Part shown: positions 1 to 64,000 of the stretch, piece after piece
Layout of the letters: each line of letters opens with the position of its first letter
Numbering within the stretch: position 1 is the stretch's first letter
Sequence record: MT446412.1
Length of the DNA: 64,000 bases
Strand: one strand, 5' to 3'
From: Escherichia virus TH41
Made by a program: the position numbers and the translations under genes
The notes under the pieces: model-generated
What the model was told of the DNA's origin: nothing
Database searches by the model: none
Seen by the model: only the letters and a program-made list of their open reading frames with translations

Positions 1-111
1 ACAATTTATGTCGAAAGGCAAAAGATTCTCTTCCCAGAAAGTATGGAGAAATTCATAATCTATTATCGGTCAGTGTTATTGGTAAGGACAAAAGGTCTAG
101 AACCATTATAA
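1..111 (+). CDS. 3' end of an upstream gene (partial, starts before the window)
   Basis: Frame 1 is open from nt 1 to TAA at 109-111; no start codon in window. Confidence 0.3.
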   Translation, partial: TIYVERQKILFPESMEKFIIYYRSVLLVRTKGLEPL

Positions 112-143
112 CACTGATTGTTTTAAAGCAAACAAGGTGCACT

Positions 144-743
144 ATGTCAGGTTTATATAATCAAACTAACACGACTAACTTTATATTAGAGGTGAGCGAT
201 TCAAACCTCACACAGACCTTTAAACTCAACGTTCAAGACGTTACCCTCCCAGGAGTTCACATTCCTGTGACGGATGTTCCTGGCGGAACACAAGGTATAA
301 ATCGCTCCAGTCTTCCTGGTAGTACAATAGAATTCGACCCGCTGATTGTTAACTTTCTGTGTGACAAAGACCTAAGAGCGTGGCTTGACATCTATAAATG
401 GATGCTCTCGCTCAACAACTACATCACACACGAATCAAAAGCATGGCATCCGAAGGGTCGTCCCGAAGCGGTCACGCTTCATATCTTAGATAATAACAAG
501 GACAAAATTGTCATGTCAATCCATTACTATGGTGCATGGCCGTCCGACCTGTCAGAGATTCAGTATTCATATAAAGAAGATTCTGACCCGGCTATCAATG
601 CAACAGCAACTTTTAACTTTAAGTCTTTTGCTGTAGAAATTGATGGTATAATAATAGAAGGTAGACCACAGATTGATAGTAATGCAGCAATGCAACAGGA
701 AATCAGGTCTAAGTCAATGCATCCATCTATGAGAAACGTATGA
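144..743 (+). CDS. probable tail completion / sheath stabilizer protein (gp3-like, assigned by synteny only)
   Basis: 199-aa ORF, AAGGTG RBS 7 nt upstream, stop overlaps start of gene 1 (ATGA); T4 order 3-1-57A-57B. Confidence 0.45.
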   Translation: MSGLYNQTNTTNFILEVSDSNLTQTFKLNVQDVTLPGVHIPVTDVPGGTQGINRSSLPGSTIEFDPLIVNFLCDKDLRAWLDIYKWMLSLNNYITHESKAWHPKGRPEAVTLHILDNNKDKIVMSIHYYGAWPSDLSEIQYSYKEDSDPAINATATFNFKSFAVEIDGIIIEGRPQIDSNAAMQQEIRSKSMHPSMRNV

Positions 744-1416
744 AATTAATTGCGATTGTGGGTAAAAAACGCAGTGGTAAAGATACGACTGCTGATTATG
801 TTATTAGTCAAAATGGAACAAAGTGGCAGCTTGCAGGTCCGATTAAAGAAGCGCTTTATAACGCGTGGATTCGTCAAGACCTGCCACACAATTTGACCCT
901 GGAAAATTTTGATGGACAAGGTTACGACCGTGAAAAAACCTTAATAATGAACAACACCGAAGCTTATATTCTTCTGGTTGATGCTCTTGAATGGTTGAAA
1001 CAACAATACAATCTTGACCTTCCGAATCCGGATATGGTTCGTAAAATTATTGAATTTCACACACTAAATAATGTTGAGCCCTGGACAGTTAGACGTTTCA
1101 TGCAGACCCTTGGAACTGACATTGTTTGTACAGAGTTCGACAGCATGTTTTGGATTAAAACTTTTGCCTGCGACTATCTTGACAACCTCTATTCTGGATA
1201 TAAATATTACGTTGTCCCAGATGTTCGCCAAAAGAACGAACTTGATTCGCTTCGGGCGATGGGTGCTACAATAATCTTTGTAGAACGCGATGAAGCAAAT
1301 CATTCTACTGATACACACATTACGGAAGCTGGACTTCCACCACTAGCTAGTGACATTGTTATTAAAAACGATGGCACACTCGAAGAACTTTTTGATAAAA
1401 TTAATAAGGTAATATA

Positions 1417-1417
<1 letters not shown>
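740..1417 (+). CDS. 1: deoxynucleoside monophosphate kinase (gp1)
   Basis: N-terminal P-loop VGKKRSGKDTTADY and C-terminal THITEAGLP...NDGTLEELF closely match T4 gp1. Confidence 0.9.
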
Positions 1418-2108
<691 letters not shown>

Positions 2109-2168
2109 TGTACAAATGAGTGTAGGTGCAGTATTATGCTCCTACACCAACGAACAAACGGAGTTAAA

Positions 2169-2501
2169 ATGAACATCAAAACTTATAACGAGTTTTTAGC
2201 CGAATCCGCCATCAATGAGACCAAATCAATTGATGATAGTGAAGGCTCTCTGAAATTTGGTTTAACCAAAAACGCAGATGGTGTTTTCTTTCAGATTGGT
2301 AATGAACGTTTTCAAACGTCCAAATATTCCAAAGCTGCAGTTGAAGCTGTCCTAAAATCTGGTGGCAAGTGGAAAGGCAAAGAAGGTACTAAAGAAATTG
2401 GTATCGCTGTTGACGGTGGTATGGCTTATTTTAAAATTGGCGATGAACAATTTATTATGTCTGCTCGCGGACGTAAAGAACTGGCAAAACTTTATAAATA
2501 A
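2169..2501 (+). CDS. capsid-targeted internal protein (IPI-locus member)
   Basis: N-terminus MNIKTYNEFLAE resembles T4 capsid targeting sequence MKTYQEFIAE; located at ipI position next to 57B. Confidence 0.55.
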   Translation: MNIKTYNEFLAESAINETKSIDDSEGSLKFGLTKNADGVFFQIGNERFQTSKYSKAAVEAVLKSGGKWKGKEGTKEIGIAVDGGMAYFKIGDEQFIMSARGRKELAKLYK

Positions 2502-2509
2502 GGTTTCTT

Positions 2510-2782
2510 ATGAAAACTTTCAATGAATTTTTCAACGAGTCACAACTGAATGAAGAAGTAAAAATTAGTAAAGCAGTCAAATCTATGATTGACAATATCA
2601 ATCACCTGTATAGCATTGACTTGACTGACCATATAACAATTGGTAACAAACGCAACTTTTTCGCGTTTGACATTTCAGAACTTGACCAGAACCAAATTAA
2701 TAACATTGAGCGTTTTGCCAATGACAAGGGTCTCCGTCATGAGACAGCTGGTTATAAAAAATATGCAATTTATCTAAAATAG
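2510..2782 (+). CDS. capsid-targeted internal protein candidate
   Basis: N-terminus MKTFNEFFNE (CTS-like); RBS AAGG upstream. Confidence 0.5.
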   Translation: MKTFNEFFNESQLNEEVKISKAVKSMIDNINHLYSIDLTDHITIGNKRNFFAFDISELDQNQINNIERFANDKGLRHETAGYKKYAIYLK

Positions 2783-2790
2783 GATTTCAA

Positions 2791-3090
2791 ATGCAAACTT
2801 TTCATGAATTTTTGGTAGAAAACAATTACCTGGCAGAAGCAAAAACCTGGCCTCTGGGTCTTCAGAAGAAAAACACCTACAAATGGGTTGACTTCAAAGG
2901 TAAAGGCGACGCTGAAGACTTTGACCAGCTGCGTAAAAATGGTTATACCTTCCTTGACTCTAACTATAACAAAATTACCTCTTTTAGTCAGAAGTCAAGC
3001 ATTGCCTTCATTGAAACTGGTAAGAACTCTCCTAAAGATATCACTGACGACTTCACCGCTTATGGTGTAATTCGTGGTTCAAAAATGTAA
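2791..3090 (+). CDS. capsid-targeted internal protein candidate (paralog of 16952..17215)
   Basis: N-terminus MQTFHEFLVE; shares GDAEDF...RKNGY[TS]F...IAF..G with ORF 16952. Confidence 0.5.
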   Translation: MQTFHEFLVENNYLAEAKTWPLGLQKKNTYKWVDFKGKGDAEDFDQLRKNGYTFLDSNYNKITSFSQKSSIAFIETGKNSPKDITDDFTAYGVIRGSKM

Positions 3091-3145
3091 TGTACACGAT
3101 GGGATAGTTGCAGTATAATTATCCCATCAACTACTGGAGCTACTA

Positions 3146-3424
3146 ATGAAAACTTATCAAGAATTTATTAACGAATCAATTAGTCACCCGGATATGCTGG
3201 AAGACCTGAAAGGACATCTGATGGTTAAGGCCAAACCGGTTGATGGTGGCGCATTTGAGTTGTTTCTTGTTAAAGGCGAAAACGGTCCTGATAACAAGAA
3301 AGTTTCAGCAATGATGTTGACTAAAGGTTACAAAGTCAGTTCTTCCTGGAATGCTCCATTCACTTACGCGGTAAGCCCTCGTGAACTGAAAAAAGTTAAA
3401 GCTGGACAATATACAAAAATTTAG
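3146..3424 (+). CDS. capsid-targeted internal protein
   Basis: N-terminus MKTYQEFINE; preceded by promoter/stem-loop cassette and GGAG RBS. Confidence 0.65.
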   Translation: MKTYQEFINESISHPDMLEDLKGHLMVKAKPVDGGAFELFLVKGENGPDNKKVSAMMLTKGYKVSSSWNAPFTYAVSPRELKKVKAGQYTKI

Positions 3425-3478
3425 TGTACGTGATGGGATAACTGTAGTATGATTATCTCATCAACTACTGGAGACCAC

Positions 3479-3733
3479 ATGAAAACTTATCAAGAATTTA
3501 TTACTGAATCTGCAAATGCAAAAGTTGAGTTTGCTTATGTTGGTTCGCCGCGTGGCAGTTTTTCCAATGAGGAATTCCGTCGTTCACTGGACAATTTCAT
3601 GCAGTTAAGTGCTGAAGTATCGCATGATGGTCGTTATGACATCGTTACTATTAGCGGTTCTGAAGACCTTATCAAAAAGTGGCACAAGCAGAAAGATGTT
3701 GAGATGCGTTACTATCGTATCCCTAAAAAATAA
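3479..3733 (+). CDS. capsid-targeted internal protein
   Basis: N-terminus MKTYQEFITE; start chosen at RBS-supported ATG 3479 rather than upstream ATG 3449 that lies in the promoter. Confidence 0.65.
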   Translation: MKTYQEFITESANAKVEFAYVGSPRGSFSNEEFRRSLDNFMQLSAEVSHDGRYDIVTISGSEDLIKKWHKQKDVEMRYYRIPKK

Positions 3734-3790
3734 GTGTACTTTTAAATGGGATAGTGTATGATTATCCCATCAACTACTGAGGAGAATAAA

Positions 3791-3976
3791 ATGAAACGTT
3801 GCGAATTAATTAGAAATGTTACTGCCCTTGTTGCTGTTACCACTTTTGGTTTTAGCATGTTTGCTGGCTTTATGTTGAATATGCTTTCAACTTCTGAGAA
3901 TATAATCTCTTTAGTAGTTGCATTTTTAATTGGTTCAATCTCTTTCGTTATGGATAAAATCTCTAAAGGTGAGTAA
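3791..3976 (+). CDS. small hydrophobic membrane protein
   Basis: 61 aa, two predicted TM stretches; GAGGAG RBS; start 3791. Confidence 0.5.
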   Translation: MKRCELIRNVTALVAVTTFGFSMFAGFMLNMLSTSENIISLVVAFLIGSISFVMDKISKGE

Positions 3977-3977
3977 A

Positions 3978-4367
3978 ATGTATAAAGTGTATGCGGATTA
4001 TCAGGCAAATCCATCTGAAAAACCAGATTGTCAAATTGGGTGGGCGCATGACACCCTGCTTGAAGCGGTAGACGAAGCTCAAAAATTAGGGTATAGTTAT
4101 GTAGATATTGTTCAACCAAATGGAACAGTTATTACACTTGAAGAATTCAAGAATATCAAAACAAACTTTTTGCTTTTTGCAGGTGATAGCTATTATCCTC
4201 GTGGCGGTTATGCTGACTTAATCGCAAAGGCTGCGACTGAAGATGAACTGCGTGATATCATTAAAGAAAACGAGAAGAAGCCTTGTTATGGTTCCAACCG
4301 TTTTGACTGGTGGCAGATTGTTAATGCCAATACGCATACTATTGTTGATGAAGGAACATGCGAATGA
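3978..4367 (+). CDS. hypothetical protein
   Basis: 129-aa ORF starting 2 nt after upstream stop; stop overlaps next start. Confidence 0.5.
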   Translation: MYKVYADYQANPSEKPDCQIGWAHDTLLEAVDEAQKLGYSYVDIVQPNGTVITLEEFKNIKTNFLLFAGDSYYPRGGYADLIAKAATEDELRDIIKENEKKPCYGSNRFDWWQIVNANTHTIVDEGTCE

Positions 4368-4840
4368 ATATCAAATTTGGTCAGACCATCCCTAAAGGTT
4401 ATGTGATTGAAATTGAAACCTGGGAAAATGATGGTGACAACTATAAAACCCAAACGGTATTTGGCGTAGAAGAACAAGAAATCCAGCAGTACAAATATAT
4501 CCTGGAACTTTTCCATGGTTCGCATTGCAACAACCGCAACAAATGTGGTAATTCAGAATGGGATGTGGTTAAACACTTGGTTATCGCCCACATTGCATCT
4601 GGCGTAAAATCTGGCCAGTTGACTTATGAATTTTTGGATAAAGTTCTTGGTATCCAAGACTTAGAAGCCTTGCTGAATGATGATGAAGAAGCATACTATT
4701 TGAATGAAGCCCTTACTGAGCTCCTTGGTATGGCTTGCGAATATGATGGCGATTTCATGCGTGTAATTTCTTATGTTAAGCTATATATAATCGAAGAAGA
4801 AATCCGAATCCCATCTGTTAAAGGGCTTGATATGCTTTAA
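4364..4840 (+). CDS. hypothetical protein
   Basis: 158-aa ORF, ATGA overlap with upstream gene. Confidence 0.5.
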   Translation: MNIKFGQTIPKGYVIEIETWENDGDNYKTQTVFGVEEQEIQQYKYILELFHGSHCNNRNKCGNSEWDVVKHLVIAHIASGVKSGQLTYEFLDKVLGIQDLEALLNDDEEAYYLNEALTELLGMACEYDGDFMRVISYVKLYIIEEEIRIPSVKGLDML

Positions 4841-4961
4841 CAAAAACGCGTTATTATTAATAAGTACCCTCTATTACCAAAGGTTCTTCCCTCAAAGAAC
4901 CTTTCATAATAGCATGTGCTATTAATCAAACTTACTTTACTTAATTTTACTTGAGGTGCTT

Positions 4962-5231
4962 ATGTTAGTATTAAAATTAGCTTTTTACGACCCTAAAACA
5001 AAGACAACCACTACCAAACGTTGCTCTATTTCGTATGAGTGTCAATTTGGTGAAATTCAGCATCCAACAGGCGAAACCTTTATGTCAATTGGTTGTTCAA
5101 CATTCAATAAAGTCAAATTAATCCCGTTGGTTAATACGGCGGCTTATCTGGTTGCTCCAGAAGAAATGACTTATCATACAATTCAGCATATGGTTAAAGA
5201 TGATAATGCTCCTGCTGGATTTGTAATTTAA
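4962..5231 (+). CDS. hypothetical protein
   Basis: ATG at 4962 with GAGGTG RBS; ends 5 nt before tRNA. Confidence 0.4.
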   Translation: MLVLKLAFYDPKTKTTTTKRCSISYECQFGEIQHPTGETFMSIGCSTFNKVKLIPLVNTAAYLVAPEEMTYHTIQHMVKDDNAPAGFVI

Positions 5232-5236
5232 TTTTA

Positions 5237-5312
5237 GGCCCTGTAGCTCAATTGGTTAGAGCATCCGGCTCATAACTGGCAGGTTTCCGGTTCAAGTCCG
5301 GATGGGGCCACC
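5237..5312 (+). tRNA. tRNA with CAU anticodon (Met or lysidine-modified Ile)
   Basis: Cloverleaf by hand: acceptor GGCCCTG/TGGGGCC, D-arm GCTC..GAGC, anticodon loop CTCATAA, T-arm TCCGG-TTCAAGT-CCGGA; one mismatch in anticodon stem. Confidence 0.7.
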
Positions 5313-5389
5313 CGGGGTGTAGCTCAATTGTATAGAGCAACGGTCTTCTAAACCGTAGGTTGTGGGTTAGAATCCCACCACCCCGACCA
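5313..5389 (+). tRNA. tRNA-Arg (anticodon UCU)
   Basis: Acceptor CGGGGTG/CACCCCG, anticodon stem ACGGT/ACCGT, loop CTTCTAA, T-arm GTGGG-TTAGAAT-CCCAC, encoded CCA. Confidence 0.8.
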
Positions 5390-5404
5390 ATTACTGAGGA
5401 TATT

Positions 5405-5644
5405 ATGGTTATTAGTGAATCATATGCAGTTATGGATATAACCAGCAACGAGCTGGTTTATAGCTTTGATGAGTTTGACGAAAATGATAAACAAGTCCCA
5501 TGGTTTGCATTAACTGCTCCACCTGAACATAATAAATATCTAAGTTTCCCGACTCGCAGACTAGCAACAAATTTTATGGAATTCAATGACCTTGATTCCA
5601 ATTATAAGGTTGTTAAAGTCAAATTAGCTATTACAATTGAATGA
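5405..5644 (+). CDS. hypothetical protein (tRNA-region ORF)
   Basis: ATG 5405 with GAGGA RBS immediately after tRNA-Arg; 79 aa. Confidence 0.45.
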   Translation: MVISESYAVMDITSNELVYSFDEFDENDKQVPWFALTAPPEHNKYLSFPTRRLATNFMEFNDLDSNYKVVKVKLAITIE

Positions 5645-5649
5645 GAAGC

Positions 5650-5860
5650 CGGGTCGCTACCGGTAAGTCGTCGGGGCCTGTTCCCTGGGGTATTGTTCCT
5701 CCCACAGTTTTCTGTGTTCTGGTTCTTTACTATCACATCAGGCACGGCGCACCCTTTTACGGAGTTTTTCCAGAGCGGGCGGTGCGCCCGGTAGTATGAG
5801 AAATCCGAGCGGATGGTGCATCCGGTACTATGGAATATAAATATTAACAACAACCCTAAT
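5650..5860 (+). ncRNA. candidate structured small RNA(s), possibly analogous to T4 rnaC/rnaD
   Basis: GC-rich segment with no credible sense ORF, 8-bp inverted repeat GGCGCACC/GGTGCGCC and GGATG..CATCC hairpin; sits downstream of tRNA cluster. Confidence 0.35.
5836..5843 (+). promoter_or_regulatory. T4-type late promoter TATAAATA
   Basis: Exact TATAAATA about 30 nt upstream of ORF 5875. Confidence 0.5.
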
Positions 5861-5874
5861 AATGGAAAAACAAA

Positions 5875-6258
5875 ATGCTTACATATGCAGAATTTTTAAA
5901 TCGCAATACCATCACCGAATCCGTACTGACTGAAGCTGGCAAATTTTCTTTAGTGGCTCCAGAAAAAGCCGGCGTTTCAATTGGTGACCGTGTTATGTTC
6001 AAGAAACCAGTTAATGGCGTTTCTTGGGGTATCGTAACTGGGTTTGGTATCAAAGCTAAAGATGTTAAAAACGCCGCCGCGCCAGGTGCTAAACTAGCCG
6101 GTTCCAAAGTTTCAACTTATATGGTTCGTCCTAAACAGTCTCCAGGTAATGGTGCCGCTGACTGGGTTGGTGCTCCAATCGAAATCGCTCGTGATAAATT
6201 CTTGAACATCACTGACCGTGCCAACGAACGCGCTGCAATGGCATTCGCTCGCGGATAA
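5875..6258 (+). CDS. hypothetical protein with CTS-like N-terminus
   Basis: N-terminus MLTYAEFLNRNTITE; late promoter upstream; terminator downstream. Confidence 0.5.
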   Translation: MLTYAEFLNRNTITESVLTEAGKFSLVAPEKAGVSIGDRVMFKKPVNGVSWGIVTGFGIKAKDVKNAAAPGAKLAGSKVSTYMVRPKQSPGNGAADWVGAPIEIARDKFLNITDRANERAAMAFARG

Positions 6259-6295
6259 GAACACTTGCCTTGCAGGTGGAACCCCGACAAGGTAT

Positions 6296-6325
6296 AGCCC
6301 CTTCCGAAAGGTTGGGGCTTTTTTA
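6296..6325 (+). terminator. Rho-independent terminator
   Basis: AGCCCC-loop-GGGGCT followed by TTTTTT. Confidence 0.7.
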
Positions 6326-6347
6326 TAAATCAACTAAAGAGAAACGT

Positions 6348-6902
6348 ATGAAACTGTTAAAATATTTGAGTTGGATTCTGTTAGTTCCGCTGGATTTTAT
6401 CTCCATGATTCTGGCCGTTATCCTGGCTCCATTTGTAGTTCCGTTCCATAATAAAAAGACTGGTAAACTTCCGTTCGGGTTTGATTGGATGATGACTTAT
6501 GATAATCCGATTGATGGTGACCGTGGTCATATCAAACGTTGGTCAAAAATCCGAAAATGGCCATTAGGTGTTTACTTCCAACGAGTAGCCTGGCTCTGGC
6601 GAAACAAAGCATACAATTTTGCTTACCACAAGCTCGGTCGTGATTGCAATTCAGAATTCCATTATAAAGGTAATCCTGATGTTGAATCTGGTTCCCCAGA
6701 TAAAGCTCATCATGGATGGCTCTTTATGTGGACGGACAATGCCTGGGGTGTTTTTGCTTCTGTTCCTTATCTTAAGGTCGGTGGAATCACCTTTTATCTG
6801 CGTGTTTATTGTGGCTGGAAGCTCAAGAGCCTTCTGTCCCGACCCATCCCTAAGGCTATGCTCGCCTTTCATATAAATCCGTTCCGCTTTTATAAGAACT
6901 AA
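6348..6902 (+). CDS. membrane-anchored hypothetical protein
   Basis: N-terminal TM helix (WILLVPLDFISMILAVILAPFVVPF), 184 aa. Confidence 0.5.
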   Translation: MKLLKYLSWILLVPLDFISMILAVILAPFVVPFHNKKTGKLPFGFDWMMTYDNPIDGDRGHIKRWSKIRKWPLGVYFQRVAWLWRNKAYNFAYHKLGRDCNSEFHYKGNPDVESGSPDKAHHGWLFMWTDNAWGVFASVPYLKVGGITFYLRVYCGWKLKSLLSRPIPKAMLAFHINPFRFYKN

Positions 6903-6903
6903 C

Positions 6904-6926
6904 AGCCCGCATTGCGGGCTTTTTTA
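6904..6926 (+). terminator. Rho-independent terminator
   Basis: AGCCCGC-ATT-GCGGGCT plus T-run. Confidence 0.75.
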
Positions 6927-6963
6927 TACCCCGAATAAATTTGAAATTTTCTTCAAAAAGTAG

Positions 6964-6992
6964 TGTACATCCAAATTGTCTGGGTGCATAAT
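6964..6992 (+). promoter_or_regulatory. early sigma70-type promoter
   Basis: GTGTAC -35, 17-nt spacer, CATAAT -10. Confidence 0.5.
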
Positions 6993-7043
6993 GATTCCAT
7001 ACTGAGTTACACACTGAATCAAACAAAACTTTGGAGAAATAAA

Positions 7044-7469
7044 ATGAACTTTCTGACCCTGACCTCTGCATTCTCTGTTACCCGCATCACTAACAAAATG
7101 GTTGCTGACGAAGTATGTGAAATCTGCATTCGTGAAGATGCACTTATCCATCTGACTTCAACCCAGATTGTTGCCATTGCCAAGTCCCTTAATTCTGAAC
7201 TGAAGGTAAACACCAAACAGTCAAAAGAATCTATCATTGAATTAATCCAAGCTGAAATGATTGAATTCCCAATTGAAGAAGTTAAAGAAGAAAAAATCCA
7301 GTCCAAATCTGGTAACGCTCGTGACATTTGCTTCCAGGCATTTGCAGAAATTGATATGAATGATAATGCAGCTCGTCGCGCTCTGATTGATGTTCTGGTT
7401 ACCACCCATGATATCAAAAAGACTGTTGTTCAGTCATATGCATCCAACTTCCGCAAAGCTCAAAAATAA
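7044..7469 (+). CDS. hypothetical protein; paralog of 7553..7996 (shared C-terminal domain)
   Basis: C-terminus NAARRALID...VQSYASNFRK shared with next gene. Confidence 0.55.
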   Translation: MNFLTLTSAFSVTRITNKMVADEVCEICIREDALIHLTSTQIVAIAKSLNSELKVNTKQSKESIIELIQAEMIEFPIEEVKEEKIQSKSGNARDICFQAFAEIDMNDNAARRALIDVLVTTHDIKKTVVQSYASNFRKAQK

Positions 7470-7480
7470 TTGAGAAAAGT

Positions 7481-7510
7481 GTTTTACTTCCAGATGGGAT
7501 AGTGTATAAT
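7481..7510 (+). promoter_or_regulatory. early promoter with stem-loop
   Basis: TTTTAC -35, TATAAT -10 inside inverted repeat ATGGGATA/TATCCCAT. Confidence 0.5.
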
Positions 7511-7552
7511 TATCCCATACTGAGTTACCAAATAAACAAACGGGAAAATAAA

Positions 7553-7996
7553 ATGAAAACTTCAAAACTGGTTAAGTATGTTAAACTGGCATTAAACAAC
7601 TCTTCTGAAGCTGAAGCACAATCCGCAGCACGTATGTTCTTCAAACGTCTGACAGCTGAAGGTATTTCATTTAACCCGGCAGTATTTGGTATCACTCGTG
7701 GCGAAGCTGCTAAACTGGCAACTCTGGCAGGTAAAATTTTTAAAGGTCTGAATGATGGACAGGTTAAACCAGAAGTTAAACCTACTCCTAAAGCTGAACC
7801 AAAAGCTGAACGTAAGGCACCTAAACGCTCCGGTATGAGCAACAAAGATTTATGCTATGATATGTTCAAAACTGTTAATATGTCTAATGGTGCTGCTCGC
7901 AGAGCTGTTATTGATATGATTGTGCGTGAGTTTGGATTCAACAAAGCATCAGTTCAGTCTTATGCTTCCAACTTCCGCAAAGAATTTGAAATTTAA
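7553..7996 (+). CDS. hypothetical protein; paralog of 7044..7469
   Basis: C-terminus GAARRAVID...VQSYASNFRK; Lys/Pro/Glu-rich linker. Confidence 0.55.
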   Translation: MKTSKLVKYVKLALNNSSEAEAQSAARMFFKRLTAEGISFNPAVFGITRGEAAKLATLAGKIFKGLNDGQVKPEVKPTPKAEPKAERKAPKRSGMSNKDLCYDMFKTVNMSNGAARRAVIDMIVREFGFNKASVQSYASNFRKEFEI

Positions 7997-8078
7997 TTAA
8001 AAAGGGGGTATACAAGCCCCCTGCTTTAAGGCATAATGATTCCATACTGAGTTACACAATAAAACACTGGAGAATAAA

Positions 8079-8384
8079 ATGAAATTCATCATCAACCTGG
8101 CGCTTGTTGACTTTGATAAAACTGGTAATTTCGCATCTGCTGAAAATATGATTCGTAACACCAAGTTCAAAGTGCAAGTCCAACAGGCGGTAGCAAAAGA
8201 GTTCTTTACTGATAAATTAACTAACGTTGTTAATCACCTGAATGTGCAAGTTAAATTCACTCGTGAAGCGGAAACTACTGTTGCATTTGATTTTGACTGC
8301 CAATACCATGATGAATATGTTCGCCGCATCCTGGATATTGTGTCTGATGAACTTTATTATGGTGTGCAGGAAAACAAAATCTAA
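8079..8384 (+). CDS. hypothetical protein
   Basis: 101-aa ORF with GGAG RBS. Confidence 0.5.
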   Translation: MKFIINLALVDFDKTGNFASAENMIRNTKFKVQVQQAVAKEFFTDKLTNVVNHLNVQVKFTREAETTVAFDFDCQYHDEYVRRILDIVSDELYYGVQENKI

Positions 8385-8401
8385 ATTAGTGCTTTAATGG
8401 G

Positions 8402-8426
8402 AACATGATAGTATGTTCCCTGGATA
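8402..8426 (+). promoter_or_regulatory. candidate MotA-dependent middle promoter
   Basis: TGCTTTA box, about 12-nt spacer, TAGTAT -10 inside inverted repeat GGGAACAT/ATGTTCCC. Confidence 0.4.
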
Positions 8427-8456
8427 ATAAAACTTTAACCATCTGAAGGAAATACC

Positions 8457-9050
8457 ATGAATACTTTAAAGAAACTTGTTGAATTCATCCGCTCCAAACT
8501 GGGTACTGCAATGGCACAAAACCTGTCTATTGAAGACCAGTATACTAAAGCTGCTTCTACCCTGATTGATAAGATTACTGAGCTCCAGACTGCCCATGTT
8601 AAGTCTGTTAATGAAGAAAAACGCATTCGCGAGTTAGCGAATGAAAAAGACCAGCTCGCTTCTTCTAAAGAACGCGAAATTCGTAAACTGATTGCTGATG
8701 GCGCAGATGTCCAGGTCCATGCTAAACTGGGTCTCCTTTATCGTCGCACTGCTAAACAACTTCGTAAGAAGGCAGATGATTATGTTGAAATGCGTAATGA
8801 AATTAAATTGAAAGTTAAAGAGCTGGATGATTCTCGTCAGGAACTAGCTGTTAAACTGGAATATATCCGCGAAACCCGTAAGGTGTCTGCGCTGGGTATT
8901 GCAACCGCAGATGATGTTGTTGAAATCGCTGCATTGACTAAGATTGATATTGAAGACACTCTGATGCGTGTTGAAACCTTCAAAGGTCCACAGGTTGGTG
9001 TGGATACCACATCCGCTGACATTGAAGAATATATCAATTCACTTAAGTAA
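8457..9050 (+). CDS. coiled-coil hypothetical protein
   Basis: 197 aa, strongly helical heptad-rich sequence. Confidence 0.5.
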
Positions 9051-9094
9051 GATAAAAAGGGGGCTTTGCCCCCTAATTGGGAGAGGAGAATATT

Positions 9095-9649
9095 ATGAGC
9101 TTATATACTGACCTTCTATCAAATGTAGACTGGTTTGGTGGTAGTGGTCTTGCCACTGAAACTAACACAGTTCTTTATAGAATCCGCGGTGACCTAGGTT
9201 ATTCCAATGATTTCTTAAGAAGAACAACAAGTCGCGGCGATACTACAAAATTGCCTTTTATTTTTGCTTTAGCTGAAGACCTTTCTTTTGCAGATGCCTT
9301 GGAAATTATTGATGTAAATCTGGGTATTCAACGAGTGGAATTCGGCGGGCTGAGTTATTCCGTGTATGCATTAAACGACCCAAGCGATTATAAACAACTT
9401 ATTGATGCGGATGATTATGACCATTTGGTATGTTATTTGATGTTGGAAAATGGTGACCACTTTGGAATGGTTGACCGCCGCCCAACTTATACTGATATTA
9501 AAAATTATGATAAAGATGAGCTTCTTGATTTGGCGGCTGAGTACACATTAGAGAGTCGTAAACGGAAACGTAAGCTTAATCGTTTTATTGCTGAATGTCG
9601 TGAATATGCTAAAGGGGTTCAAAATGCGAACGTTATATCTGCCAAGTAA
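9095..9649 (+). CDS. hypothetical protein with basic RKRKRK segment and FIAEC motif
   Basis: ATG 9095 after GGAGG RBS; 3' end overlaps next gene. Confidence 0.5.
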   Translation: MSLYTDLLSNVDWFGGSGLATETNTVLYRIRGDLGYSNDFLRRTTSRGDTTKLPFIFALAEDLSFADALEIIDVNLGIQRVEFGGLSYSVYALNDPSDYKQLIDADDYDHLVCYLMLENGDHFGMVDRRPTYTDIKNYDKDELLDLAAEYTLESRKRKRKLNRFIAECREYAKGVQNANVISAK

Positions 9650-9983
9650 ACCAGAAAAATTTGTATACGCAGACAAGATTGATAAAGACCTTATGCCTCC
9701 ATTTGGAGCTTTGTCCATGTGCATCGTTGGGGTTATAATGATGGTGCTTTGTGGGGATATGAATATCATTAGTGTTGGAGTCGCCTGGTCACTAATAATT
9801 GCAGCACCTTTTATTACAGTCCTGAGCATGATATTGATAAATGTGTGGCATCAAAATCATATGAATAAAGGATATCGTGGGCGAGTTAAAGAGTGGGAAC
9901 AAAAATGCGTTTCCCTGCAAGAAGAGCACAAAATTAAATGTGCCGAAGAATTTATTAAGGAGGTTCGTAATGGAACGGCCTAG
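9624..9983 (+). CDS. small two-TM membrane protein (FIKE tail family)
   Basis: Two hydrophobic helices then basic segment and ...EEFIKEVRNGTA. Confidence 0.5.
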   Translation: MRTLYLPSKPEKFVYADKIDKDLMPPFGALSMCIVGVIMMVLCGDMNIISVGVAWSLIIAAPFITVLSMILINVWHQNHMNKGYRGRVKEWEQKCVSLQEEHKIKCAEEFIKEVRNGTA

Positions 9984-10323
9984 TCTTGCATCACATGTTT
10001 ATCAATTGGCTGAATATGATATTGGTGCCAATTTATTATTAGGGATTGTCACCGCCATGCTTGGTGGTTTGGTTGGTCTGGTAATGACCACGGTTATGGC
10101 TGCAATCGAGGGAGTCATGCCCATTGAGATGGGTTTCTTTATGATAATCGCTCCGGCTGTTGTGTCTTATTTTATCCCTGTTGTGTATGATATCTGTCAC
10201 ACAAATGCAGTGAATGCTCCTAGTCGGAAGAGATATGGTTCAGCAATGGCTGAGTATAATAAGTTCCTGAACAAAACAAAACGTAATGAACTTGAAACCT
10301 TTATTAAGGAATGTAAATCATGA
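9970..10323 (+). CDS. small two-TM membrane protein (FIKEC tail family)
   Basis: Two TM helices, C-terminus ...LETFIKECKS. Confidence 0.5.
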   Translation: MERPSLASHVYQLAEYDIGANLLLGIVTAMLGGLVGLVMTTVMAAIEGVMPIEMGFFMIIAPAVVSYFIPVVYDICHTNAVNAPSRKRYGSAMAEYNKFLNKTKRNELETFIKECKS

Positions 10324-10610
10324 ATAAAATTGAAATTGCTATCCCCAAGTATTATGATGAGAAATCTGCAGAAAAAGCTATCTATTCTCTTCTAAATAAG
10401 ACCTCTGAAATTGAAAAACACTGTGAAGAAATCGCAGATGAATATGGTATCGAATTCAGCACTGGTGATTACGGCACCGGCCGTACATATCACCCAGTCG
10501 GTTATGAATGTTCCGAATGGTTCGCTCACCATATTGAAAACAACGGCGGACAAGTTGAAAACGGCATTGTTACTGTTGGTGCCTGGGTTTCCTCTTCTGA
10601 GGTGTGCTAA
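10320..10610 (+). CDS. small protein, member 1 of C-terminal W-x-S-S-x-x-C tandem family
   Basis: Ends ...GAWVSSSEVC; ATGA overlap with upstream gene. Confidence 0.55.
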   Translation: MNKIEIAIPKYYDEKSAEKAIYSLLNKTSEIEKHCEEIADEYGIEFSTGDYGTGRTYHPVGYECSEWFAHHIENNGGQVENGIVTVGAWVSSSEVC

Positions 10611-10611
10611 T

Positions 10612-10893
10612 ATGATGAATGATTACCGTAAAAATAAAGAACTGGCTAACGCAGTAAATGACATCCATAAAGCTATTCGTCGTGCTGAGGAAATTGCAAA
10701 CAAATATGAGACTCATTTTAATATATACCCTGCTCGCGGTATGGGCGGTGACTATTATTCTCCTGGCGCCCTGAAAGCTGACCTTGCTCATTGGGAAGAA
10801 CATGGTCATCCTGAATGGGCTATTGTTAATACTCATGACTATACAACTGACCTGGAAAAAGGCGGTTGGGTGTCCTCCTCTTCTGAATGTTAA
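10612..10893 (+). CDS. small protein, member 2 of W-x-S-S-x-x-C tandem family
   Basis: Ends ...GGWVSSSSEC; ATG 1 nt after previous stop. Confidence 0.55.
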   Translation: MMNDYRKNKELANAVNDIHKAIRRAEEIANKYETHFNIYPARGMGGDYYSPGALKADLAHWEEHGHPEWAIVNTHDYTTDLEKGGWVSSSSEC

Positions 10894-10902
10894 GGAACTA
10901 TT

Positions 10903-11100
10903 ATGTCTCGTGAACTAGATTGTGCAATCCGTACTGCCGCGGCAGCTATTGAAAACGTTATCCAGATTTGTAAAGAAGAGCGTGAAGAAGCTGATATCTA
11001 TATCGATGGTGTTCGTGACCTAGAACGACATATCACGCTTTATAATGGTTGTATTACTATTAGTGGTACCTCTTGGGTGTCCTCCTCTTACGAATGCTAA
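10903..11100 (+). CDS. small protein, member 3 of W-x-S-S-x-x-C tandem family
   Basis: Ends ...TSWVSSSYEC; RBS TAAGGAA formed by previous stop. Confidence 0.55.
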   Translation: MSRELDCAIRTAAAAIENVIQICKEEREEADIYIDGVRDLERHITLYNGCITISGTSWVSSSYEC

Positions 11101-11109
11101 GGAAATAAA

Positions 11110-11328
11110 ATGACTGCTAAAACTGTTAAAGAAATTGAAGACCAAATCCGTGCACTAATCTGTGAAGGTGAACAACTGGCCGATAAAACCGGCGAACACT
11201 TCCGTAGCGGTGGCGAAGAATATATTCCAGCTTCTAGTCCGGAATATAACGATTATGAATGGGTTCGTGACGAATATTGTATTCCAGAAGGTGAAGGTTT
11301 CTGGTTTAACTCCTCTATGTCTTGCTAA
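11110..11328 (+). CDS. small protein, member 4 of W-x-S-S-x-x-C tandem family
   Basis: Ends ...GFWFNSSMSC; RBS TAAGGAA. Confidence 0.55.
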   Translation: MTAKTVKEIEDQIRALICEGEQLADKTGEHFRSGGEEYIPASSPEYNDYEWVRDEYCIPEGEGFWFNSSMSC

Positions 11329-11337
11329 GGTGATAAA

Positions 11338-11571
11338 ATGACTACTGCTGTTGAACATGCTGAATTAGAAAAAGCTGCCCTTGAACTGGCTGCACTGTAT
11401 AAGAAAGTAAAAGATATGGCTTTTGCTCAAGATTTCGGTGTTGAGCTTGATGATTATGACGGCGAAGTCCGTCTTGAAGACTGGTTGAACAGTTCTTGTT
11501 ATGGTGAAGAAGCTGGTCGTACCTTCGTTGCTCGTGCCGATGGTAAAATCTGGTACCCAAGTTCATGTTAA
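11338..11571 (+). CDS. small protein, member 5 of W-x-S-S-x-x-C tandem family
   Basis: Contains DWLNSSC and ends ...KIWYPSSC. Confidence 0.55.
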   Translation: MTTAVEHAELEKAALELAALYKKVKDMAFAQDFGVELDDYDGEVRLEDWLNSSCYGEEAGRTFVARADGKIWYPSSC

Positions 11572-11792
11572 AATTGAAAAAACGATACATTCGTAAAATA
11601 AATGGTCTTCGCGATTATGCCAAAGGTTGGCCATTAAATCTTATTATGGCTGATAGACATCCACGTTACAATACCGAGTTGACTTATTACAAAAAGTATG
11701 ATTCGTATTGTCGGTCTAAAGCGGGTCGTTTAGATGGTTCCTATGAAGAATATTTCGGTAAAAAACCTACTCGCATTTCGTTAGGAAAATAA
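11565..11792 (+). CDS. small basic hypothetical protein
   Basis: 75 aa, Lys/Arg/Tyr-rich; start overlaps previous stop. Confidence 0.45.
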   Translation: MLKLKKRYIRKINGLRDYAKGWPLNLIMADRHPRYNTELTYYKKYDSYCRSKAGRLDGSYEEYFGKKPTRISLGK

Positions 11793-11823
11793 TTTAATCA
11801 CAAGGATGTGATAGGAGGACTTT

Positions 11824-12153
11824 GTGCATAAAGATTCAGTATTCAAATATCTTTTGAAAACAGATAAAGAATTCTATATGAATGGGCAAGCTTTCTTGTT
11901 CGTTCGCGGTAAACGTGAGATGTTTTACAAATGCGACCTCTCAATGCATCATCATATGTATCATACCCACGGTGAGTTTATACTGGGGTTCTCTGGTGAC
12001 GAAACCAGACATATAGCTATGTACTACGACCATTTTAAGCTCAATGATTGCGGTGACAACGCTCTGGTCTGGAATCCATCTTGGCGTCGTTGGGATAAGG
12101 TAGACAACGATAAATTATTTTTAGAATATTGTAGAAGCAGTATACAAGTCTAA
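11824..12153 (+). CDS. His-rich hypothetical protein (GTG start)
   Basis: GTG start 7 nt after GGAGGA RBS; motif MHHHMYHTHGE. Confidence 0.45.
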   Translation: MHKDSVFKYLLKTDKEFYMNGQAFLFVRGKREMFYKCDLSMHHHMYHTHGEFILGFSGDETRHIAMYYDHFKLNDCGDNALVWNPSWRRWDKVDNDKLFLEYCRSSIQV

Positions 12154-12217
12154 AAAACTGTGTTACTATACTCCTATCAACTGATGACAATCACGTTATC
12201 AGAACAGGAGAATAAAA

Positions 12218-12418
12218 ATGTCTATCGCAAACGAATTAATCAAAGTTCTGAACGAAGCCAAAGTCAACCAACTGGAGGTTAATCTCCAGGAAGTTTCTGA
12301 TGGCATTAAAGTAACCATCAGTGGTGATTACGCAGGCGTCACAGAACGTGTTTGTGATTCTCTGGAAGAAGTAGTTTCCTGCATTAAAAGAGATATTTAC
12401 GCATACGGTATTATTTGA
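12218..12418 (+). CDS. hypothetical protein
   Basis: 66 aa, GGAG RBS. Confidence 0.45.
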   Translation: MSIANELIKVLNEAKVNQLEVNLQEVSDGIKVTISGDYAGVTERVCDSLEEVVSCIKRDIYAYGII

Positions 12419-12428
12419 GGAAAATATT

Positions 12429-12596
12429 ATGTATAATGTTCTTATTGTTTTTGTCACTCACCCGCAAGGTGGAGTAAGACAGAATACTTCTCAAGTGGTT
12501 CAATTTTCTTCACTAGAGGCCGCCAATCTTGCTGCCTCACGAATTGAAGCGAAAAAATCTGAACTAGGTAAATATGAAGTAACTCGTCTTTATTAA
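12429..12596 (+). CDS. small hypothetical protein
   Basis: 55-aa ORF (below the track cutoff) filling the gap before 12612; GAGGAAAA RBS. Confidence 0.35.
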   Translation: MYNVLIVFVTHPQGGVRQNTSQVVQFSSLEAANLAASRIEAKKSELGKYEVTRLY

Positions 12597-12611
12597 TCTG
12601 AGGAAAATATT

Positions 12612-13571
12612 ATGATGTTAGTTATTGGTTCTCGTGCATTGCATAACGCTGGTCTGATTGAAAGTCAGAAAATTGAAAATTCTGATTGGGACTTTATCGC
12701 TGACCAAGGTTCTTGGAACCACTTTAAAGCACGTATGTTCGGTGCTCATGTTCCTGTGGATAACCCTAACGTCCAAGCTTTTAAATGTATGTACAATGGC
12801 AAAGAAACCTATTTTGAAGCTTATATTGTCCGTGCCCTGACCAACGTACGAGAAATTACTGGTGAGCTTCAAGACGAAGATTTCACCTCAAGTTATCGTC
12901 TCCTGAAATATGCTGAAAATCATATTAAAAAAGATCGTCTTACAGGTTTTTACTGGGCAACTCCTGATATTTGTCTGGCAATTAAATTATCTCATCGTTA
13001 CCTGAAGAACAATCCATTCTTCCTGAAGACCATGAGTCATATTAATTACCTTCGCAATAAGGGTGTTGTTCTTAATGATGAACTGCAGAAAATCATGTTG
13101 CAGCGTCAGGCAGAAACACTGTCATACAGCCACCCTAAACTAGACGTGGGCAAGAAAACTTTCTTTAATGATACAATCTATACCCTTGACCATGACTCCA
13201 TCCACGAGGCTGTGGCGCTTGCTGATAAGCCTGCATATAAGTTCTATATGAAGGATGATTCAGAAGTCATGACCTCACGTGAAAAATTTGAAGCACTCCC
13301 TGATGTTATTAAACTGGCAGGGGTTTATGAAGAAGCATGTGTGCTTGCTCTGGAGCGTTCGCAGGTTCCAAATGAGTTCAATATCTCTCCATCCGTGAGC
13401 TTCCATATTGCGCTGGAAAAAGTCTGCACCTCCATTACTTCTGGATGGTTCCGTGAGTATGCCTGGGAACATTACCAGGAAGTGGTTAATATGTATAACA
13501 CTCTGGGGCGCGAAGACTATGTTAAACGCTTCAAGGCTAACCAACATTTAATTCGTCCTTTCACAAAATAA
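12612..13571 (+). CDS. hypothetical protein, possible nucleotidyltransferase-fold enzyme
   Basis: 319 aa; N-terminal VIGS(R)...17 aa...SDWDF resembles Pol-beta NTase hG[GS]...DxD, but the spacer is long. Confidence 0.5.
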   Translation: MMLVIGSRALHNAGLIESQKIENSDWDFIADQGSWNHFKARMFGAHVPVDNPNVQAFKCMYNGKETYFEAYIVRALTNVREITGELQDEDFTSSYRLLKYAENHIKKDRLTGFYWATPDICLAIKLSHRYLKNNPFFLKTMSHINYLRNKGVVLNDELQKIMLQRQAETLSYSHPKLDVGKKTFFNDTIYTLDHDSIHEAVALADKPAYKFYMKDDSEVMTSREKFEALPDVIKLAGVYEEACVLALERSQVPNEFNISPSVSFHIALEKVCTSITSGWFREYAWEHYQEVVNMYNTLGREDYVKRFKANQHLIRPFTK

Positions 13572-13630
13572 GTGTGTACATCCAAGTGGGACCATGACAC
13601 AATGGTCCCACAATCAATGAGGAAAATATT

Positions 13631-14317
13631 ATGAACAGTCCAAAAACTTTTAATTCTCAAGCTCGTGCAGTAGGCGGTTTCGCTGGTAAAATTTCTAATG
13701 ATAAAATCAAAAACGAAACTATGTTCTTCAACAGCTCATTGGCTTTCGCTTTTGACAATGGCGGTCCTATTACTCGCAGCTTTATCATGAACCTGCCGGA
13801 TGATTGGAACACTGACCAGGTTGTATTTGATTCTCGGGTTCATATGTTGATGCCTGGTTGGTATCCTGCTATCCCTGGGTATCACCATGATGATGTGCCA
13901 CGCCCGGATATTCCGGTTGGTCAACACTTTATTACTGCAGGGCAACCTGATTATGATAATCCTCGTTACCATTCTGAACATATTCTTGGTCTTGTTAACG
14001 CCGATGTGTGTCCTACTTATTTTGCAACCGGAACTGCGCAATTTAGTCAGATTCCTGAAGGCGAACTTATCTATCGCCAGTGGCATAAAGAAGTTCTGGA
14101 AAAAATTGAGTCCAATGAATTAACCAAGTGGGATGCTCCTGACCGCACGTTGCTCCAGTTTGATTGGCAGACATGGCATACAGGTTCTCGCGCAGTAAGT
14201 AATGGTTGGCGCTGGTTTGGTCGTGTGTCTCGTAATACCGACCGTGTTAAAAAGATTACAAATGAAATCCGCGTTAATGCTCAAGTATATCTGGAATTCC
14301 CTATGGAGGGCTGGTAA
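13631..14317 (+). CDS. hypothetical protein, possible 2OG-Fe(II)-oxygenase-like
   Basis: 228 aa with YHHDD and distal WHTGSR...R; weak motif evidence only. Confidence 0.45.
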   Translation: MNSPKTFNSQARAVGGFAGKISNDKIKNETMFFNSSLAFAFDNGGPITRSFIMNLPDDWNTDQVVFDSRVHMLMPGWYPAIPGYHHDDVPRPDIPVGQHFITAGQPDYDNPRYHSEHILGLVNADVCPTYFATGTAQFSQIPEGELIYRQWHKEVLEKIESNELTKWDAPDRTLLQFDWQTWHTGSRAVSNGWRWFGRVSRNTDRVKKITNEIRVNAQVYLEFPMEGW

Positions 14318-14904
14318 TGGCCCTTTATGAACCCGGTTGTATGGGTGTTGATGTAAACTTCATCCGCCGGGCAGAAAATGCAGGTATAATTGTATCAAGA
14401 GATGAATTTATGATTACCAAAAAATATTGGGCGAACCTTGATGATGGTGATGAAGGAATCAAGGTGGAAAATGTTGATTGGTCGCGATGCAATCGTCATG
14501 TGAAAGAGCTTTTAATTAAGGAATATAAAATGGGATACATCATTAACGGACATCAACCAGAACCACTCAAAGAACAGACACCCGACCCATTAATTTCTTA
14601 TAGCAAGAAATATGGATTTCGTACCTGGAGTGATGAATTTGATAAGTTAATTTGTTCCAGGTTTTATGCCTGGTCTGGAATCTTATTTTTACCATTCCTG
14701 TGGTTTTTCCTGACAGGTAAAAATGAAGCACCTGTAGCTGTAATGGGCGCGTGCTTTTCTACTGCTCTTGCTGGACTTATTGCATCATTTTTATGGACTA
14801 TGGTTATTGAAGTACCTTTTCGTATTTCTAAAGTTAAAAAGGTATATGACGATATCACTAAGAAAAATACATTGAACTCTTTTATTGAGGAATGCCGTAA
14901 ATGA
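14317..14904 (+). CDS. membrane protein with soluble N-domain (FIEEC tail family)
   Basis: C-terminal two hydrophobic helices and ...LNSFIEECRK. Confidence 0.5.
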   Translation: MALYEPGCMGVDVNFIRRAENAGIIVSRDEFMITKKYWANLDDGDEGIKVENVDWSRCNRHVKELLIKEYKMGYIINGHQPEPLKEQTPDPLISYSKKYGFRTWSDEFDKLICSRFYAWSGILFLPFLWFFLTGKNEAPVAVMGACFSTALAGLIASFLWTMVIEVPFRISKVKKVYDDITKKNTLNSFIEECRK

Positions 14905-15137
14905 GTATTGCAATTTATATTAAATCCGAGTCATGTGATTCTTATCTGTATTCCTATGACACTGGAACATCAGAAGAGAAAATAAAAGAAGATTTAGAAA
15001 CTGACTTGGATATGTTCCGACCAATTTCCGATTACATGATTCAAGTTTCTGATAGTGAAAGCCCTTCATTGGAAAATAGACTTGAATTTTTAATGAGCGA
15101 TATTTTTAACCAATCATGGAAACGAGACGATGAGTAG
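14901..15137 (+). CDS. small acidic hypothetical protein
   Basis: 78 aa, Asp/Glu/Ser-rich. Confidence 0.45.
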   Translation: MSIAIYIKSESCDSYLYSYDTGTSEEKIKEDLETDLDMFRPISDYMIQVSDSESPSLENRLEFLMSDIFNQSWKRDDE

Positions 15138-15588
15138 GAAAAACAAGGTGAAAGAATTATCTGCTGGCATTATTTTCATGACTGAAGATAAAGAGTTATT
15201 CATGGGTCGTGTGACCGGTTCTCGTAAACCAGGTATGCCTGCACACAAATGGGACATCCCTAAGGGTCATGTTGAAGCTGGTGAATCCCCGATTGAAGCG
15301 GCTATTCGTGAAACCGAAGAAGAAACTGGGTTTACCCAATACGACCCGGCATTCTTAAAAGACCTCGGTGAGTTCCGTTATTCAGATAATAAAAACCTTC
15401 ACCTGTTTTTGTATACGGTTCCTGTCGAGCATGAACAATTCAGGCACAGTAAATGCTCTGCCTATCATACCTTCCCGGATGGCAGTTCGGTCCCAGAGTT
15501 CGATGCATTTGCTCTGATTAAACCGAGTCAATGGCAGTACGTGATGGGTAAATCGATGTACAAGGTAATGACTCAAATTTTCGGATAA
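15130..15588 (+). CDS. nudE: Nudix hydrolase NudE
   Basis: Nudix box GHVEAGESPIEAAIRETEEETG; upstream of e as in T4. Confidence 0.85.
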   Translation: MSRKNKVKELSAGIIFMTEDKELFMGRVTGSRKPGMPAHKWDIPKGHVEAGESPIEAAIRETEEETGFTQYDPAFLKDLGEFRYSDNKNLHLFLYTVPVEHEQFRHSKCSAYHTFPDGSSVPEFDAFALIKPSQWQYVMGKSMYKVMTQIFG

Positions 15589-15614
15589 TAAATACCCCTA
15601 TATAAGGGGGTATT

Positions 15615-16103
15615 ATGAATATATTCGAAATGTTACGCATAGATGAAGGTTGTAAGTTGGATTTGTATAAAGATACAGAAGGCTTTTGGACCATCGGTAT
15701 CGGGCAACTGATAACTAAGAACCCATCGAAAGATGTAGCTCGCGCTGAGCTCGACAAGCTTATGGGTCGTGTTTGTAATGGTCGCATAACCCAGCACGAA
15801 GCTGAAACATTGTTTAATCGTTCGGTCGAAAAAGCTAAAGCCGGAATCTTGAGACACCCTGTCTTAAAACCTGTTTATGATGTACTGGATGAAGTTCGTC
15901 GTTGTGCGCTCATTAATATGGTATTCCAGATGGGTGTTGCTGGTGTTGCTGGTTTTCCTAAGGGTATGCGATTGTTGAAGGCTAAATCATGGGAAGCCGC
16001 CGCTAAGGAACTGGCCGACTCGAGATGGTATAAAGTCCAGACTCCGAACCGGGCTAAACGAGTTATCGAAACTTTCCGCACCGGAACTTTTGACGCATAT
16101 TAG
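15615..16103 (+). CDS. e: endolysin (T4 lysozyme e)
   Basis: [12 protein letters not shown]...[11 protein letters not shown] matches T4 lysozyme including catalytic Glu11/Asp20/Thr26 region. Confidence 0.95.
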
Positions 16104-16132
16104 TGTACATCTCCAAATGGTAGGGTTATAAT
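16104..16132 (+). promoter_or_regulatory. early promoter
   Basis: GTGTAC-17 nt-TATAAT, -10 flanked by inverted repeat TAGGG/CCCTA. Confidence 0.5.
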
Positions 16133-16158
16133 GGCCCTATCAACTACGGAGAACAAAC

Positions 16159-16575
16159 ATGACTCGCATTAATTTAACTCTGGTATCTGAACTTGCTGAC
16201 CAACATCTTATGGCTGAATATCGTGAGCTTCCTCGCGTGTTTGGTGCAGTTCGCAAACATATACAAAATGGTAAAAAGGTTTCTGACTTTAAAATTCCAT
16301 CATCTTTTCTTTTAGGAACTGGTCATGTCACCTTCTTTTATGATAAACTTTTGTTCCTTAAAAACCGTCATCAAGAACTTATTGCGGAATGTTTAAAGCG
16401 AGGGTTTAACATAAAAGATATTTCTACCCAAGATTTAAATGATATTCCTGATGAATGGAAGAATGATTATCAACCATCAATCTGGTCAATTGAAATCAGT
16501 CAAGCCAGACTGAATGAGAAAATTTCTCAAAAGCCTACCTGGTACAAATACTATGGGAAAGCTGTGTACGCTTAA
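16159..16575 (+). CDS. denV: endonuclease V (pyrimidine dimer DNA glycosylase, denV)
   Basis: [29 protein letters not shown]... near-identical to T4 denV. Confidence 0.95.
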
Positions 16576-16623
16576 CTAAAAAGGTTGTATAATGATTTTA
16601 TCAACCAAACAATGGAATATAAA

Positions 16624-16938
16624 ATGAAAACTTATCAAGAATTTATTACTGAATCTACCCAAAAACGTGTTGAAGGCGGTTATGTCTGGATTGAACAGTT
16701 AACCCCACCAAGTGAAACAAGCACAGGTTCATGGAAAATTACTGTTGATGGTCCTGGCGGCAAACGCAAGACTATTAAAGAAATTAAAGGCTATTATGAT
16801 GAAGCTAAATCATGGGCGGGTAGTCATGTAATGCAGATTAAAATTGCAAATCCGGATAACGTTCATGCAGCAAAAGCATTCCGTCGTATTGGTAATAAAC
16901 TTTATGATGCGTTTTTGCGCGATTTCCCTAAAGCTTAA
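16624..16938 (+). CDS. capsid-targeted internal protein (IPII/IPIII-locus member)
   Basis: MKTYQEFITE at RBS-consistent ATG 16624 (upstream in-frame ATGs lie in the promoter). Confidence 0.6.
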   Translation: MKTYQEFITESTQKRVEGGYVWIEQLTPPSETSTGSWKITVDGPGGKRKTIKEIKGYYDEAKSWAGSHVMQIKIANPDNVHAAKAFRRIGNKLYDAFLRDFPKA

Positions 16939-16951
16939 TTAAAGAGACATT

Positions 16952-17215
16952 ATGAAAACGTATCAAGAATTTATTACTGAATCTGCCAAAGCTCCTGCTG
17001 GTTCCTTTAAAGTCCGCGCCTTCGCTGGCGATGCTGAAGACTTTGGCACCATGAAGCGCAATGGTTATTCTTTCTTTGGTGGCGATGGTAAAGAAATTGT
17101 CACATATGCAAAACGTCGCGAAATCGCATTCGTGGTTGCTGGTAAGAAAGTTGATGCTGACGATATTGAATGGGACTTTGAGACCTTTGGTATTGTTTCT
17201 GGCGGTAAAGCATAA
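16952..17215 (+). CDS. capsid-targeted internal protein
   Basis: MKTYQEFITE; paralog of 2791..3090. Confidence 0.6.
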   Translation: MKTYQEFITESAKAPAGSFKVRAFAGDAEDFGTMKRNGYSFFGGDGKEIVTYAKRREIAFVVAGKKVDADDIEWDFETFGIVSGGKA

Positions 17216-17217
17216 CT

Positions 17218-17246
17218 GTTTACTTTATGATGGGATAGTGTATAAT
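17218..17246 (+). promoter_or_regulatory. early promoter with -10 inside stem-loop
   Basis: GTTTAC-17 nt-TATAAT; inverted repeat ATGGGATA/TATCCCAT brackets the -10; followed by GAGGAG RBS. Confidence 0.6.
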
Positions 17247-17274
17247 TATCCCATCAACTACTGAGGAGAATAAA

Positions 17275-17472
17275 ATGTTAACTTATAAAGAATTTATGAA
17301 AGAAGTTAAAAAACTTAAAAAGACTTCTGGCGATGTTAAAATTGAAATCCATGGTCAAAACGTAAATGTGGTAGCGGATGGCCAGGCATTAGTTCTTTAT
17401 AGTGATAAAGACCAAGAATTTCGTGAAGCACAAAAGAAAAAATTTACCGTATGGCTTAAAAAAGCTGTTTAA
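17275..17472 (+). CDS. small basic protein with CTS-like N-terminus
   Basis: MLTYKEFMKE...; 65 aa. Confidence 0.5.
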   Translation: MLTYKEFMKEVKKLKKTSGDVKIEIHGQNVNVVADGQALVLYSDKDQEFREAQKKKFTVWLKKAV

Positions 17473-17480
17473 GGACCAAT

Positions 17481-17780
17481 ATGAAAACGTATCAAGAATT
17501 TATCACAGAAGCCAAAGCTCCTAAAGCATTTCAAATCGGAGTCCAGGGCAATTTAGACCAACAATATGTTGATGCTATTGTCGCAAGCCTCGGTAAACAA
17601 GGTGTACAAGTGGATTTGGTTGATTTTACTAAAGGTAATACTTTTAATATTGTCGCATCTAAAGGTTCTTTAGCTAAAGTTAAAAAGGCCTTTGGCGTAG
17701 CACAAGCATATGAAATTGACCATTCTGAATTAGAAAATAAAGGTCGCCAGAACACAATTAAAGGCTCTGGTTCTTTTTAA
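17481..17780 (+). CDS. capsid-targeted internal protein
   Basis: MKTYQEFITEAKAP... Confidence 0.6.
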   Translation: MKTYQEFITEAKAPKAFQIGVQGNLDQQYVDAIVASLGKQGVQVDLVDFTKGNTFNIVASKGSLAKVKKAFGVAQAYEIDHSELENKGRQNTIKGSGSF

Positions 17781-17941
17781 TAAAGGCAAACCGACCCTCT
17801 CCTCATGAACTTCGTGTCCTCTGAGTGATGGACCTTTCCCTACCTGTAATAAGGTCGAGCCCGAGTGCGGTAAGGGGTTTACATTCGGATACATGGACGA
17901 ATTAATGTGCCAAGGAATGGCCCCACAACTAAGAGACAACT

Positions 17942-18469
17942 ATGAAATTTTTAACTCCCATTTATCTAACTTTAATGCACGCCTTCGCTGAACGCGCCAT
18001 TGAACGCTTAGATTCAGACCAATACACCTGGTATGAACCCGCTTCAAGAATGCAAGAGTTTGGTACCCTTAGACTTGACGGTGGAAGACAAACAGGTAAA
18101 ACAAGTGCCATTGCGCAGTTCGCGGCGGATTGGGTTTCTAAAGGTAATGATGTGATTGTTATGTCGAGTTCTTCGCATCGCTCACGAGAAATCTGTAATA
18201 TAATAAAGCGGGTGTCTAAGGCACAACCACATCTTAATGTTGAACGACCTGGATTCGTTGTCTATGATACTGTACGCAGTTTCCTTGATGAAGATAATTT
18301 TCATAAGTACCGTGGATTGCGTTTTACGCGTCTTTTAATCATTATTGAAGAACCTATTCGCCTCCCTGCAATGGATAAGTTCTATGAAGCTTATCAGGTA
18401 ATGATGAATAAATTTATGTGTCAAGGTGATAAGCCTTTGCCACTGTTCTTTGTGATAGGAATGCAATGA
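17942..18469 (+). CDS. small P-loop NTPase-like protein
   Basis: Walker A GGRQTGKTS and Walker B-like LLIIIEEP. Confidence 0.5.
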   Translation: MKFLTPIYLTLMHAFAERAIERLDSDQYTWYEPASRMQEFGTLRLDGGRQTGKTSAIAQFAADWVSKGNDVIVMSSSSHRSREICNIIKRVSKAQPHLNVERPGFVVYDTVRSFLDEDNFHKYRGLRFTRLLIIIEEPIRLPAMDKFYEAYQVMMNKFMCQGDKPLPLFFVIGMQ

Positions 18470-18765
18470 TGACCCATGAAGAGCTTTTTGACCAAATCTA
18501 TTTTATTCCAAAAGTTAGGTCTGAAGATTTCGTAAAGAATTTTGAAATCTTTAATAAAGCAAATTTCTTTGAGTATGTGTTTTTGTCTGGACCTTTTATT
18601 GGGTCCAGATTTCGTTGCACTGCTCCGAGTATTCGCTTGATGAAGTTGGTTCCTTACTTTACTCTGGAATTTATTTCTGGACCGTGTAAGGGTATTATCA
18701 CTCGTAGCCTCCTGACCTATGACCAGGATGTGCGATTAATTAGTGACTGGAAAAAATATGTCTAA
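18466..18765 (+). CDS. hypothetical protein
   Basis: 99 aa, ATGA overlap. Confidence 0.45.
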   Translation: MMTHEELFDQIYFIPKVRSEDFVKNFEIFNKANFFEYVFLSGPFIGSRFRCTAPSIRLMKLVPYFTLEFISGPCKGIITRSLLTYDQDVRLISDWKKYV

Positions 18766-18972
18766 ATTGACAATTGAAGGCTCTGATGAAGCTCTGAAAA
18801 GATTTGTTGAATGGTTTAATGGACCAGGTGAACAAGACTTTCTGGAAGTCTGGGATGGCGGTCGGTGGAATGGTAAAGAAATGATTTACCCGACTACCTA
18901 TATCTCCGTGCAAGGTTGGACTGAAGGCCTTCGTTTGGTAGAATATGATATCGCAACTGGCGAGGAAGTGAA

Positions 18973-18976
<4 letters not shown>
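18758..18976 (+). CDS. hypothetical protein
   Basis: 72 aa; start overlaps previous gene. Confidence 0.45.
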
Positions 18977-19556
<580 letters not shown>

Positions 19557-19612
19557 TGTACAAGCAGATTGAAATGAGTTATGATTATCCCATCAAACAA
19601 AAGGAGATAATC

Positions 19613-20071
19613 ATGACTACTATCGATTCAAGTGTTTACATTCGCCGCAATAAACTTCGTCGCATTTTTGAAACGGAGTTCCTCAAAATTAATAATGCTA
19701 TCAACAAGGCTTGTAAAGAAGCAGGCCTTGAGGCATTCTTCATTAAGTACAGTCCACATCTGTTGGACCGTGCAATCCAACGTGAAATTGATGAACAATA
19801 TGTTTTTGACTTGTTTGGAAAAATCACACCACATGTAAAAGAAATCGTTGAATTCTTGGAGATGAAACCGCTCCCGGAAGTTGAAGCACAAATTGACCCG
19901 AATATGAACTACCGTCCACTTCGTCTGGAAATTACAGACAAGAACCTGTGGTTAGGAATGACAGTTAACCCAGCTCTTCCTGGGAAGTCTCCGACCATGT
20001 GTTGTCGTATGGCGTTTGTTAACTCTAATCGTCTGGAAGGAAAAATTAGCACAAAAGTGATTTATATCTAA
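19613..20071 (+). CDS. regB: RegB site-specific endoribonuclease
   Basis: VYIRRNKLRR.FE.EF..INN...HLLDRAIQREIDE.YVF.LF...CRMA closely matches T4 RegB; AAGGAG RBS. Confidence 0.9.
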   Translation: MTTIDSSVYIRRNKLRRIFETEFLKINNAINKACKEAGLEAFFIKYSPHLLDRAIQREIDEQYVFDLFGKITPHVKEIVEFLEMKPLPEVEAQIDPNMNYRPLRLEITDKNLWLGMTVNPALPGKSPTMCCRMAFVNSNRLEGKISTKVIYI

Positions 20072-20081
20072 TGGGGAATTC

Positions 20082-20624
20082 ATGAAAAAAGTAATCGCCA
20101 CCTTACTATTGACAGTTAGTATGTCTGCCCATAGCGTAGAGCCTACTTTCAGTAATGAACAAATGGAAAACCTCCAATATGCTTATGCGTTTGGAGAACA
20201 GTTCCAGAAAAATGGTAAGTACAAAGAAAATCCGCACCAACATAATGGTTTGGGATATATCATGGCTGGTTTAACCTGGCAGGAGAGTTCTGCTGGGATT
20301 AATACTGGATTAAATAAAGATAAGCATCATGCATATGGTATATTCCAAAATTATCTTCCAACCGTGCGCGAACGTGTGAAACAGGTTGGGTGGACAATGA
20401 CAGATAAAGAAATAATCAAGATGATAAGCAAGAGAGAGAACAGTGCACGCTGGGCTTACATTGAGCTTTCATACTGGTTGAATATTCATAAGGGGGATAT
20501 AAGGAAAACACTATCATCATATAACGCAGGATGGAATGTGAAAGCTGGTAATACGTATGCTTCACAGGTCCTAGAAAAAGCTAACTACTTAAAATCACGA
20601 GGCCTATTAAAAACGGTGGATTAA
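20082..20624 (+). CDS. secreted lytic-transglycosylase-like protein
   Basis: Signal peptide; SLT-like WQESS...AYGIFQ motif. Confidence 0.5.
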   Translation: MKKVIATLLLTVSMSAHSVEPTFSNEQMENLQYAYAFGEQFQKNGKYKENPHQHNGLGYIMAGLTWQESSAGINTGLNKDKHHAYGIFQNYLPTVRERVKQVGWTMTDKEIIKMISKRENSARWAYIELSYWLNIHKGDIRKTLSSYNAGWNVKAGNTYASQVLEKANYLKSRGLLKTVD

Positions 20625-20626
20625 AA

Positions 20627-20986
20627 ATGGTAAGAGTTATAACTTTAGCCATAGGGTTAGTATTCAGCATGGGAGGAATAGCTTCAGTACAGAGCGACGA
20701 CAACAACAGCATCATAGAATATGCAACGAGGACGGCTAAAGATTATTGCGCCGCAAGCAATGTGGATTGTATAATCCAGTTCAGCGCCAAGCTCACCGCG
20801 GCATATAAAGATGGTCAAAATGATGTTGAACATACACTTTTGAAAAAGAATGTATTATCCAACAAATATGAAAAGAAATTATTTGAAATGGATTGCATTC
20901 TGTCAAGTGCAAAATATAAGGCGGCCTGCACCAGTATGGTTGACAGGTTAGTGGATTCATATAATAGAGGATTGAACTCTAAATGA
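20627..20986 (+). CDS. secreted hypothetical protein
   Basis: N-terminal signal-like hydrophobic segment; 119 aa. Confidence 0.45.
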   Translation: MVRVITLAIGLVFSMGGIASVQSDDNNSIIEYATRTAKDYCAASNVDCIIQFSAKLTAAYKDGQNDVEHTLLKKNVLSNKYEKKLFEMDCILSSAKYKAACTSMVDRLVDSYNRGLNSK

Positions 20987-21462
20987 TTACCCAGTATATT
21001 AAGGGCGATATCGTCGCCCTCTTTCTTCAAGGCAATATTATTGCACATGGTTGTAACTGCTTTCACACAATGGGTTCTGGTGTAGCTGGACAGTTGGCGA
21101 AGGCTTATCCAAAAGTTTTAGAAATAGATAAAACCACTACTGAATATGGTTCTCGTGATAAATTAGGCGATATGTCTATTGTTTTTAAACATAAGCCGAC
21201 AGGTTTTGGCATGTGCTATAACTTGTATACACAATACGAGCCAGGCCCTAATCTTGATTATGGCGCTTTAGTAAATTGTATGATAGAATTAAATCTACAA
21301 GCAGAAACCCTTTTGTTTAAACCGGTAATTTATATTCCACGTATTGGTTGTGGTATTGCAGGTGGAGATTGGGAAAAGGTTTCTAAATTAATCGACATGT
21401 TTACTCCTGATATTGATTTAATAGTGGTGGATTATGAAAGCACATTACCCACATCCGTTTGA
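20983..21462 (+). CDS. macro-domain protein (ADP-ribose binding/processing)
   Basis: GDIV...NIIAHGCNCF...GSGVAGQL and ...IPRIGCGIAGGDW resemble the macro-domain Gly-rich signature. Confidence 0.5.
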   Translation: MITQYIKGDIVALFLQGNIIAHGCNCFHTMGSGVAGQLAKAYPKVLEIDKTTTEYGSRDKLGDMSIVFKHKPTGFGMCYNLYTQYEPGPNLDYGALVNCMIELNLQAETLLFKPVIYIPRIGCGIAGGDWEKVSKLIDMFTPDIDLIVVDYESTLPTSV

Positions 21463-21646
21463 CCCTAAAAACAAAGCGGAAATTATTCGACGCTGGACCG
21501 AAACTCGAGTAACCAAATGTCCTATAAAAAGTCAACACAACACTGATAAATGGTATATCGGTGAATATGTTGAATATACTTTTATAGATAAAAATAAACG
21601 TAAACAGCACGTAGAAGAATATTGCCTAAAGGTACAATGGTTATGA
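21434..21646 (+). CDS. hypothetical protein
   Basis: 70 aa overlapping upstream gene end. Confidence 0.4.
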   Translation: MKAHYPHPFDPKNKAEIIRRWTETRVTKCPIKSQHNTDKWYIGEYVEYTFIDKNKRKQHVEEYCLKVQWL

Positions 21647-21849
21647 GCCAAGCCCGAATTCTTAAAACGGCCAAATGTGAAAAATGTGAATGGCCGGTAA
21701 TCGCAGCTTTGTGCAACGATGAAATGAATTGCGAATACGATTACTGGTGGTACTGTTCTAATAAAGGATGTTCTAATCATAAGGGTGAAGGTTTTCATTC
21801 TGGTTATTGCGAACATCCTAAATTTGTGCGATATGGGGAACCGAAATGA
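21643..21849 (+). CDS. Cys-rich small protein (putative zinc-binding)
   Basis: CEKCEW...CNDEMNCEYDYWWYCSNKGCSNH...C. Confidence 0.45.
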   Translation: MSQARILKTAKCEKCEWPVIAALCNDEMNCEYDYWWYCSNKGCSNHKGEGFHSGYCEHPKFVRYGEPK

Positions 21850-22031
21850 GTTTAAGCATTAGTCAGAAAAGTAGATTATTTGAGCTTATCCATGAGCTTT
21901 TGGATGAGCATACAGAAGCAAACGCCTTTTATGATGAATACGGCCCAATAGATGCCGAACATCAGGAAGAATTTGCCAATCGATTTGATGCGAAAGAAAA
22001 CGAATTAATAGCTTATGTGAATACGCTTTAA
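21846..22031 (+). CDS. small acidic hypothetical protein
   Basis: 61 aa. Confidence 0.4.
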   Translation: MSLSISQKSRLFELIHELLDEHTEANAFYDEYGPIDAEHQEEFANRFDAKENELIAYVNTL

Positions 22032-22040
22032 GAAGGTGAT

Positions 22041-22613
22041 ATGGCGAGTTTAATTTATCATTACGCAGCAATGAATGCAGGCAAAACAGCTTCATTGCTG
22101 ACTGCAGCTTATTCCTATAAAGAGCGTGGAATGAGTGTGCTTTTGCTAAAACCTGTTATTGATAATCGGGACTCGGAAGGCGAAATTAAATCACGCATCG
22201 GTATTAGCCAGGAAGCAAACCTGGTAACGGCCGACATGAACCTGTTTGAATTCTATAAATGGGCCGAGTCTCAAAAGGATATCCATTGTGTCCTGGTCGA
22301 TGAAGCTCAATTTTTGTTACCAGAGCAAATTGACCAGTTAGCTCAAGTGGTTGATAATTACAATATCCCCGTTATGTGTTACGGGTTAAGAACAGATTTT
22401 CGGGGTCAATTATTTCCCGGTTCGGCCAGACTTCTGGCTATTTCGGATAAACTGGTTGAATTAAAGGGCGTCTGTCATTGCGGCCGGAAAGCAACCATGA
22501 CCGCTCGAGTAATCGACGGTGCTGCTGTAAAGGACGGCGAGCAAGTATTGGTCGGTGGGAATGAATCGTACGTATCTTTGTGCAGAAAACATTGGCTCGA
22601 ATTAACAAGCTGA
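22041..22613 (+). CDS. tk: thymidine kinase
   Basis: MASLIYHYAAMNAGKTASLL...VDEAQF...CHCGRKA matches T4 Tk. Confidence 0.95.
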   Translation: MASLIYHYAAMNAGKTASLLTAAYSYKERGMSVLLLKPVIDNRDSEGEIKSRIGISQEANLVTADMNLFEFYKWAESQKDIHCVLVDEAQFLLPEQIDQLAQVVDNYNIPVMCYGLRTDFRGQLFPGSARLLAISDKLVELKGVCHCGRKATMTARVIDGAAVKDGEQVLVGGNESYVSLCRKHWLELTS

Positions 22614-22620
22614 GGTTCGC

Positions 22621-22896
22621 ATGGTATACAAGGTTTGGACGTATATCTCTATTTTGATATTCCTGGTTTTGGTTTTTGTTCCTATGCAACAGGACCAGGA
22701 AAGGTATGAGCGCGAAGTCGAAATCGTTGCAAGTACCTATCACTCGTTCAACAAAGAGTGCCCCAATAAAAACGGAATAAGCCTGCAACAAGCATACTAT
22801 TTGTCAACGGTCACCAGTCCAAAACAACGGGTCTGGGTTGAACGTAATTTTGCAGGTTTATTTTCAGAGTACTGCTTTAATTTTAAACGTCTATAA
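22621..22896 (+). CDS. small membrane protein
   Basis: N-terminal TM helix; 91 aa. Confidence 0.45.
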   Translation: MVYKVWTYISILIFLVLVFVPMQQDQERYEREVEIVASTYHSFNKECPNKNGISLQQAYYLSTVTSPKQRVWVERNFAGLFSEYCFNFKRL

Positions 22897-22899
22897 ATA
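22892..22899 (+). promoter_or_regulatory. late promoter TATAAATA (MotA-box TGCTTTA lies 12 nt upstream)
   Basis: Exact TATAAATA upstream of rI; TGCTTTAA at 22874-22881. Confidence 0.5.
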
Positions 22900-22968
22900 C
22901 AGTTACTAACTAGTATTCCGCTATGTTAAGGCTGCAAAGCGTAATCATGACCAACAATAGGAGTCCTT

Positions 22969-23262
22969 ATGGACCTTATTCGAGGACTTTCATTAAGTCT
23001 AATAATCCTGGGCTGTTTAGGTCCAAATCTGTCCTCTGCAACAGATGGGAAGTTTACCCAATATGCAGATAGTGCGATGAAGATTTATTCGCAATTCAAA
23101 GAACCAAGCGTGCACCAATCCGAACAGTTCTGGGCGTTTATCAAGACTGAATGGAACAACAAAAGCCAATGCGAAACTGAAATTACCTGCAAAAGCGATG
23201 GTAAAGCTGCGGCGAGAGAGTACGCTAAATTAATGAAGGTAAAATTGGAAGATGAAATTTGA
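22969..23262 (+). CDS. rI: lysis inhibition regulator RI (antiholin)
   Basis: 97 aa with N-terminal signal-anchor; SEQFWAFIK and AREYAKLMKVKLEDE match T4 RI; adjacent to tk. Confidence 0.75.
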   Translation: MDLIRGLSLSLIILGCLGPNLSSATDGKFTQYADSAMKIYSQFKEPSVHQSEQFWAFIKTEWNNKSQCETEITCKSDGKAAAREYAKLMKVKLEDEI

Positions 23263-23635
23263 TGATTTCGTAACGGGTCGTGGGTCTGAGGTGGATTCAT
23301 ATATTGGGTGGTTGTTAGTCTCTTTGGCTTATTTTAAGTCCGCCCATCTTGAAACCAAAAGTTACGCCCGCCATAAAGCTTATGATTTCTACTTCACAGA
23401 AATCCAAGGTCCACTCGACCAGTTCAGTGAGCAATGGTTAGGTTACAGCGGGAAACAATACAAAGCTGCATTACCGTCCGCCTCGGACTTGCCGAAAGAT
23501 ACAATTTTGTTTTTAGATGAAATGATTAAAAGCTCGGAAAGAGTCTATAAAGTTGTACCCAAGGCTATTCAATCGACTCTGGACGATATCGTTGGAGTTT
23601 TCTTTCAGACTAAGTATCTGTTAACATTAGAGTAA
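23252..23635 (+). CDS. hypothetical protein (rI.1 position)
   Basis: 127 aa. Confidence 0.45.
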   Translation: MKFDDFVTGRGSEVDSYIGWLLVSLAYFKSAHLETKSYARHKAYDFYFTEIQGPLDQFSEQWLGYSGKQYKAALPSASDLPKDTILFLDEMIKSSERVYKVVPKAIQSTLDDIVGVFFQTKYLLTLE

Positions 23636-23639
23636 TTCA

Positions 23640-23668
23640 AAAGGTCTGCCTTCGGGTGGACCTTTTTT
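23640..23668 (+). terminator. Rho-independent terminator
   Basis: AAGGTC-loop-GACCTT followed by TTTTTT. Confidence 0.65.
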
Positions 23669-23677
23669 CATTTAGGG

Positions 23678-23707
23678 GTTTACATCACCATAAAAAGGGT
23701 GTACTAT
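23678..23707 (+). promoter_or_regulatory. early promoter
   Basis: GTTTAC-18 nt-TACTAT followed by TATCCCATCAACTACTGAGGAG 5'UTR cassette. Confidence 0.5.
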
Positions 23708-23735
23708 TATCCCATCAACTACTGAGGAGAACACA

Positions 23736-23939
23736 ATGAGAATTAAAAATATCAAGATTGATGCAGTTAATACTGGTGATGAGGTTGTTATCTATCTTAA
23801 TGATTATGCAATCTTTATGGACAGTGCCACTGATGAAGAAGTGGTTGAACTCTTACAGAAAGCTCCATTTGAACTGTGTGAAGAAGATGCTACCCATCTT
23901 TCATCAGCAATTTTCTCATTATCATATGTGGTGGAATAA
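23736..23939 (+). CDS. small acidic hypothetical protein
   Basis: 67 aa. Confidence 0.45.
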   Translation: MRIKNIKIDAVNTGDEVVIYLNDYAIFMDSATDEEVVELLQKAPFELCEEDATHLSSAIFSLSYVVE

Positions 23940-24175
23940 TGAAACTTACAAATACCATGGTTTCATTGGAATATGAAACCAATAATCATATTCTTGAAAT
24001 TAAGATATTTGATGATGGAAGCATATTTGCTGATTACCGCGGATATAGAATCCGCCTGGAAAAGGATGAGCTCAAGGAACCATGGCTCCTTAAAGACACC
24101 TTAAAGGGCTGTGGGTGTAAACTGAAGACTACTCAAGTCCAAGAATTAATTTCTACCATCAAAAAATACTGGTGA
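23939..24175 (+). CDS. hypothetical protein
   Basis: 78 aa. Confidence 0.45.
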   Translation: MKLTNTMVSLEYETNNHILEIKIFDDGSIFADYRGYRIRLEKDELKEPWLLKDTLKGCGCKLKTTQVQELISTIKKYW

Positions 24176-24179
24176 TATT

Positions 24180-24362
24180 ATGTTAACTACTGAACAGATT
24201 GAACAAATCCTTAAACTCGCATGGCATATTGAAAATGCTGCTAATGACCTGGCTGTTGAATATTGTGAAGGTTATTCATATTCTGGAATAGAGCAGTGCA
24301 AGCGTGATTTGGCTAACTCTAAAGCAGCATTGGTTGGGTATCTGAATGAGTTGAAAGAATAA
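24180..24362 (+). CDS. hypothetical protein
   Basis: 60 aa. Confidence 0.4.
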   Translation: MLTTEQIEQILKLAWHIENAANDLAVEYCEGYSYSGIEQCKRDLANSKAALVGYLNELKE

Positions 24363-24619
24363 TGGCTGTTGGATTTGCAAAAGATGGTGCTGAACAGTTA
24401 GAGATGGAAGCGGTTGTCCAGGCCGCTATCACCCATGCGAGAGCACAAGTTGCAGTTGAAAGGGAGTCTGCTGAATTCTGTTTTGACTGCGACGAAAAAA
24501 TTCCTGAAGCGCGGAGACAAGCGATTAAAGGCGTGATATATTGTGTTGGTTGTCAATCAATGCATGATGAAATTTTTAAACGTGAGCCAAGAAACTGTTG
24601 GCATAGGAGCATGAGATGA
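24362..24619 (+). CDS. C4 zinc-finger protein (DksA/TraR-like)
   Basis: CFDCDEKIPEARRQAIKGVIYCVGCQ = CxxC-x17-CxxC. Confidence 0.55.
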   Translation: MAVGFAKDGAEQLEMEAVVQAAITHARAQVAVERESAEFCFDCDEKIPEARRQAIKGVIYCVGCQSMHDEIFKREPRNCWHRSMR

Positions 24620-24710
24620 TTTACTATCTTGAACCTTGGGCTTGGTTAACAATGGCTGTAGGGCCTGTTTTAATTGGTTTATTCTTTTCATGGTTAGCGA
24701 GGAAACTGTA

Positions 24711-24926
24711 ATGTTATATGACCCAAGTGGTAATTCTGAAAATGGTGTGATTGTTCTGGAGCCTGAGCATCCAGTTGGTGACGTATACCGCCCAGTTGAA
24801 GTGTGCGAATGTAATTTTGTTAAAGGTAATACTGGTGGGATTTCCATTGAGCAAGATGATGATGTTATTTACCTGGATGCAAGCCAAGTAGAAGCGCTTT
24901 ATAGTATTTTAAAACATAACCGTTGA
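24711..24926 (+). CDS. hypothetical protein
   Basis: ATG 24711 after GAGGAAA RBS; 71 aa. Confidence 0.4.
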   Translation: MLYDPSGNSENGVIVLEPEHPVGDVYRPVEVCECNFVKGNTGGISIEQDDDVIYLDASQVEALYSILKHNR

Positions 24927-24936
24927 GGAACAGAAA

Positions 24937-25497
24937 ATGATTATTGAAACAACTGAATTGTTTGGCGAACTGACCGCTGAAGTAGTTAATAACGCAATTG
25001 AGCTTTGTCAAGAAGACGATAAAATCGTACTAACTATCCAAGATATCAAACCACTTTACGATTTAAAGGTTTTGGACAGACACGATTATCTTAATGGTCG
25101 TGCTAGTGCTTCTGTTGATATCAATGATGATATGTATGCCTATATCTATAAAAATGAAAACGGGTTTAATCTGGAAAATGGTATTGAATGTCTGAGCATC
25201 AGCGATTCTGATAAATTCTTTGATTGTATTTTCAAACTCTTCCAGGAAGAATGCAAGCCGGAAGTTGAATGGAAAGTCCCGGGCCAGGATGCGGTGATTC
25301 GTTCTAGTGAAACCTTTGAGGGTGACGAAGAAGAACTGAATTATGATACCGAATTAACCGTGTATCAACATCAGGGTCGTGATTTGCTATCCTTGACCCA
25401 GACCCACGACGGTTTTAATGAAGTGGTATTTACTAAAGACGAGCTAAAAGTTTTAGTCTCTTATCTGAACTCTGTTATCCCAACTATGAACTCTTAA
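24937..25497 (+). CDS. acidic hypothetical protein
   Basis: 186 aa. Confidence 0.5.
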   Translation: MIIETTELFGELTAEVVNNAIELCQEDDKIVLTIQDIKPLYDLKVLDRHDYLNGRASASVDINDDMYAYIYKNENGFNLENGIECLSISDSDKFFDCIFKLFQEECKPEVEWKVPGQDAVIRSSETFEGDEEELNYDTELTVYQHQGRDLLSLTQTHDGFNEVVFTKDELKVLVSYLNSVIPTMNS

Positions 25498-25507
25498 GGA
25501 AAATATT

Positions 25508-25960
25508 ATGATTATCAATGCAAACTCTTGGCACGCTCGCTTCCATGACCGTTTTTATGACCGTCATTCTCGTCCACACTCATTGTGTGCTTACTTTTGG
25601 AAAATGGTTTGGGCTTGTTTTGTTTGTGCCATTTTTATCGGTAGTATGGTTTTTGGATTAACTGTCGCTGGGGCTGGTGTATTAGAGCATTTCTTTGTAT
25701 TAAGTACCCCGGTTGGTTTAGGTTTAGGGTTTATTTTAGGACTAGCTACACTGGCTCTTATTCTGGCGGTAGCATTTGGTTTAATGTATGGTCTAATGAA
25801 TTTATGGTCCTGGTATGATTTACGTAAAGAAGAAAAGGAATGGCAACGTATTCTAGCCAAACGTGAAGGAAAGGAAACTAAAGAAAACATCGTTATTCAA
25901 TACATTAAAGCTCGTAAATCTAAGATGTGTCCTGTAATCCACTTCGAGGACAAAAAATGA
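25508..25960 (+). CDS. membrane protein
   Basis: Two or three hydrophobic helices; 150 aa. Confidence 0.5.
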   Translation: MIINANSWHARFHDRFYDRHSRPHSLCAYFWKMVWACFVCAIFIGSMVFGLTVAGAGVLEHFFVLSTPVGLGLGFILGLATLALILAVAFGLMYGLMNLWSWYDLRKEEKEWQRILAKREGKETKENIVIQYIKARKSKMCPVIHFEDKK

Positions 25961-26967
25961 GAACAGTTATGAAAGGCTACTTCGGTAGCCACCTTTATGG
26001 AACAAGTACTCCTGAATCTGATGTTGATTTTAAAGAAATCTTTGTTCCTCATCCGCGAGATATCCTGCTCGGAACCGCGATGAACCATACCAACCTGAAC
26101 ACGAATAATACGGCTACCAAAAATACAAAAGATGATGTTGACCATGAACTTTATAGTCTGAAATATTTCTTTAAACTGGCGGCCGAAGGCGAAACCGTTG
26201 CTCTGGACATGATTCACACGCCGGCTGACCTGGTTGTCAAATCCGATTTACCAGATGTATGGAAGTTTATCCAGGATAACCGTTCACGGTTCTATACAAC
26301 TAACATGAAAGCCTATTTGGGGTATGTCCGTAAGCAAGCTTCCAAATATGGTGTTAAAGGTTCACGATTGGCCGCTCTACGTGGTGCACTGACAATCATT
26401 AACCAGATTCCTGAACAGTGGGTCGACTATCAAGAAGATGGTTCGACTAAGCAACGTCGAACTAAGGTAGAAGATATCAAACACCGGCTTCCAGAGAATG
26501 AATTCTGCGAATGGGTATTTCATAACCACGAGAAAACAGGTCCTCAAACGTTCTATACTGTTCTTGGACGTAAGTACCAAACAACGTTATCAATTACAGA
26601 GCTCAAGCAATCTCTGAATAAACTCGATGCCGAATATGGTGAACGTGCTCGTAAGGCAGAAGCCAATGAAGGTATTGACTGGAAAGCTCTGAGCCATGCT
26701 TATCGTGCTGGATACCAGTTGAAGGAAATCTATCAAACTGGTGACCTGGTTTATCCGCTCAAAAACGCTTCTATTATTAAAGCAATCAAAGCTGGCGATA
26801 TGCCTTTCAAAGTAGTCCAAGGCCTGTTGGAAAATACTGTCGATGAAGTCGAAGTCCTGGCTATCCAGGCCCATAAGAACGGTATGCCTGAGAAGGTAGA
26901 CATGAAGTTCTGGGACAAGTTCGTTGAAGAGGTATACCTTGACAACCACAATTCCTATTATCGTTAA
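25957..26967 (+). CDS. predicted nucleotidyltransferase (Pol-beta superfamily)
   Basis: YFGSHLYGTSTPESDVDF = hG[GS]-x9-13-DhD NTase signature; ATGA overlap start. Confidence 0.6.
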   Translation: MRTVMKGYFGSHLYGTSTPESDVDFKEIFVPHPRDILLGTAMNHTNLNTNNTATKNTKDDVDHELYSLKYFFKLAAEGETVALDMIHTPADLVVKSDLPDVWKFIQDNRSRFYTTNMKAYLGYVRKQASKYGVKGSRLAALRGALTIINQIPEQWVDYQEDGSTKQRRTKVEDIKHRLPENEFCEWVFHNHEKTGPQTFYTVLGRKYQTTLSITELKQSLNKLDAEYGERARKAEANEGIDWKALSHAYRAGYQLKEIYQTGDLVYPLKNASIIKAIKAGDMPFKVVQGLLENTVDEVEVLAIQAHKNGMPEKVDMKFWDKFVEEVYLDNHNSYYR

Positions 26968-26970
26968 ATT

Positions 26971-26999
26971 CTAAGGAACCCTTCGGGGTCCTTTTTTAT
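26971..26999 (+). terminator. Rho-independent terminator
   Basis: GGAACCC-TTCG-GGGTCC then TTTTTT. Confidence 0.65.
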
Positions 27000-27010
27000 T
27001 TTAAAAAGTA

Positions 27011-27040
27011 GTGTACAACCAGATGGTCATGAGGCATAAT
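27011..27040 (+). promoter_or_regulatory. early promoter
   Basis: GTGTAC-18 nt-CATAAT. Confidence 0.5.
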
Positions 27041-27081
27041 GATTCCATACTGAGTTAACAAATAAACAAACGGAGAATAAA

Positions 27082-27288
27082 ATGTTAGAATTAATCAAAG
27101 CTGCTGGTGAAAAAGGTCTGATGGTTAACACTCGTGACCCAGAACAACGTCAAGCATTTGGTGAGTTAAAAGCCAAAGGTCTGGTTAAAGCATCCCTTGG
27201 TATTGGTAATGCTTTGCGTGTGACTTTGACCCCTGCAGGTAAAGCAATGTTCTTCCCTAAACCATTACCAAAACGTCGTCGCAAGTGA
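27082..27288 (+). CDS. small basic protein, possible DNA-binding
   Basis: 68 aa with basic C-terminus PKRRRK. Confidence 0.45.
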   Translation: MLELIKAAGEKGLMVNTRDPEQRQAFGELKAKGLVKASLGIGNALRVTLTPAGKAMFFPKPLPKRRRK

Positions 27289-27294
27289 GGAATT

Positions 27295-27597
27295 ATGAAA
27301 AAGTATGAACTTGACATGATTGAGGCATGTCTGAAATCTGCTGACCATTTTAAGTTGAAAATGCACAAGTTAAGAGGAATGGTCAAAACTTCAGAAGAGA
27401 AGAAGCGATATGCTCTGAAGGAGAAATGTAAAGCTCTTATCATGATGGATAAGCTGCAAATGGTCGCCGCAGAAGCTCACAGGACACGTAAGGCTGAGGC
27501 CCTTGGTGTTTATATGGCAGAGCAGCTTCATCGTGCCCAGCAAGCCGTTAAGAGCGTCTGGTTCAGCGGTGAAAATACTGAAAGAACTTTTAATTAA
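27295..27597 (+). CDS. hypothetical protein
   Basis: 100 aa. Confidence 0.45.
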   Translation: MKKYELDMIEACLKSADHFKLKMHKLRGMVKTSEEKKRYALKEKCKALIMMDKLQMVAAEAHRTRKAEALGVYMAEQLHRAQQAVKSVWFSGENTERTFN

Positions 27598-27599
27598 AT

Positions 27600-27629
27600 G
27601 TGTACATAGTATGGGGATAGACGTATAAT
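27600..27629 (+). promoter_or_regulatory. early promoter
   Basis: GTGTAC-18 nt-TATAAT inside inverted repeat GGGGATAG/..TTCCCAT. Confidence 0.5.
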
Positions 27630-27665
27630 GTTCCCATACTGAGTTACCAAATACTGGAGAATAAA

Positions 27666-28190
27666 ATGGAAGCCAAATCAATCTTTAATCTGATTAATTA
27701 CAATAATGGTAATTTTAAATCAGAAGCACAAAGTAAGTTCTTTAATGATGTTGCTTGTGCAGGCGAGATTACAGTATCAGGTGGTCAGACTTATAAAAAC
27801 GCCTGGAACTGGATTGTGACTGTTGATTCAGTTGGTATTGTTGATGTGTATAAAAACACCAACAAAAACCGCTCTTTGTTCTGGTCAAGAGAGACTAATG
27901 CAGAATATCAAGCGGCAAGAGCAAAGAAAAATATGCCTACTGAATCTGATGTACAAAACATCAAATCAGATATCCAATATTATGATGGTCTGATTGCTGA
28001 ACAACAAGCAGTGCTTGATAAGTTCAATGAAATCAAAGCATGTAAAGAGATTCCTGAATTCATGCGGGAATCAGTTAATGAACAATACAATCTCACTTCA
28101 GAGCGTATTGAAACCTATACCAAACAAAGAGCAGAGCGCCAGGTACTCCTTCAGAAGTTTGAAGAGCGTTTAAAGACGGTTCTCGCATAA
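27666..28190 (+). CDS. hypothetical protein
   Basis: 174 aa. Confidence 0.5.
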   Translation: MEAKSIFNLINYNNGNFKSEAQSKFFNDVACAGEITVSGGQTYKNAWNWIVTVDSVGIVDVYKNTNKNRSLFWSRETNAEYQAARAKKNMPTESDVQNIKSDIQYYDGLIAEQQAVLDKFNEIKACKEIPEFMRESVNEQYNLTSERIETYTKQRAERQVLLQKFEERLKTVLA

Positions 28191-28192
28191 AC

Positions 28193-28216
28193 GCTTTATA
28201 CCAAGGATGGTATAAT
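28193..28216 (+). promoter_or_regulatory. candidate MotA-dependent middle promoter
   Basis: GCTTTATA box, 12-nt spacer, TATAAT. Confidence 0.45.
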
Positions 28217-28253
28217 GGTTCTGACCTTTGATTAATCTATTGAGGAAATTATT

Positions 28254-29105
28254 ATGTCACAAGCAATTAATGAAATTCGTTCTGAAGTTAAAAACGCTGT
28301 TAAATTCACAGGACGTATTCCAAGCACTAAAGATGTGGTTTTAAATGTTCTGTATATGATGTGGAATAAGTTCAATGTTTGTACTAATTCTGCTGAATTC
28401 ACTAAAATCTTTGAAAAGACCAAAGGCCTTCTTACATTAGAAGACCGAGTCATGAAATCTCTTCATCGTTCGGGTATGTTGTCTCGCGCTAATGCCAAAA
28501 TTATTCTTAAAAAATATAACAAAGGTTACGACCTTTATGGTCGTGCGATTAGCACCATGACGTTTGATGAAGTGGTTAAAGACCTTTGGAAGAACCAACG
28601 CCGTTTGCTGGCGCTTGGTGCGCGTCTTGCGAGTGGTCAAGATAAACAAATGACCTTTAAAACCAATAATTCTTTAGATTATAAACTATTTAATGTTATT
28701 AAAGGTCAAAATGAAGGTGAATACAGTATTTCTTCTTTTAGTGGATGTCAATACGAAAACTGGAAATTCCATCTTCGTTTGGCGTTGTCTGTACTGGAAT
28801 GTCATGGTGTTCTTACCTTTTATGATGTTCAAACTGGAGGCGTCCAGCGTATTAAATTATGTCAAATTAAAGACCAAGTTGAAGTCGAGAGTCCTTCAGA
28901 ACAAGCTCCTAAAATGGAACCTGTTCCAGTGCGAAGCAATGAAAAATATTCAGAGCAAATTGAGCTTTTCACTAAACAGATTGAAGAACTTAACATCACC
29001 ATCCAGCAACAAGATGATGAAATTTTCCGCCTGACAGGATTGAACAGTGCAGCGAAAGCTGAACGTCAGAAACTGATGAACGTTATTGAATTACTTAAGG
29101 ATTAA
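28254..29105 (+). CDS. hypothetical protein with C-terminal coiled coil
   Basis: 283 aa. Confidence 0.55.
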   Translation: MSQAINEIRSEVKNAVKFTGRIPSTKDVVLNVLYMMWNKFNVCTNSAEFTKIFEKTKGLLTLEDRVMKSLHRSGMLSRANAKIILKKYNKGYDLYGRAISTMTFDEVVKDLWKNQRRLLALGARLASGQDKQMTFKTNNSLDYKLFNVIKGQNEGEYSISSFSGCQYENWKFHLRLALSVLECHGVLTFYDVQTGGVQRIKLCQIKDQVEVESPSEQAPKMEPVPVRSNEKYSEQIELFTKQIEELNITIQQQDDEIFRLTGLNSAAKAERQKLMNVIELLKD

Positions 29106-29189
29106 TAATGGAATGGCTTGCTGTTCTTGGTTATGTAATTGCCGCCACAGGTATTCTGTGGCTTATATTCTCAAATATTGTAGGTTAAT

Positions 29190-29405
29190 ATGGAAATCGT
29201 AGGTTTTATTCTCCTTTACTTTGTGCTAGGATTCATGACGACCATTATCATTCATAAATCGGGTGATTGGAATCCAATCGAAATTGAATCAAGCTATGAC
29301 GCAGTATTCATTACACTAGTATGGCCTCTGCTTTGGTTTGTTTGGGCAATTATGATGGTGTTTTGGCCTATTGCTAAATTCTATGAAAAATTATTTGGAC
29401 TATGA
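29190..29405 (+). CDS. small membrane protein
   Basis: 71 aa, two TM helices. Confidence 0.45.
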   Translation: MEIVGFILLYFVLGFMTTIIIHKSGDWNPIEIESSYDAVFITLVWPLLWFVWAIMMVFWPIAKFYEKLFGL

Positions 29406-29406
29406 T

Positions 29407-30288
29407 ATGAAAATTAAAACACGTAAAGAATATTCTCGATTTGAACAGCGTGAAGGACGTGCAACCCGTCTTATCGCGATGAATTCTCTGGTTAACTTTG
29501 GCAAAATTAAATCAGGTTCTGCCACCCAGGGTTATGGCCAACGTATTGTAAGAATTAACTCTCTGAATGATTACTGCCGCCGCCCGGCGTTTTTGTTTGG
29601 TGCTACGGTTCGTAAGAGCATCAAGGAACTCCTGGCAGCTGGACTTCGTATTCGTAAAGCTCCGGTTAACATCAAGAACTATAATTTCAATTCCAGTAAC
29701 TTGATTATCAATATCAAGAATGATGGCGTGCAGATTAAGTTCAAGCCAACCACCAAGGGCGATGTTGCTCTTTGTGATACCTTTAAAGAGGTTATGGGTA
29801 TTGCACTGTTTTATATGCGTTATGCCGTTGAAGCATACACGTTTGAAGAAGATACAAATTATATCCATCAAACAGAAAAATTCCTTAAAACTATAGTCAT
29901 TGATATTAAATTAACTAAAGAATATCTTTTGTCTTATGCTCCTTATCAAGAGAAAAAGGAACCAGAAATGGCGGAACGTATCCCTACTGCATCATATGGT
30001 CCAGCATTTGCGGGTCAGTTTAAATCTTATGACCAGGCTAAAATTTCGCCACTGGACGTTAAAAACATGTACAAATGGAAAGTCCAACCATCCAGCTCTC
30101 TTGAAATCTTTAACCCACCAATGAAGCCTATTGAGAGCTATCATGCTGATGCTATCCAGGAATCAGTTAACCGCTTAAATGGTCTGATTGAAGATGAGAA
30201 AAAGGGTATCCAGGATGTCCTGAATCGCATCAAGAACATGGAAACGCAACGCAATAAATTGCAAGCTGCAATCAAAGCATTAAAATAA
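29407..30288 (+). CDS. hypothetical protein with C-terminal coiled coil
   Basis: 293 aa from ATG 29407. Confidence 0.5.
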   Translation: MKIKTRKEYSRFEQREGRATRLIAMNSLVNFGKIKSGSATQGYGQRIVRINSLNDYCRRPAFLFGATVRKSIKELLAAGLRIRKAPVNIKNYNFNSSNLIINIKNDGVQIKFKPTTKGDVALCDTFKEVMGIALFYMRYAVEAYTFEEDTNYIHQTEKFLKTIVIDIKLTKEYLLSYAPYQEKKEPEMAERIPTASYGPAFAGQFKSYDQAKISPLDVKNMYKWKVQPSSSLEIFNPPMKPIESYHADAIQESVNRLNGLIEDEKKGIQDVLNRIKNMETQRNKLQAAIKALK

Positions 30289-30289
30289 T

Positions 30290-30319
30290 GTTTACTTCCA
30301 AGGATGGAGGGAGTATAAT
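30290..30319 (+). promoter_or_regulatory. early promoter
   Basis: GTTTAC-18 nt-TATAAT. Confidence 0.5.
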
Positions 30320-30346
30320 GAATTCCTACTTTATGAGGAGAACACT

Positions 30347-31336
30347 ATGACACGTAACGAATATATCCAGGCCTTTAACGCAACTATCGACACAAAAGTA
30401 AAACCATTAATAGGCGAATTGGCTATCCTTTTAATTATCAATTATTGGTTAAATCAGATTGACTCGACGATTGTTGCATCTGGGCGCTTCAAGAAAGACA
30501 TTGCAACTATTGCGAGTCGTGCTGGTAACGATGATATCAAGAAAACTTTTAAAAGTTCCCGAGTCCTGGCATACCTGGTTAATAAAGACCTTCTTAATAA
30601 GTTTGGTGTTGAATCCAGGCGTGGTAAAGGTACAATTGGATATCATTGGTTTGGCGATGTTGAAAAATACTATCTTGATAAACAAGGCTATACTGCTTCT
30701 GAATTCGCAAATTGTTGGGCTCGTGAATTCAGAGATAACAAAATGTCTATCATCAAATCAGCGACAAAAATGATGGATGGTGATTACCGCACTATCTGCC
30801 ATTTGGCAGAGCACATGATAAATGTTAAAGAGTCTGGCGAAAACCAGGTAATTATTACAGTTAAGTATGAATTCTTTACGCCAGTGGCTACTCCAGAAAA
30901 TGTCAAAAAGTATCTTGATGCTGCGAGCGCGCTTACTTCACAGCTGCAGTGCGCCCTTAACTATATGCGCACTGTTGAAAAAATTAAAGTAGACCCTATC
31001 ACCAGTACTCATGGTTGGAAAGGTTGGAAAATTGTGGCGACATTGCGTGAAGTTAAATGTGCAAAACAACCAACTGTTGCAGAAATTTATAAAAAGAAAA
31101 GTGAGGAAATTATGAATGCACCACAAGAAACCACCCTTGAAGACCTGATTGATAATCTGAATAATGAGCCAGTGGAACAAAAAGCGCCTGAAATTGTTGC
31201 TCTGGAAATGGCGTATAATAAAGCTCTTGCTGTTAATAAAAAGGCAACTGAAGACTATACCAAAGCCAAGCGACTTTGGGAAGAATCAACTAATCGTCTG
31301 GATAAACTGGAACAGGCTCTGGAGCTGCTGAAATGA
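30347..31336 (+). CDS. hypothetical protein with C-terminal coiled coil
   Basis: 329 aa. Confidence 0.55.
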   Translation: MTRNEYIQAFNATIDTKVKPLIGELAILLIINYWLNQIDSTIVASGRFKKDIATIASRAGNDDIKKTFKSSRVLAYLVNKDLLNKFGVESRRGKGTIGYHWFGDVEKYYLDKQGYTASEFANCWAREFRDNKMSIIKSATKMMDGDYRTICHLAEHMINVKESGENQVIITVKYEFFTPVATPENVKKYLDAASALTSQLQCALNYMRTVEKIKVDPITSTHGWKGWKIVATLREVKCAKQPTVAEIYKKKSEEIMNAPQETTLEDLIDNLNNEPVEQKAPEIVALEMAYNKALAVNKKATEDYTKAKRLWEESTNRLDKLEQALELLK

Positions 31337-31650
31337 AACAACGTTTAGCTGAAGATATTGCTTCAGCATCTAATACAGGTTTATTGGAATTTATTAAAGA
31401 AGCCGACCTTGCTGAAGTTGAACTGAATGGTAAGATTCATGGCTGTGATGATTATAGCCAAGATATTCCTGATTGGAATGCTATTATTAAAATTGTCGAA
31501 CGTCGTGAAAAAGCTTCTAAGAACGTTCCGAACTGTCCTATGTGTGGAACCGAACAGGTCCAGTTGGTTCAATGGCGGCATAATCCGCTTCAATATAAAT
31601 GCAGACATTGTAAACACCGATTTGAGCGAGAAGAAAATGGCAAAGCGTAA
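31333..31650 (+). CDS. zinc-ribbon protein
   Basis: CPMCGTEQ...CRHCKHRF. Confidence 0.5.
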
Positions 31651-31879
31651 AGAATATGTTGAGACCGCTGAAAGAGTGGTCCGTGAATTAACTCTGGCTT
31701 ATTATAAAGAACACGGTAAACTTCCGGATAGTTATTCAGTATTGAAATCTGCTTTAACTCGTTCATATAATAATATGCGTTCAGAAGTTTATGGTATTAT
31801 GGTCAAACATAAAGAACAAACCGGTCAATACCCCGATTATACTGAGACCTTCAAACAAGTATTAGGAATTAAGGAATAA
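31637..31879 (+). CDS. hypothetical protein
   Basis: 81 aa. Confidence 0.45.
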
Positions 31880-31880
31880 T

Positions 31881-32144
31881 ATGTTTAAAGTATATGGTTA
31901 CGATTCATCTATCCATCGCTGTGTTTTCTGTGATAATGCAAAACGTTTACTTGACGTTAAAAAACAACCTTACGAATTCATTAACGTTATGCCTGAAAAA
32001 GGTGTGTTTGATGATGAGAAGATTGCTCAACTCCTGGTTGCGCTTGGTCGCGAATCCCAAATTGGTTTGACCATGCCGCAAGTATTTGCCCCTGATGGAA
32101 GTCATATTGGTGGCTTCGACCAACTGCGAGCTTATTTTAAATGA
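31881..32144 (+). CDS. nrdC: thioredoxin/glutaredoxin NrdC
   Basis: MFKVYGYDS.IH.CV.CDNAKRLL.VKKQP.EFIN.MPEKGVFDDEKIA.LL..LGR..QIGLTMPQVFAPDGSHIGGFDQLR.YFK, near-identical to T4 NrdC. Confidence 0.95.
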   Translation: MFKVYGYDSSIHRCVFCDNAKRLLDVKKQPYEFINVMPEKGVFDDEKIAQLLVALGRESQIGLTMPQVFAPDGSHIGGFDQLRAYFK

Positions 32145-32304
32145 TTGAATTATTGTTGGGTGTTTTGTATCTTATCATCGGTATTGGTTATGCTAAGACC
32201 CTAGCTAAATTAGATGATTTCGGTGCAGGTGACTTTTGTTGGTGGCTGACGTCTATGATTTGTTGGCCTTTATTTCTGGTTGGTGCTTCATTCTGGAACT
32301 TTAA

Positions 32305-32493
32305 ATGACCGAATTTGATATGGCTTATGAAACCTGCGCAAGAGAGTTCACAAGAGAGTTTGATACTCCTGCGCTTAGTAAAGAAACCGTATTGGCAAAT
32401 CTCCCGGATTGGTTAAAAGAAGAAGCCAACAAATGGGGTTGGACTGATACTTGTGTACGCGACCAGCTATTTGAATTTATGGTGGAATTATGA
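32305..32493 (+). CDS. hypothetical protein
   Basis: 62 aa. Confidence 0.4.
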   Translation: MTEFDMAYETCAREFTREFDTPALSKETVLANLPDWLKEEANKWGWTDTCVRDQLFEFMVEL

Positions 32494-32798
32494 GTGAATT
32501 AGACGGACAAACAATTTATCTGGGTGACGGTAAAGAAGACGACCTGGAATATAAACTCTATGAATATATGGTAGCCTTGGCGAAAGAAGAAGGTATTGAC
32601 TTTGCTGTGGCTAACCCGTATGGCGAGAACACTGTTGTAATCGGCGGCACTGCTTATGAAGTCCAATGGCAATATGTTGGACTTGAATCTGAAATATACG
32701 AAGAAGATAAGCATGGCGATTGGCATCCGGTTGGTCCTTGGTACTGGGACGACGGCGAGCCTGATTTTGAAGTATCAAGCTATTGGAGTGACCAATGA
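32490..32798 (+). CDS. acidic hypothetical protein
   Basis: 102 aa. Confidence 0.45.
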   Translation: MSELDGQTIYLGDGKEDDLEYKLYEYMVALAKEEGIDFAVANPYGENTVVIGGTAYEVQWQYVGLESEIYEEDKHGDWHPVGPWYWDDGEPDFEVSSYWSDQ

Positions 32799-33115
32799 CT
32801 ATTGAAAATGAATTAGATGTTGATGCTGTTTTAAGCGAAATCATTGAAGACCATGACGCGTTTACTGAATCATACGAGTTTGAATTTTCGGACTACCTGG
32901 TTCCGGTTGAATTAGGCGAATGGACACAAACCGGCAAATACCAATATCGCCAGGCAATTTATTTCAGCAAAAAACATAATGTGCATGTGGCTGTAAACGA
33001 AACTCGTACCGGCTCTTATCATACTGACTGGGACCATACGGTCCCGACTGTTGAACTGGTTAAGCTCCAAGAACGTGTCGTAACCCAAACTATCAGAGAA
33101 TGGATTACGCTATAA
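32795..33115 (+). CDS. hypothetical protein
   Basis: 106 aa. Confidence 0.45.
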   Translation: MTIENELDVDAVLSEIIEDHDAFTESYEFEFSDYLVPVELGEWTQTGKYQYRQAIYFSKKHNVHVAVNETRTGSYHTDWDHTVPTVELVKLQERVVTQTIREWITL

Positions 33116-33232
33116 AACCATGGTATACCGCTCGATGGGAAACTGTCGAGCCAGAGGAACCTGTTTACAACGATTCCGAAATAGATTATAATGAACCTTC
33201 AAACAATGATTTAATTGATATGGAGTTTGGAT

Positions 33233-33406
33233 ATGAGTACCAAAATTGAAGTTGGCCGTCATAAAGGCCGTCTGATTGAGCATTCGCTTTACGAATTGTC
33301 GGATTCTCGTAAGTTACCCGATGAAGAATCTGCTTTAATTTTTGCTGCAGCTGACTACATTCATTGGCTTGAAGCCCAACTCCGCTTTTCTGATGAGGCC
33401 TTTTAA
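33233..33406 (+). CDS. hypothetical protein
   Basis: about 57 aa from internal ATG. Confidence 0.35.
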   Translation: MSTKIEVGRHKGRLIEHSLYELSDSRKLPDEESALIFAAADYIHWLEAQLRFSDEAF

Positions 33407-33678
33407 TGTTTTTAGAAATTGTTAATATTCATGCTGCGGCTCAATCAGGTTTTATGAAAGAGCTTCAAGACGCAGGATTTAAAAATGGCGATGTTATCCA
33501 GGCGTTAAGACAACGTTTTGACCCTGATGTTGAATGTAATGTTTGGGACGTTGTTGAAACAGATGAATACCTTTTTGATACCATAGAAATTGAAGGGTCA
33601 TGGACCTGTATCACTGAGTATATGATAATTGATAATGGTAACGTTGACTGCCATTATCCTTGTTTTAGGATTGTTTAA
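33406..33678 (+). CDS. hypothetical protein
   Basis: 90 aa. Confidence 0.45.
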   Translation: MFLEIVNIHAAAQSGFMKELQDAGFKNGDVIQALRQRFDPDVECNVWDVVETDEYLFDTIEIEGSWTCITEYMIIDNGNVDCHYPCFRIV

Positions 33679-33983
33679 TGAAAACTGCATTAGTCTATAC
33701 CGAAAAGTTAAACGGTGACAAGGTCTGGAAACTTCTTATCAAAGGAAGTCCTACTGACCAGTTTATGGCCACCTGTGTGGGATTGTATACTCGTCCTACC
33801 AAAAAGATGATTCGTCAATTTAAACGGTTGCATCGTTCGTTCTATGGGGTCTGATATGGATGCTCTTATTACGGTATTTTGGGCCGGAGTTGCTTTATTC
33901 GGATTGTTGTTAGTGCTAAGTTGCACTGCTAAACTATTAGGATATTAATAAATACCCTTATCTAATAATGGTAAGGGTTTATT

Positions 33984-34457
33984 ATGTTGTTGACTGGCAA
34001 ATTATACAAAGAAGAAAAACAAAAACTTTATGATGCACAAGCTGGTAAGTGTCCAATTTGCCACCGTGATTTGGACTCCGATGTTCAGGCCAACCATCTT
34101 GACCATGACCACGAATTGAACGGGCCAAAAGCTGGTAAGGTTCGCGGGTTACTATGCAATCTGTGCAATGGAACAGAAGGACAAATGAAGCATAAGTTCA
34201 GCCGTTCGGGTCTAAAAGGTCGCAATGTTGACTACCTGGAATGGTTAGAGAGTTTGCTTGTCTATCTGAAATCTGATTATACCGAAAACAATATTCACCC
34301 TAATTTTGTGGCAGACAAAGCCAAAGAGTTCGGTCGTCTGGGGAAAGAAGAAATGATTCGGGAAATGCTTTTGAACGGTATGACTTATAATGAATCTGAC
34401 ACAAAAACACAATTAATGGCTTCATTTAAGAAGCAGCTTAGAAAGAGTTTAAAATGA
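33984..34457 (+). CDS. 49: endonuclease VII (Holliday junction resolvase gp49)
   Basis: MLLTGKLYKEEKQK.YDAQ.GKC.IC.R.L..DVQANHLDHDHELNGPKAGKVRGLLCNLCN closely matches T4 gp49. Confidence 0.95.
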   Translation: MLLTGKLYKEEKQKLYDAQAGKCPICHRDLDSDVQANHLDHDHELNGPKAGKVRGLLCNLCNGTEGQMKHKFSRSGLKGRNVDYLEWLESLLVYLKSDYTENNIHPNFVADKAKEFGRLGKEEMIREMLLNGMTYNESDTKTQLMASFKKQLRKSLK

Positions 34458-36271
34458 CAATTGAAAACGAAATTGAAGGATTGATTCATAAAACTAATAA
34501 AGACCTTTTAAACGAGAATGCTAATAAAGATTCTCGTGTTTTTCCAACTCAACGGGACCTTATGGCTGGTATTGTATCTAAACACATTGCCAAAAATATG
34601 GTCGCGTCTTTTATTATGAAAGCACATGAAAGCGGAATTATTCATTTCCATGATATTGATTATTCCCCTGCTCTTCCATTTACTAATTGCTGTTTAGTAG
34701 ATTTAAAAGGAATGCTTGAGAACGGGTTTAAGCTCGGTAATGCACAGATTGAAACTCCTAAATCAATCAGTGTTGCTACTGCAATTATGGCACAAATTAC
34801 TGCGCAGGTTGCTTCCCATCAATATGGCGGAACGACTTTTGCGAATGTAGATAAAGTACTTTCTCCTTATGTTAAACGTACCTATGCGAAACATATTGAG
34901 GACGCGGAAAAATGGCAAATCACTGATGCGTTGAATTATGCTCAATCTAAAACAGAAAAAGACGTATATGATGCATTCCAAGCTTATGAATATGAAGTAA
35001 ATACTCTCTTTAGTTCAAATGGTCAGACTCCTTTTGTGACAATTACATTTGGTACTGGAACTGACTGGACTGAACGAATGATTCAGAAAGCAATTCTGAA
35101 AAATCGTATTAAAGGTCTTGGTCGTGATGGGATAACTCCTATTTTCCCTAAACTTGTTATGTTTGTTGAAGAAGGTGTTAATCTTTATAAAGACGACCCG
35201 AACTATGATATTAAGCAGCTTGCTTTAGAGTGTGCAAGCAAAAGAATGTATCCTGATATCATTTCAGCTAAGAATAACAAAGCTATCACTGGTTCATTTA
35301 TTCCTGTTTCTCCAATGGGTTGCCGTAGTTTCTTGGGCGTATGGAAAGATTCGACTGGTAATGAAATTCTTGATGGACGTAATAATCTTGGTGTTGTAAC
35401 ACTGAATCTTCCTCGCATTGCATTAGATTCTTATATTGGAACACAGTTCAATGAACAGAAATTTACTGAATTGTTCAATGAGCGAATGGATTTATGTTTT
35501 GAAGCTTTGATGTGTAGAATTAGTTCCTTAAAAGGAGTTAAAGCGACTGTTGCTCCTATTCTTTATCAAGAAGGTGCATTCGGGGTTCGTCTTAAACCTG
35601 ATGACGATATAATTGAGTTATTTAAAAACGGTAGAAGTTCAGTATCCCTGGGATACATCGGTATTCACGAATTGAATATTCTTGTCGGTCGTGATATTGG
35701 GCAAGAAATTTTGACTAAAATGAATGCTCGTCTTAAGCAGTGGACTGAAAGAACCGGATTTGCTTTTAGCTTGTATTCTACACCTGCTGAAAACCTGTGT
35801 TATCGCTTCTGTAAACTCGATACCGAAAAATATGGAAGTGTAAAAGATGTTACTGATAAAGGCTGGTACACTAACAGTTTCCATGTTTCAGTAGAAGAAA
35901 ATATTACTCCGTTTGAAAAGATTTCTCGTGAAGCCCCATATCATTTCATTGCGACAGGCGGTCACATTTCTTATGTTGAACTTCCTGATATGAAAAATAA
36001 CTTAAAAGGTCTTGAGGCTGTATGGGATTATGCTGCACAGCATTTAGATTATTTTGGTGTTAATATGCCAGTGGATAAATGTTTTACATGTGGAAGTACC
36101 CATGAAATGACTCCTACTGAAAACGGATTTGTTTGTTCTATTTGTGGAGAAACTGACCCTAAAAAGATGAACACAATAAGAAGAACATGCGGCTATTTGG
36201 GAAATCCGAACGAACGCGGATTTAATCTCGGCAAAAATAAAGAAATCATGCATAGGGTTAAACACCAATGA
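34454..36271 (+). CDS. nrdD: anaerobic ribonucleoside-triphosphate reductase NrdD
   Basis: 605 aa with C-terminal glycyl-radical motif RTCGYLG and zinc ribbon CxxC..CxxC; uninterrupted. Confidence 0.95.
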   Translation: MTIENEIEGLIHKTNKDLLNENANKDSRVFPTQRDLMAGIVSKHIAKNMVASFIMKAHESGIIHFHDIDYSPALPFTNCCLVDLKGMLENGFKLGNAQIETPKSISVATAIMAQITAQVASHQYGGTTFANVDKVLSPYVKRTYAKHIEDAEKWQITDALNYAQSKTEKDVYDAFQAYEYEVNTLFSSNGQTPFVTITFGTGTDWTERMIQKAILKNRIKGLGRDGITPIFPKLVMFVEEGVNLYKDDPNYDIKQLALECASKRMYPDIISAKNNKAITGSFIPVSPMGCRSFLGVWKDSTGNEILDGRNNLGVVTLNLPRIALDSYIGTQFNEQKFTELFNERMDLCFEALMCRISSLKGVKATVAPILYQEGAFGVRLKPDDDIIELFKNGRSSVSLGYIGIHELNILVGRDIGQEILTKMNARLKQWTERTGFAFSLYSTPAENLCYRFCKLDTEKYGSVKDVTDKGWYTNSFHVSVEENITPFEKISREAPYHFIATGGHISYVELPDMKNNLKGLEAVWDYAAQHLDYFGVNMPVDKCFTCGSTHEMTPTENGFVCSICGETDPKKMNTIRRTCGYLGNPNERGFNLGKNKEIMHRVKHQ

Positions 36272-36738
36272 ATTATGATAGAATTTATCCTTGCGATTTT
36301 GTGAATGGCCCTGGTTGTAGGGTCGTTCTTTTCGTTACAGGTTGTTTGCATAAATGCGAAGGGTGTTATAATAAATCAACATGGAATGCTAGAAATGGTG
36401 TTCCATTCACTGGTGAAACACTAGAACAATTAATTGAATGTTTGAATAATGATTATATAGAAGGATTAACTATAACCGGAGGAGACCCTCTCTATCCTGA
36501 TAACCGAGATGTTATTCACTCTGTGGTTCAAACTATTAAAAATCTTTATCCCAATAAAAGCATTTGGATGTGGACAGGATATAAGTTTGAAGATATTAAA
36601 CAACTAGAAATGCTTAAATATGTTGATGTTATTATTGATGGGAAGTATGAGAAAAATCTTCCGACCAAAAAACTGTGGCGAGGGTCAGATAATCAGCGAC
36701 TTTGGTCAAATACCGATGGGGTGTGGAAACATGATTAA
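36268..36738 (+). CDS. nrdG: anaerobic RNR activating protein NrdG (radical SAM)
   Basis: CLHKCEGC radical-SAM cluster motif; downstream of nrdD. Confidence 0.9.
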   Translation: MNYDRIYPCDFVNGPGCRVVLFVTGCLHKCEGCYNKSTWNARNGVPFTGETLEQLIECLNNDYIEGLTITGGDPLYPDNRDVIHSVVQTIKNLYPNKSIWMWTGYKFEDIKQLEMLKYVDVIIDGKYEKNLPTKKLWRGSDNQRLWSNTDGVWKHD

Positions 36739-36852
36739 ATTGAATTACATTATGGGTACTATAAATGATATGATTTTTCATTTTGGTCCAGAATTTTATT
36801 CGCAGTATAGTTTAGTGCTTATCAATGCTTGGTTAATCAATTAAGGGTAAAT

Positions 36853-37068
36853 ATGGATAAATTTCGTAATGCTGCAGCAGATATTCTGGCAAACATAACG
36901 CTTGTGTTGTTCATCGTTTGCCTGCTTATTCTGGCTATTCCGTTTGGTTTGCTGTTTGTTATCATCGGTTGGTTAAGTACCAATCCTGGCCTCGAAAGCT
37001 CTGAATTCAACAAACGAATCCAGGCTATCCATAATACCATCGCAAAAATGATGAAGGTGAAAGAATGA
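36853..37068 (+). CDS. small membrane protein
   Basis: TM helix LVLFIVCLLILAIPFGLLFVIIGWL. Confidence 0.45.
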   Translation: MDKFRNAAADILANITLVLFIVCLLILAIPFGLLFVIIGWLSTNPGLESSEFNKRIQAIHNTIAKMMKVKE

Positions 37069-37364
37069 AACGTTTTGAAGAATATGTAACTACTAATTGG
37101 ACCGCGTGGGACAAGTTCGGTGATGAATGGTACTTCCACGACTGTGACCTGAACCCGGAATTCTTTGTCGATAAGGAAGAAGACCTTAAAGACATCTATG
37201 CTCTATCAGAGATTCACGGAATCAAACCGACGGTTTATTTCAGCTTCGACGATACCAGATTTCTTATTCGGATTTATGTTCCATACGAAACCGTTGATGA
37301 TGAAGAAGATATTACAACCTGGGACTACCAAGGAGTGATTTCCTGTGGACCAAAAGTTAACTAA
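37065..37364 (+). CDS. acidic hypothetical protein
   Basis: 99 aa. Confidence 0.45.
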   Translation: MKRFEEYVTTNWTAWDKFGDEWYFHDCDLNPEFFVDKEEDLKDIYALSEIHGIKPTVYFSFDDTRFLIRIYVPYETVDDEEDITTWDYQGVISCGPKVN

Positions 37365-37662
37365 GATTGAAATCTATGGTATCCCCGAAGAAGTCGGTCG
37401 ATGCCCCGGTTGTATGCACGTCAGGAGCCTTCTGGGCTCCTTAAACCTTCCTTATACATTCTATTCAGTCCTTAACAAACAAGGCTCTGAAATCGCTTAT
37501 GACAGGCCTTTAATCGTGTCTTTGGCTAAGCGTGCTGGATATCCTACCCTTAACATTCGTTACCCAGTGATTTTTGTCAATGATGAAAAAATGACCAATA
37601 TTCCTGCCTTTAAAACAAAACTGATATCCCTGGGGTATGACCAGGACTTAATTGAAGATTAA
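37345..37662 (+). CDS. nrdH: glutaredoxin-like redoxin (NrdH position)
   Basis: CPGC redox motif near N-terminus; syntenic with T4 nrdH. Confidence 0.6.
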   Translation: MDQKLTKIEIYGIPEEVGRCPGCMHVRSLLGSLNLPYTFYSVLNKQGSEIAYDRPLIVSLAKRAGYPTLNIRYPVIFVNDEKMTNIPAFKTKLISLGYDQDLIED

Positions 37663-37902
37663 AAAGGGGTGTACAAGCCCCTTTGAATGATGTATCATTA
37701 TCCCATCAACTACTGATGAGGAGAACATTATGACTATCCAAGATAAAGAAATTAAAGTCAACCAGTATTATTCAATCAACGGCAAAGCTGTTCTAGTAAC
37801 TGAAATATCTAGCCTGGATGTGTGGTATACCATAATTGACCTTAATATTAAAATGATTTGTGACCGTGGTGTATTTTGCTCGATAGCTAAGGAAATTAAA
37901 TT

Positions 37903-38157
37903 ATGAGCCTGAAATTACATTCAATGAAAAATGTCGCCACCCTTAATCTGGATGATGAGCGCCTAATTTTTATCACCGTCACTGATAAGAATATTGAAAT
38001 TGCAAATGGTCCTAAGACTTATTGTTGTCCAGTGAAGAATTGGAAACATGTAACCTTTTTGACCCTGGGTGACCGTCTGAAAGACCTTAAGTTGGATTTG
38101 GATGTCAAAGATATCCAGTACATTAAAAATCTTATTGGATACAAACTGCTGAGGTAA
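37903..38157 (+). CDS. hypothetical protein
   Basis: 84 aa. Confidence 0.45.
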   Translation: MSLKLHSMKNVATLNLDDERLIFITVTDKNIEIANGPKTYCCPVKNWKHVTFLTLGDRLKDLKLDLDVKDIQYIKNLIGYKLLR

Positions 38158-38159
38158 CT

Positions 38160-38453
38160 ATGGGTAAAACTATTCGTCGCAAAGAATTGTCTGTAAAAGA
38201 TTTTTATTATTCAGGGCGTCGTCAGGCGCCTGATGGTGTAAGTCAAGAACAAGTTGAAGAAAATATCTTCCGTTCAGACAAATGGAAGCGTATGCGTGGC
38301 GTTGATTCAGAAGTCAAGAATGAGATGAATCGTCAACTGCGTAAAGAAGTTCGTCAGTTGAAAAAAGATGTATACGTTGAGGATGATTTGGATTATAATA
38401 CTTCTCATCGTGTTGCAAAACGTAAATCAAACGAGTGTTATCGTTACAGCTGA
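38160..38453 (+). CDS. basic hypothetical protein
   Basis: 97 aa Arg/Lys-rich. Confidence 0.45.
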   Translation: MGKTIRRKELSVKDFYYSGRRQAPDGVSQEQVEENIFRSDKWKRMRGVDSEVKNEMNRQLRKEVRQLKKDVYVEDDLDYNTSHRVAKRKSNECYRYS

Positions 38454-38460
38454 GGAAAAT

Positions 38461-38658
38461 ATGAATCCACAATCTAAATTATCACAGCGAATTGCTGAAT
38501 CTCGTCGTCAGTTCTTTGAAAATATGATAGCTCAAGGTATTGATGACGAAGTTTTTCTAAACTGGTTTTGGAATCTCTATTATTCAAAATGTGCAGGAGC
38601 AATATTAATTTCTGCCGCGATGATGTATGAAGGTTGGAAAGGCGCAAAAGCGCAGTAA
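38461..38658 (+). CDS. hypothetical protein
   Basis: ATG 38461 after GAGGAAAA RBS; 65 aa. Confidence 0.45.
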   Translation: MNPQSKLSQRIAESRRQFFENMIAQGIDDEVFLNWFWNLYYSKCAGAILISAAMMYEGWKGAKAQ

Positions 38659-38730
38659 AAACCAGCGGGGTCATGGTATAATGACCCCAGGATAATAAAA
38701 TTTTAATTTAATGAGACTGAGGAATATATC

Positions 38731-39057
38731 ATGACTGCATCTATCACTAACACCATCGCTAATTTCGCATTTGCTAAAGTTAACACTCTGATGAAATCTG
38801 GTTTCGTTACCCCTGAGATTCTGGACCAGTGGGAAGGCGATGTACAGAAGCTGATTATTGCAGAAGGTCAGACAATGGGTAAAGCGCGTATTCGTGAAAG
38901 CCTTGTTCAGTATATCCTGAATGAATTTGATGTAGTAGCGTTTGGTCTGCCGCTTCCACGCGAAAACAAAGAAGTTTCTGACAAAGCCATCAAGCGCATG
39001 AACTCCCAACGTAAGAAAGGTTTTGTTGACCTGAAAATTATTAAGGGTGCGAAATGA
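38731..39057 (+). CDS. hypothetical protein
   Basis: 108 aa. Confidence 0.5.
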   Translation: MTASITNTIANFAFAKVNTLMKSGFVTPEILDQWEGDVQKLIIAEGQTMGKARIRESLVQYILNEFDVVAFGLPLPRENKEVSDKAIKRMNSQRKKGFVDLKIIKGAK

Positions 39058-39317
39058 TGTGTCCTGCTATTGAATTACCTGAAGGTGTTGCGGTAATAGT
39101 ATCATACAAACATACGTATGCTAATGGAATTCGCCGAGCTCATAAAATTAGTCAAGGTTACTATTTACAAAGGACTTTAAATTATTTCATTTCAATGGGA
39201 TATGAATTCAGAATCTATCCTATGTGTACTAAAACCAAGTACACTAAAATCGATGCTTGGGAAGCTTGGGCGGAAGGCATGACATTAGACGAATTCCTGG
39301 ACTACTTAAATGATTAA
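39054..39317 (+). CDS. hypothetical protein
   Basis: 87 aa. Confidence 0.45.
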   Translation: MMCPAIELPEGVAVIVSYKHTYANGIRRAHKISQGYYLQRTLNYFISMGYEFRIYPMCTKTKYTKIDAWEAWAEGMTLDEFLDYLND

Positions 39318-39576
39318 AATAAAACTCTCTAATTACGATAAAAACTTGGAAATGATTACTATGAAAGAAGAACTCCTGAATGATGTTCGCTTTACGGGTT
39401 ATGCAGTTCAATTTAATGGTGATGGGGTTCTCCAGATTGAAGGTGACCACTTTATTATTGAATATGAATTCCACCAATATTGGTTGTATGCTAAAGATGA
39501 AGTTGGTGGGATTGATTATATTGACCAGTTTGATAAGCTTGATGATGTTTTAGAAGCTGCTCAATTGGTGTACTGA
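39310..39576 (+). CDS. hypothetical protein
   Basis: 88 aa. Confidence 0.45.
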   Translation: MIKIKLSNYDKNLEMITMKEELLNDVRFTGYAVQFNGDGVLQIEGDHFIIEYEFHQYWLYAKDEVGGIDYIDQFDKLDDVLEAAQLVY

Positions 39577-39842
39577 TGCACATCAATCATACAATGATAT
39601 CTATCCAGGACCTGGGAACGTTTTGGGTGGATGAATTCATGAAAATAACATTCTTCCCACACGCAGAAGGGTATGGCTCTTGGGAGTCTCATATCGGCAT
39701 GTTGAATGAAGGACAATACCGCAACGAGCATGACCGTCTGATGGAATTCATTAGTGATGCCGAGGTTATCCCTTATATTGACATCCATGAATTTAAGGCA
39801 ATTATGGAGAAGGTCTTCCAGGCTTACTGTTTACTTCGCTAA
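39576..39842 (+). CDS. hypothetical protein
   Basis: 88 aa. Confidence 0.45.
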   Translation: MHINHTMISIQDLGTFWVDEFMKITFFPHAEGYGSWESHIGMLNEGQYRNEHDRLMEFISDAEVIPYIDIHEFKAIMEKVFQAYCLLR

Positions 39843-39867
39843 TGCTTTGTATCAAGGATGATATAAT
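39843..39867 (+). promoter_or_regulatory. candidate MotA-dependent middle promoter
   Basis: TGCTTTG box, 12-nt spacer, TATAAT; upstream of gene 55. Confidence 0.45.
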
Positions 39868-39890
39868 ATTCATATACTAAGTGAGGCGAT

Positions 39891-40448
39891 ATGAACGAAA
39901 TTAAATTAACCAAGAATAACTATGTAAATAATAAAGAGCTTTTGAAAGCTATTTCGGAGTGGAAACAGAAGCTGAATGCGAACACCGACCCGAACAAAAT
40001 TATTCGCCAGAACGATGTTATTGGTCTGGCGATTATGCTTATAGCCGAAGGTCTTAGCAAACGTTTCAACTTCTCCGGATATACCCAATCCTGGAAGCAA
40101 GAAATGATTGCTGACGGTATTGAGGCCGCAATAAAAGGTCTTCACAACTTCGACGAAACAAAATACGATAATCCACATGCTTACATAACAATGGCTTGCT
40201 TCAATGCTTTCGTTCAGCGTATCAAAAAAGAACGTAAAGAAATGGCAAAGAAATATAGCTACTTCGTCCATAACGTATATGATTCACGTGACGACGATAT
40301 GGTGGCTCTGGCTGATGAAACATTTATCCAGGACATCTATGACAAAATGACACAGTACGAATCCTCTTTAGTTAAAGCGCCAGGGTCTGATAAGAGCGCC
40401 AAAGATAAAGAAGGTGATTTGGATTTTTTATATGGAACATCAATTTGA
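39891..40448 (+). CDS. 55: late-transcription sigma factor gp55
   Basis: [13 protein letters not shown].....[45 protein letters not shown], near-identical to T4 gp55. Confidence 0.95.
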
Positions 40449-40665
40449 TATTACCGATTTTTTAGATAAAATCGAGGAAGACTTTACGGCTCTCCCATAT
40501 TTCATTAAACTTTATCTGCGAGACATAAAAGGTCTTCCAATTGATATCGACCCTTTAAACGTCCGGAATCTGGAATTTACTTCTCCGGACAATAACGTTG
40601 ATTACCGTTATCATGTGGATAATGCTAATCTATATTTTACAATTGAGTTAACTCCCAAGGATTAA
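40432..40665 (+). CDS. hypothetical protein
   Basis: ORF overlapping end of gene 55; start uncertain. Confidence 0.4.
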
Positions 40666-40666
40666 T

Positions 40667-40978
40667 ATGCAAGCTCCAGATATTTCTCAACTGACCGATA
40701 AGCAGATTGAAGAAGCACAGGAACGTCTCGAAGAAGCGAACGCACTCGAAGCAACCAGTCAAGCAGCGAAGATTCTGAAAAAGAATGCTCGTGAAATTGC
40801 ACGACTGAATAAGCATGCTCAAGGCGCAGTGCTGGAAAACAATTTTGAAGCATACAAATACGCTTTAGTTAAACTGCGTGGGATTTACCGCCAACCCGTT
40901 ACGGAAGACCTGATTAAGTTGATGTGGGATTCTACTCGCAAACAAATTTGGGAAATCGTAAATGGCATTAGTAAATAA
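40667..40978 (+). CDS. hypothetical protein
   Basis: 103 aa helical. Confidence 0.45.
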   Translation: MQAPDISQLTDKQIEEAQERLEEANALEATSQAAKILKKNAREIARLNKHAQGAVLENNFEAYKYALVKLRGIYRQPVTEDLIKLMWDSTRKQIWEIVNGISK

Positions 40979-41162
40979 ACCCTTTAAACGGCTTCTTATT
41001 GGAGCCGCTTTCAGACTTCGCTCATATGGTAATATCTGTATCAAGCAGACCGAAACCGAATACAAAATGATGGGCCAATATTCTGATGGTATTTTTAAGA
41101 TTGAGCCTGTAGCCAAGGTTTGGGTAGATTCTCATCAACTTAAGAAATGGTGGCAACGATGA
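40962..41162 (+). CDS. hypothetical protein
   Basis: 66 aa. Confidence 0.4.
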   Translation: MALVNKPFKRLLIGAAFRLRSYGNICIKQTETEYKMMGQYSDGIFKIEPVAKVWVDSHQLKKWWQR

Positions 41163-41384
41163 TAACATGGACAGGTGGCTAATGAACGACGAACATCCAG
41201 ATTTTTAAGAGGTCATATGAATGACGAATTCGACGGATTTTGATAAGATTAAATCTGACAAAAACGAGATGATTCTTCAATTTGAAGCTGCTCGTATTAA
41301 AGCAGAAAATGAAGGTACTATTACCTATAAGCCTATCAAGTTCAGGTCTTCTCACGAACCTCTGTACGGTGTATTAATTGGAAA

Positions 41385-41407
41385 GGAAGCCTAGTGCTTC
41401 CTTTTTT
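41385..41407 (+). terminator. Rho-independent terminator
   Basis: GGAAGC-CTAGT-GCTTCC then TTTTTT. Confidence 0.7.
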
Positions 41408-41591
41408 GCTTTATATTCGGGATGATAAAATGAACCAACTGAGGAGAGTATATGGAATTATTTTTAGGATATGTCGTGTTATTCATGGCATTCTACACAT
41501 TCACAAGAGCTTGTTGGATAGGATTCTTTTCTACTCCTGACGGGTTCATTTCAGTAATTTTATTTTGCATTGCAATAACGGTGCTTGGCTT

Positions 41592-42611
41592 ATGAAAATT
41601 TTAAATTTAGGTGATTGGCACTTAGGTGTCAAAGCTGACGACCCATGGGCTCAAAACATTCAACGCGATGGTATTTTACAGGCGATTGCATATTCCAAAG
41701 CGAATGGGATTAAAGTCTGGATTCAATATGGTGATATTTTTGACGTCCGTAAGGCCGTAACGCATAAGACGATGGAATTCAGCCGTGAGATTATGGAACT
41801 CCTTCGTGAAGCAGGAATTACTATGCACACGATAGTCGGGAACCATGACATGAATCTGAAGAATAAGATTCATCCTAATGCTATCACTGAGCTCCTGAAT
41901 AAGTATGACCATGTTAAAATCTATGATAAGCCAACGACTGTTGATTTTGACGGTTGTCAGATTGATATGATTCCATGGATGTGCGACGAGAACGCAACTG
42001 ACATTCATCAACACATCAAAACTTCTGGGGCTGAATATTGCATCGGTCACTGGGAATTAACCGGGTTTTATTTCTATAAAGGATTGAAATCCCACGGACT
42101 TGAGCCTGATTTCCTTAAGAAGTACAAGCAAGTTTGGTCTGGTCACTTTCACACAATTTCAGAAGCTGCAAACGTTAAGTACATCGGGACCCCATGGACA
42201 TTAACAGCAGGTGATGAGAACGACCCACGCGGGTTCTGGGAATTTGATACCGAAACCGAAGAGATGAAATTTATTCCGAATGAAACCACCTGGCATCGGA
42301 AGATTTTTTATCCAAACGAAACTATTAACTACGACGACTTCAAAGACTTATCAGTCCGTGTTATTGTAGAAAAAGTCGATAAAGACCTGACCAAGTTCGA
42401 ATCTGAATTAGAAAAGCGTGTACATGAATTGCGTGTTGTCAATAAGGTTGATAACAGTGTTGATACGACTGACTCCGAAGAAGAGTTAGACATAAAACGC
42501 TTAACTGATATGATGGCAGAATATATTGATGCATTACCTGACACCAATGAGAAAGAATCAAAAGCTCTTAAAGCATTGGCCAACAAATTATATCTTGAGG
42601 TGCAACCGTGA
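41592..42611 (+). CDS. 47: recombination endonuclease subunit gp47 (Mre11-like)
   Basis: MKILNLGDWHLGVKADD...GNHD phosphoesterase motifs; matches T4 gp47 start. Confidence 0.9.
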   Translation: MKILNLGDWHLGVKADDPWAQNIQRDGILQAIAYSKANGIKVWIQYGDIFDVRKAVTHKTMEFSREIMELLREAGITMHTIVGNHDMNLKNKIHPNAITELLNKYDHVKIYDKPTTVDFDGCQIDMIPWMCDENATDIHQHIKTSGAEYCIGHWELTGFYFYKGLKSHGLEPDFLKKYKQVWSGHFHTISEAANVKYIGTPWTLTAGDENDPRGFWEFDTETEEMKFIPNETTWHRKIFYPNETINYDDFKDLSVRVIVEKVDKDLTKFESELEKRVHELRVVNKVDNSVDTTDSEEELDIKRLTDMMAEYIDALPDTNEKESKALKALANKLYLEVQP

Positions 42612-42871
42612 GACTTTATGATTTTAATGAAGCGGGGCTTGAACATATCCGCGAATGTGATGTGGTTGACGACGATAATCAACCGAATACTATTAAGTAT
42701 TGGTTTGAAGCTATCACTGACCGGGAAACTGGTCAACTTATCAAAGTCTATGTAGTCACCGATTGGGCCGTAGAATTTAGCTTTAATGTAATGGAAGATG
42801 ATACTCCAGAGACATTAATCCATATGGCTGAATCATGTATCAAGGATGCTTATTATGATGAAAATGTATAA
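42608..42871 (+). CDS. hypothetical protein
   Basis: 87 aa between 47 and 46. Confidence 0.45.
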   Translation: MRLYDFNEAGLEHIRECDVVDDDNQPNTIKYWFEAITDRETGQLIKVYVVTDWAVEFSFNVMEDDTPETLIHMAESCIKDAYYDENV

Positions 42872-43070
42872 ACATGATTTTCATATTGGCGATGGCTGGT
42901 TCGGTAATGTAGAATGGGACGTGGATGGTTCTTGGTATACCGGAACTATGTATGTCACTTCTGAATATTCTGAAGGTGTTTCATGGGCCATGGAACTTGA
43001 CGACGTGTTTGCTTCTTCCGAAGAAATGCTAGAATATGCTGAACAAACAATTCGTGAGAACAATACATGA
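42846..43070 (+). CDS. hypothetical protein
   Basis: 74 aa. Confidence 0.4.
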   Translation: MLIMMKMYKHDFHIGDGWFGNVEWDVDGSWYTGTMYVTSEYSEGVSWAMELDDVFASSEEMLEYAEQTIRENNT

Positions 43071-44749
43071 AAACGTTTAAGTTAAAGAAAGTAACGTATA
43101 AAAATATTATGTCGGTAGGCCAGCAACCTATTACAATCCAACTTGATAAGGTCCAAAAGACCTTAGTCACCGGTAAAAATGGCGCTGGGAAATCTACGTT
43201 CCTTGAAGCTGTTACATTTGCTCTGTTTGGTAAGCCTTTTCGTGATGTTAAGAAAGGGCAATTAATTAACTCAAGTAACAAGAAAGACCTTTTGGTCGAA
43301 CTGTGGATGGAATATGATGGAAAAGAATACTATATCAAACGCGGGCAAAAACCCAATGTTTTTGAAATCTCTTGTGGCGGTAAACGTCTTGATGAATCTG
43401 CCAGCAGTAAAGACTTCCAAGCGGAATTTGAACAGCTCATCGGAATGTCCTATGCAAGCTTCAAACAAATTGTCGTACTCGGCACAGCTGGATATACCCC
43501 TTTTATGGGCCTATCCACTCCTGCAAGAAGAAAACTCGTCGAAGACCTTTTAGAGGTTTCTGTACTGGCCGATATGGATAAGCTGAACAAATCTCTTATC
43601 CGCGAAGTCAATAGTCAAATCCAGGTGCTGGATGTGCAGCATGATGGTATTGTTCAACAGATTAAAATCTATCAGGACAACGAAGACCGTCAAAGAAAAT
43701 TATCAGGTGATAATCTGTTGCGGCTGCAAACGATGTATGATGAACTTGCCACAGAAGCACGTGGAATCAAAACGACTATCGAAGAAGCAACGACAAGACT
43801 GACCGAGATAATCTTGGGAGAAGACCCTGAGCATGAACTCACGAAGTTAAAGCAAGAATCATTCCTGATTAAGTCGAAGATAGACGATTACCGAAAGGTT
43901 GTTGGTCTGTACGAGAAAGGTGGTTGTTGTCAGACTTGTGCCAGCCAGTTGCATCCAGGAGACCCTATTGTCGCCAGGATTGAGTCAAAGATTGAAGAAT
44001 GTAATGTATCAGCTGATAACCATAAAGCTCGCCAGAACGCTGTTCAGGAGCAATTTGATGCGTATTCTGCTGCAAGACAAAAACAACGTACAATAGCTCA
44101 AGACATTCAAACTAAGAAACAAACCTTAGTTCAGACTGTCGAAAAAGCTAAAAAGGTTAAAGCATTAATCGAGCAAGCTAAGTCAGAATTCATTGACCAT
44201 GCGGCAGACATTAAAATGCTTCAAGACCAGCTTGATAAAATAGTCAAACAGAAATCCGACCTTGTGATGGAAAAATATCAACGTGGTATCCTAACGGATA
44301 TGTTGAAAGATTCCGGTATCAAAGGTGCGATTATTAAGAAATATATTCCTATCTTTAATAAGCAGATAAATGCTTACCTTAAAGTTATGGAAGCTGATTA
44401 TAGTTTTACGTTAGATGAAGAGTTCAACGAAACGATTAAATCTCGTGGACGTGAAGACTTCAGCTATGCATCATTTAGCCAGGGTGAAAAAGCTCGTATC
44501 GATATTGCATTGCTGTTTACATGGCGTGATATTGCTGCGAAAGTATCTGGTGTTAATATTAACACCTTGATTCTGGACGAAGTTTTCGATTCAGCTACTG
44601 ATGTAGAGGGGGTTAAAGCAATTGCTACCATCCTGAACAAATTGGAAGACACCAACATCTTTATTATCAGTCACCGAGACCATGACCCGGAAGCATACGG
44701 GCAACATCTCCAGATGAAAAAAGTTGGTCGATTCACTGTTATGGAATAA
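43067..44749 (+). CDS. 46: recombination endonuclease subunit gp46 (Rad50/SbcC-like ATPase)
   Basis: Walker A GKNGAGKST, long coiled coil, C-terminal LILDEVFD; 560 aa. Confidence 0.9.
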   Translation: MKTFKLKKVTYKNIMSVGQQPITIQLDKVQKTLVTGKNGAGKSTFLEAVTFALFGKPFRDVKKGQLINSSNKKDLLVELWMEYDGKEYYIKRGQKPNVFEISCGGKRLDESASSKDFQAEFEQLIGMSYASFKQIVVLGTAGYTPFMGLSTPARRKLVEDLLEVSVLADMDKLNKSLIREVNSQIQVLDVQHDGIVQQIKIYQDNEDRQRKLSGDNLLRLQTMYDELATEARGIKTTIEEATTRLTEIILGEDPEHELTKLKQESFLIKSKIDDYRKVVGLYEKGGCCQTCASQLHPGDPIVARIESKIEECNVSADNHKARQNAVQEQFDAYSAARQKQRTIAQDIQTKKQTLVQTVEKAKKVKALIEQAKSEFIDHAADIKMLQDQLDKIVKQKSDLVMEKYQRGILTDMLKDSGIKGAIIKKYIPIFNKQINAYLKVMEADYSFTLDEEFNETIKSRGREDFSYASFSQGEKARIDIALLFTWRDIAAKVSGVNINTLILDEVFDSATDVEGVKAIATILNKLEDTNIFIISHRDHDPEAYGQHLQMKKVGRFTVME

Positions 44750-44773
44750 TGCTTTAAACAAGGATGTTATAAT
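44750..44773 (+). promoter_or_regulatory. candidate MotA-dependent middle promoter
   Basis: TGCTTTA box, about 11-nt spacer, TATAAT. Confidence 0.45.
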
Positions 44774-44783
44774 AGAGGCTATT

Positions 44784-44975
44784 ATGGCTGACTTCTTAAC
44801 CGGGCAGCATTTACTGGCTGTCCCTGAAATTAAACGGTATGTGTTAGTTAATACCTTTTCGAAAGATGAACACCTTGTTACTGAACGTGACTTACAAAAC
44901 GCTTTCGGTGAAGAATATGTTAAAATAATCGCGAACAGACACAAAGCCTGGTTCGCATATGAATACTTTGATTAA
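44784..44975 (+). CDS. hypothetical protein
   Basis: 63 aa. Confidence 0.4.
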   Translation: MADFLTGQHLLAVPEIKRYVLVNTFSKDEHLVTERDLQNAFGEEYVKIIANRHKAWFAYEYFD

Positions 44976-44999
44976 TTGATAATGAATAGAGAGAATATT

Positions 45000-45407
45000 A
45001 TGAACAACGTAACTGCTAAAGATATCCAAGTTAAAACCATCCGCACCGACGCCAACCCACATAACCAAAACCGCATCCGCAAATCCTGGGTCCTGGCATG
45101 TGATGAAGCATCTGCTACCCGTCTGCAGTCTCTGCCGCAAGAAATTAAATTCATGCTGTACGGTGTGATTGATACTGATGTATCTGATAAGTGGATTGAA
45201 CTGATGCGTAATCACTACAACGATTCACTGGCTGCTGGTGCTAAACTGGTTATCGACCGTGACGGTTCCGAACGTCTTGAAGATGATTATTGTGTTAACT
45301 CTGACGACCATCTGGTGCAAGCTGGTTCTATTATTGCTGCGCAACTTCCAGAGTATATTGAATCTCTTCCGGAAGCTATCCGCAAACAAATGGCAGTTGT
45401 TGCTTAA
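45000..45407 (+). CDS. hypothetical protein (RpbA position)
   Basis: 135 aa from ATG 45000 with GAGAG RBS; between 46 and 45. Confidence 0.45.
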   Translation: MNNVTAKDIQVKTIRTDANPHNQNRIRKSWVLACDEASATRLQSLPQEIKFMLYGVIDTDVSDKWIELMRNHYNDSLAAGAKLVIDRDGSERLEDDYCVNSDDHLVQAGSIIAAQLPEYIESLPEAIRKQMAVVA

Positions 45408-45434
45408 TTTTTGATTTGAATAAAAGGTAATTAA

Positions 45435-46130
45435 ATGAAATTCTCTAAAGACACTATCGCAGTTCTGAAAAACTTCACCTCCATTTACTCTGGCATTATG
45501 CTTAAGCCGGGTAATACCATCCTGACTCGTTCTGTAACCGGAGCGTCATATGGTGAATCTGAAATCAATGATACAATCGACTTTGAAGCTGCAATTTATG
45601 ACCTGAACGGCTTCTTAAGTATCCTGGGTCTGGTAACTGACCAAGCTGAAGTATCTCTGGCTGAAGATGCATCGAATATCATTATCAAAGACCAACGTTC
45701 AACGATTCACTGGCCTGCAGCTGACCCGAGCACTATCGTGTTCCCTGCTAAGAAGATTCCTTTCCCGGTAGCTAAGGTTATCTTCGACCTGAAAGGTAGT
45801 GACCTGCAGCAGCTTCTGCGTGTGGCTGGTGGGTTGTCTCTGGATACTTTTGCAATCACCAACAAAGACGGTAAGATTGTTATCCATGGTTATAACCAGC
45901 TCGAAGATAAAGAATTAGCACGCCCATTGTATTCCCTGGTGTGTGGCGATTACGAAGGCGATGCAGCGTTTAAATTTATCATTAACAAACTGAACATGAA
46001 AATGATTCCGGCTGATTACCGTGTTATGCTTTGGGCGAAAGATGATAAATTTGCTACGAAGTTTGAAGGCACACAAGCAAGCTATGTGATTGCAATGGAA
46101 CAAGGCTCTAGCCACGAATTCCAAGATTAA
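45435..46130 (+). CDS. 45: sliding clamp gp45
   Basis: MKFSKDTIAVLKNF..I.SGIMLK...IYDLNGFL.IL.LV...E.S...D..I.I.D.RSTI.WPAADPST closely matches T4 gp45. Confidence 0.95.
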   Translation: MKFSKDTIAVLKNFTSIYSGIMLKPGNTILTRSVTGASYGESEINDTIDFEAAIYDLNGFLSILGLVTDQAEVSLAEDASNIIIKDQRSTIHWPAADPSTIVFPAKKIPFPVAKVIFDLKGSDLQQLLRVAGGLSLDTFAITNKDGKIVIHGYNQLEDKELARPLYSLVCGDYEGDAAFKFIINKLNMKMIPADYRVMLWAKDDKFATKFEGTQASYVIAMEQGSSHEFQD

Positions 46131-46188
46131 TAAATGGGGCTTCGGCCCCATGGAGTACAAAGTAGAAACTAATATGAGGAAAATAATA

Positions 46189-47166
46189 ATGGCAACAGTA
46201 ATTAACGGTTTGACAGTCAACGAATCCGACTTCATGTGGGAACAAAAATACCGCCCAGGTACATTATCAGAGTGTATTCTCCCGGCCCATGATAAAGAAA
46301 CATTAGAGGCGATTGTTAAAAAAGGTTTGATTCCTAACTTGATTCTGGTCAGTAGTTCCCCTGGTACTGGTAAGACAACAGTTGCAAAAGCTATGTGTGC
46401 AGATACGAATTCTGATATGCTGTTTGTTAACGGCTCCGATTGCCGAATTGACTTTGTGCGTAATGAATTGACTCGCTTTGCATCATCCAAATCAATCGAA
46501 GGTCGCCGCAAGGTAATCGTTATCGATGAGTTTGACCGTGCAGGTCTGGCTGAATCACAACGGCACCTCCGTAGCTTTATGGAAGCTTATTCGAGTAACT
46601 GTTCAATCATTATGACCGCGAACAATATTGATGGCATCATCACTCCGTTGCAGTCTCGTTGTCGCGTCATTAAGTTCGGTGAAGCAACTCCGGCTGACCA
46701 GACTACCATGATGAAAGAGATGATTCATCGTGCAGTTGCGGTATGTAAAAATGAAGGCGTTGAAATCGAAGACCTGAAAGTTGTTGCTGCTCTGGTTAAG
46801 CATAACTTCCCGGACCTGCGTAAGACAATTAACGAGCTTGACCGTTACTCTGCAAAGGGTGTTATCGATTCTGGTATTCTGAGTATCGTGACAAACAATC
46901 GCACGCCAATTGATGATGTGATTGATGCCCTTAAGGACCGTAATTTTAAAGTTCTCCGTGGTCTGGCTCCTAAGCATGCAAATGATTATTCAAGCTTCAT
47001 TGCAAAGCTGGCTGATGAAATGTATGGCAAACTGACTGGTGCAAGTATCATCCGCATGTATGAGATTGTAGGTGAGAATAATCAGTATCATGGCATTGCG
47101 GCCAATACCGAAGTTCACTTGACTTATCTGTTTGCTCAACTGGCTGGGGAAATGAAATGGCTGTAA
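46189..47166 (+). CDS. 44: clamp loader large subunit gp44
   Basis: EQKYRP....CILPA.DKET...I..KG.IP..IL.S.SPGTGKTTVAKA.C.D.N.DM.FVNGSDC.IDFVR...FAS; start at RBS-supported ATG 46189. Confidence 0.9.
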   Translation: MATVINGLTVNESDFMWEQKYRPGTLSECILPAHDKETLEAIVKKGLIPNLILVSSSPGTGKTTVAKAMCADTNSDMLFVNGSDCRIDFVRNELTRFASSKSIEGRRKVIVIDEFDRAGLAESQRHLRSFMEAYSSNCSIIMTANNIDGIITPLQSRCRVIKFGEATPADQTTMMKEMIHRAVAVCKNEGVEIEDLKVVAALVKHNFPDLRKTINELDRYSAKGVIDSGILSIVTNNRTPIDDVIDALKDRNFKVLRGLAPKHANDYSSFIAKLADEMYGKLTGASIIRMYEIVGENNQYHGIAANTEVHLTYLFAQLAGEMKWL

Positions 47167-47735
47167 GTCTCTTTGATGATGACGTTCAATTAAACGAACA
47201 TGAGGTTGCGTGGAAATCACGCGACTTTAACAAAATTCAGGAATTGTCCGATTCATACAAAGAGAAAGCAGAAAATGAATTGTTCGCGATTCTTAACGAC
47301 ATAACCGTTAGCAAAAAACCACGGAACCTGATTCAATCGGAAAACTACAATAAATTCTGGCTGGATAACGCATTGAGTCAACATGTTGATTGCATCATGC
47401 AGGTGAACGTGATGAACTTAATCGGTTCCGGGTTAACAGACCAGCAGCATTATAATTATTTGCTGCATGCAGTTCCGCAAGGTAAGCGTTACGGCAAATG
47501 GGCGAAGGCTGAACCGGATGTAGTCAACGTCCAGCTTGTGCTCAAGCTTTTAATGAAATATTATACAATTAATGCAGATGATGCTTTGATGTATATGGAA
47601 ACATTGAAAGTCAAAGGTAGTCTTAAAGATGTTTTGAAAAAGACAAAAGGTCTGGTAACGGATGAATTCTTAAAGACCGTTACCAGTAATGTGAAAGAAC
47701 AAAAAGAAATTAAAAAACAAATATTGGAATGGTAA
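47157..47735 (+). CDS. 62: clamp loader small subunit gp62
   Basis: DD.QLNEH.VAW.S.D...KRYGKWAK...KGLVTD.FLK.VT.NVKEQK..KK..LEW matches T4 gp62. Confidence 0.9.
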   Translation: MAVSLFDDDVQLNEHEVAWKSRDFNKIQELSDSYKEKAENELFAILNDITVSKKPRNLIQSENYNKFWLDNALSQHVDCIMQVNVMNLIGSGLTDQQHYNYLLHAVPQGKRYGKWAKAEPDVVNVQLVLKLLMKYYTINADDALMYMETLKVKGSLKDVLKKTKGLVTDEFLKTVTSNVKEQKEIKKQILEW

Positions 47736-47736
47736 A

Positions 47737-48105
47737 ATGATTGAAATTACATTAAAGCAACCTGAAGACTTCCTGAAAGTTAAAGAAACTCTGACCCGTA
47801 TGGGCATCGCAAATAATAAAGACCGTGTGCTGTACCAGAGCTGCCACATCCTCCAAAAGCAAGGTCGTTATTATATTGTTCACTTCAAAGAAATGCTGCG
47901 CATGGATGGTCGTCAGGTTGATATTGACGGTGAAGACTATCAGCGCCGTGATTCCATCGCCCAACTGCTTGAAGACTGGGGCTTAATCGCTATCAAAGAA
48001 GAAGAGCATAATGAATTGTTCGCAGTAACAAATAACTTCCGTGTTATTTCATTCAAACAAAAAGACGACTGGAAGCTCGTAGCCAAATATACAATTGGTA
48101 ATTGA
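47737..48105 (+). CDS. regA: translational repressor RegA
   Basis: MIEITLK.PEDFLKVKETLTRMGIANNKD.VLYQSCHILQK.G.YYIVHFKEMLRMDGRQV near-identical to T4 RegA. Confidence 0.95.
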   Translation: MIEITLKQPEDFLKVKETLTRMGIANNKDRVLYQSCHILQKQGRYYIVHFKEMLRMDGRQVDIDGEDYQRRDSIAQLLEDWGLIAIKEEEHNELFAVTNNFRVISFKQKDDWKLVAKYTIGN

Positions 48106-48106
48106 T

Positions 48107-48322
48107 ATGAAGCATGAAATTGAAACATGTGAACGCCTTAAAGAAGTATATGGACTTTCCCCAACTCAAACTATTTTTGACCTTTCCGAAGAACTTCAAA
48201 TAGAATTTCAAAAGGAACTCAATAAATTATTGCATCCTGGACAGAGAGTCTTCCAGGCTATGGTTAGAACTAAAGATGAAAATGGTAATCCGACCATCGA
48301 ACGTCGTACAATAGAAATTTAA
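48107..48322 (+). CDS. hypothetical protein
   Basis: 71 aa between regA and 43. Confidence 0.45.
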   Translation: MKHEIETCERLKEVYGLSPTQTIFDLSEELQIEFQKELNKLLHPGQRVFQAMVRTKDENGNPTIERRTIEI

Positions 48323-48326
48323 AGCA

Positions 48327-48347
48327 AAGGGACTTCGGTCCCTTTTG
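48327..48347 (+). terminator. stem-loop terminator
   Basis: AAGGGAC-TTCG-GTCCCTT then TTTG. Confidence 0.55.
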
Positions 48348-48407
48348 TAGTATAATAGCGTCAAGTCATAAAACAAAAGTCAATCACTCGACTATAAAGG
48401 AAATCAA

Positions 48408-51122
48408 ATGCAAGAATTTTATTTAACTATCGAACAAATCGGTGACAACCTACTCGAACGATATATTGACAAGAATGGTCATGAACGTGTTCGTGAAATC
48501 CCTTATGCTCCATGCTTGTTTATGCACGCCCGCGAAGACCAAGCTGCAAAGTATACAGACATCTATAATAAAGGTTGTGTGAAAAAAGAATTCGATTCCA
48601 TGCGTGATGCATCCCAGTGGATGAAGCGAATGAATGACATGGGTCTCGAAGCTATGGGTATGGACGACTTTAAACTCGCATACTTGTCCGACCGTTACCC
48701 ACACGAAATCAAATATGATTCAAGTAAAATCCGTGTTGCTAACTTCGATATCGAGGTGACATCTCCTGATGGGTTCCCTGAACCGTCTGAAGCACGTCAC
48801 CCTATTGACGCCCTGACGCACTATGATTCGGTAGACGATAAATTCTATGTCTTTGACCTTTTGGGCTCACCATACGCCACTGTGGAGCAATGGTCTATTG
48901 ATATTGCTGCTAAGCTGCAGGAAGACGGTGGTGATGAAGTCCCGGAAGAAATCCTGGAAAAAATTGTTTATATGGCTTTCGATTCAGAAGAAGAAATGCT
49001 CCAGCAGTATTTGGTATTCTGGAACGAGAAAACTCCGGTTATGTTAACTGGTTGGAACATCGAGAAGTTTGATATTCCATATATCTACAACCGCCTTAAA
49101 AATGTATTTGGTGAAGCTACAGCAAAACGTCTGAGCCCACATCGTCGTACAAAAGTTAAGGTCATTAACAACGGCTTTGGCGAAGAACAAGAAATCATTC
49201 AGATTCTGGGTATCTCTGTTCTGGATTATCTGGACCTGTATAAAAAGTTCAGCTTCACAAACCAACCGTCTTATTCGTTGGATTATGTTGCGGAATCTGA
49301 ACTGGGTGTTGGTAAACTCCCGTATGATGGCCCGATTTCTAAACTGCGCGAATCAAATCACCAGCGGTATATTTCTTATAACATCATCGACGTTTATCGT
49401 GTTGTGCAGATTGACCGTAAGCGACAGTTTATTAACCTGAGTCAGTCAATGGGTTATTACGCAAAAATGCAGATTCAGTCTGTATTCAGCCCAATCAAAA
49501 CTTGGGATGCGATTATCTTTAACAGCTTGAAGACTCAAAACAAAGTTATTCCGGAAACCAAATCGCATGTTCGCCAATCGTTCCCTGGTGCATTTGTTAA
49601 GGAACCTATTCCGAACGCATACAAATATGTAATGAGCTGTGACTTAACATCTCTGTATCCGAGCATCATCCGACAGATTAACATCAGTCCAGAAACGATT
49701 GCCGGGTCATTTGCGCCAGCCCAGATGTATGAATACATCGCAGGAACTGCTGACCGTCCATCTGATACATTTAGTTGTGCTCCAAATGGTATGATGTATT
49801 TTAAAGATGTTGCGGGTATTATTCCGACAGAAGTCACCAAGGTGTTTAATCAGCGTAAAGAGCACAAAGGCTATATGCTTGCGGCTCAACGTAATGGTGA
49901 ACTGATTAAGGAAGCTCTGCGTAATCCAGGAACTGGCACAACCGAACCAGAAGTTGATTATCGTCATGACTTTGATGACAATATGAAAACGGCCCTGCAT
50001 GGTCTGAATCAAACAGTCCTAAATGGTATGCTGTACAAAGCGCAGATGGAAGAAGTTGCAGGCATGACCGCACAGATTAACCGTAAACTGCTTATCAACA
50101 GTTGTTATGGCGCTCTGGGTAATATCTGGTTCCGTTACTTTGACCTGCGAAATGCAACCGCGATTACATCTTTCGGACAACTTGCACTGCAGTGGATTGA
50201 GCGTAAAGTTAACGAATACTTCGATAGTGTTTGTGGTACAAGCGGTGAAACTTATGTGTTCTATGGCGATACTGACTCCATTTATATCCAGTGCGATAAC
50301 CTGATTAAAAAGGTTGGTGGCGAATCTAAATTCCGCGATACAAACCACCTGGTTGACTTCATGGACAAGTTTGCGAAAGACCGTCTGGAACCGGCAATCG
50401 ATAAAGCTTTCCGTGAGCTGGCTGAATACATGAACAACAAACAGCACCTTATGTTTATGGACCGTGAGGCGATTGCATGTCCTCCGCTGGGTTCGAAGGG
50501 TGTGGGTGGATTCTGGACGGCGAAGAAGCGTTATGCGTTGAACGTGTACGATATGGAAGGCACACGTTATGCTGTTCCAAAATTGAAAATCATGGGTCTG
50601 GAAACTCAAAAGTCGAGTACTCCAAAGGCATGTCAGAAAGCTCTGAAAGAATGCATCCGCCGTATGCTGCAAGAAGGTGAAGAATCTCTGCAGACATACT
50701 TCAAGGAATTCAATAAGGAATTTAATGAGCTTAACTACATGACCATCGCAGGGGTATCATCGGTTAACAACATCCAGAAATATAATGAAGGTGGTTTCCC
50801 TGGATTTAAGTGCCCGGCTCATATCAAAGGTGTGCTTGCATATATGCGTGCAACTAAAGGTCTGAAGACTGTTCCGCAAATCATGGAAGGGGAAAAGGTG
50901 TATGTACTTCCTCTTAAAGTCGGCAACCCATTTGGTGAAACCGTGATTGCATGGCCATCAGGGATTGAACTCCCGATTGAAATTCGTGACCAAGTCTTGC
51001 AGTGGATGGACTACAACACACTGTTCCAGAAGACTTTTGTCAAACCGTTAACAGGTTTCTCTGAAGCTGCAAAGGTTGATTACGAAAAGAAAGCAACTCT
51101 TTTTGATATGTTTGACTTTTAA
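48408..51122 (+). CDS. 43: DNA polymerase gp43 (family B)
   Basis: 904 aa; exo motifs (FDIE, YNIIDV), polymerase motifs (DLTSLYPSII, YGDTDS) and long colinear similarity to T4 gp43. Confidence 0.97.
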   Translation: MQEFYLTIEQIGDNLLERYIDKNGHERVREIPYAPCLFMHAREDQAAKYTDIYNKGCVKKEFDSMRDASQWMKRMNDMGLEAMGMDDFKLAYLSDRYPHEIKYDSSKIRVANFDIEVTSPDGFPEPSEARHPIDALTHYDSVDDKFYVFDLLGSPYATVEQWSIDIAAKLQEDGGDEVPEEILEKIVYMAFDSEEEMLQQYLVFWNEKTPVMLTGWNIEKFDIPYIYNRLKNVFGEATAKRLSPHRRTKVKVINNGFGEEQEIIQILGISVLDYLDLYKKFSFTNQPSYSLDYVAESELGVGKLPYDGPISKLRESNHQRYISYNIIDVYRVVQIDRKRQFINLSQSMGYYAKMQIQSVFSPIKTWDAIIFNSLKTQNKVIPETKSHVRQSFPGAFVKEPIPNAYKYVMSCDLTSLYPSIIRQINISPETIAGSFAPAQMYEYIAGTADRPSDTFSCAPNGMMYFKDVAGIIPTEVTKVFNQRKEHKGYMLAAQRNGELIKEALRNPGTGTTEPEVDYRHDFDDNMKTALHGLNQTVLNGMLYKAQMEEVAGMTAQINRKLLINSCYGALGNIWFRYFDLRNATAITSFGQLALQWIERKVNEYFDSVCGTSGETYVFYGDTDSIYIQCDNLIKKVGGESKFRDTNHLVDFMDKFAKDRLEPAIDKAFRELAEYMNNKQHLMFMDREAIACPPLGSKGVGGFWTAKKRYALNVYDMEGTRYAVPKLKIMGLETQKSSTPKACQKALKECIRRMLQEGEESLQTYFKEFNKEFNELNYMTIAGVSSVNNIQKYNEGGFPGFKCPAHIKGVLAYMRATKGLKTVPQIMEGEKVYVLPLKVGNPFGETVIAWPSGIELPIEIRDQVLQWMDYNTLFQKTFVKPLTGFSEAAKVDYEKKATLFDMFDF

Positions 51123-51124
51123 GT

Positions 51125-51154
51125 GTTTACAACGGCAATGGATTGCCGTATGAT
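51125..51154 (+). promoter_or_regulatory. early promoter
   Basis: GTTTAC-18 nt-TATGAT with inverted repeat CGGCAAT/ATTGCCG in spacer. Confidence 0.5.
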
Positions 51155-51191
51155 TACCCCATCAACTGATGAATAACTTGAGGATATTAAA

Positions 51192-51434
51192 ATGGAAACA
51201 TTAATTGCGGGTACTGTTGTTCTTGGTGCAGGTTCTTTCTTCCTGGCTGCACTGGCATATTTTCTGCCGTGGATTATCGCGCTACTGCGTGGAACCAAAA
51301 GTAATTGCGGAATCTTCTTTGTTAACCTCCTGTTAGGTTGGACAATGGTCGGATGGTTTATTGCATTTATCTGGGCACTCGTTGCTGAACGTAAATCAAA
51401 CGCACAAGTAATTATCATCAAGGAATCAAAATGA
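51192..51434 (+). CDS. small two-TM membrane protein (Imm-like by position)
   Basis: 80 aa, two TM helices; adjacent to gene 43 as T4 imm. Confidence 0.45.
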   Translation: METLIAGTVVLGAGSFFLAALAYFLPWIIALLRGTKSNCGIFFVNLLLGWTMVGWFIAFIWALVAERKSNAQVIIIKESK

Positions 51435-51582
51435 AGATAATTACAATTATTGTATTGATTGCATTTTTTAGTATGTCAATCTATTGGGCAATAATGACTC
51501 CACATATGATTCCAACTTTAATTTTGGGTTGGGTATTTTTGGGGCTCCAAGCCCGCTATGAATGTTTTAATTAGGAAGCAAA

Positions 51583-52086
51583 ATGAAAAAGTTAGCTATC
51601 GCAGCTGTTATGCTGCTATCTGGTTGTGCTTACCAGGGTGATGTTGTTAATGCCAACGAGATTGGTAAAGCGCGAATTGCTGCAGACCGTCAGGTGCATA
51701 ATGGTTCCTTTGATTTCAAAGGTGGTACTGGACTTATCTACAAACGCGACAACAATCAATGTGGAAACAACTGCGCGAAATATGCTCAACAAGAAATTGA
51801 GTACAAACGCGAGCAAGCTGCGAAGCATGACGAAATCATTGCCAAGCTGGAAGCAGAAACCAAGCGACAAAATGACCTGGACACTGTTAACCAGATTTCA
51901 CAGGTCTGCATGTCATACATCAATATGCAGATAAACATCATGCGCGCAGAAGCTTATCAGGCAGCGGAGATGGGTTCTCCAAAAGCTAATGAGTACCGCG
52001 ATATGTATCAGCGTTCTGCTCAAAACCGTCTGAGCTATATTAATAAATGTGTAGCTAAAGAGAAAGCACGCCAAGGTATTAACTGA
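51583..52086 (+). CDS. lipoprotein
   Basis: Signal peptide with lipobox LLSGC; 167 aa. Confidence 0.55.
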   Translation: MKKLAIAAVMLLSGCAYQGDVVNANEIGKARIAADRQVHNGSFDFKGGTGLIYKRDNNQCGNNCAKYAQQEIEYKREQAAKHDEIIAKLEAETKRQNDLDTVNQISQVCMSYINMQINIMRAEAYQAAEMGSPKANEYRDMYQRSAQNRLSYINKCVAKEKARQGIN

Positions 52087-52277
52087 TGTTATTATTACTT
52101 CTGATTGTTGTAACAGTAATTGGTTTGCTGCTATTAGAAAAGCGTAATAAGCATTTGGCTGAAGAAAACTGGAAATGTGGTAACGTTTACTGAGTTAATT
52201 GCTCTAAAAATACAGTGATATAATTATCCTATCTTAAACCTGTGAGAAAAATATAATGGTGCCTATGGAAAAAATGA

Positions 52278-53456
52278 ATGTCTATTGCAGATTTGAAATC
52301 CCGTTTGATTAAAGCTTCTACATCCAAAATGACTGCGACTCTTACCAAGTCCAAGTTCTTTAATGATAAAGATGTAGTTCGTACAAAAATCCCGATGCTG
52401 AACATTGCAATCAGCGGTGCACTAGATGGTGGTATGCAGTCAGGTTTGACTATTTTTGCTGGTCCGTCAAAACACTTTAAATCCAATATGGGTTTAACGA
52501 TGGTCTCTGCATATATGAACAAATACCCCGATGCAATCTGTTTGTTCTATGATTCAGAATTTGGTATCACAGAAGCATATCTTCGTGCAATGAAAGTTGA
52601 CCCGGAACGTGTTATCCATACACCAATCCAGTCGGTTGAACAATTGAAAGTTGATATGGTTAACCAGCTTGAAGCAATTGAGCGTGGTGAAAAAGTCATT
52701 ATCTTTATTGACTCAATCGGTAACATGGCGTCGAAAAAAGAAACAGAAGATGCGATGAACGAAAAAGTTGTTGGCGATATGACTCGTGCTAAATCCCTGA
52801 AATCTCTGTTCCGTATTGTTACCCCATATTTTAGTATCAAGGATATTCCTTGTGTCGCGGTTAACCATACAATTGAGACGATTGAGATGTACAGCAAAAC
52901 CGTTATGACCGGTGGCACAGGTGTTATGTATTCCGCAGACACCGTATTCATTATCGGCAAACGCCAGATTAAAGAAACTGGTAAAGAACTTGAAGGCTTC
53001 CAATTTGTTCTGAACGCCGAAAAATCTCGTATGGTCAAAGAGAAAAGTAAATTCTTCATTGATGTAAAATTCGATGGGGGTATTGACCCGTATTCTGGCC
53101 TGCTTGATATGGCAATGGAAATCGGATTTGTGGTGAAACCAAAAGTTGGTTGGTATAACCGTGAATATCTTGATGTTGAGACCGGCGAAATGGTCCGCGA
53201 AGAAAAATCATGGCGCGCAAAAGATACTAACTGCACCGAATTCTGGGGTCCGCTGTTCAAGCACGAACCTTTCCGTGATGCAATTAAACGCCATTACCAA
53301 CTGGGTGCAATCGATAGCAATGCTGTTGTTGATGCTGAAGTTGATGCGCTTATTGCCTCCAAGGTTGAAAAATACTCTGCTCCTGAAGGTAAGACAAAAC
53401 CGTCCGCTGCAGATATCGAAAACGATTTAGATATGATGGAAGACCTTGATGAATGA
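52278..53456 (+). CDS. uvsX: recombinase UvsX (RecA-like)
   Basis: LKSRLIKASTSK.TA.LT.SKFFN.KDVVRTKIPM.NIA.SG...GGMQSGL.I.AGPSK.FKSN.GLTMVS near-identical to T4 UvsX. Confidence 0.97.
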   Translation: MSIADLKSRLIKASTSKMTATLTKSKFFNDKDVVRTKIPMLNIAISGALDGGMQSGLTIFAGPSKHFKSNMGLTMVSAYMNKYPDAICLFYDSEFGITEAYLRAMKVDPERVIHTPIQSVEQLKVDMVNQLEAIERGEKVIIFIDSIGNMASKKETEDAMNEKVVGDMTRAKSLKSLFRIVTPYFSIKDIPCVAVNHTIETIEMYSKTVMTGGTGVMYSADTVFIIGKRQIKETGKELEGFQFVLNAEKSRMVKEKSKFFIDVKFDGGIDPYSGLLDMAMEIGFVVKPKVGWYNREYLDVETGEMVREEKSWRAKDTNCTEFWGPLFKHEPFRDAIKRHYQLGAIDSNAVVDAEVDALIASKVEKYSAPEGKTKPSAADIENDLDMMEDLDE

Positions 53457-53790
53457 TATCGATTTATCTGATTTAGATAATTTCGAGAAAGATGCGGAGG
53501 GAGCTAAGGCTCCTTCTGTACCTTACTACGAAAAAAGTTTGGAGATTATCCGGCAATCCATGGGAACCGTACGACAGGAAATTCTGTTATCACTCCCTGA
53601 TGGGTCCAGTCACATTGTGTACGTAACCGGAATTAAAATTGAACCATCTGGAAAAGTTTCAGTTGATTTCGGCACCCCTTCTGAAGACCGCAAAGCGGAG
53701 CTTGCAGTGCATGTAGAAAAGTGTGTTACAATGCAAATACAAGATGAAATTGATAAGATTAAAATGAAAAAGAGGTGGTGGAAGTGGTAG
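53446..53790 (+). CDS. hypothetical protein (gene 40 position)
   Basis: 114 aa between uvsX and 41, same length as T4 gp40; identity not verified. Confidence 0.45.
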   Translation: MMNDIDLSDLDNFEKDAEGAKAPSVPYYEKSLEIIRQSMGTVRQEILLSLPDGSSHIVYVTGIKIEPSGKVSVDFGTPSEDRKAELAVHVEKCVTMQIQDEIDKIKMKKRWWKW

Positions 53791-55214
53791 AAACTATTTT
53801 ATCCCAGCTACTCTTTAACAAGGAATATTTTGTTAAAGTCTGGCCATATCTGAATAACACATATTTTGAAAAGGGTCCAGCAAAGACCCTTTTTAATACG
53901 ATTAACGAACACGTAAAAGAATATCAAGCGGTACCAACTAAGACTGCACTTGATATCGCGCTCGACAGTTCTGACCTTTCTGAAGTCGAATATGAAGGCA
54001 CAAAGAAACTCTTAGGAGTCCTGGCCGATACTCCAGAAGACCAGGAATGGTTGGTTAAAGAAACCGAGAAGTATGTACAGAAGTCTGCGATGTTCAATGC
54101 CACATCCAGGATTATCGAAATCCAGAGCAATGCCGAACTTCCGAAAGATAAACGTGATAAACGAATCCCGGATATTGGTGCTATCCCTGACATCATGCGC
54201 GATGCATTGTCTATCTGTTTTGACTCTGCTCTGGGCCATGACTGGTTAAACGATTACGAAGCTCGATTCCAGACTTATCTGAACAAATCGAAGAAGGTTC
54301 CGTTCCGTATTAACATCCTGAATAAAATCACGAAGGGCGGGGTTGAGTACGGTACAGAGAACGTTTTACTGGCCGGGACGAACGTCGGCAAATCCCTTGG
54401 ACTTTGTTCGCTGGCGGCTGACTATCTTCAGACTGGTCATAATGTGCTTTATATAAGCATGGAAATGGCTGAAGAAGTATGTGCCAAACGTATTGATGCC
54501 AACTTGCTGGATGTGTCTCTGGATGATATTGATGAAGGTCATGTGTCATGGGCGGAATACAAAAGTAAGATGGAAAAATGGCGTGCAGCCGGGACCCTTG
54601 GGACTCTGAAGATAAAACAATATCCAACTGGCGGTGCTCATGCGGATACCTTCCGTGCATTGCTGAATGAATACAAACTGAAGCAAGGGTTTGTGCCGGA
54701 TGTGATTATTGTTGACTACCTGGCAATCTGTGCAAGCTCAAGACTGAAAACGTTTACCGAAAACAGTTACGGCCTGATTAAGATGGTTGCAGAAGAACTT
54801 CGTGGTCTGGCGGTCGAGAAAAATGTGGTCCTGTGGACTGCAGCGCAGACAACCAGGGGTGCGAACGTTGCAGCTGAGATTGATATGGCTGACATCGCTG
54901 AATCTTTTGGTATTGCTCACACGGCCGACTTTATGTTGGGTGTTGTTGAGACCGAAGAATTCGCTCAAATGGGACTACAGTTAATCAAACAGCTTAAGTC
55001 TCGTTACGGCGATAAGAACTACTATAATAAATTCAAGATGGGTGTTAAGAAAGGTAATCAGCGCTGGTACGAGGTTGATGATGATTCAGCTCCTAAACAA
55101 GGCCCTACGGTTAAAGAAGCCACTGGTGAGATGAATCGCCAGGCTGAAATGAATAGACAAACCAGGGTCAACAGGAGCGACCTGGACGACCTTGCTGCTC
55201 AAATGAAATTCTAA
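53775..55214 (+). CDS. 41: replicative DNA helicase gp41 (DnaB-like)
   Basis: 479 aa; VWPY...YFE.GPAK and Walker A GTNVGKSLGLCSLAADYLQ.GHNVLYISMEMAEEV match T4 gp41. Confidence 0.95.
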   Translation: MVEVVETILSQLLFNKEYFVKVWPYLNNTYFEKGPAKTLFNTINEHVKEYQAVPTKTALDIALDSSDLSEVEYEGTKKLLGVLADTPEDQEWLVKETEKYVQKSAMFNATSRIIEIQSNAELPKDKRDKRIPDIGAIPDIMRDALSICFDSALGHDWLNDYEARFQTYLNKSKKVPFRINILNKITKGGVEYGTENVLLAGTNVGKSLGLCSLAADYLQTGHNVLYISMEMAEEVCAKRIDANLLDVSLDDIDEGHVSWAEYKSKMEKWRAAGTLGTLKIKQYPTGGAHADTFRALLNEYKLKQGFVPDVIIVDYLAICASSRLKTFTENSYGLIKMVAEELRGLAVEKNVVLWTAAQTTRGANVAAEIDMADIAESFGIAHTADFMLGVVETEEFAQMGLQLIKQLKSRYGDKNYYNKFKMGVKKGNQRWYEVDDDSAPKQGPTVKEATGEMNRQAEMNRQTRVNRSDLDDLAAQMKF

Positions 55215-55233
55215 AGACCTTCGGGTCTTTTTC
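55214..55233 (+). terminator. Rho-independent terminator
   Basis: AAGACC-TTCG-GGTCTT then TTTTT. Confidence 0.7.
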
Positions 55234-55241
55234 ATTTAGAG

Positions 55242-55271
55242 GTTTACAACACCATAAAAAGGGTGTACTAT
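55242..55271 (+). promoter_or_regulatory. early promoter
   Basis: GTTTAC-18 nt-TACTAT; near-identical copy of the cassette at 23678. Confidence 0.5.
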
Positions 55272-55302
55272 TATCCCATCAACTACTGATGAGGATAATA
55301 AA

Positions 55303-55551
55303 ATGTTATTAGTTAATGTGCAGTACCAGTTCAAATCTGAAGAAGCTCTCCAAAAGTATGCTGATATTTGTGAGCATAATAAAAGAACAGCTGCCATTGT
55401 TGGTCTGAAGCCTTTTAAAATTTTGGATTGCTCCTTGAACAGAGCAAGACGCTGGTGTAGTGTTGCCTGTCATGCTTCAGTTGAAGGGAATGATTATTTT
55501 TTCATTACTTTCAATGCACAAGATTTTCATTTAATTAATGAATTAAAATAG
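55303..55551 (+). CDS. hypothetical protein
   Basis: 82 aa. Confidence 0.45.
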   Translation: MLLVNVQYQFKSEEALQKYADICEHNKRTAAIVGLKPFKILDCSLNRARRWCSVACHASVEGNDYFFITFNAQDFHLINELK

Positions 55552-55629
55552 TGTACAAGCCCCTTGTCTTAGGACATAATGATTCCATACTGAGTTACAC
55601 AATAAACCAACTGTTAAAAGGAAAACCAT

Positions 55630-55932
55630 ATGTTTAATCAAACCGATATGAACCGTTACTATTTTGGTCAGTTCGCTCGCCGTGATGAAAACTGTGCTGC
55701 TCTTATCGCATCAGGCATTCAAACTGGTAAATTAATAAAGCTCAAAAGCGATGTTCAACCTTCATCTGTTCGCAGCTCTCTTCGTGAGTATCTGCTTGCA
55801 GGCGGGGCAGTATATGTTATCGCTGAACCTTTTGTTAACGTGTGCGACGATTACACAATTAGTGTGACTGTTATGCACCCAACTACTGGGAAAATTCGTT
55901 GTCTGACTATGCACAACTATGAGTTGGCGTAA
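55630..55932 (+). CDS. hypothetical protein
   Basis: 100 aa. Confidence 0.45.
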   Translation: MFNQTDMNRYYFGQFARRDENCAALIASGIQTGKLIKLKSDVQPSSVRSSLREYLLAGGAVYVIAEPFVNVCDDYTISVTVMHPTTGKIRCLTMHNYELA

Positions 55933-55938
55933 GTGAAT

Positions 55939-55962
55939 AAAGGGGCTTACAGCCCCTTTTTC
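55939..55962 (+). terminator. Rho-independent terminator
   Basis: AAAGGGGC-TTACA-GCCCCTTT then TTC. Confidence 0.65.
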
Positions 55963-56000
55963 TTATGTTATAATGACTCTATCAACTACTGGAGAATAAA

Positions 56001-56318
56001 ATGAAAACCATTGATTGCAAGGCAGAATACAAAGTTTATTATCATGGGTCAAGTTCTAATGCTGGAATCCAAAATATGCTTTGTCCTCCTGATGCAACTG
56101 GTGTTCTGTCAGAAGTTGGGCGTAAGAAAAATTTAGGGCGTGTGTTTTTTACTGAAGATATTGGTTTGGCGCGTATCTATGCAGGAAGAGCAGCTCGCTC
56201 ATATGGAGGAGAACCCCGTCTTTATCGTGTGATTGCACCTGTTGACGTGGTTTGTTTAAATGATACTAAAGGCGCAACAGTTTATCACGCTGACTGGGCC
56301 TTCTGTGAGGAAATCTAA
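56001..56318 (+). CDS. hypothetical protein
   Basis: 105 aa; C-terminus ...AFCEEI shares junction with dmd-like gene. Confidence 0.45.
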   Translation: MKTIDCKAEYKVYYHGSSSNAGIQNMLCPPDATGVLSEVGRKKNLGRVFFTEDIGLARIYAGRAARSYGGEPRLYRVIAPVDVVCLNDTKGATVYHADWAFCEEI

Positions 56319-56522
56319 ATGTATAAATTAGAGAACGTAGTATTTATTGGTTGGTTTGAAAATGGTAATATGTTTACCAAAGAAACCGCGCTGGATGTCA
56401 GTGACAAAAATATGATTGAATGGGTTACAGTGCAGTATGCGGAAGTGAATAATGCGCTGGTTAAAGCCTTTGTTAATGACAATAAAGTTTTTGAATATGA
56501 TGCCCGCATTGAGGAAATCTAA
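56319..56522 (+). CDS. dmd: Dmd-like antitoxin (inhibitor of RnlA/LsoA-type RNases)
   Basis: VVF.GWF.N..MFTKE......D....W.T.QYAEVN.ALVKAF..D.KV resembles T4 Dmd as recalled; located between 41 and 61 as in T4. Confidence 0.6.
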   Translation: MYKLENVVFIGWFENGNMFTKETALDVSDKNMIEWVTVQYAEVNNALVKAFVNDNKVFEYDARIEEI

Positions 56523-56864
56523 ATGACTTTTAATCCAGAAGACCGCGTAAAAGTAACAATCAAAGTGAGTGCCGTTGGCGTTCCATCTTTTGAGCGCTCA
56601 AGTATGTTCCATCCCGCAGGTATTCACTGGTATGTTCAGAAGACTGCTGATAACTATAATGCGCTTGTTGAAGCTTTTGTTGATGGCGAGCTAATCCATA
56701 AAGTAGACATGCGTAAGGGCACTGCATTGCGTAATCTTATCTTGACCGTTGAAGCTCAACTGGTAAATGAAGAAATCTGCCTTACTGATATTGAAGCAGC
56801 TCTTCATATTGCACGTGCTGAATATTACAAATTGACTGGTTTTTCAGTTGAAGGTGAAAAATAA
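56523..56864 (+). CDS. Dmd paralog with N-terminal extension
   Basis: HWYVQKTADNYNALVEAFVDGELIHKVDMRKG parallels the Dmd core; tandem to dmd-like gene. Confidence 0.45.
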   Translation: MTFNPEDRVKVTIKVSAVGVPSFERSSMFHPAGIHWYVQKTADNYNALVEAFVDGELIHKVDMRKGTALRNLILTVEAQLVNEEICLTDIEAALHIARAEYYKLTGFSVEGEK

Positions 56865-56894
56865 GTGTACATCAAAGGGGTAATGCAGTATATT
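56865..56894 (+). promoter_or_regulatory. early promoter
   Basis: GTGTAC-18 nt-TATATT followed by CCCTATCAACTACTGAGGAG cassette. Confidence 0.45.
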
Positions 56895-56922
56895 ATCCCT
56901 ATCAACTACTGAGGAGATTGAA

Positions 56923-57216
56923 ATGAAAAAGTTATTAATCGCAGCAATTCTTACCGTAGCATCATGTGGTACAGCCCCAGTTACTGCTGGGCTTGATAAA
57001 GACCTTTGTGAGTGGTCCATGACTGCGGACCAGACTGATGTTGAACACCAGATTTATGCTGACATCATGAACATTACTAAACGTGACCACCCAGATATGG
57101 TTAAAGAAGTATCTGACCAACTGGCTTCTGGTGACGTTATGCAGTATAACTATGTTCTGTATTGCGATGCTTCATTTGACAACAGCAAGATTGTTCAATG
57201 GGTTACAGGTGAATAA
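56923..57216 (+). CDS. sp: Spackle (periplasmic lysozyme inhibitor / superinfection exclusion)
   Basis: 97 aa, signal peptide, DKDLCEWSMTADQT.VE.QI.ADIMNI.KRD.P.M...V...L.SG.VMQYNYVLYCD matches T4 Sp. Confidence 0.75.
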   Translation: MKKLLIAAILTVASCGTAPVTAGLDKDLCEWSMTADQTDVEHQIYADIMNITKRDHPDMVKEVSDQLASGDVMQYNYVLYCDASFDNSKIVQWVTGE

Positions 57217-57217
57217 A

Positions 57218-57658
57218 ATGATTAACAGAAATTTAGTTATCAAAAAACTTCGTTGTAAAAATCAAAATGCACAAGCATACAGGATGTTTTGGAGCGACGA
57301 ACCCATTCAATACCTGGGTTATTTTCTTGTTGATAGTGATAATAGAATTACGTTTGCTCATAAACTTCTTAACAAAGAATTAAACCATTGGCAAGAACTT
57401 ATTGCGGTCAAGTCTAAATTATTTTCGCGCAATACAATGCACCAATTGGTTTATTTTTTCGCTGACGGTATTCCTGACAAGGTTGAGTTTGATGGGTTTG
57501 AATTTAAAGACATCACCCCTGATAATGAATTGAATGACAGTATTGTTAATATGGGTATCCCGGGTAAGTACATCAAAAACAGTCTTTTGAAACTTCTGGA
57601 AACCCCTGTATATTCAGTTGACGACCAGATTTTTAATGCCTTCATGAAGCGAGATTAG
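57218..57658 (+). CDS. hypothetical protein (DDQIFNAFMKR tail)
   Basis: 146 aa; C-terminal 11 residues identical to next gene. Confidence 0.45.
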   Translation: MINRNLVIKKLRCKNQNAQAYRMFWSDEPIQYLGYFLVDSDNRITFAHKLLNKELNHWQELIAVKSKLFSRNTMHQLVYFFADGIPDKVEFDGFEFKDITPDNELNDSIVNMGIPGKYIKNSLLKLLETPVYSVDDQIFNAFMKRD

Positions 57659-57659
57659 T

Positions 57660-58019
57660 ATGAGTTATTATAATTTTCTGAATTTTGAACTGGCGAGCAA
57701 TAATGATGGTAATGCTCATTATGAATTTCGTGAGCCACGGTTTAATCAAGCGATTGGTTATATTATCGTCAAAGATGATGTTATCATAAAGGCTCGCTCA
57801 TTTATGGTAATGAATGGACCTTATGAAGATACTCGCGGCTATCCATTTGATAAAAAGAATGTGCGCGATTGTGCAGCATGGATAACCGGAAACCCCGAAA
57901 TTGGGGTCATGATATCTACTGAAGCGAATGACATTCTGGAAGGGGTTTGGGCCAAAGCTCAAGAATCGTCTATTGCTATTGACGACCAGATTTTTAATGC
58001 CTTCATGAAACGAGGTTAA
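57660..58019 (+). CDS. hypothetical protein (DDQIFNAFMKR tail)
   Basis: 119 aa; same C-terminal tail. Confidence 0.45.
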   Translation: MSYYNFLNFELASNNDGNAHYEFREPRFNQAIGYIIVKDDVIIKARSFMVMNGPYEDTRGYPFDKKNVRDCAAWITGNPEIGVMISTEANDILEGVWAKAQESSIAIDDQIFNAFMKRG

Positions 58020-58020
58020 T

Positions 58021-58242
58021 ATGTTTGTTTTAACTCAATTTTCTAAAGCAACATATAGCTACTCTTGTCAATGGGAAGTCTTCATTGATACACCGTCTCC
58101 CAAGTATGGAGTTTTCGGACGAGTAACTACACAAGCTTATGTTGCGCGACCAACCAAACGTCAGATTCGTAAGCTTAAAAAGGCGCATCGCCAACTGATT
58201 AAAAGAAGGGAACAATATGAGTGCAATGTGTACGGGCTCTAA
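58021..58242 (+). CDS. small basic hypothetical protein
   Basis: 73 aa. Confidence 0.4.
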   Translation: MFVLTQFSKATYSYSCQWEVFIDTPSPKYGVFGRVTTQAYVARPTKRQIRKLKKAHRQLIKRREQYECNVYGL

Positions 58243-58408
58243 GATTTCCGTATTCGAGATTTTTGAAGAATATGAAATCGTGTCGCAAGACCAAGAAGCA
58301 ATCCATGTTATCGCTGATGATGGTGTTACCTGGATTATTCCGTTGTATCATGAAGACACTTATGAAGTGACTGATGCAAATGGTGATAAAGCTGTCTTCG
58401 TTGTATAA
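58217..58408 (+). CDS. small acidic hypothetical protein
   Basis: 63 aa. Confidence 0.4.
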   Translation: MSAMCTGSKISVFEIFEEYEIVSQDQEAIHVIADDGVTWIIPLYHEDTYEVTDANGDKAVFVV

Positions 58409-58411
58409 ATA
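58404..58411 (+). promoter_or_regulatory. late promoter TATAAATA
   Basis: Exact TATAAATA 17 nt upstream of CTS-like ORF 58428. Confidence 0.45.
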
Positions 58412-58427
58412 GCGGAAAGGGGGTGTT

Positions 58428-58595
58428 ATGAAAACATTCAAAGATTTTATCAACGAAAATATGGTTGCCGGTGATGCAGGTGGAAATCCAACTAATATCG
58501 CAACAGGTACCACTTCCGGGGCAGTTGTCAATAAAGGCCCTGAACAAATCCCATCAAAAAAGCGTAAGAACAAAGACGATAAACCTACAGTATAA
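58428..58595 (+). CDS. small protein with CTS-like N-terminus
   Basis: MKTFKDFINE...; 55 aa, Gly/Thr-rich, basic C-terminus. Confidence 0.4.
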   Translation: MKTFKDFINENMVAGDAGGNPTNIATGTTSGAVVNKGPEQIPSKKRKNKDDKPTV

Positions 58596-58627
58596 TGGTC
58601 CTCCGGGGCCATTGAAATGAGGAAACT

Positions 58628-59656
58628 ATGTCATATATTGATAAAGAATTTGCGGTTAGAGCTTTATCGTATCAACCACGTTATAGAGAAGTCACCGGGA
58701 GCACATTTAAAGCAAACTGTCGTTGCAAGGTTTGTGGGGACTCCCAGAAAGATTCACACAAGGCTCGATTCTGGGCGTATACTAATCCGGCTGATGGCGC
58801 GGTTTACGTGAAATGTTTTAACTGTGACTACTCCACGCATATAAGCAAATACATAAAAGAGTTTGAGCCGGATTTACACTGGGAATATATGGTTGAGAAG
58901 TATAAGGAGAATGCCTTTGGCAGACAACGTAATGAAGTTGCCGAAACTCCGAAAGAACCAGAAAAAACTCCGGTTATCGAAGAGCTTGCTTTTTGTGAAA
59001 GACTCGATACTTTACCAGAAGCGCATCCTATAATTAAGTATGTAAAAAGTCGGTGTATTCCTAGCAATGTTTGGAACCGGTTATGGTTTACAAACAAATG
59101 GCCTGCATTAGTTAACTCCGTTAATCCTGGGACGTATAAGAATGAAACGAATGAACCACGCTTGGTTATTCCTATCTTCAACGGCAAAAAAGAAATCGAA
59201 TCTTTCCAAGGACGAGCTCTTCGCAAAGATGCACCACAAAAATATATCACAATCAAAGCTCACCCAGAAGCTTCCAAAGTCTATGGTGTAGACAAGATTG
59301 ATGAGCGCAAGCGCGTGTGGGTAATGGAAGGTCCGATTGATAGTTTGTTTATCCCTAACAGCATTGCGATAACTGGTGGAACATTGTCATTGGAAGCCGT
59401 TCCTTATCCAGAAACCAGAGTATGGGTAATGGACAACGAACCAAGACATCCGGATACGATTAAACGTATGAAGAAGCTCGTTGAAGCTGGCGAAGCTGTT
59501 ATGTTCTGGGACAATGCACCATGGCATACGAAAGACATAAATGAGATGGTTAAATCAGAAGGAGCAACCCCTGAACAAATCGAATCATATATGGCTGATA
59601 ACGTTGCCCAAGGATTGATGGCGAGAATGCGACTTTCGAAGTACGCAAAAGTTTAG
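58628..59656 (+). CDS. 61: DNA primase gp61
   Basis: Zinc ribbon C.C.VCGDS..D..KAR.W.Y and C-terminal GPIDSLFI.N.IAITGG...VW..DNEPRHPDTIKRM.KLV.AGE.VMFWD match T4 gp61. Confidence 0.95.
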   Translation: MSYIDKEFAVRALSYQPRYREVTGSTFKANCRCKVCGDSQKDSHKARFWAYTNPADGAVYVKCFNCDYSTHISKYIKEFEPDLHWEYMVEKYKENAFGRQRNEVAETPKEPEKTPVIEELAFCERLDTLPEAHPIIKYVKSRCIPSNVWNRLWFTNKWPALVNSVNPGTYKNETNEPRLVIPIFNGKKEIESFQGRALRKDAPQKYITIKAHPEASKVYGVDKIDERKRVWVMEGPIDSLFIPNSIAITGGTLSLEAVPYPETRVWVMDNEPRHPDTIKRMKKLVEAGEAVMFWDNAPWHTKDINEMVKSEGATPEQIESYMADNVAQGLMARMRLSKYAKV

Positions 59657-59853
59657 GAAGGGATTCCGGTAAAGTAACCAATAATAGAATGGATATGTTC
59701 CATTGTGACCTGAGGTAAGTGCACCCCTTGTGTTGCGGCGATGGGTACAACCAGTAAGTTCCACAGGAAAACATCAAGAGCTAAAAAGCCCATGATGAGC
59801 TTCTTGTCTTTCTTACTGGTTAATTTCCAAATCTGATAGAATAATGTTCCCAT
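59653..59853 (-). CDS. small membrane protein (antisense to neighbours)
   Basis: 66 aa, hydrophobic core LALDVFLWNLLVVPIAATQGV; GGTGG RBS on minus strand. Confidence 0.5.
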   Translation of the reverse strand: MGTLFYQIWKLTSKKDKKLIMGFLALDVFLWNLLVVPIAATQGVHLPQVTMEHIHSIIGYFTGIPS

Positions 59854-59861
59854 AGTTCCAC

Positions 59862-60059
59862 CTATATAAGGCCGATTAATGCCAGTGAAACATCTACAAC
59901 TGATTCGAGCGCGACGACTGGTAATATAACACCATGTGCCAATGCAATAGGGGCAACAATGAAATTCCAGAGTAGAACTAAACAGAGTACCGAAAGGACC
60001 AGAATCGTTCGCTTACGACTGCCTTTGATGGCTTGAATTAGACTAGATAGTTTTAGCAT
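59862..60059 (-). CDS. small membrane protein, paralog of 59653..59853
   Basis: 65 aa; LVLLWNFIVAPIALAHGV; AAGGAGG RBS 5 nt upstream on minus strand. Confidence 0.55.
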   Translation of the reverse strand: MLKLSSLIQAIKGSRKRTILVLSVLCLVLLWNFIVAPIALAHGVILPVVALESVVDVSLALIGLI

Positions 60060-60081
60060 ACATCCTCCTTTCTTGTATTTA

Positions 60082-60106
60082 TGCTTTAAACCAATACGAT
60101 ATAATT
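60082..60106 (+). promoter_or_regulatory. candidate MotA-dependent middle promoter for gene 56
   Basis: TGCTTTA box, 12-nt spacer, TATAAT. Confidence 0.45.
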
Positions 60107-60143
60107 AACATACAAACAACATGAATTGATAAGGAAAAATATA

Positions 60144-60662
60144 ATGGCACATTTTAACGAATGTTCTCAACTGATTGCTGGTGTTGATAAAGCTCAAGGC
60201 GCTTATGATAATGCAATTTTTGAAGGCACTGACCCACTGCAAATTATGCTTGATATGCAGAAATCGTTGCAGGTTCGTCTGGCTAAAGAAAAACCAGAAT
60301 ATAACGAACATCCTGATAACCTGGCGACTGCTGGTGAAGTTGTTACCTGGCTCCGCAACCAGAAAGATTATATTGATGATGAATTCCGTGAACTGATTAC
60401 TGCATTAGGTGGCATGTCCAATGGCGAGAAAGCTGCCTCGGCCGTATGGAAGCCTTGGAAAGCACAACATGGCGAAATGCAGCAAACCCTAATTAATGAT
60501 TTATCTCCTGAAGACCAGCTCGAAATTAAATTTGAGATGATTGATATCCTGCACTTTGTTCTGAATATGTTCCATGGCCTTGGACTGACTGCAGAAGAAA
60601 TCTTTAAATTGTATTACCTGAAAAATGCTGAGAACTTTGCTCGTCAAGACCGAGGTTATTAA
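60144..60662 (+). CDS. 56: dCTPase/dUTPase gp56
   Basis: MAHFNEC..LI.GVDKAQ...DPLQ.MLDMQ..LQ.RLA...IDDEFREL...SPEDQLEIKFE..DI.HFVLNMF.GLG..AEEIFKLYYLKN.ENFARQD.GY matches T4 gp56. Confidence 0.9.
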   Translation: MAHFNECSQLIAGVDKAQGAYDNAIFEGTDPLQIMLDMQKSLQVRLAKEKPEYNEHPDNLATAGEVVTWLRNQKDYIDDEFRELITALGGMSNGEKAASAVWKPWKAQHGEMQQTLINDLSPEDQLEIKFEMIDILHFVLNMFHGLGLTAEEIFKLYYLKNAENFARQDRGY

Positions 60663-60943
60663 TGGCTCGTTTAAATAAACGTCAGCTTAAGAAAGCTCGC
60701 AAGAAATATATTAACGATATAATTGAAAATGTTAATACCGAAATCTTCGTAGAACTCTTATCTAATCAACTAAAACATTTATCTAAACATGAAATTGATA
60801 TGAATACTGAAAATGCTAAAAATGTAATTGAAACTCATAATGCTTTTGCTAATGCAACAGCAGAATGGATGGCGAATCCTACTGCTGAAAATCTAGCTAA
60901 AATGACTGAAGCCAATAAAGCAGTTCAAGCCATCAAATTGTAA
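60662..60943 (+). CDS. hypothetical protein
   Basis: 93 aa. Confidence 0.45.
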   Translation: MARLNKRQLKKARKKYINDIIENVNTEIFVELLSNQLKHLSKHEIDMNTENAKNVIETHNAFANATAEWMANPTAENLAKMTEANKAVQAIKL

Positions 60944-60945
60944 GT

Positions 60946-60953
60946 TATAAATA
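60946..60953 (+). promoter_or_regulatory. late promoter TATAAATA for soc
   Basis: Exact TATAAATA about 30 nt upstream of soc start. Confidence 0.55.
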
Positions 60954-60984
60954 CACCTGTAATTAAACAACAAAGGAGTTAATT

Positions 60985-61218
60985 ATGGGTGGTTTCGTTA
61001 ATATCAAAACCTTTACGCATCCAGCTGGTGAAGGTAAAGAAGTTAAAGGTGTTGAAGTATCTGTTCCGTTTGAAATCTATTCAAATGAGCACCGTATTGC
61101 CAATGCTCATTATCAGACTTTTCCTTCCGAAAAGGCCGCTTATGTCACCGTAGCGTCTAGTGCAGCTGATTGGCGAACTAAGAACGCGGCGATGTTTACG
61201 CCTACCCCAGTAGTTTAA
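60985..61218 (+). CDS. soc: small outer capsid protein Soc
   Basis: VNIKTF...HYQTFPSEKAAY.TV matches T4 Soc. Confidence 0.8.
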   Translation: MGGFVNIKTFTHPAGEGKEVKGVEVSVPFEIYSNEHRIANAHYQTFPSEKAAYVTVASSAADWRTKNAAMFTPTPVV

Positions 61219-61222
61219 TTAT

Positions 61223-61247
61223 AGGGAACCTTCGGGTTCCCTTTTTG
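61223..61247 (+). terminator. Rho-independent terminator
   Basis: GGGAACC-TTCG-GGTTCCC then TTTTT. Confidence 0.75.
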
Positions 61248-61294
61248 CTTTTAATAGAAGCGGTATAATTATTTCAATTACAGAGGAGAATACT

Positions 61295-61492
61295 ATGTTA
61301 AACCGTTGGATTAAACCAAATAAAACTTTAGATGAAGTTATTGCCCATGATGTCCATTTTAAGTATGGTCTGGGTGTGTTTGATGAGGTTGTCGTACATT
61401 CATTCATGATGCACGATGATGATTCTTTAGAATTCAATATTGAAATCCGTTGTGATGATGGTAAAGTTGAATTTAAACGAGGTTTTCTATGA
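61295..61492 (+). CDS. hypothetical protein
   Basis: 65 aa. Confidence 0.4.
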   Translation: MLNRWIKPNKTLDEVIAHDVHFKYGLGVFDEVVVHSFMMHDDDSLEFNIEIRCDDGKVEFKRGFL

Positions 61493-61830
61493 TTAGTTGG
61501 CTCAAGAATTTATTCAAGACCAAACCGAATGAAGGTGTGGTTCCCGTTAGCCTACCGGATGTTAAGCTAAGAGAATATGTTTACATGGGCGATGGCATGA
61601 TGGAAGAAGTGGTCAAATCAAAATCAAAAGACCTATATTCTACAATGTCAGAAGAAGACTTACAAAAACGTTTAACTCGACTGCAAGAACAAAGAGCTCA
61701 AGCCCAAAGCAGTATCGATACTACTTCGATTGTGGTTACCGCTGCTGCAGTTAGTTCGTGGACTGGTGATTCGTCTTATTCCTCCTATGATTCAGGAAGC
61801 TGCGATTCGTCTTCCAGCTCGTGTGATTAA
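61489..61830 (+). CDS. hypothetical protein with Ser-rich C-terminal low-complexity tail
   Basis: ...SSWTGDSSYSSYDSGSCDSSSSSCD. Confidence 0.45.
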   Translation: MISWLKNLFKTKPNEGVVPVSLPDVKLREYVYMGDGMMEEVVKSKSKDLYSTMSEEDLQKRLTRLQEQRAQAQSSIDTTSIVVTAAAVSSWTGDSSYSSYDSGSCDSSSSSCD

Positions 61831-62025
61831 ATGAGAATTACAAGTTGGCTTAAAGATTGGTTGGTTACTCCAGGGATTGATGATTCCTGGGTGGCCAGAG
61901 CCGAGGAAGAAATGCAGCGCGAAGCTGAAGAATGGGCTGCTACAGGGCTTAAAGCTATGCAGGAAAAGAAGACCGAACGAGCTGCGCTTAAACTGATGCG
62001 TGATATCTACGGAGATAAATCATGA
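61831..62025 (+). CDS. hypothetical protein
   Basis: 64 aa. Confidence 0.4.
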
Positions 62026-62167
62026 CACAAGAAGAAGCTGAACGCCGGGCAAAAGAAGCACTGGATTTGCTTTTGAAAATTGGCAGTAAAATGATGGAAG
62101 AAAATGAAAAGTACATCAAGGAAAATAAAGTTCCTGATGGTCCATTAGTTGGTAAGAGGAAAACATT

Positions 62168-62656
62168 ATGAAAGTATATGAATTAGAATTCTATGTCCGT
62201 GATTCTGCTGGGCAAACACGACCTTACGATGCAACAGCCTGTCTTATCTTTGCATATAATGGCATGGATTCGGTTACTGAGTTGGAAACAAAATTAATGA
62301 ACCTGACGATGCCAGAAAACGTTATGCTGAAGGTATTTCATAGAAAAAACGTTAATGTGGCTGAAGGGTGTCCGTTTACTGTTTCCGAAGCTCTGCATAT
62401 CAAAGGCTATCGTCACCCGGACCCATATGCAGAAGGTACTGCGGATATTTTCTATAAAGATAGAGATAAAATGGCCACTGAACGTCTCCAAGGTCGCACA
62501 TATCTGATTTCCACTACCGACGACCTTGCTGAAGTTGAACGTCAGATTTGGAAGCACTTTGATATCGGCTTGCGCTTTACTTTAACAGAAGAAGCTATTC
62601 AAGATACTAAAATGCGTGCTCGTATGTATGGTTACGGTCCTATCGGTGGCTACTAA
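62168..62656 (+). CDS. hypothetical protein
   Basis: 162 aa. Confidence 0.5.
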
Positions 62657-62831
62657 TGGATTTATTTGAACTTTTTGAAGAGCCTAAAGCTCCTACGGAA
62701 GCCCGTGTGGACCTAGTTGACGAACTTGATGCGATTATACAGAAGCATGGTTTTAGTCTCCCAATGGAAGTTCTACGCGACCTGGCCTCATATTACGACG
62801 ACCCACCTCCATGGGCACCATGGGTGAAACG

Positions 62832-63065
62832 ATGAACTGGTTAACAAATATCCCCACATCGGCGCTGGATATCGACCGTAAACACGCTCATAAGGAAATT
62901 GAGCAACAAAAAATTAATCGCTTACAAAGGATTAAGACTGAATCCAAGACAATTAAAGCCGAACGCCCGACAGAATCGAAAAGTTCTTACTCATCATATC
63001 AATCTCCGATTGGCATGGCCGCAGACATTGCAGTCTTTGGCGTCCCACTTGGAGTATTTAAGTAG
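62832..63065 (+). CDS. hypothetical protein
   Basis: 77 aa from ATG overlapping upstream stop. Confidence 0.4.
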   Translation: MNWLTNIPTSALDIDRKHAHKEIEQQKINRLQRIKTESKTIKAERPTESKSSYSSYQSPIGMAADIAVFGVPLGVFK

Positions 63066-63121
63066 TTTACTTACTCCCCTCCTAATGACATAATGGTCTT
63101 TCTTACAACAGAGAGGCCATT

Positions 63122-63682
63122 ATGAACATCATCAAATCTGATACCGAACCCAACCAGTTAAAATTTAATGAAATGGAGATAGCTTCATTATTTGAATGCC
63201 GCGCATCAAAGGTTGATAAGACCTTACATTCAAACATCAACTCAATCATCAAGTCAAGGTTGTCTATACCTGATACAGTCTTGTATCGTGGGGTAACCCA
63301 GCAAGAGATTGATTTGTTAGATGAAGCAAAAGAATCAATGCAACCTTTTGAATTTGGAAGGATAACCTCCTTTACAGAAGACTATGGTATTGCCAGGGAT
63401 TTTGCTGCAATGGAATATGTGTCAAGGACTATCATCAGATTGAATCATACAAAAGCTTTTTGTTATCATGATGCGATGCGCAAAATCGCGCTTGACGTTC
63501 CACTGGAATTCTTCAATACAGCCTCTGGTTCCGAACAGGCAGCAACGTTAAGGCGTGAAGAATACATGGACATGATTGATTCTGAGCTTGAATGGTTTGT
63601 TCCAGTTGACCAGAAATTCGTGATAGTTGATGCTGGATTTGTTGATGATTATTATGTTCTTGACTGTGTACAAGAGCAATAA
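63122..63682 (+). CDS. ADP-ribosyltransferase (ModA/ModB-like)
   Basis: R-S-E type motifs: LYRGV, ITSFTED, SELEWFVP; position matches T4 mod locus. Confidence 0.55.
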   Translation: MNIIKSDTEPNQLKFNEMEIASLFECRASKVDKTLHSNINSIIKSRLSIPDTVLYRGVTQQEIDLLDEAKESMQPFEFGRITSFTEDYGIARDFAAMEYVSRTIIRLNHTKAFCYHDAMRKIALDVPLEFFNTASGSEQAATLRREEYMDMIDSELEWFVPVDQKFVIVDAGFVDDYYVLDCVQEQ

Positions 63683-63726
63683 GACACGTTAAGATGTTCC
63701 TATCAACTACTGATGAGGATAATAAA

Positions 63727-64000
63727 ATGCTGTACACTGATGACGTTTTGAATGGAATTATTGACATTGCCGCTTCTAGTGAGTCTTTTCGTAACCAATG
63801 TCAAGCGGAGATTGATGCTCTTTATACAGATAATGAACAATCAGTACTCTGGCAGTGTATGGAAAATAAACCCGACCTGATTCAAGAAGACTTAACCAGG
63901 ATTATCCGCAACAATCTGAATACTGCACCACCTGCGGCATTGTTCCGTGGTATATCAAAGAAAACTATGGAATACCTGGAAGATTTCAGATATGTTGGTG
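63727..64000 (+). CDS. ADP-ribosyltransferase paralog (partial, runs off window end)
   Basis: LFRGIS Arg motif; ORF open to end of window. Confidence 0.4.
   Translation, partial: MLYTDDVLNGIIDIAASSESFRNQCQAEIDALYTDNEQSVLWQCMENKPDLIQEDLTRIIRNNLNTAPPAALFRGISKKTMEYLEDFRYVG

Follow-up and report, generated by a model that had tools for sequence, protein, structure and literature searches.

Between the genes for primase (61) and dCTPase (56), the genome of Escherichia virus TH41 (MT446412.1) carries two small antisense genes, here called orfA and orfB, that are almost certainly real genes of the Dam.1 family. Taking everything together, the explanation that we favour, to which we give a probability of roughly 40%, is that of a late-expressed Dam.1-family pair whose products would be truncated relatives of the PF11351 holin core and would act as a holin-like accessory. 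The stretch of DNA analysed (64,000 nucleotides, hereafter the window) comes from a Gaprivervirus and has 98.7% identity with Escherichia phage UPEC01. The coordinates of the features are collected in Table 1.

The initial annotation had reported that nearly all genes in the window are on the plus strand, with two minus-strand genes of about 65 aa between genes 61 and 56. Both statements hold, since a greedy selection of ORFs of at least 60 aa over the whole window gave 120 on the plus strand vs 9 on the minus strand, and the two ORFs were confirmed with lengths of 66 and 65 aa, each preceded by the strong ribosome binding site claimed for it (GGTGG and AAGGAGG, respectively, both 4 nt before the ATG). 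The seven remaining minus-strand ORFs have the look of shadow ORFs, on a by-eye reading of their translations only, so that orfA and orfB are the only minus-strand ORFs of the window with independent support. The stop codons of orfA and of the primase gene share 4 nt, and no convincing terminator turned up downstream of orfA in simple scans. The T4 exclusion gene sp is located in the same region, ~2.5 kb upstream. No dam gene is found between genes 61 and 56 in this 64-kb window. It had been proposed that T4 carries dam at this position in place of such genes; the position of dam was right but the replacement was not, as T4 also has Dam.1 antisense by gene 61. Since T4 has Dam.1 besides dam, the pair is not a module replacing dam.

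Table 1 Features of the orfA-orfB locus in the window
Feature	Coordinates	Strand	Description
orfB, 65 aa	59862..60059	-	Dam.1 / phrog_2024 family, T4-type (B-type)
orfA, 66 aa	59653..59853	-	Dam.1 / phrog_2024 family, Dhakavirus/Marfavirus-type (A-type)
CATAAATA, T4 late-promoter-like box	60076..60083	-	16 nt upstream of the orfB ATG
Shine-Dalgarno AAGGAGG of orfB	60064..60070	-	4 nt before the ATG at 60059; GGAGG kept in all orthologues
Shine-Dalgarno GGTGG of orfA	59858..59862	-	4 nt ahead of the ATG at 59853; shares bases with the stop codon of orfB
Gene 61, primase	58628..59656	+	Convergent neighbour; ORF, DNA primase annotation in relatives
Gene 56, dCTPase	60144..60662	+	Divergent neighbour of orfB; annotation carried over from UPEC01; Pfam dUTPase_2 and PRA-PH matches
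sp	56923..57216		T4 exclusion gene

Both ORFs match phrog_2024 over their full length (E 6e-28 for orfA and 1.8e-26 for orfB); this was the sole significant PHROG match for either, the rest being weak and to families of unknown function. The shared match, together with a BLASTP comparison of the two proteins (E 2e-7 across the core, 28% identity), bears out the paralogy suggested in the initial annotation. By tblastn orfB is 52% identical to T4 Dam.1, and orfA has 75-80% identity with its Bp7 and Marfa orthologues, with synonymous sites saturated. In the comparison of orfA with the Marfa orthologue (80% protein identity), the differences by codon position were 15, 5 and 41; this concentration of changes at the third position indicates that these are not chance ORFs. 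The dN/dS values of 0.05-0.3 indicate purifying selection on both ORFs. For orfB they were 0.15-0.36 against most orthologues, the closest pair giving 0.64 on 11 substitutions only.

A recent tandem duplication was considered as the origin of the pair and rejected, because the copies have just 28% identity with one another and both are nearer to the single-copy genes of other genera. With one copy of each diverged subtype, the pair in the window represents a gene common to T-even-type phages in duplicated or combined form. The primase-proximal copy, orfA, is decaying in sister phages, being deleted or frameshifted in SP18 and EAWsc9, and orfB is intact in every sister phage examined. In addition, there is a record of a viable T4 mutant in which dam.1 is frameshifted. 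From this mutant and the decay of orfA, the Dam.1 family is probably dispensable.

PHROG 2024 is a family without assigned function. Its T4 member, Dam.1 (T4Tp032, ADJ39749.1), is named in T4T, is absent from the T4 reference annotation AF158101, and lies antisense with a 4-nt overlap on the stop of gene 61. T4 is the reference model of phage lysis and lysis inhibition, yet this gene has neither a function nor a place in its reference annotation. Matches were found by tblastn in 724 phage records with orfB and in 154 with orfA. The family occupies the gene 61 position in at least 10 T-even-type genera and hundreds of isolates, and the antisense orientation, convergent with gene 61, was found in Tequatro-, Mosig-, Gapriver-, Dhaka-, Jiaoda-, Kanagawa-, Gelderland-, Moon-, Mosuguk- and Marfavirus. 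The genes of this family are presently annotated as 'DNA packaging ATPase', 'dCTP pyrophosphatase' or 'hypothetical', and the 'holin' names on some records are unreferenced annotations. Word-indexed protein searches retrieved close T4-like relatives only. When 1.84 billion representatives were searched exhaustively with a profile, 18 were found at 50% identity, all of them of 50-82 aa save a spurious repeat protein (P0096). Nothing over noise or threshold came from scanning both ORFs and 22 family members against Pfam and NCBIfam, and Foldseek against BFVD returned family members and weak helical matches only.

A late-promoter-like box upstream of the first gene had also been pointed out. Such a box, CATAAATA at 60083..60076, is present and conserved across genera; it differs from the consensus TATAAATA at the first position only, and this position (-13) is commonly variable in T4 late promoters (PMC2988020). 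The version NATAAATA (ATTAAATA in two genera) was found 12-21 nt upstream of the ATG in 13 of 13 representatives, covering at least 10 genera, and simple scans of the window locus gave no better promoter than the CATAAATA box. No separate late box was found between orfB and orfA; the gap between them is 8 nt, and therefore orfA is taken to be co-transcribed with orfB. Judging by the promoter-like motif, expression of the pair is probably late. A point against this is that in some genera (spacing 12-16 nt) a box at -13 to -6 would put the predicted start at the Shine-Dalgarno sequence or within it, giving unusually short leaders. A literature search on dam.1, T4 ribosome profiling and antisense RNA-seq returned nothing relevant.

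An RNA started at the late box would run antisense to the early 61-56 transcript and converge on gene 61; on a rival view this RNA itself would be the functional product, entering the 3' end of gene 61, pairing with early read-through transcripts and down-regulating the mRNA of primase or dCTPase, the ORFs being incidental. We give this hardly any weight and, as an explanation by RNA only, reject it because of the dN/dS results: the amino-acid sequence is under strong purifying selection with synonymous sites saturated. Furthermore, there is no variation between genera in the motifs, the start codons or the Shine-Dalgarno sequences, and distant homologues exist in unrelated genomic contexts. 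The late-type promoter also bears on a possible role in superinfection exclusion or immunity, raised in the initial annotation, in which the proteins would stop the DNA of secondary phages from entering or block the lysozyme of these phages. Their small size and inner-membrane nature would suit this role, as would sp at ~2.5 kb, but exclusion must act early, PHROG, Pfam and sequence similarity to Imm or Sp are all absent, and one copy is freely lost in sister phages, all of which makes exclusion very unlikely.

That the products are small membrane proteins, as originally described, agrees with the prediction of a single TM helix and, after a conserved loop, a short C-terminal helix, in N-in/C-out topology. 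The AlphaFold model of orfB (pLDDT 70.6) has a helix at 14-41, a loop at 42-50 and a second helix at 51-62, and the TM segments have a mean Kyte-Doolittle hydropathy of 1.9-2.5. Charge is distributed unevenly: on average, the N-terminal segment has 4.3 K/R vs 1.6 D/E and the C-terminal one 0.4 K/R vs 1.3 D/E, and in the window proteins the C-terminus is free of K and R. We infer that each is probably a small bitopic inner-membrane protein, with a basic cytoplasmic N-terminus, one TM helix and a periplasmic loop; the predicted N-in/C-out orientation can be held with good confidence. After the basic N-terminus comes the family motif W-N-x4-P-x-A-x3-G-x2-(L)P, present in orfA and orfB, with W-N invariant in the TM helix and a loop pattern P-x-A-x3-G-x2-LP-x-V-x2-E/D. 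W31, N32, P37, G43 and P47 are invariant in both alignments of the family (A1 and A2) and both window ORFs have them. The short C-terminal helix is hydrophobic in orfB whereas it is amphipathic and histidine-rich in orfA.

The possible relationship to holins comes from profile comparison. Aligned with hhalign to a diverse PF11351 alignment, the whole family (46 sequences) scored 35.6 (Prob 86.5%, P 4.6e-6), against 11.8 for the reversed control, at most 17.7 for column-shuffled and at most 24.1 for block-shuffled controls. The T4-like members alone aligned in the same register (score 27.7, P 1.9e-4), and the A-type and B-type members taken separately scored 19.5 and 21.2, within the range of the block-shuffled controls. 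At the Pfam gathering cut-off of PF11351 (24.8 bits) there was no match in the window ORFs or in the 22 members of A2; the best family members stayed below the threshold, P0095 with 15.3 bits (E 0.03) and P0089 with 13.6 bits (E 0.1). Sub-threshold matches were also obtained with the holin family phrog_3427 (P0095 5e-4, P0094 2e-3), and the sub-threshold matches to both families were in the same register as the hhalign alignment. False positives are common with TM-rich profiles. From these profile scores, we put at about even odds that the Dam.1 family is related to the TM2-loop-TM3 core of PF11351, of which it would be a truncated relative. As examples of PF11351 / phrog_3427 we take the holin of phage DSL-LC05 and the RcGTA lysis locus rcc00555-556. 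The proteins of PF11351 encountered in this analysis are encoded by phages, and a peptidase gene adjoins the holin gene of DSL-LC05. ICP1 TeaA, an experimentally studied protein, has been placed in PF11351 by remote homology (PMC7182436). ICP1 ORF137, our candidate for TeaA, gave no PF11351 match by hmmscan or single-sequence hhalign, so the TeaA anchor of the holin link is the published claim.

The genomic context of the distant members was compared with that of the T4-like ones. Non-T4 contigs run from tail tip through a TM and coiled-coil protein and then EndoVII to the family member, and the TM and coiled-coil protein has weak Rz-like spanin matches. A T4-type lysozyme was found 0.9-3.5 kb from the member in three of five non-T4 contig lineages (L017-L019, L021, L023) and also in the DCP80 block. 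The proteins of 180 and 109 aa that neighbour distant members were uninformative, with just a weak 'minor tail protein' match. In T4-like phages no endolysin, holin t or spanin gene adjoins the family gene; its neighbours in the window and T4 are genes 61, 56 and dam. In another contig (L022), a distant member is directly upstream of a RelA_SpoT-domain gene, an arrangement that, with the small size and hydrophobicity of the proteins, would suit membrane toxins or counter-defence factors, for instance ones neutralising a membrane-acting abortive-infection effector. Late timing is a poor fit for counter-defence and the synteny is stable, unlike the variable accessory regions typical of anti-defence genes; we find this role highly unlikely.

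The absence of adjacent lysis genes in T4-like phages is also compatible with a regulatory role outside lysis, in which the products would resemble small bacterial membrane proteins such as MgrB, SafA or AcrZ. Late in infection, their conserved juxtamembrane and periplasmic motif would bind a larger inner-membrane protein of host or phage and modulate it; the target might be a protease, transporter or sensor, or the membrane-bound site of prohead assembly or packaging. A length of 50-82 aa with a single TM helix is in keeping with this, the most conserved residues (W31, N32, P37, G43 and P47) are grouped in the loop and the outer half of the TM helix, suiting a binding interface, and the family is narrow, with its 18 representatives among 1.84 billion proteins. 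Against it are the profile similarity to the PF11351 core above controls, the proximity of distant members to lysozyme and spanin-like genes and the lack of a candidate partner. We consider a regulatory role of this kind somewhat unlikely.

As for the function that we favour, the gp55-RNA polymerase would transcribe orfB and orfA together, late, from the CATAAATA box and antisense to the early gene block. The product would then oligomerise in the inner membrane, or perturb it, late in infection, and this effect would modulate the timing of lysis alongside the canonical holin T. Such a non-essential, late, holin-like accessory of lysis timing is our leading candidate for the function, though a tentative one. 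Against a lysis role, T already supplies the holin function in T4-like phages. A bolder version, which we think unlikely, would make the Dam.1 family an overlooked component of T-even lysis control: core-only holin relatives, expressed from a late antisense promoter, that co-assemble with T or prime it, or form a holin/antiholin pair where both subtypes coexist, setting the timing of lysis or the stability of lysis inhibition. If this were so, the best-studied phage lysis system would have a new conserved player. If the link to the holin core is true, it would offer a candidate, open to direct testing, for a second membrane protein involved in the timing of lysis, show that a holin can be reduced to a core of 50-65 aa and correct the current annotations of the family genes. 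If it is false, what remains is an ordinary member of a family already known but uncharacterised, with no replacement of dam.

The closest known counterpart is T4 Dam.1, which resembles orfB in length, antisense position, the NATAAATA and GGAGG sequences upstream and the invariant motif. The difference is that T4 carries just one copy, of the B-type, with dam after it, and the window a B-type and an A-type copy in tandem. With PF11351 (GTA_holin_3TM) and phrog_3427 the Dam.1 family shares the order of features, i.e. a basic stretch, a TM helix with an aromatic-polar-F motif (WNF in the Dam.1 family vs YQF/YNF in PF11351), Pro, Gly and (L)P, and further along an acidic residue, a small helix and Gly. 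However, its members are half as long and lack both the N-terminal 65 residues and the basic C-terminal tail, and PF11351 has three TM helices where the window proteins are predicted to have one plus a helix of 12 residues. Typical holins also have a charged C-terminus, which the Dam.1 family does not. The T4 holin T and antiholin RI are late-acting, single-pass inner-membrane proteins with N-in/C-out topology. The Dam.1 family would be similar to both in orientation, location and presumably late timing, but T and RI belong to different PHROGs and sequence similarity is absent; T (218 aa) has a large periplasmic domain and RI a SAR plus a globular periplasmic domain, whereas the Dam.1 family has ~25 residues beyond the membrane. 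A last parallel is LidI of PLE, a TM protein of 66 aa that collapses the lysis inhibition of ICP1 (PMC7182436). Like the role proposed here for Dam.1, LidI is, by its description (PMC7182436), a small late TM protein that alters the timing of lysis and is not the main holin, but it is encoded by a satellite and harms the phage, whereas the Dam.1 family is the phage's own.

In the window, orfA and orfB, the tandem minus-strand genes between gene 61 (primase) and gene 56 (dCTPase), were confirmed as two ORFs with their ribosome-binding sites (AAGGAGG and GGTGG) and an upstream CATAAATA box in place. The window is from a Gaprivervirus (Straboviridae, Tevenvirinae) and its orfA/orfB region is 98.7% identical to Escherichia phage UPEC01 and 97.5% to VR20. 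The GGTGG lies 4 nt 5' of the orfA ATG and overlaps the orfB TAG, and since only 8 nt separate both genes they would form one transcription unit; the orfA stop overlaps that of the plus-strand primase by 4 nt. The description of the window as coding almost entirely on the plus strand also held, greedy ORF selection with a minimum of 60 aa giving 120 ORFs on the plus strand against 9 on the minus strand, and the remaining seven minus-strand ones gave the impression, by eye from their translations, of being shadow ORFs. The mechanical ORF of the dCTPase (60126-60662, plus strand) has a TTG start at 60126; in annotated genomes of relatives the gene starts with the ATG at 60144, so that the divergent intergenic region between orfB and this gene is only ~84 nt.

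Coordinates of the orfA/orfB locus in the window and of the ICP1 gene used for comparison
Feature	Record	Coordinates	Strand	Basis or remark
orfA	window	59653..59853	-	66-aa ORF
orfB	window	59862..60059	-	65-aa ORF
CATAAATA box	window	60083..60076	-	sequence
AAGGAGG, 4 nt 5' of orfB ATG	window	60070..60064	-	sequence
orfB stop TAG	window	59864..59862	-	overlapped by GGTGG
GTGGAACT direct repeats	window	59861..59854 and 59764..59757	-	SP18 deletion ends
ICP1 ORF137	NC_015157.1	18728-19273	-	likely TeaA

Both proteins match phrog_2024 over their full length (E 6e-28 for orfA and 1.8e-26 for orfB), a family without assigned function whose T4 member is dam.1 and that we call here the Dam.1 family; no Pfam or NCBIfam model matches either of them. 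They share 28% identity overall and 50% in a 24-residue core, and by sequence comparison are old paralogues, this common match and core identity bearing out the paralogy proposed in the initial annotation. An incidental ORF carried inside an antisense RNA was ruled out because the comparison of orthologues gives what is, at the sequence level, the signature expected of coding sequence. Between orfA and its Marfa orthologue there are 15/5/41 differences at codon positions 1/2/3 with proteins 80% identical, between the orthologues of Kosakonia phage 305 and PEi20 they are 2/4/22, and dN/dS is 0.05-0.36 in most orthologue pairs, the exceptions (0.60-0.64) being two very close pairs with just 6-11 substitutions.

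The genes are already catalogued as hypothetical proteins, and across the family the source annotations are either that or clearly wrong ('DNA packaging ATPase', 'dCTP pyrophosphatase' and in a few cases 'holin'). UPEC01 (MW233709.1), the closest relative, has an annotation that looks unreliable: it calls orfA a 'DNA packaging ATPase', gp61.1 a 'major capsid domain-containing protein' and small ORFs of the mod region 'molybdenum ABC transporter'. The first of these labels has spread to the family records of SAKp28, MY02 and vB_YenM_P8. What is new here is the family-wide anatomy, the conserved putative late promoter, the tandem of two subtypes that is losing one copy and a candidate relationship to holins.

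A tblastn search with orfB matched 724 phage records, T4 among them. The T4 homologue (52% identity; AF158101.6, 17747..17935) has no annotation in that record, and the same ORF is annotated in the T4T record as dam.1, 66 aa, on the strand opposite to genes 61 and dam. Its overlap with the stop of gene 61 is 4 nt, the same as that of orfA in the window. T4 does have dam at this position, as had been noted, and has it in addition to a homologue of orfA/orfB and not in place of one, so the pair is not something that T4 lacks. A small antisense gene adjoins gene 61 in Tequatrovirus, Mosigvirus, Gaprivervirus, Dhakavirus, Jiaodavirus, Kanagawavirus, Gelderlandvirus, Moonvirus, Mosugukvirus and Marfavirus, and keeps this position despite the insertion of a homing endonuclease alongside, for example in Bp7.

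The family has two diverged subtypes. The A-type, with an N-terminus MGxxFYQIWKL and a His- and Ser-rich C-terminal helix, is the sole copy in Dhaka-, Marfa-, Gelderland- and Mosugukvirus and in one Kanagawavirus (ZX14), while the B-type, with the motif xKLxxLxxAIKG and a very hydrophobic C-terminal helix containing two acidic residues, is the sole copy in Tequatro- and Mosigvirus. Single-copy variants of Jiaoda-, Moon- and some Kanagawaviruses match neither. In the window the B-type (orfB) is followed by the A-type (orfA); judging from the sequences, the tandem looks like two old lineages retained or combined and not like the outcome of recent duplication. Decay of orfA is under way independently in the sister Gapriverviruses. 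In SP18, 97 nt are missing exactly between the two GTGGAACT direct repeats, and with them the orfA ribosome-binding site and codons 1-29; in EAWsc9 the start codon is lost and there are two deletions, one of 2 nt and a longer internal one. None of the four aligned genomes has a damaged orfB, so one copy appears to suffice.

In 13 representatives from at least ten genera the ATG is preceded by a GGAGG-type Shine-Dalgarno and, 12-21 nt upstream, by a NATAAATA box. It reads TATAAATA in Bp7, Marfa, ZX14 and Kosakonia 305, CATAAATA in the window, SP18, JD18 and PEi20, GATAAATA in T4 and PM2, AATAAATA in HX01 and the variant ATTAAATA in Moon and CGG4-1. T4 late promoters have the perfect TATAAATA consensus at 32 of 50 sites, are changed most often at the first position (-13) and can drive late transcripts of either polarity (PMC2988020). 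From the conservation of the box across genera and its fit to these late promoters we infer, with good support, that orfB and orfA would be transcribed late and gp55-dependently. With the box at -13 to -6, the predicted start (~60070) is the first base of the orfB Shine-Dalgarno, and in JD18 it falls within the Shine-Dalgarno, so that the leaders would be very short, a caveat on the late-promoter reading. Within the early gene block, 0.9 kb from orfA/orfB, there is also a plus-strand late promoter, a perfect TATAAATA (60946-60953) located 31 nt before a soc-like ORF (60985-61218; small outer capsid protein by UPEC01 annotation).

W31, N32, P37, G43 and P47 are invariant in the family alignments and A39, L46 and V49 nearly so. 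AlphaFold2 with the family alignment gave a short N-terminal helix, a long helix (14-41), a loop (42-50) and a last helix (51-62), at a mean pLDDT of 70.6 that makes the model usable for secondary structure only. Averaged over 46 members, there are 4.3 K/R and 1.6 D/E ahead of the TM helix against 0.4 and 1.3 in the tail, so that by the positive-inside rule the predicted topology is N-in/C-out. The Kyte-Doolittle mean of the C-terminal helix is about 2.0-2.5 in the B-type and 0.3-1.2 in the A-type, and that of the B-type could re-enter the membrane. Of the late-expressed membrane module originally proposed, the membrane proteins stand and are probably late; the absence from T4 does not stand.

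When 1.84 billion cluster representatives were searched exhaustively with an HMM, only 18 matched; one is a spurious repeat protein and the others are 50-82 aa long. Even among the most distant there are several that match phrog_2024 at 1e-9 to 1e-11, and these sit on uncultivated, non-T4-like contigs with a recurring order of large tail-tip protein, TM/coiled-coil protein (81-153 aa, N-terminal TM helix, weak Rz-like spanin matches at E about 1e-3), endonuclease VII and family member, followed in some by conserved soluble proteins of 180 and 105 aa. Three of five contig lineages (L017-L019, L021, L023) and the corresponding block of phage DCP80 have a T4-type lysozyme at a distance of 0.9-3.5 kb, which in L017-L019 and DCP80 is on the same strand and just downstream of the family member; none was found in the examined stretches of L020 or L024/L025. 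Few or no further small membrane proteins lie between member and lysozyme (one, of 62 aa with a TM helix, in L023). This context is suggestive of a late, lysis-associated role, though it is no canonical cassette. Contigs L017, L020, L021, L023, L024 and L025, with a TM/coiled-coil protein of 81-94 aa in the same order, also combine T4-like accessory genes (Cef, SegE-type GIY-YIG, T4-type lysozyme) with a lambda-J-like tail tip. The Escherichia phage DCP80 record (PQ671644.1; 140,978 bp, classified Gaprivervirus) contains at 17620-30129 the tail tip, TM/coiled-coil protein, EndoVII, an unannotated 57-aa Dam.1-like ORF, ORFs of 183 and 99 aa and an endolysin, a block matching the non-T4 contigs (L017), and is either a mosaic phage or a chimeric assembly. 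A short metagenomic contig (L022, 129-1383) has another distant member (P0095, 59 aa), located 16 nt upstream of a gene for a RelA_SpoT-domain protein of 352 aa.

Two distant members match the 'holin' family phrog_3427 (E 5e-4 and 2e-3), and two have among their few sub-threshold matches the GTA_holin_3TM family PF11351 (E 0.03 and 0.1), which is the sole match of P0089 and the second of P0095, behind MASE7. All these matches share the same register (profile positions about 66-117), and both families include the holin of phage DSL-LC05 as a bona fide member. We compared by hhalign a diverse PF11351 alignment built from IMG/VR loci (37-100% identity) with the 46-sequence Dam.1 family, obtaining a score of 35.6 (Prob 86.5%, P 4.6e-6, 56 columns), against 11.8 for the reversed template, at most 17.7 in 30 full column shuffles and at most 24.1 in 180 block shuffles keeping local hydrophobicity (mean about 12, sd about 3). 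The T4-like members alone scored 27.7 (P 1.9e-4), and B-type and A-type alone 21.2 and 19.5 in the same register. On these scores, their controls and the full-family alignment, we give even odds to a common ancestry of the family and the TM2-loop-TM3 core of PF11351.

The best-supported mechanism, still tentative (probability roughly 0.35), is that the orfA/orfB products would be late N-in/C-out mini membrane proteins, related to the holin core, that modulate lysis timing. The main rival, a small regulatory membrane protein with a different target, we consider almost as probable. Regarding dispensability, the viable mutant clone T4_7t1 (OL964745.1, 2340-2620) has two dam.1 lesions, a 4-nt deletion between Shine-Dalgarno and ATG and a 2-nt frameshift, a weak hint that T4 dam.1 may be non-essential in the laboratory, with sequencing error also possible; in the same record dam is split into two CDSs.

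In the full-family alignment the Dam.1 family and PF11351 have in line a basic stretch, the TM helix, WNF with YQF/YNF, Pro, Gly, (L)P, an acidic residue, the last helix and a terminal Gly. However, the family has one TM helix plus a short helix where PF11351 has three, lacks its N-terminal 65 residues and basic C-terminal tail, and scores below the gathering threshold for membership. PF11351 has two functional anchors, of which the first is TeaA of ICP1, described by Hays and Seed (PMC7182436) as a holin that acts together with an antiholin in lysis inhibition. ORF137, likely TeaA, has an N-terminus resembling by eye that of PF11351; hmmscan gave no PF11351 match at E <=0.1, so that the assignment in the literature must rest on profile methods of higher sensitivity, and single-sequence hhalign did not reproduce the link. 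From the Pfam family name we take rcc00556 of RcGTA to be a PF11351 member. The rcc00555-rcc00556 locus, the second anchor, is needed for lysis and GTA release (PMC5026251; PMC3423380).
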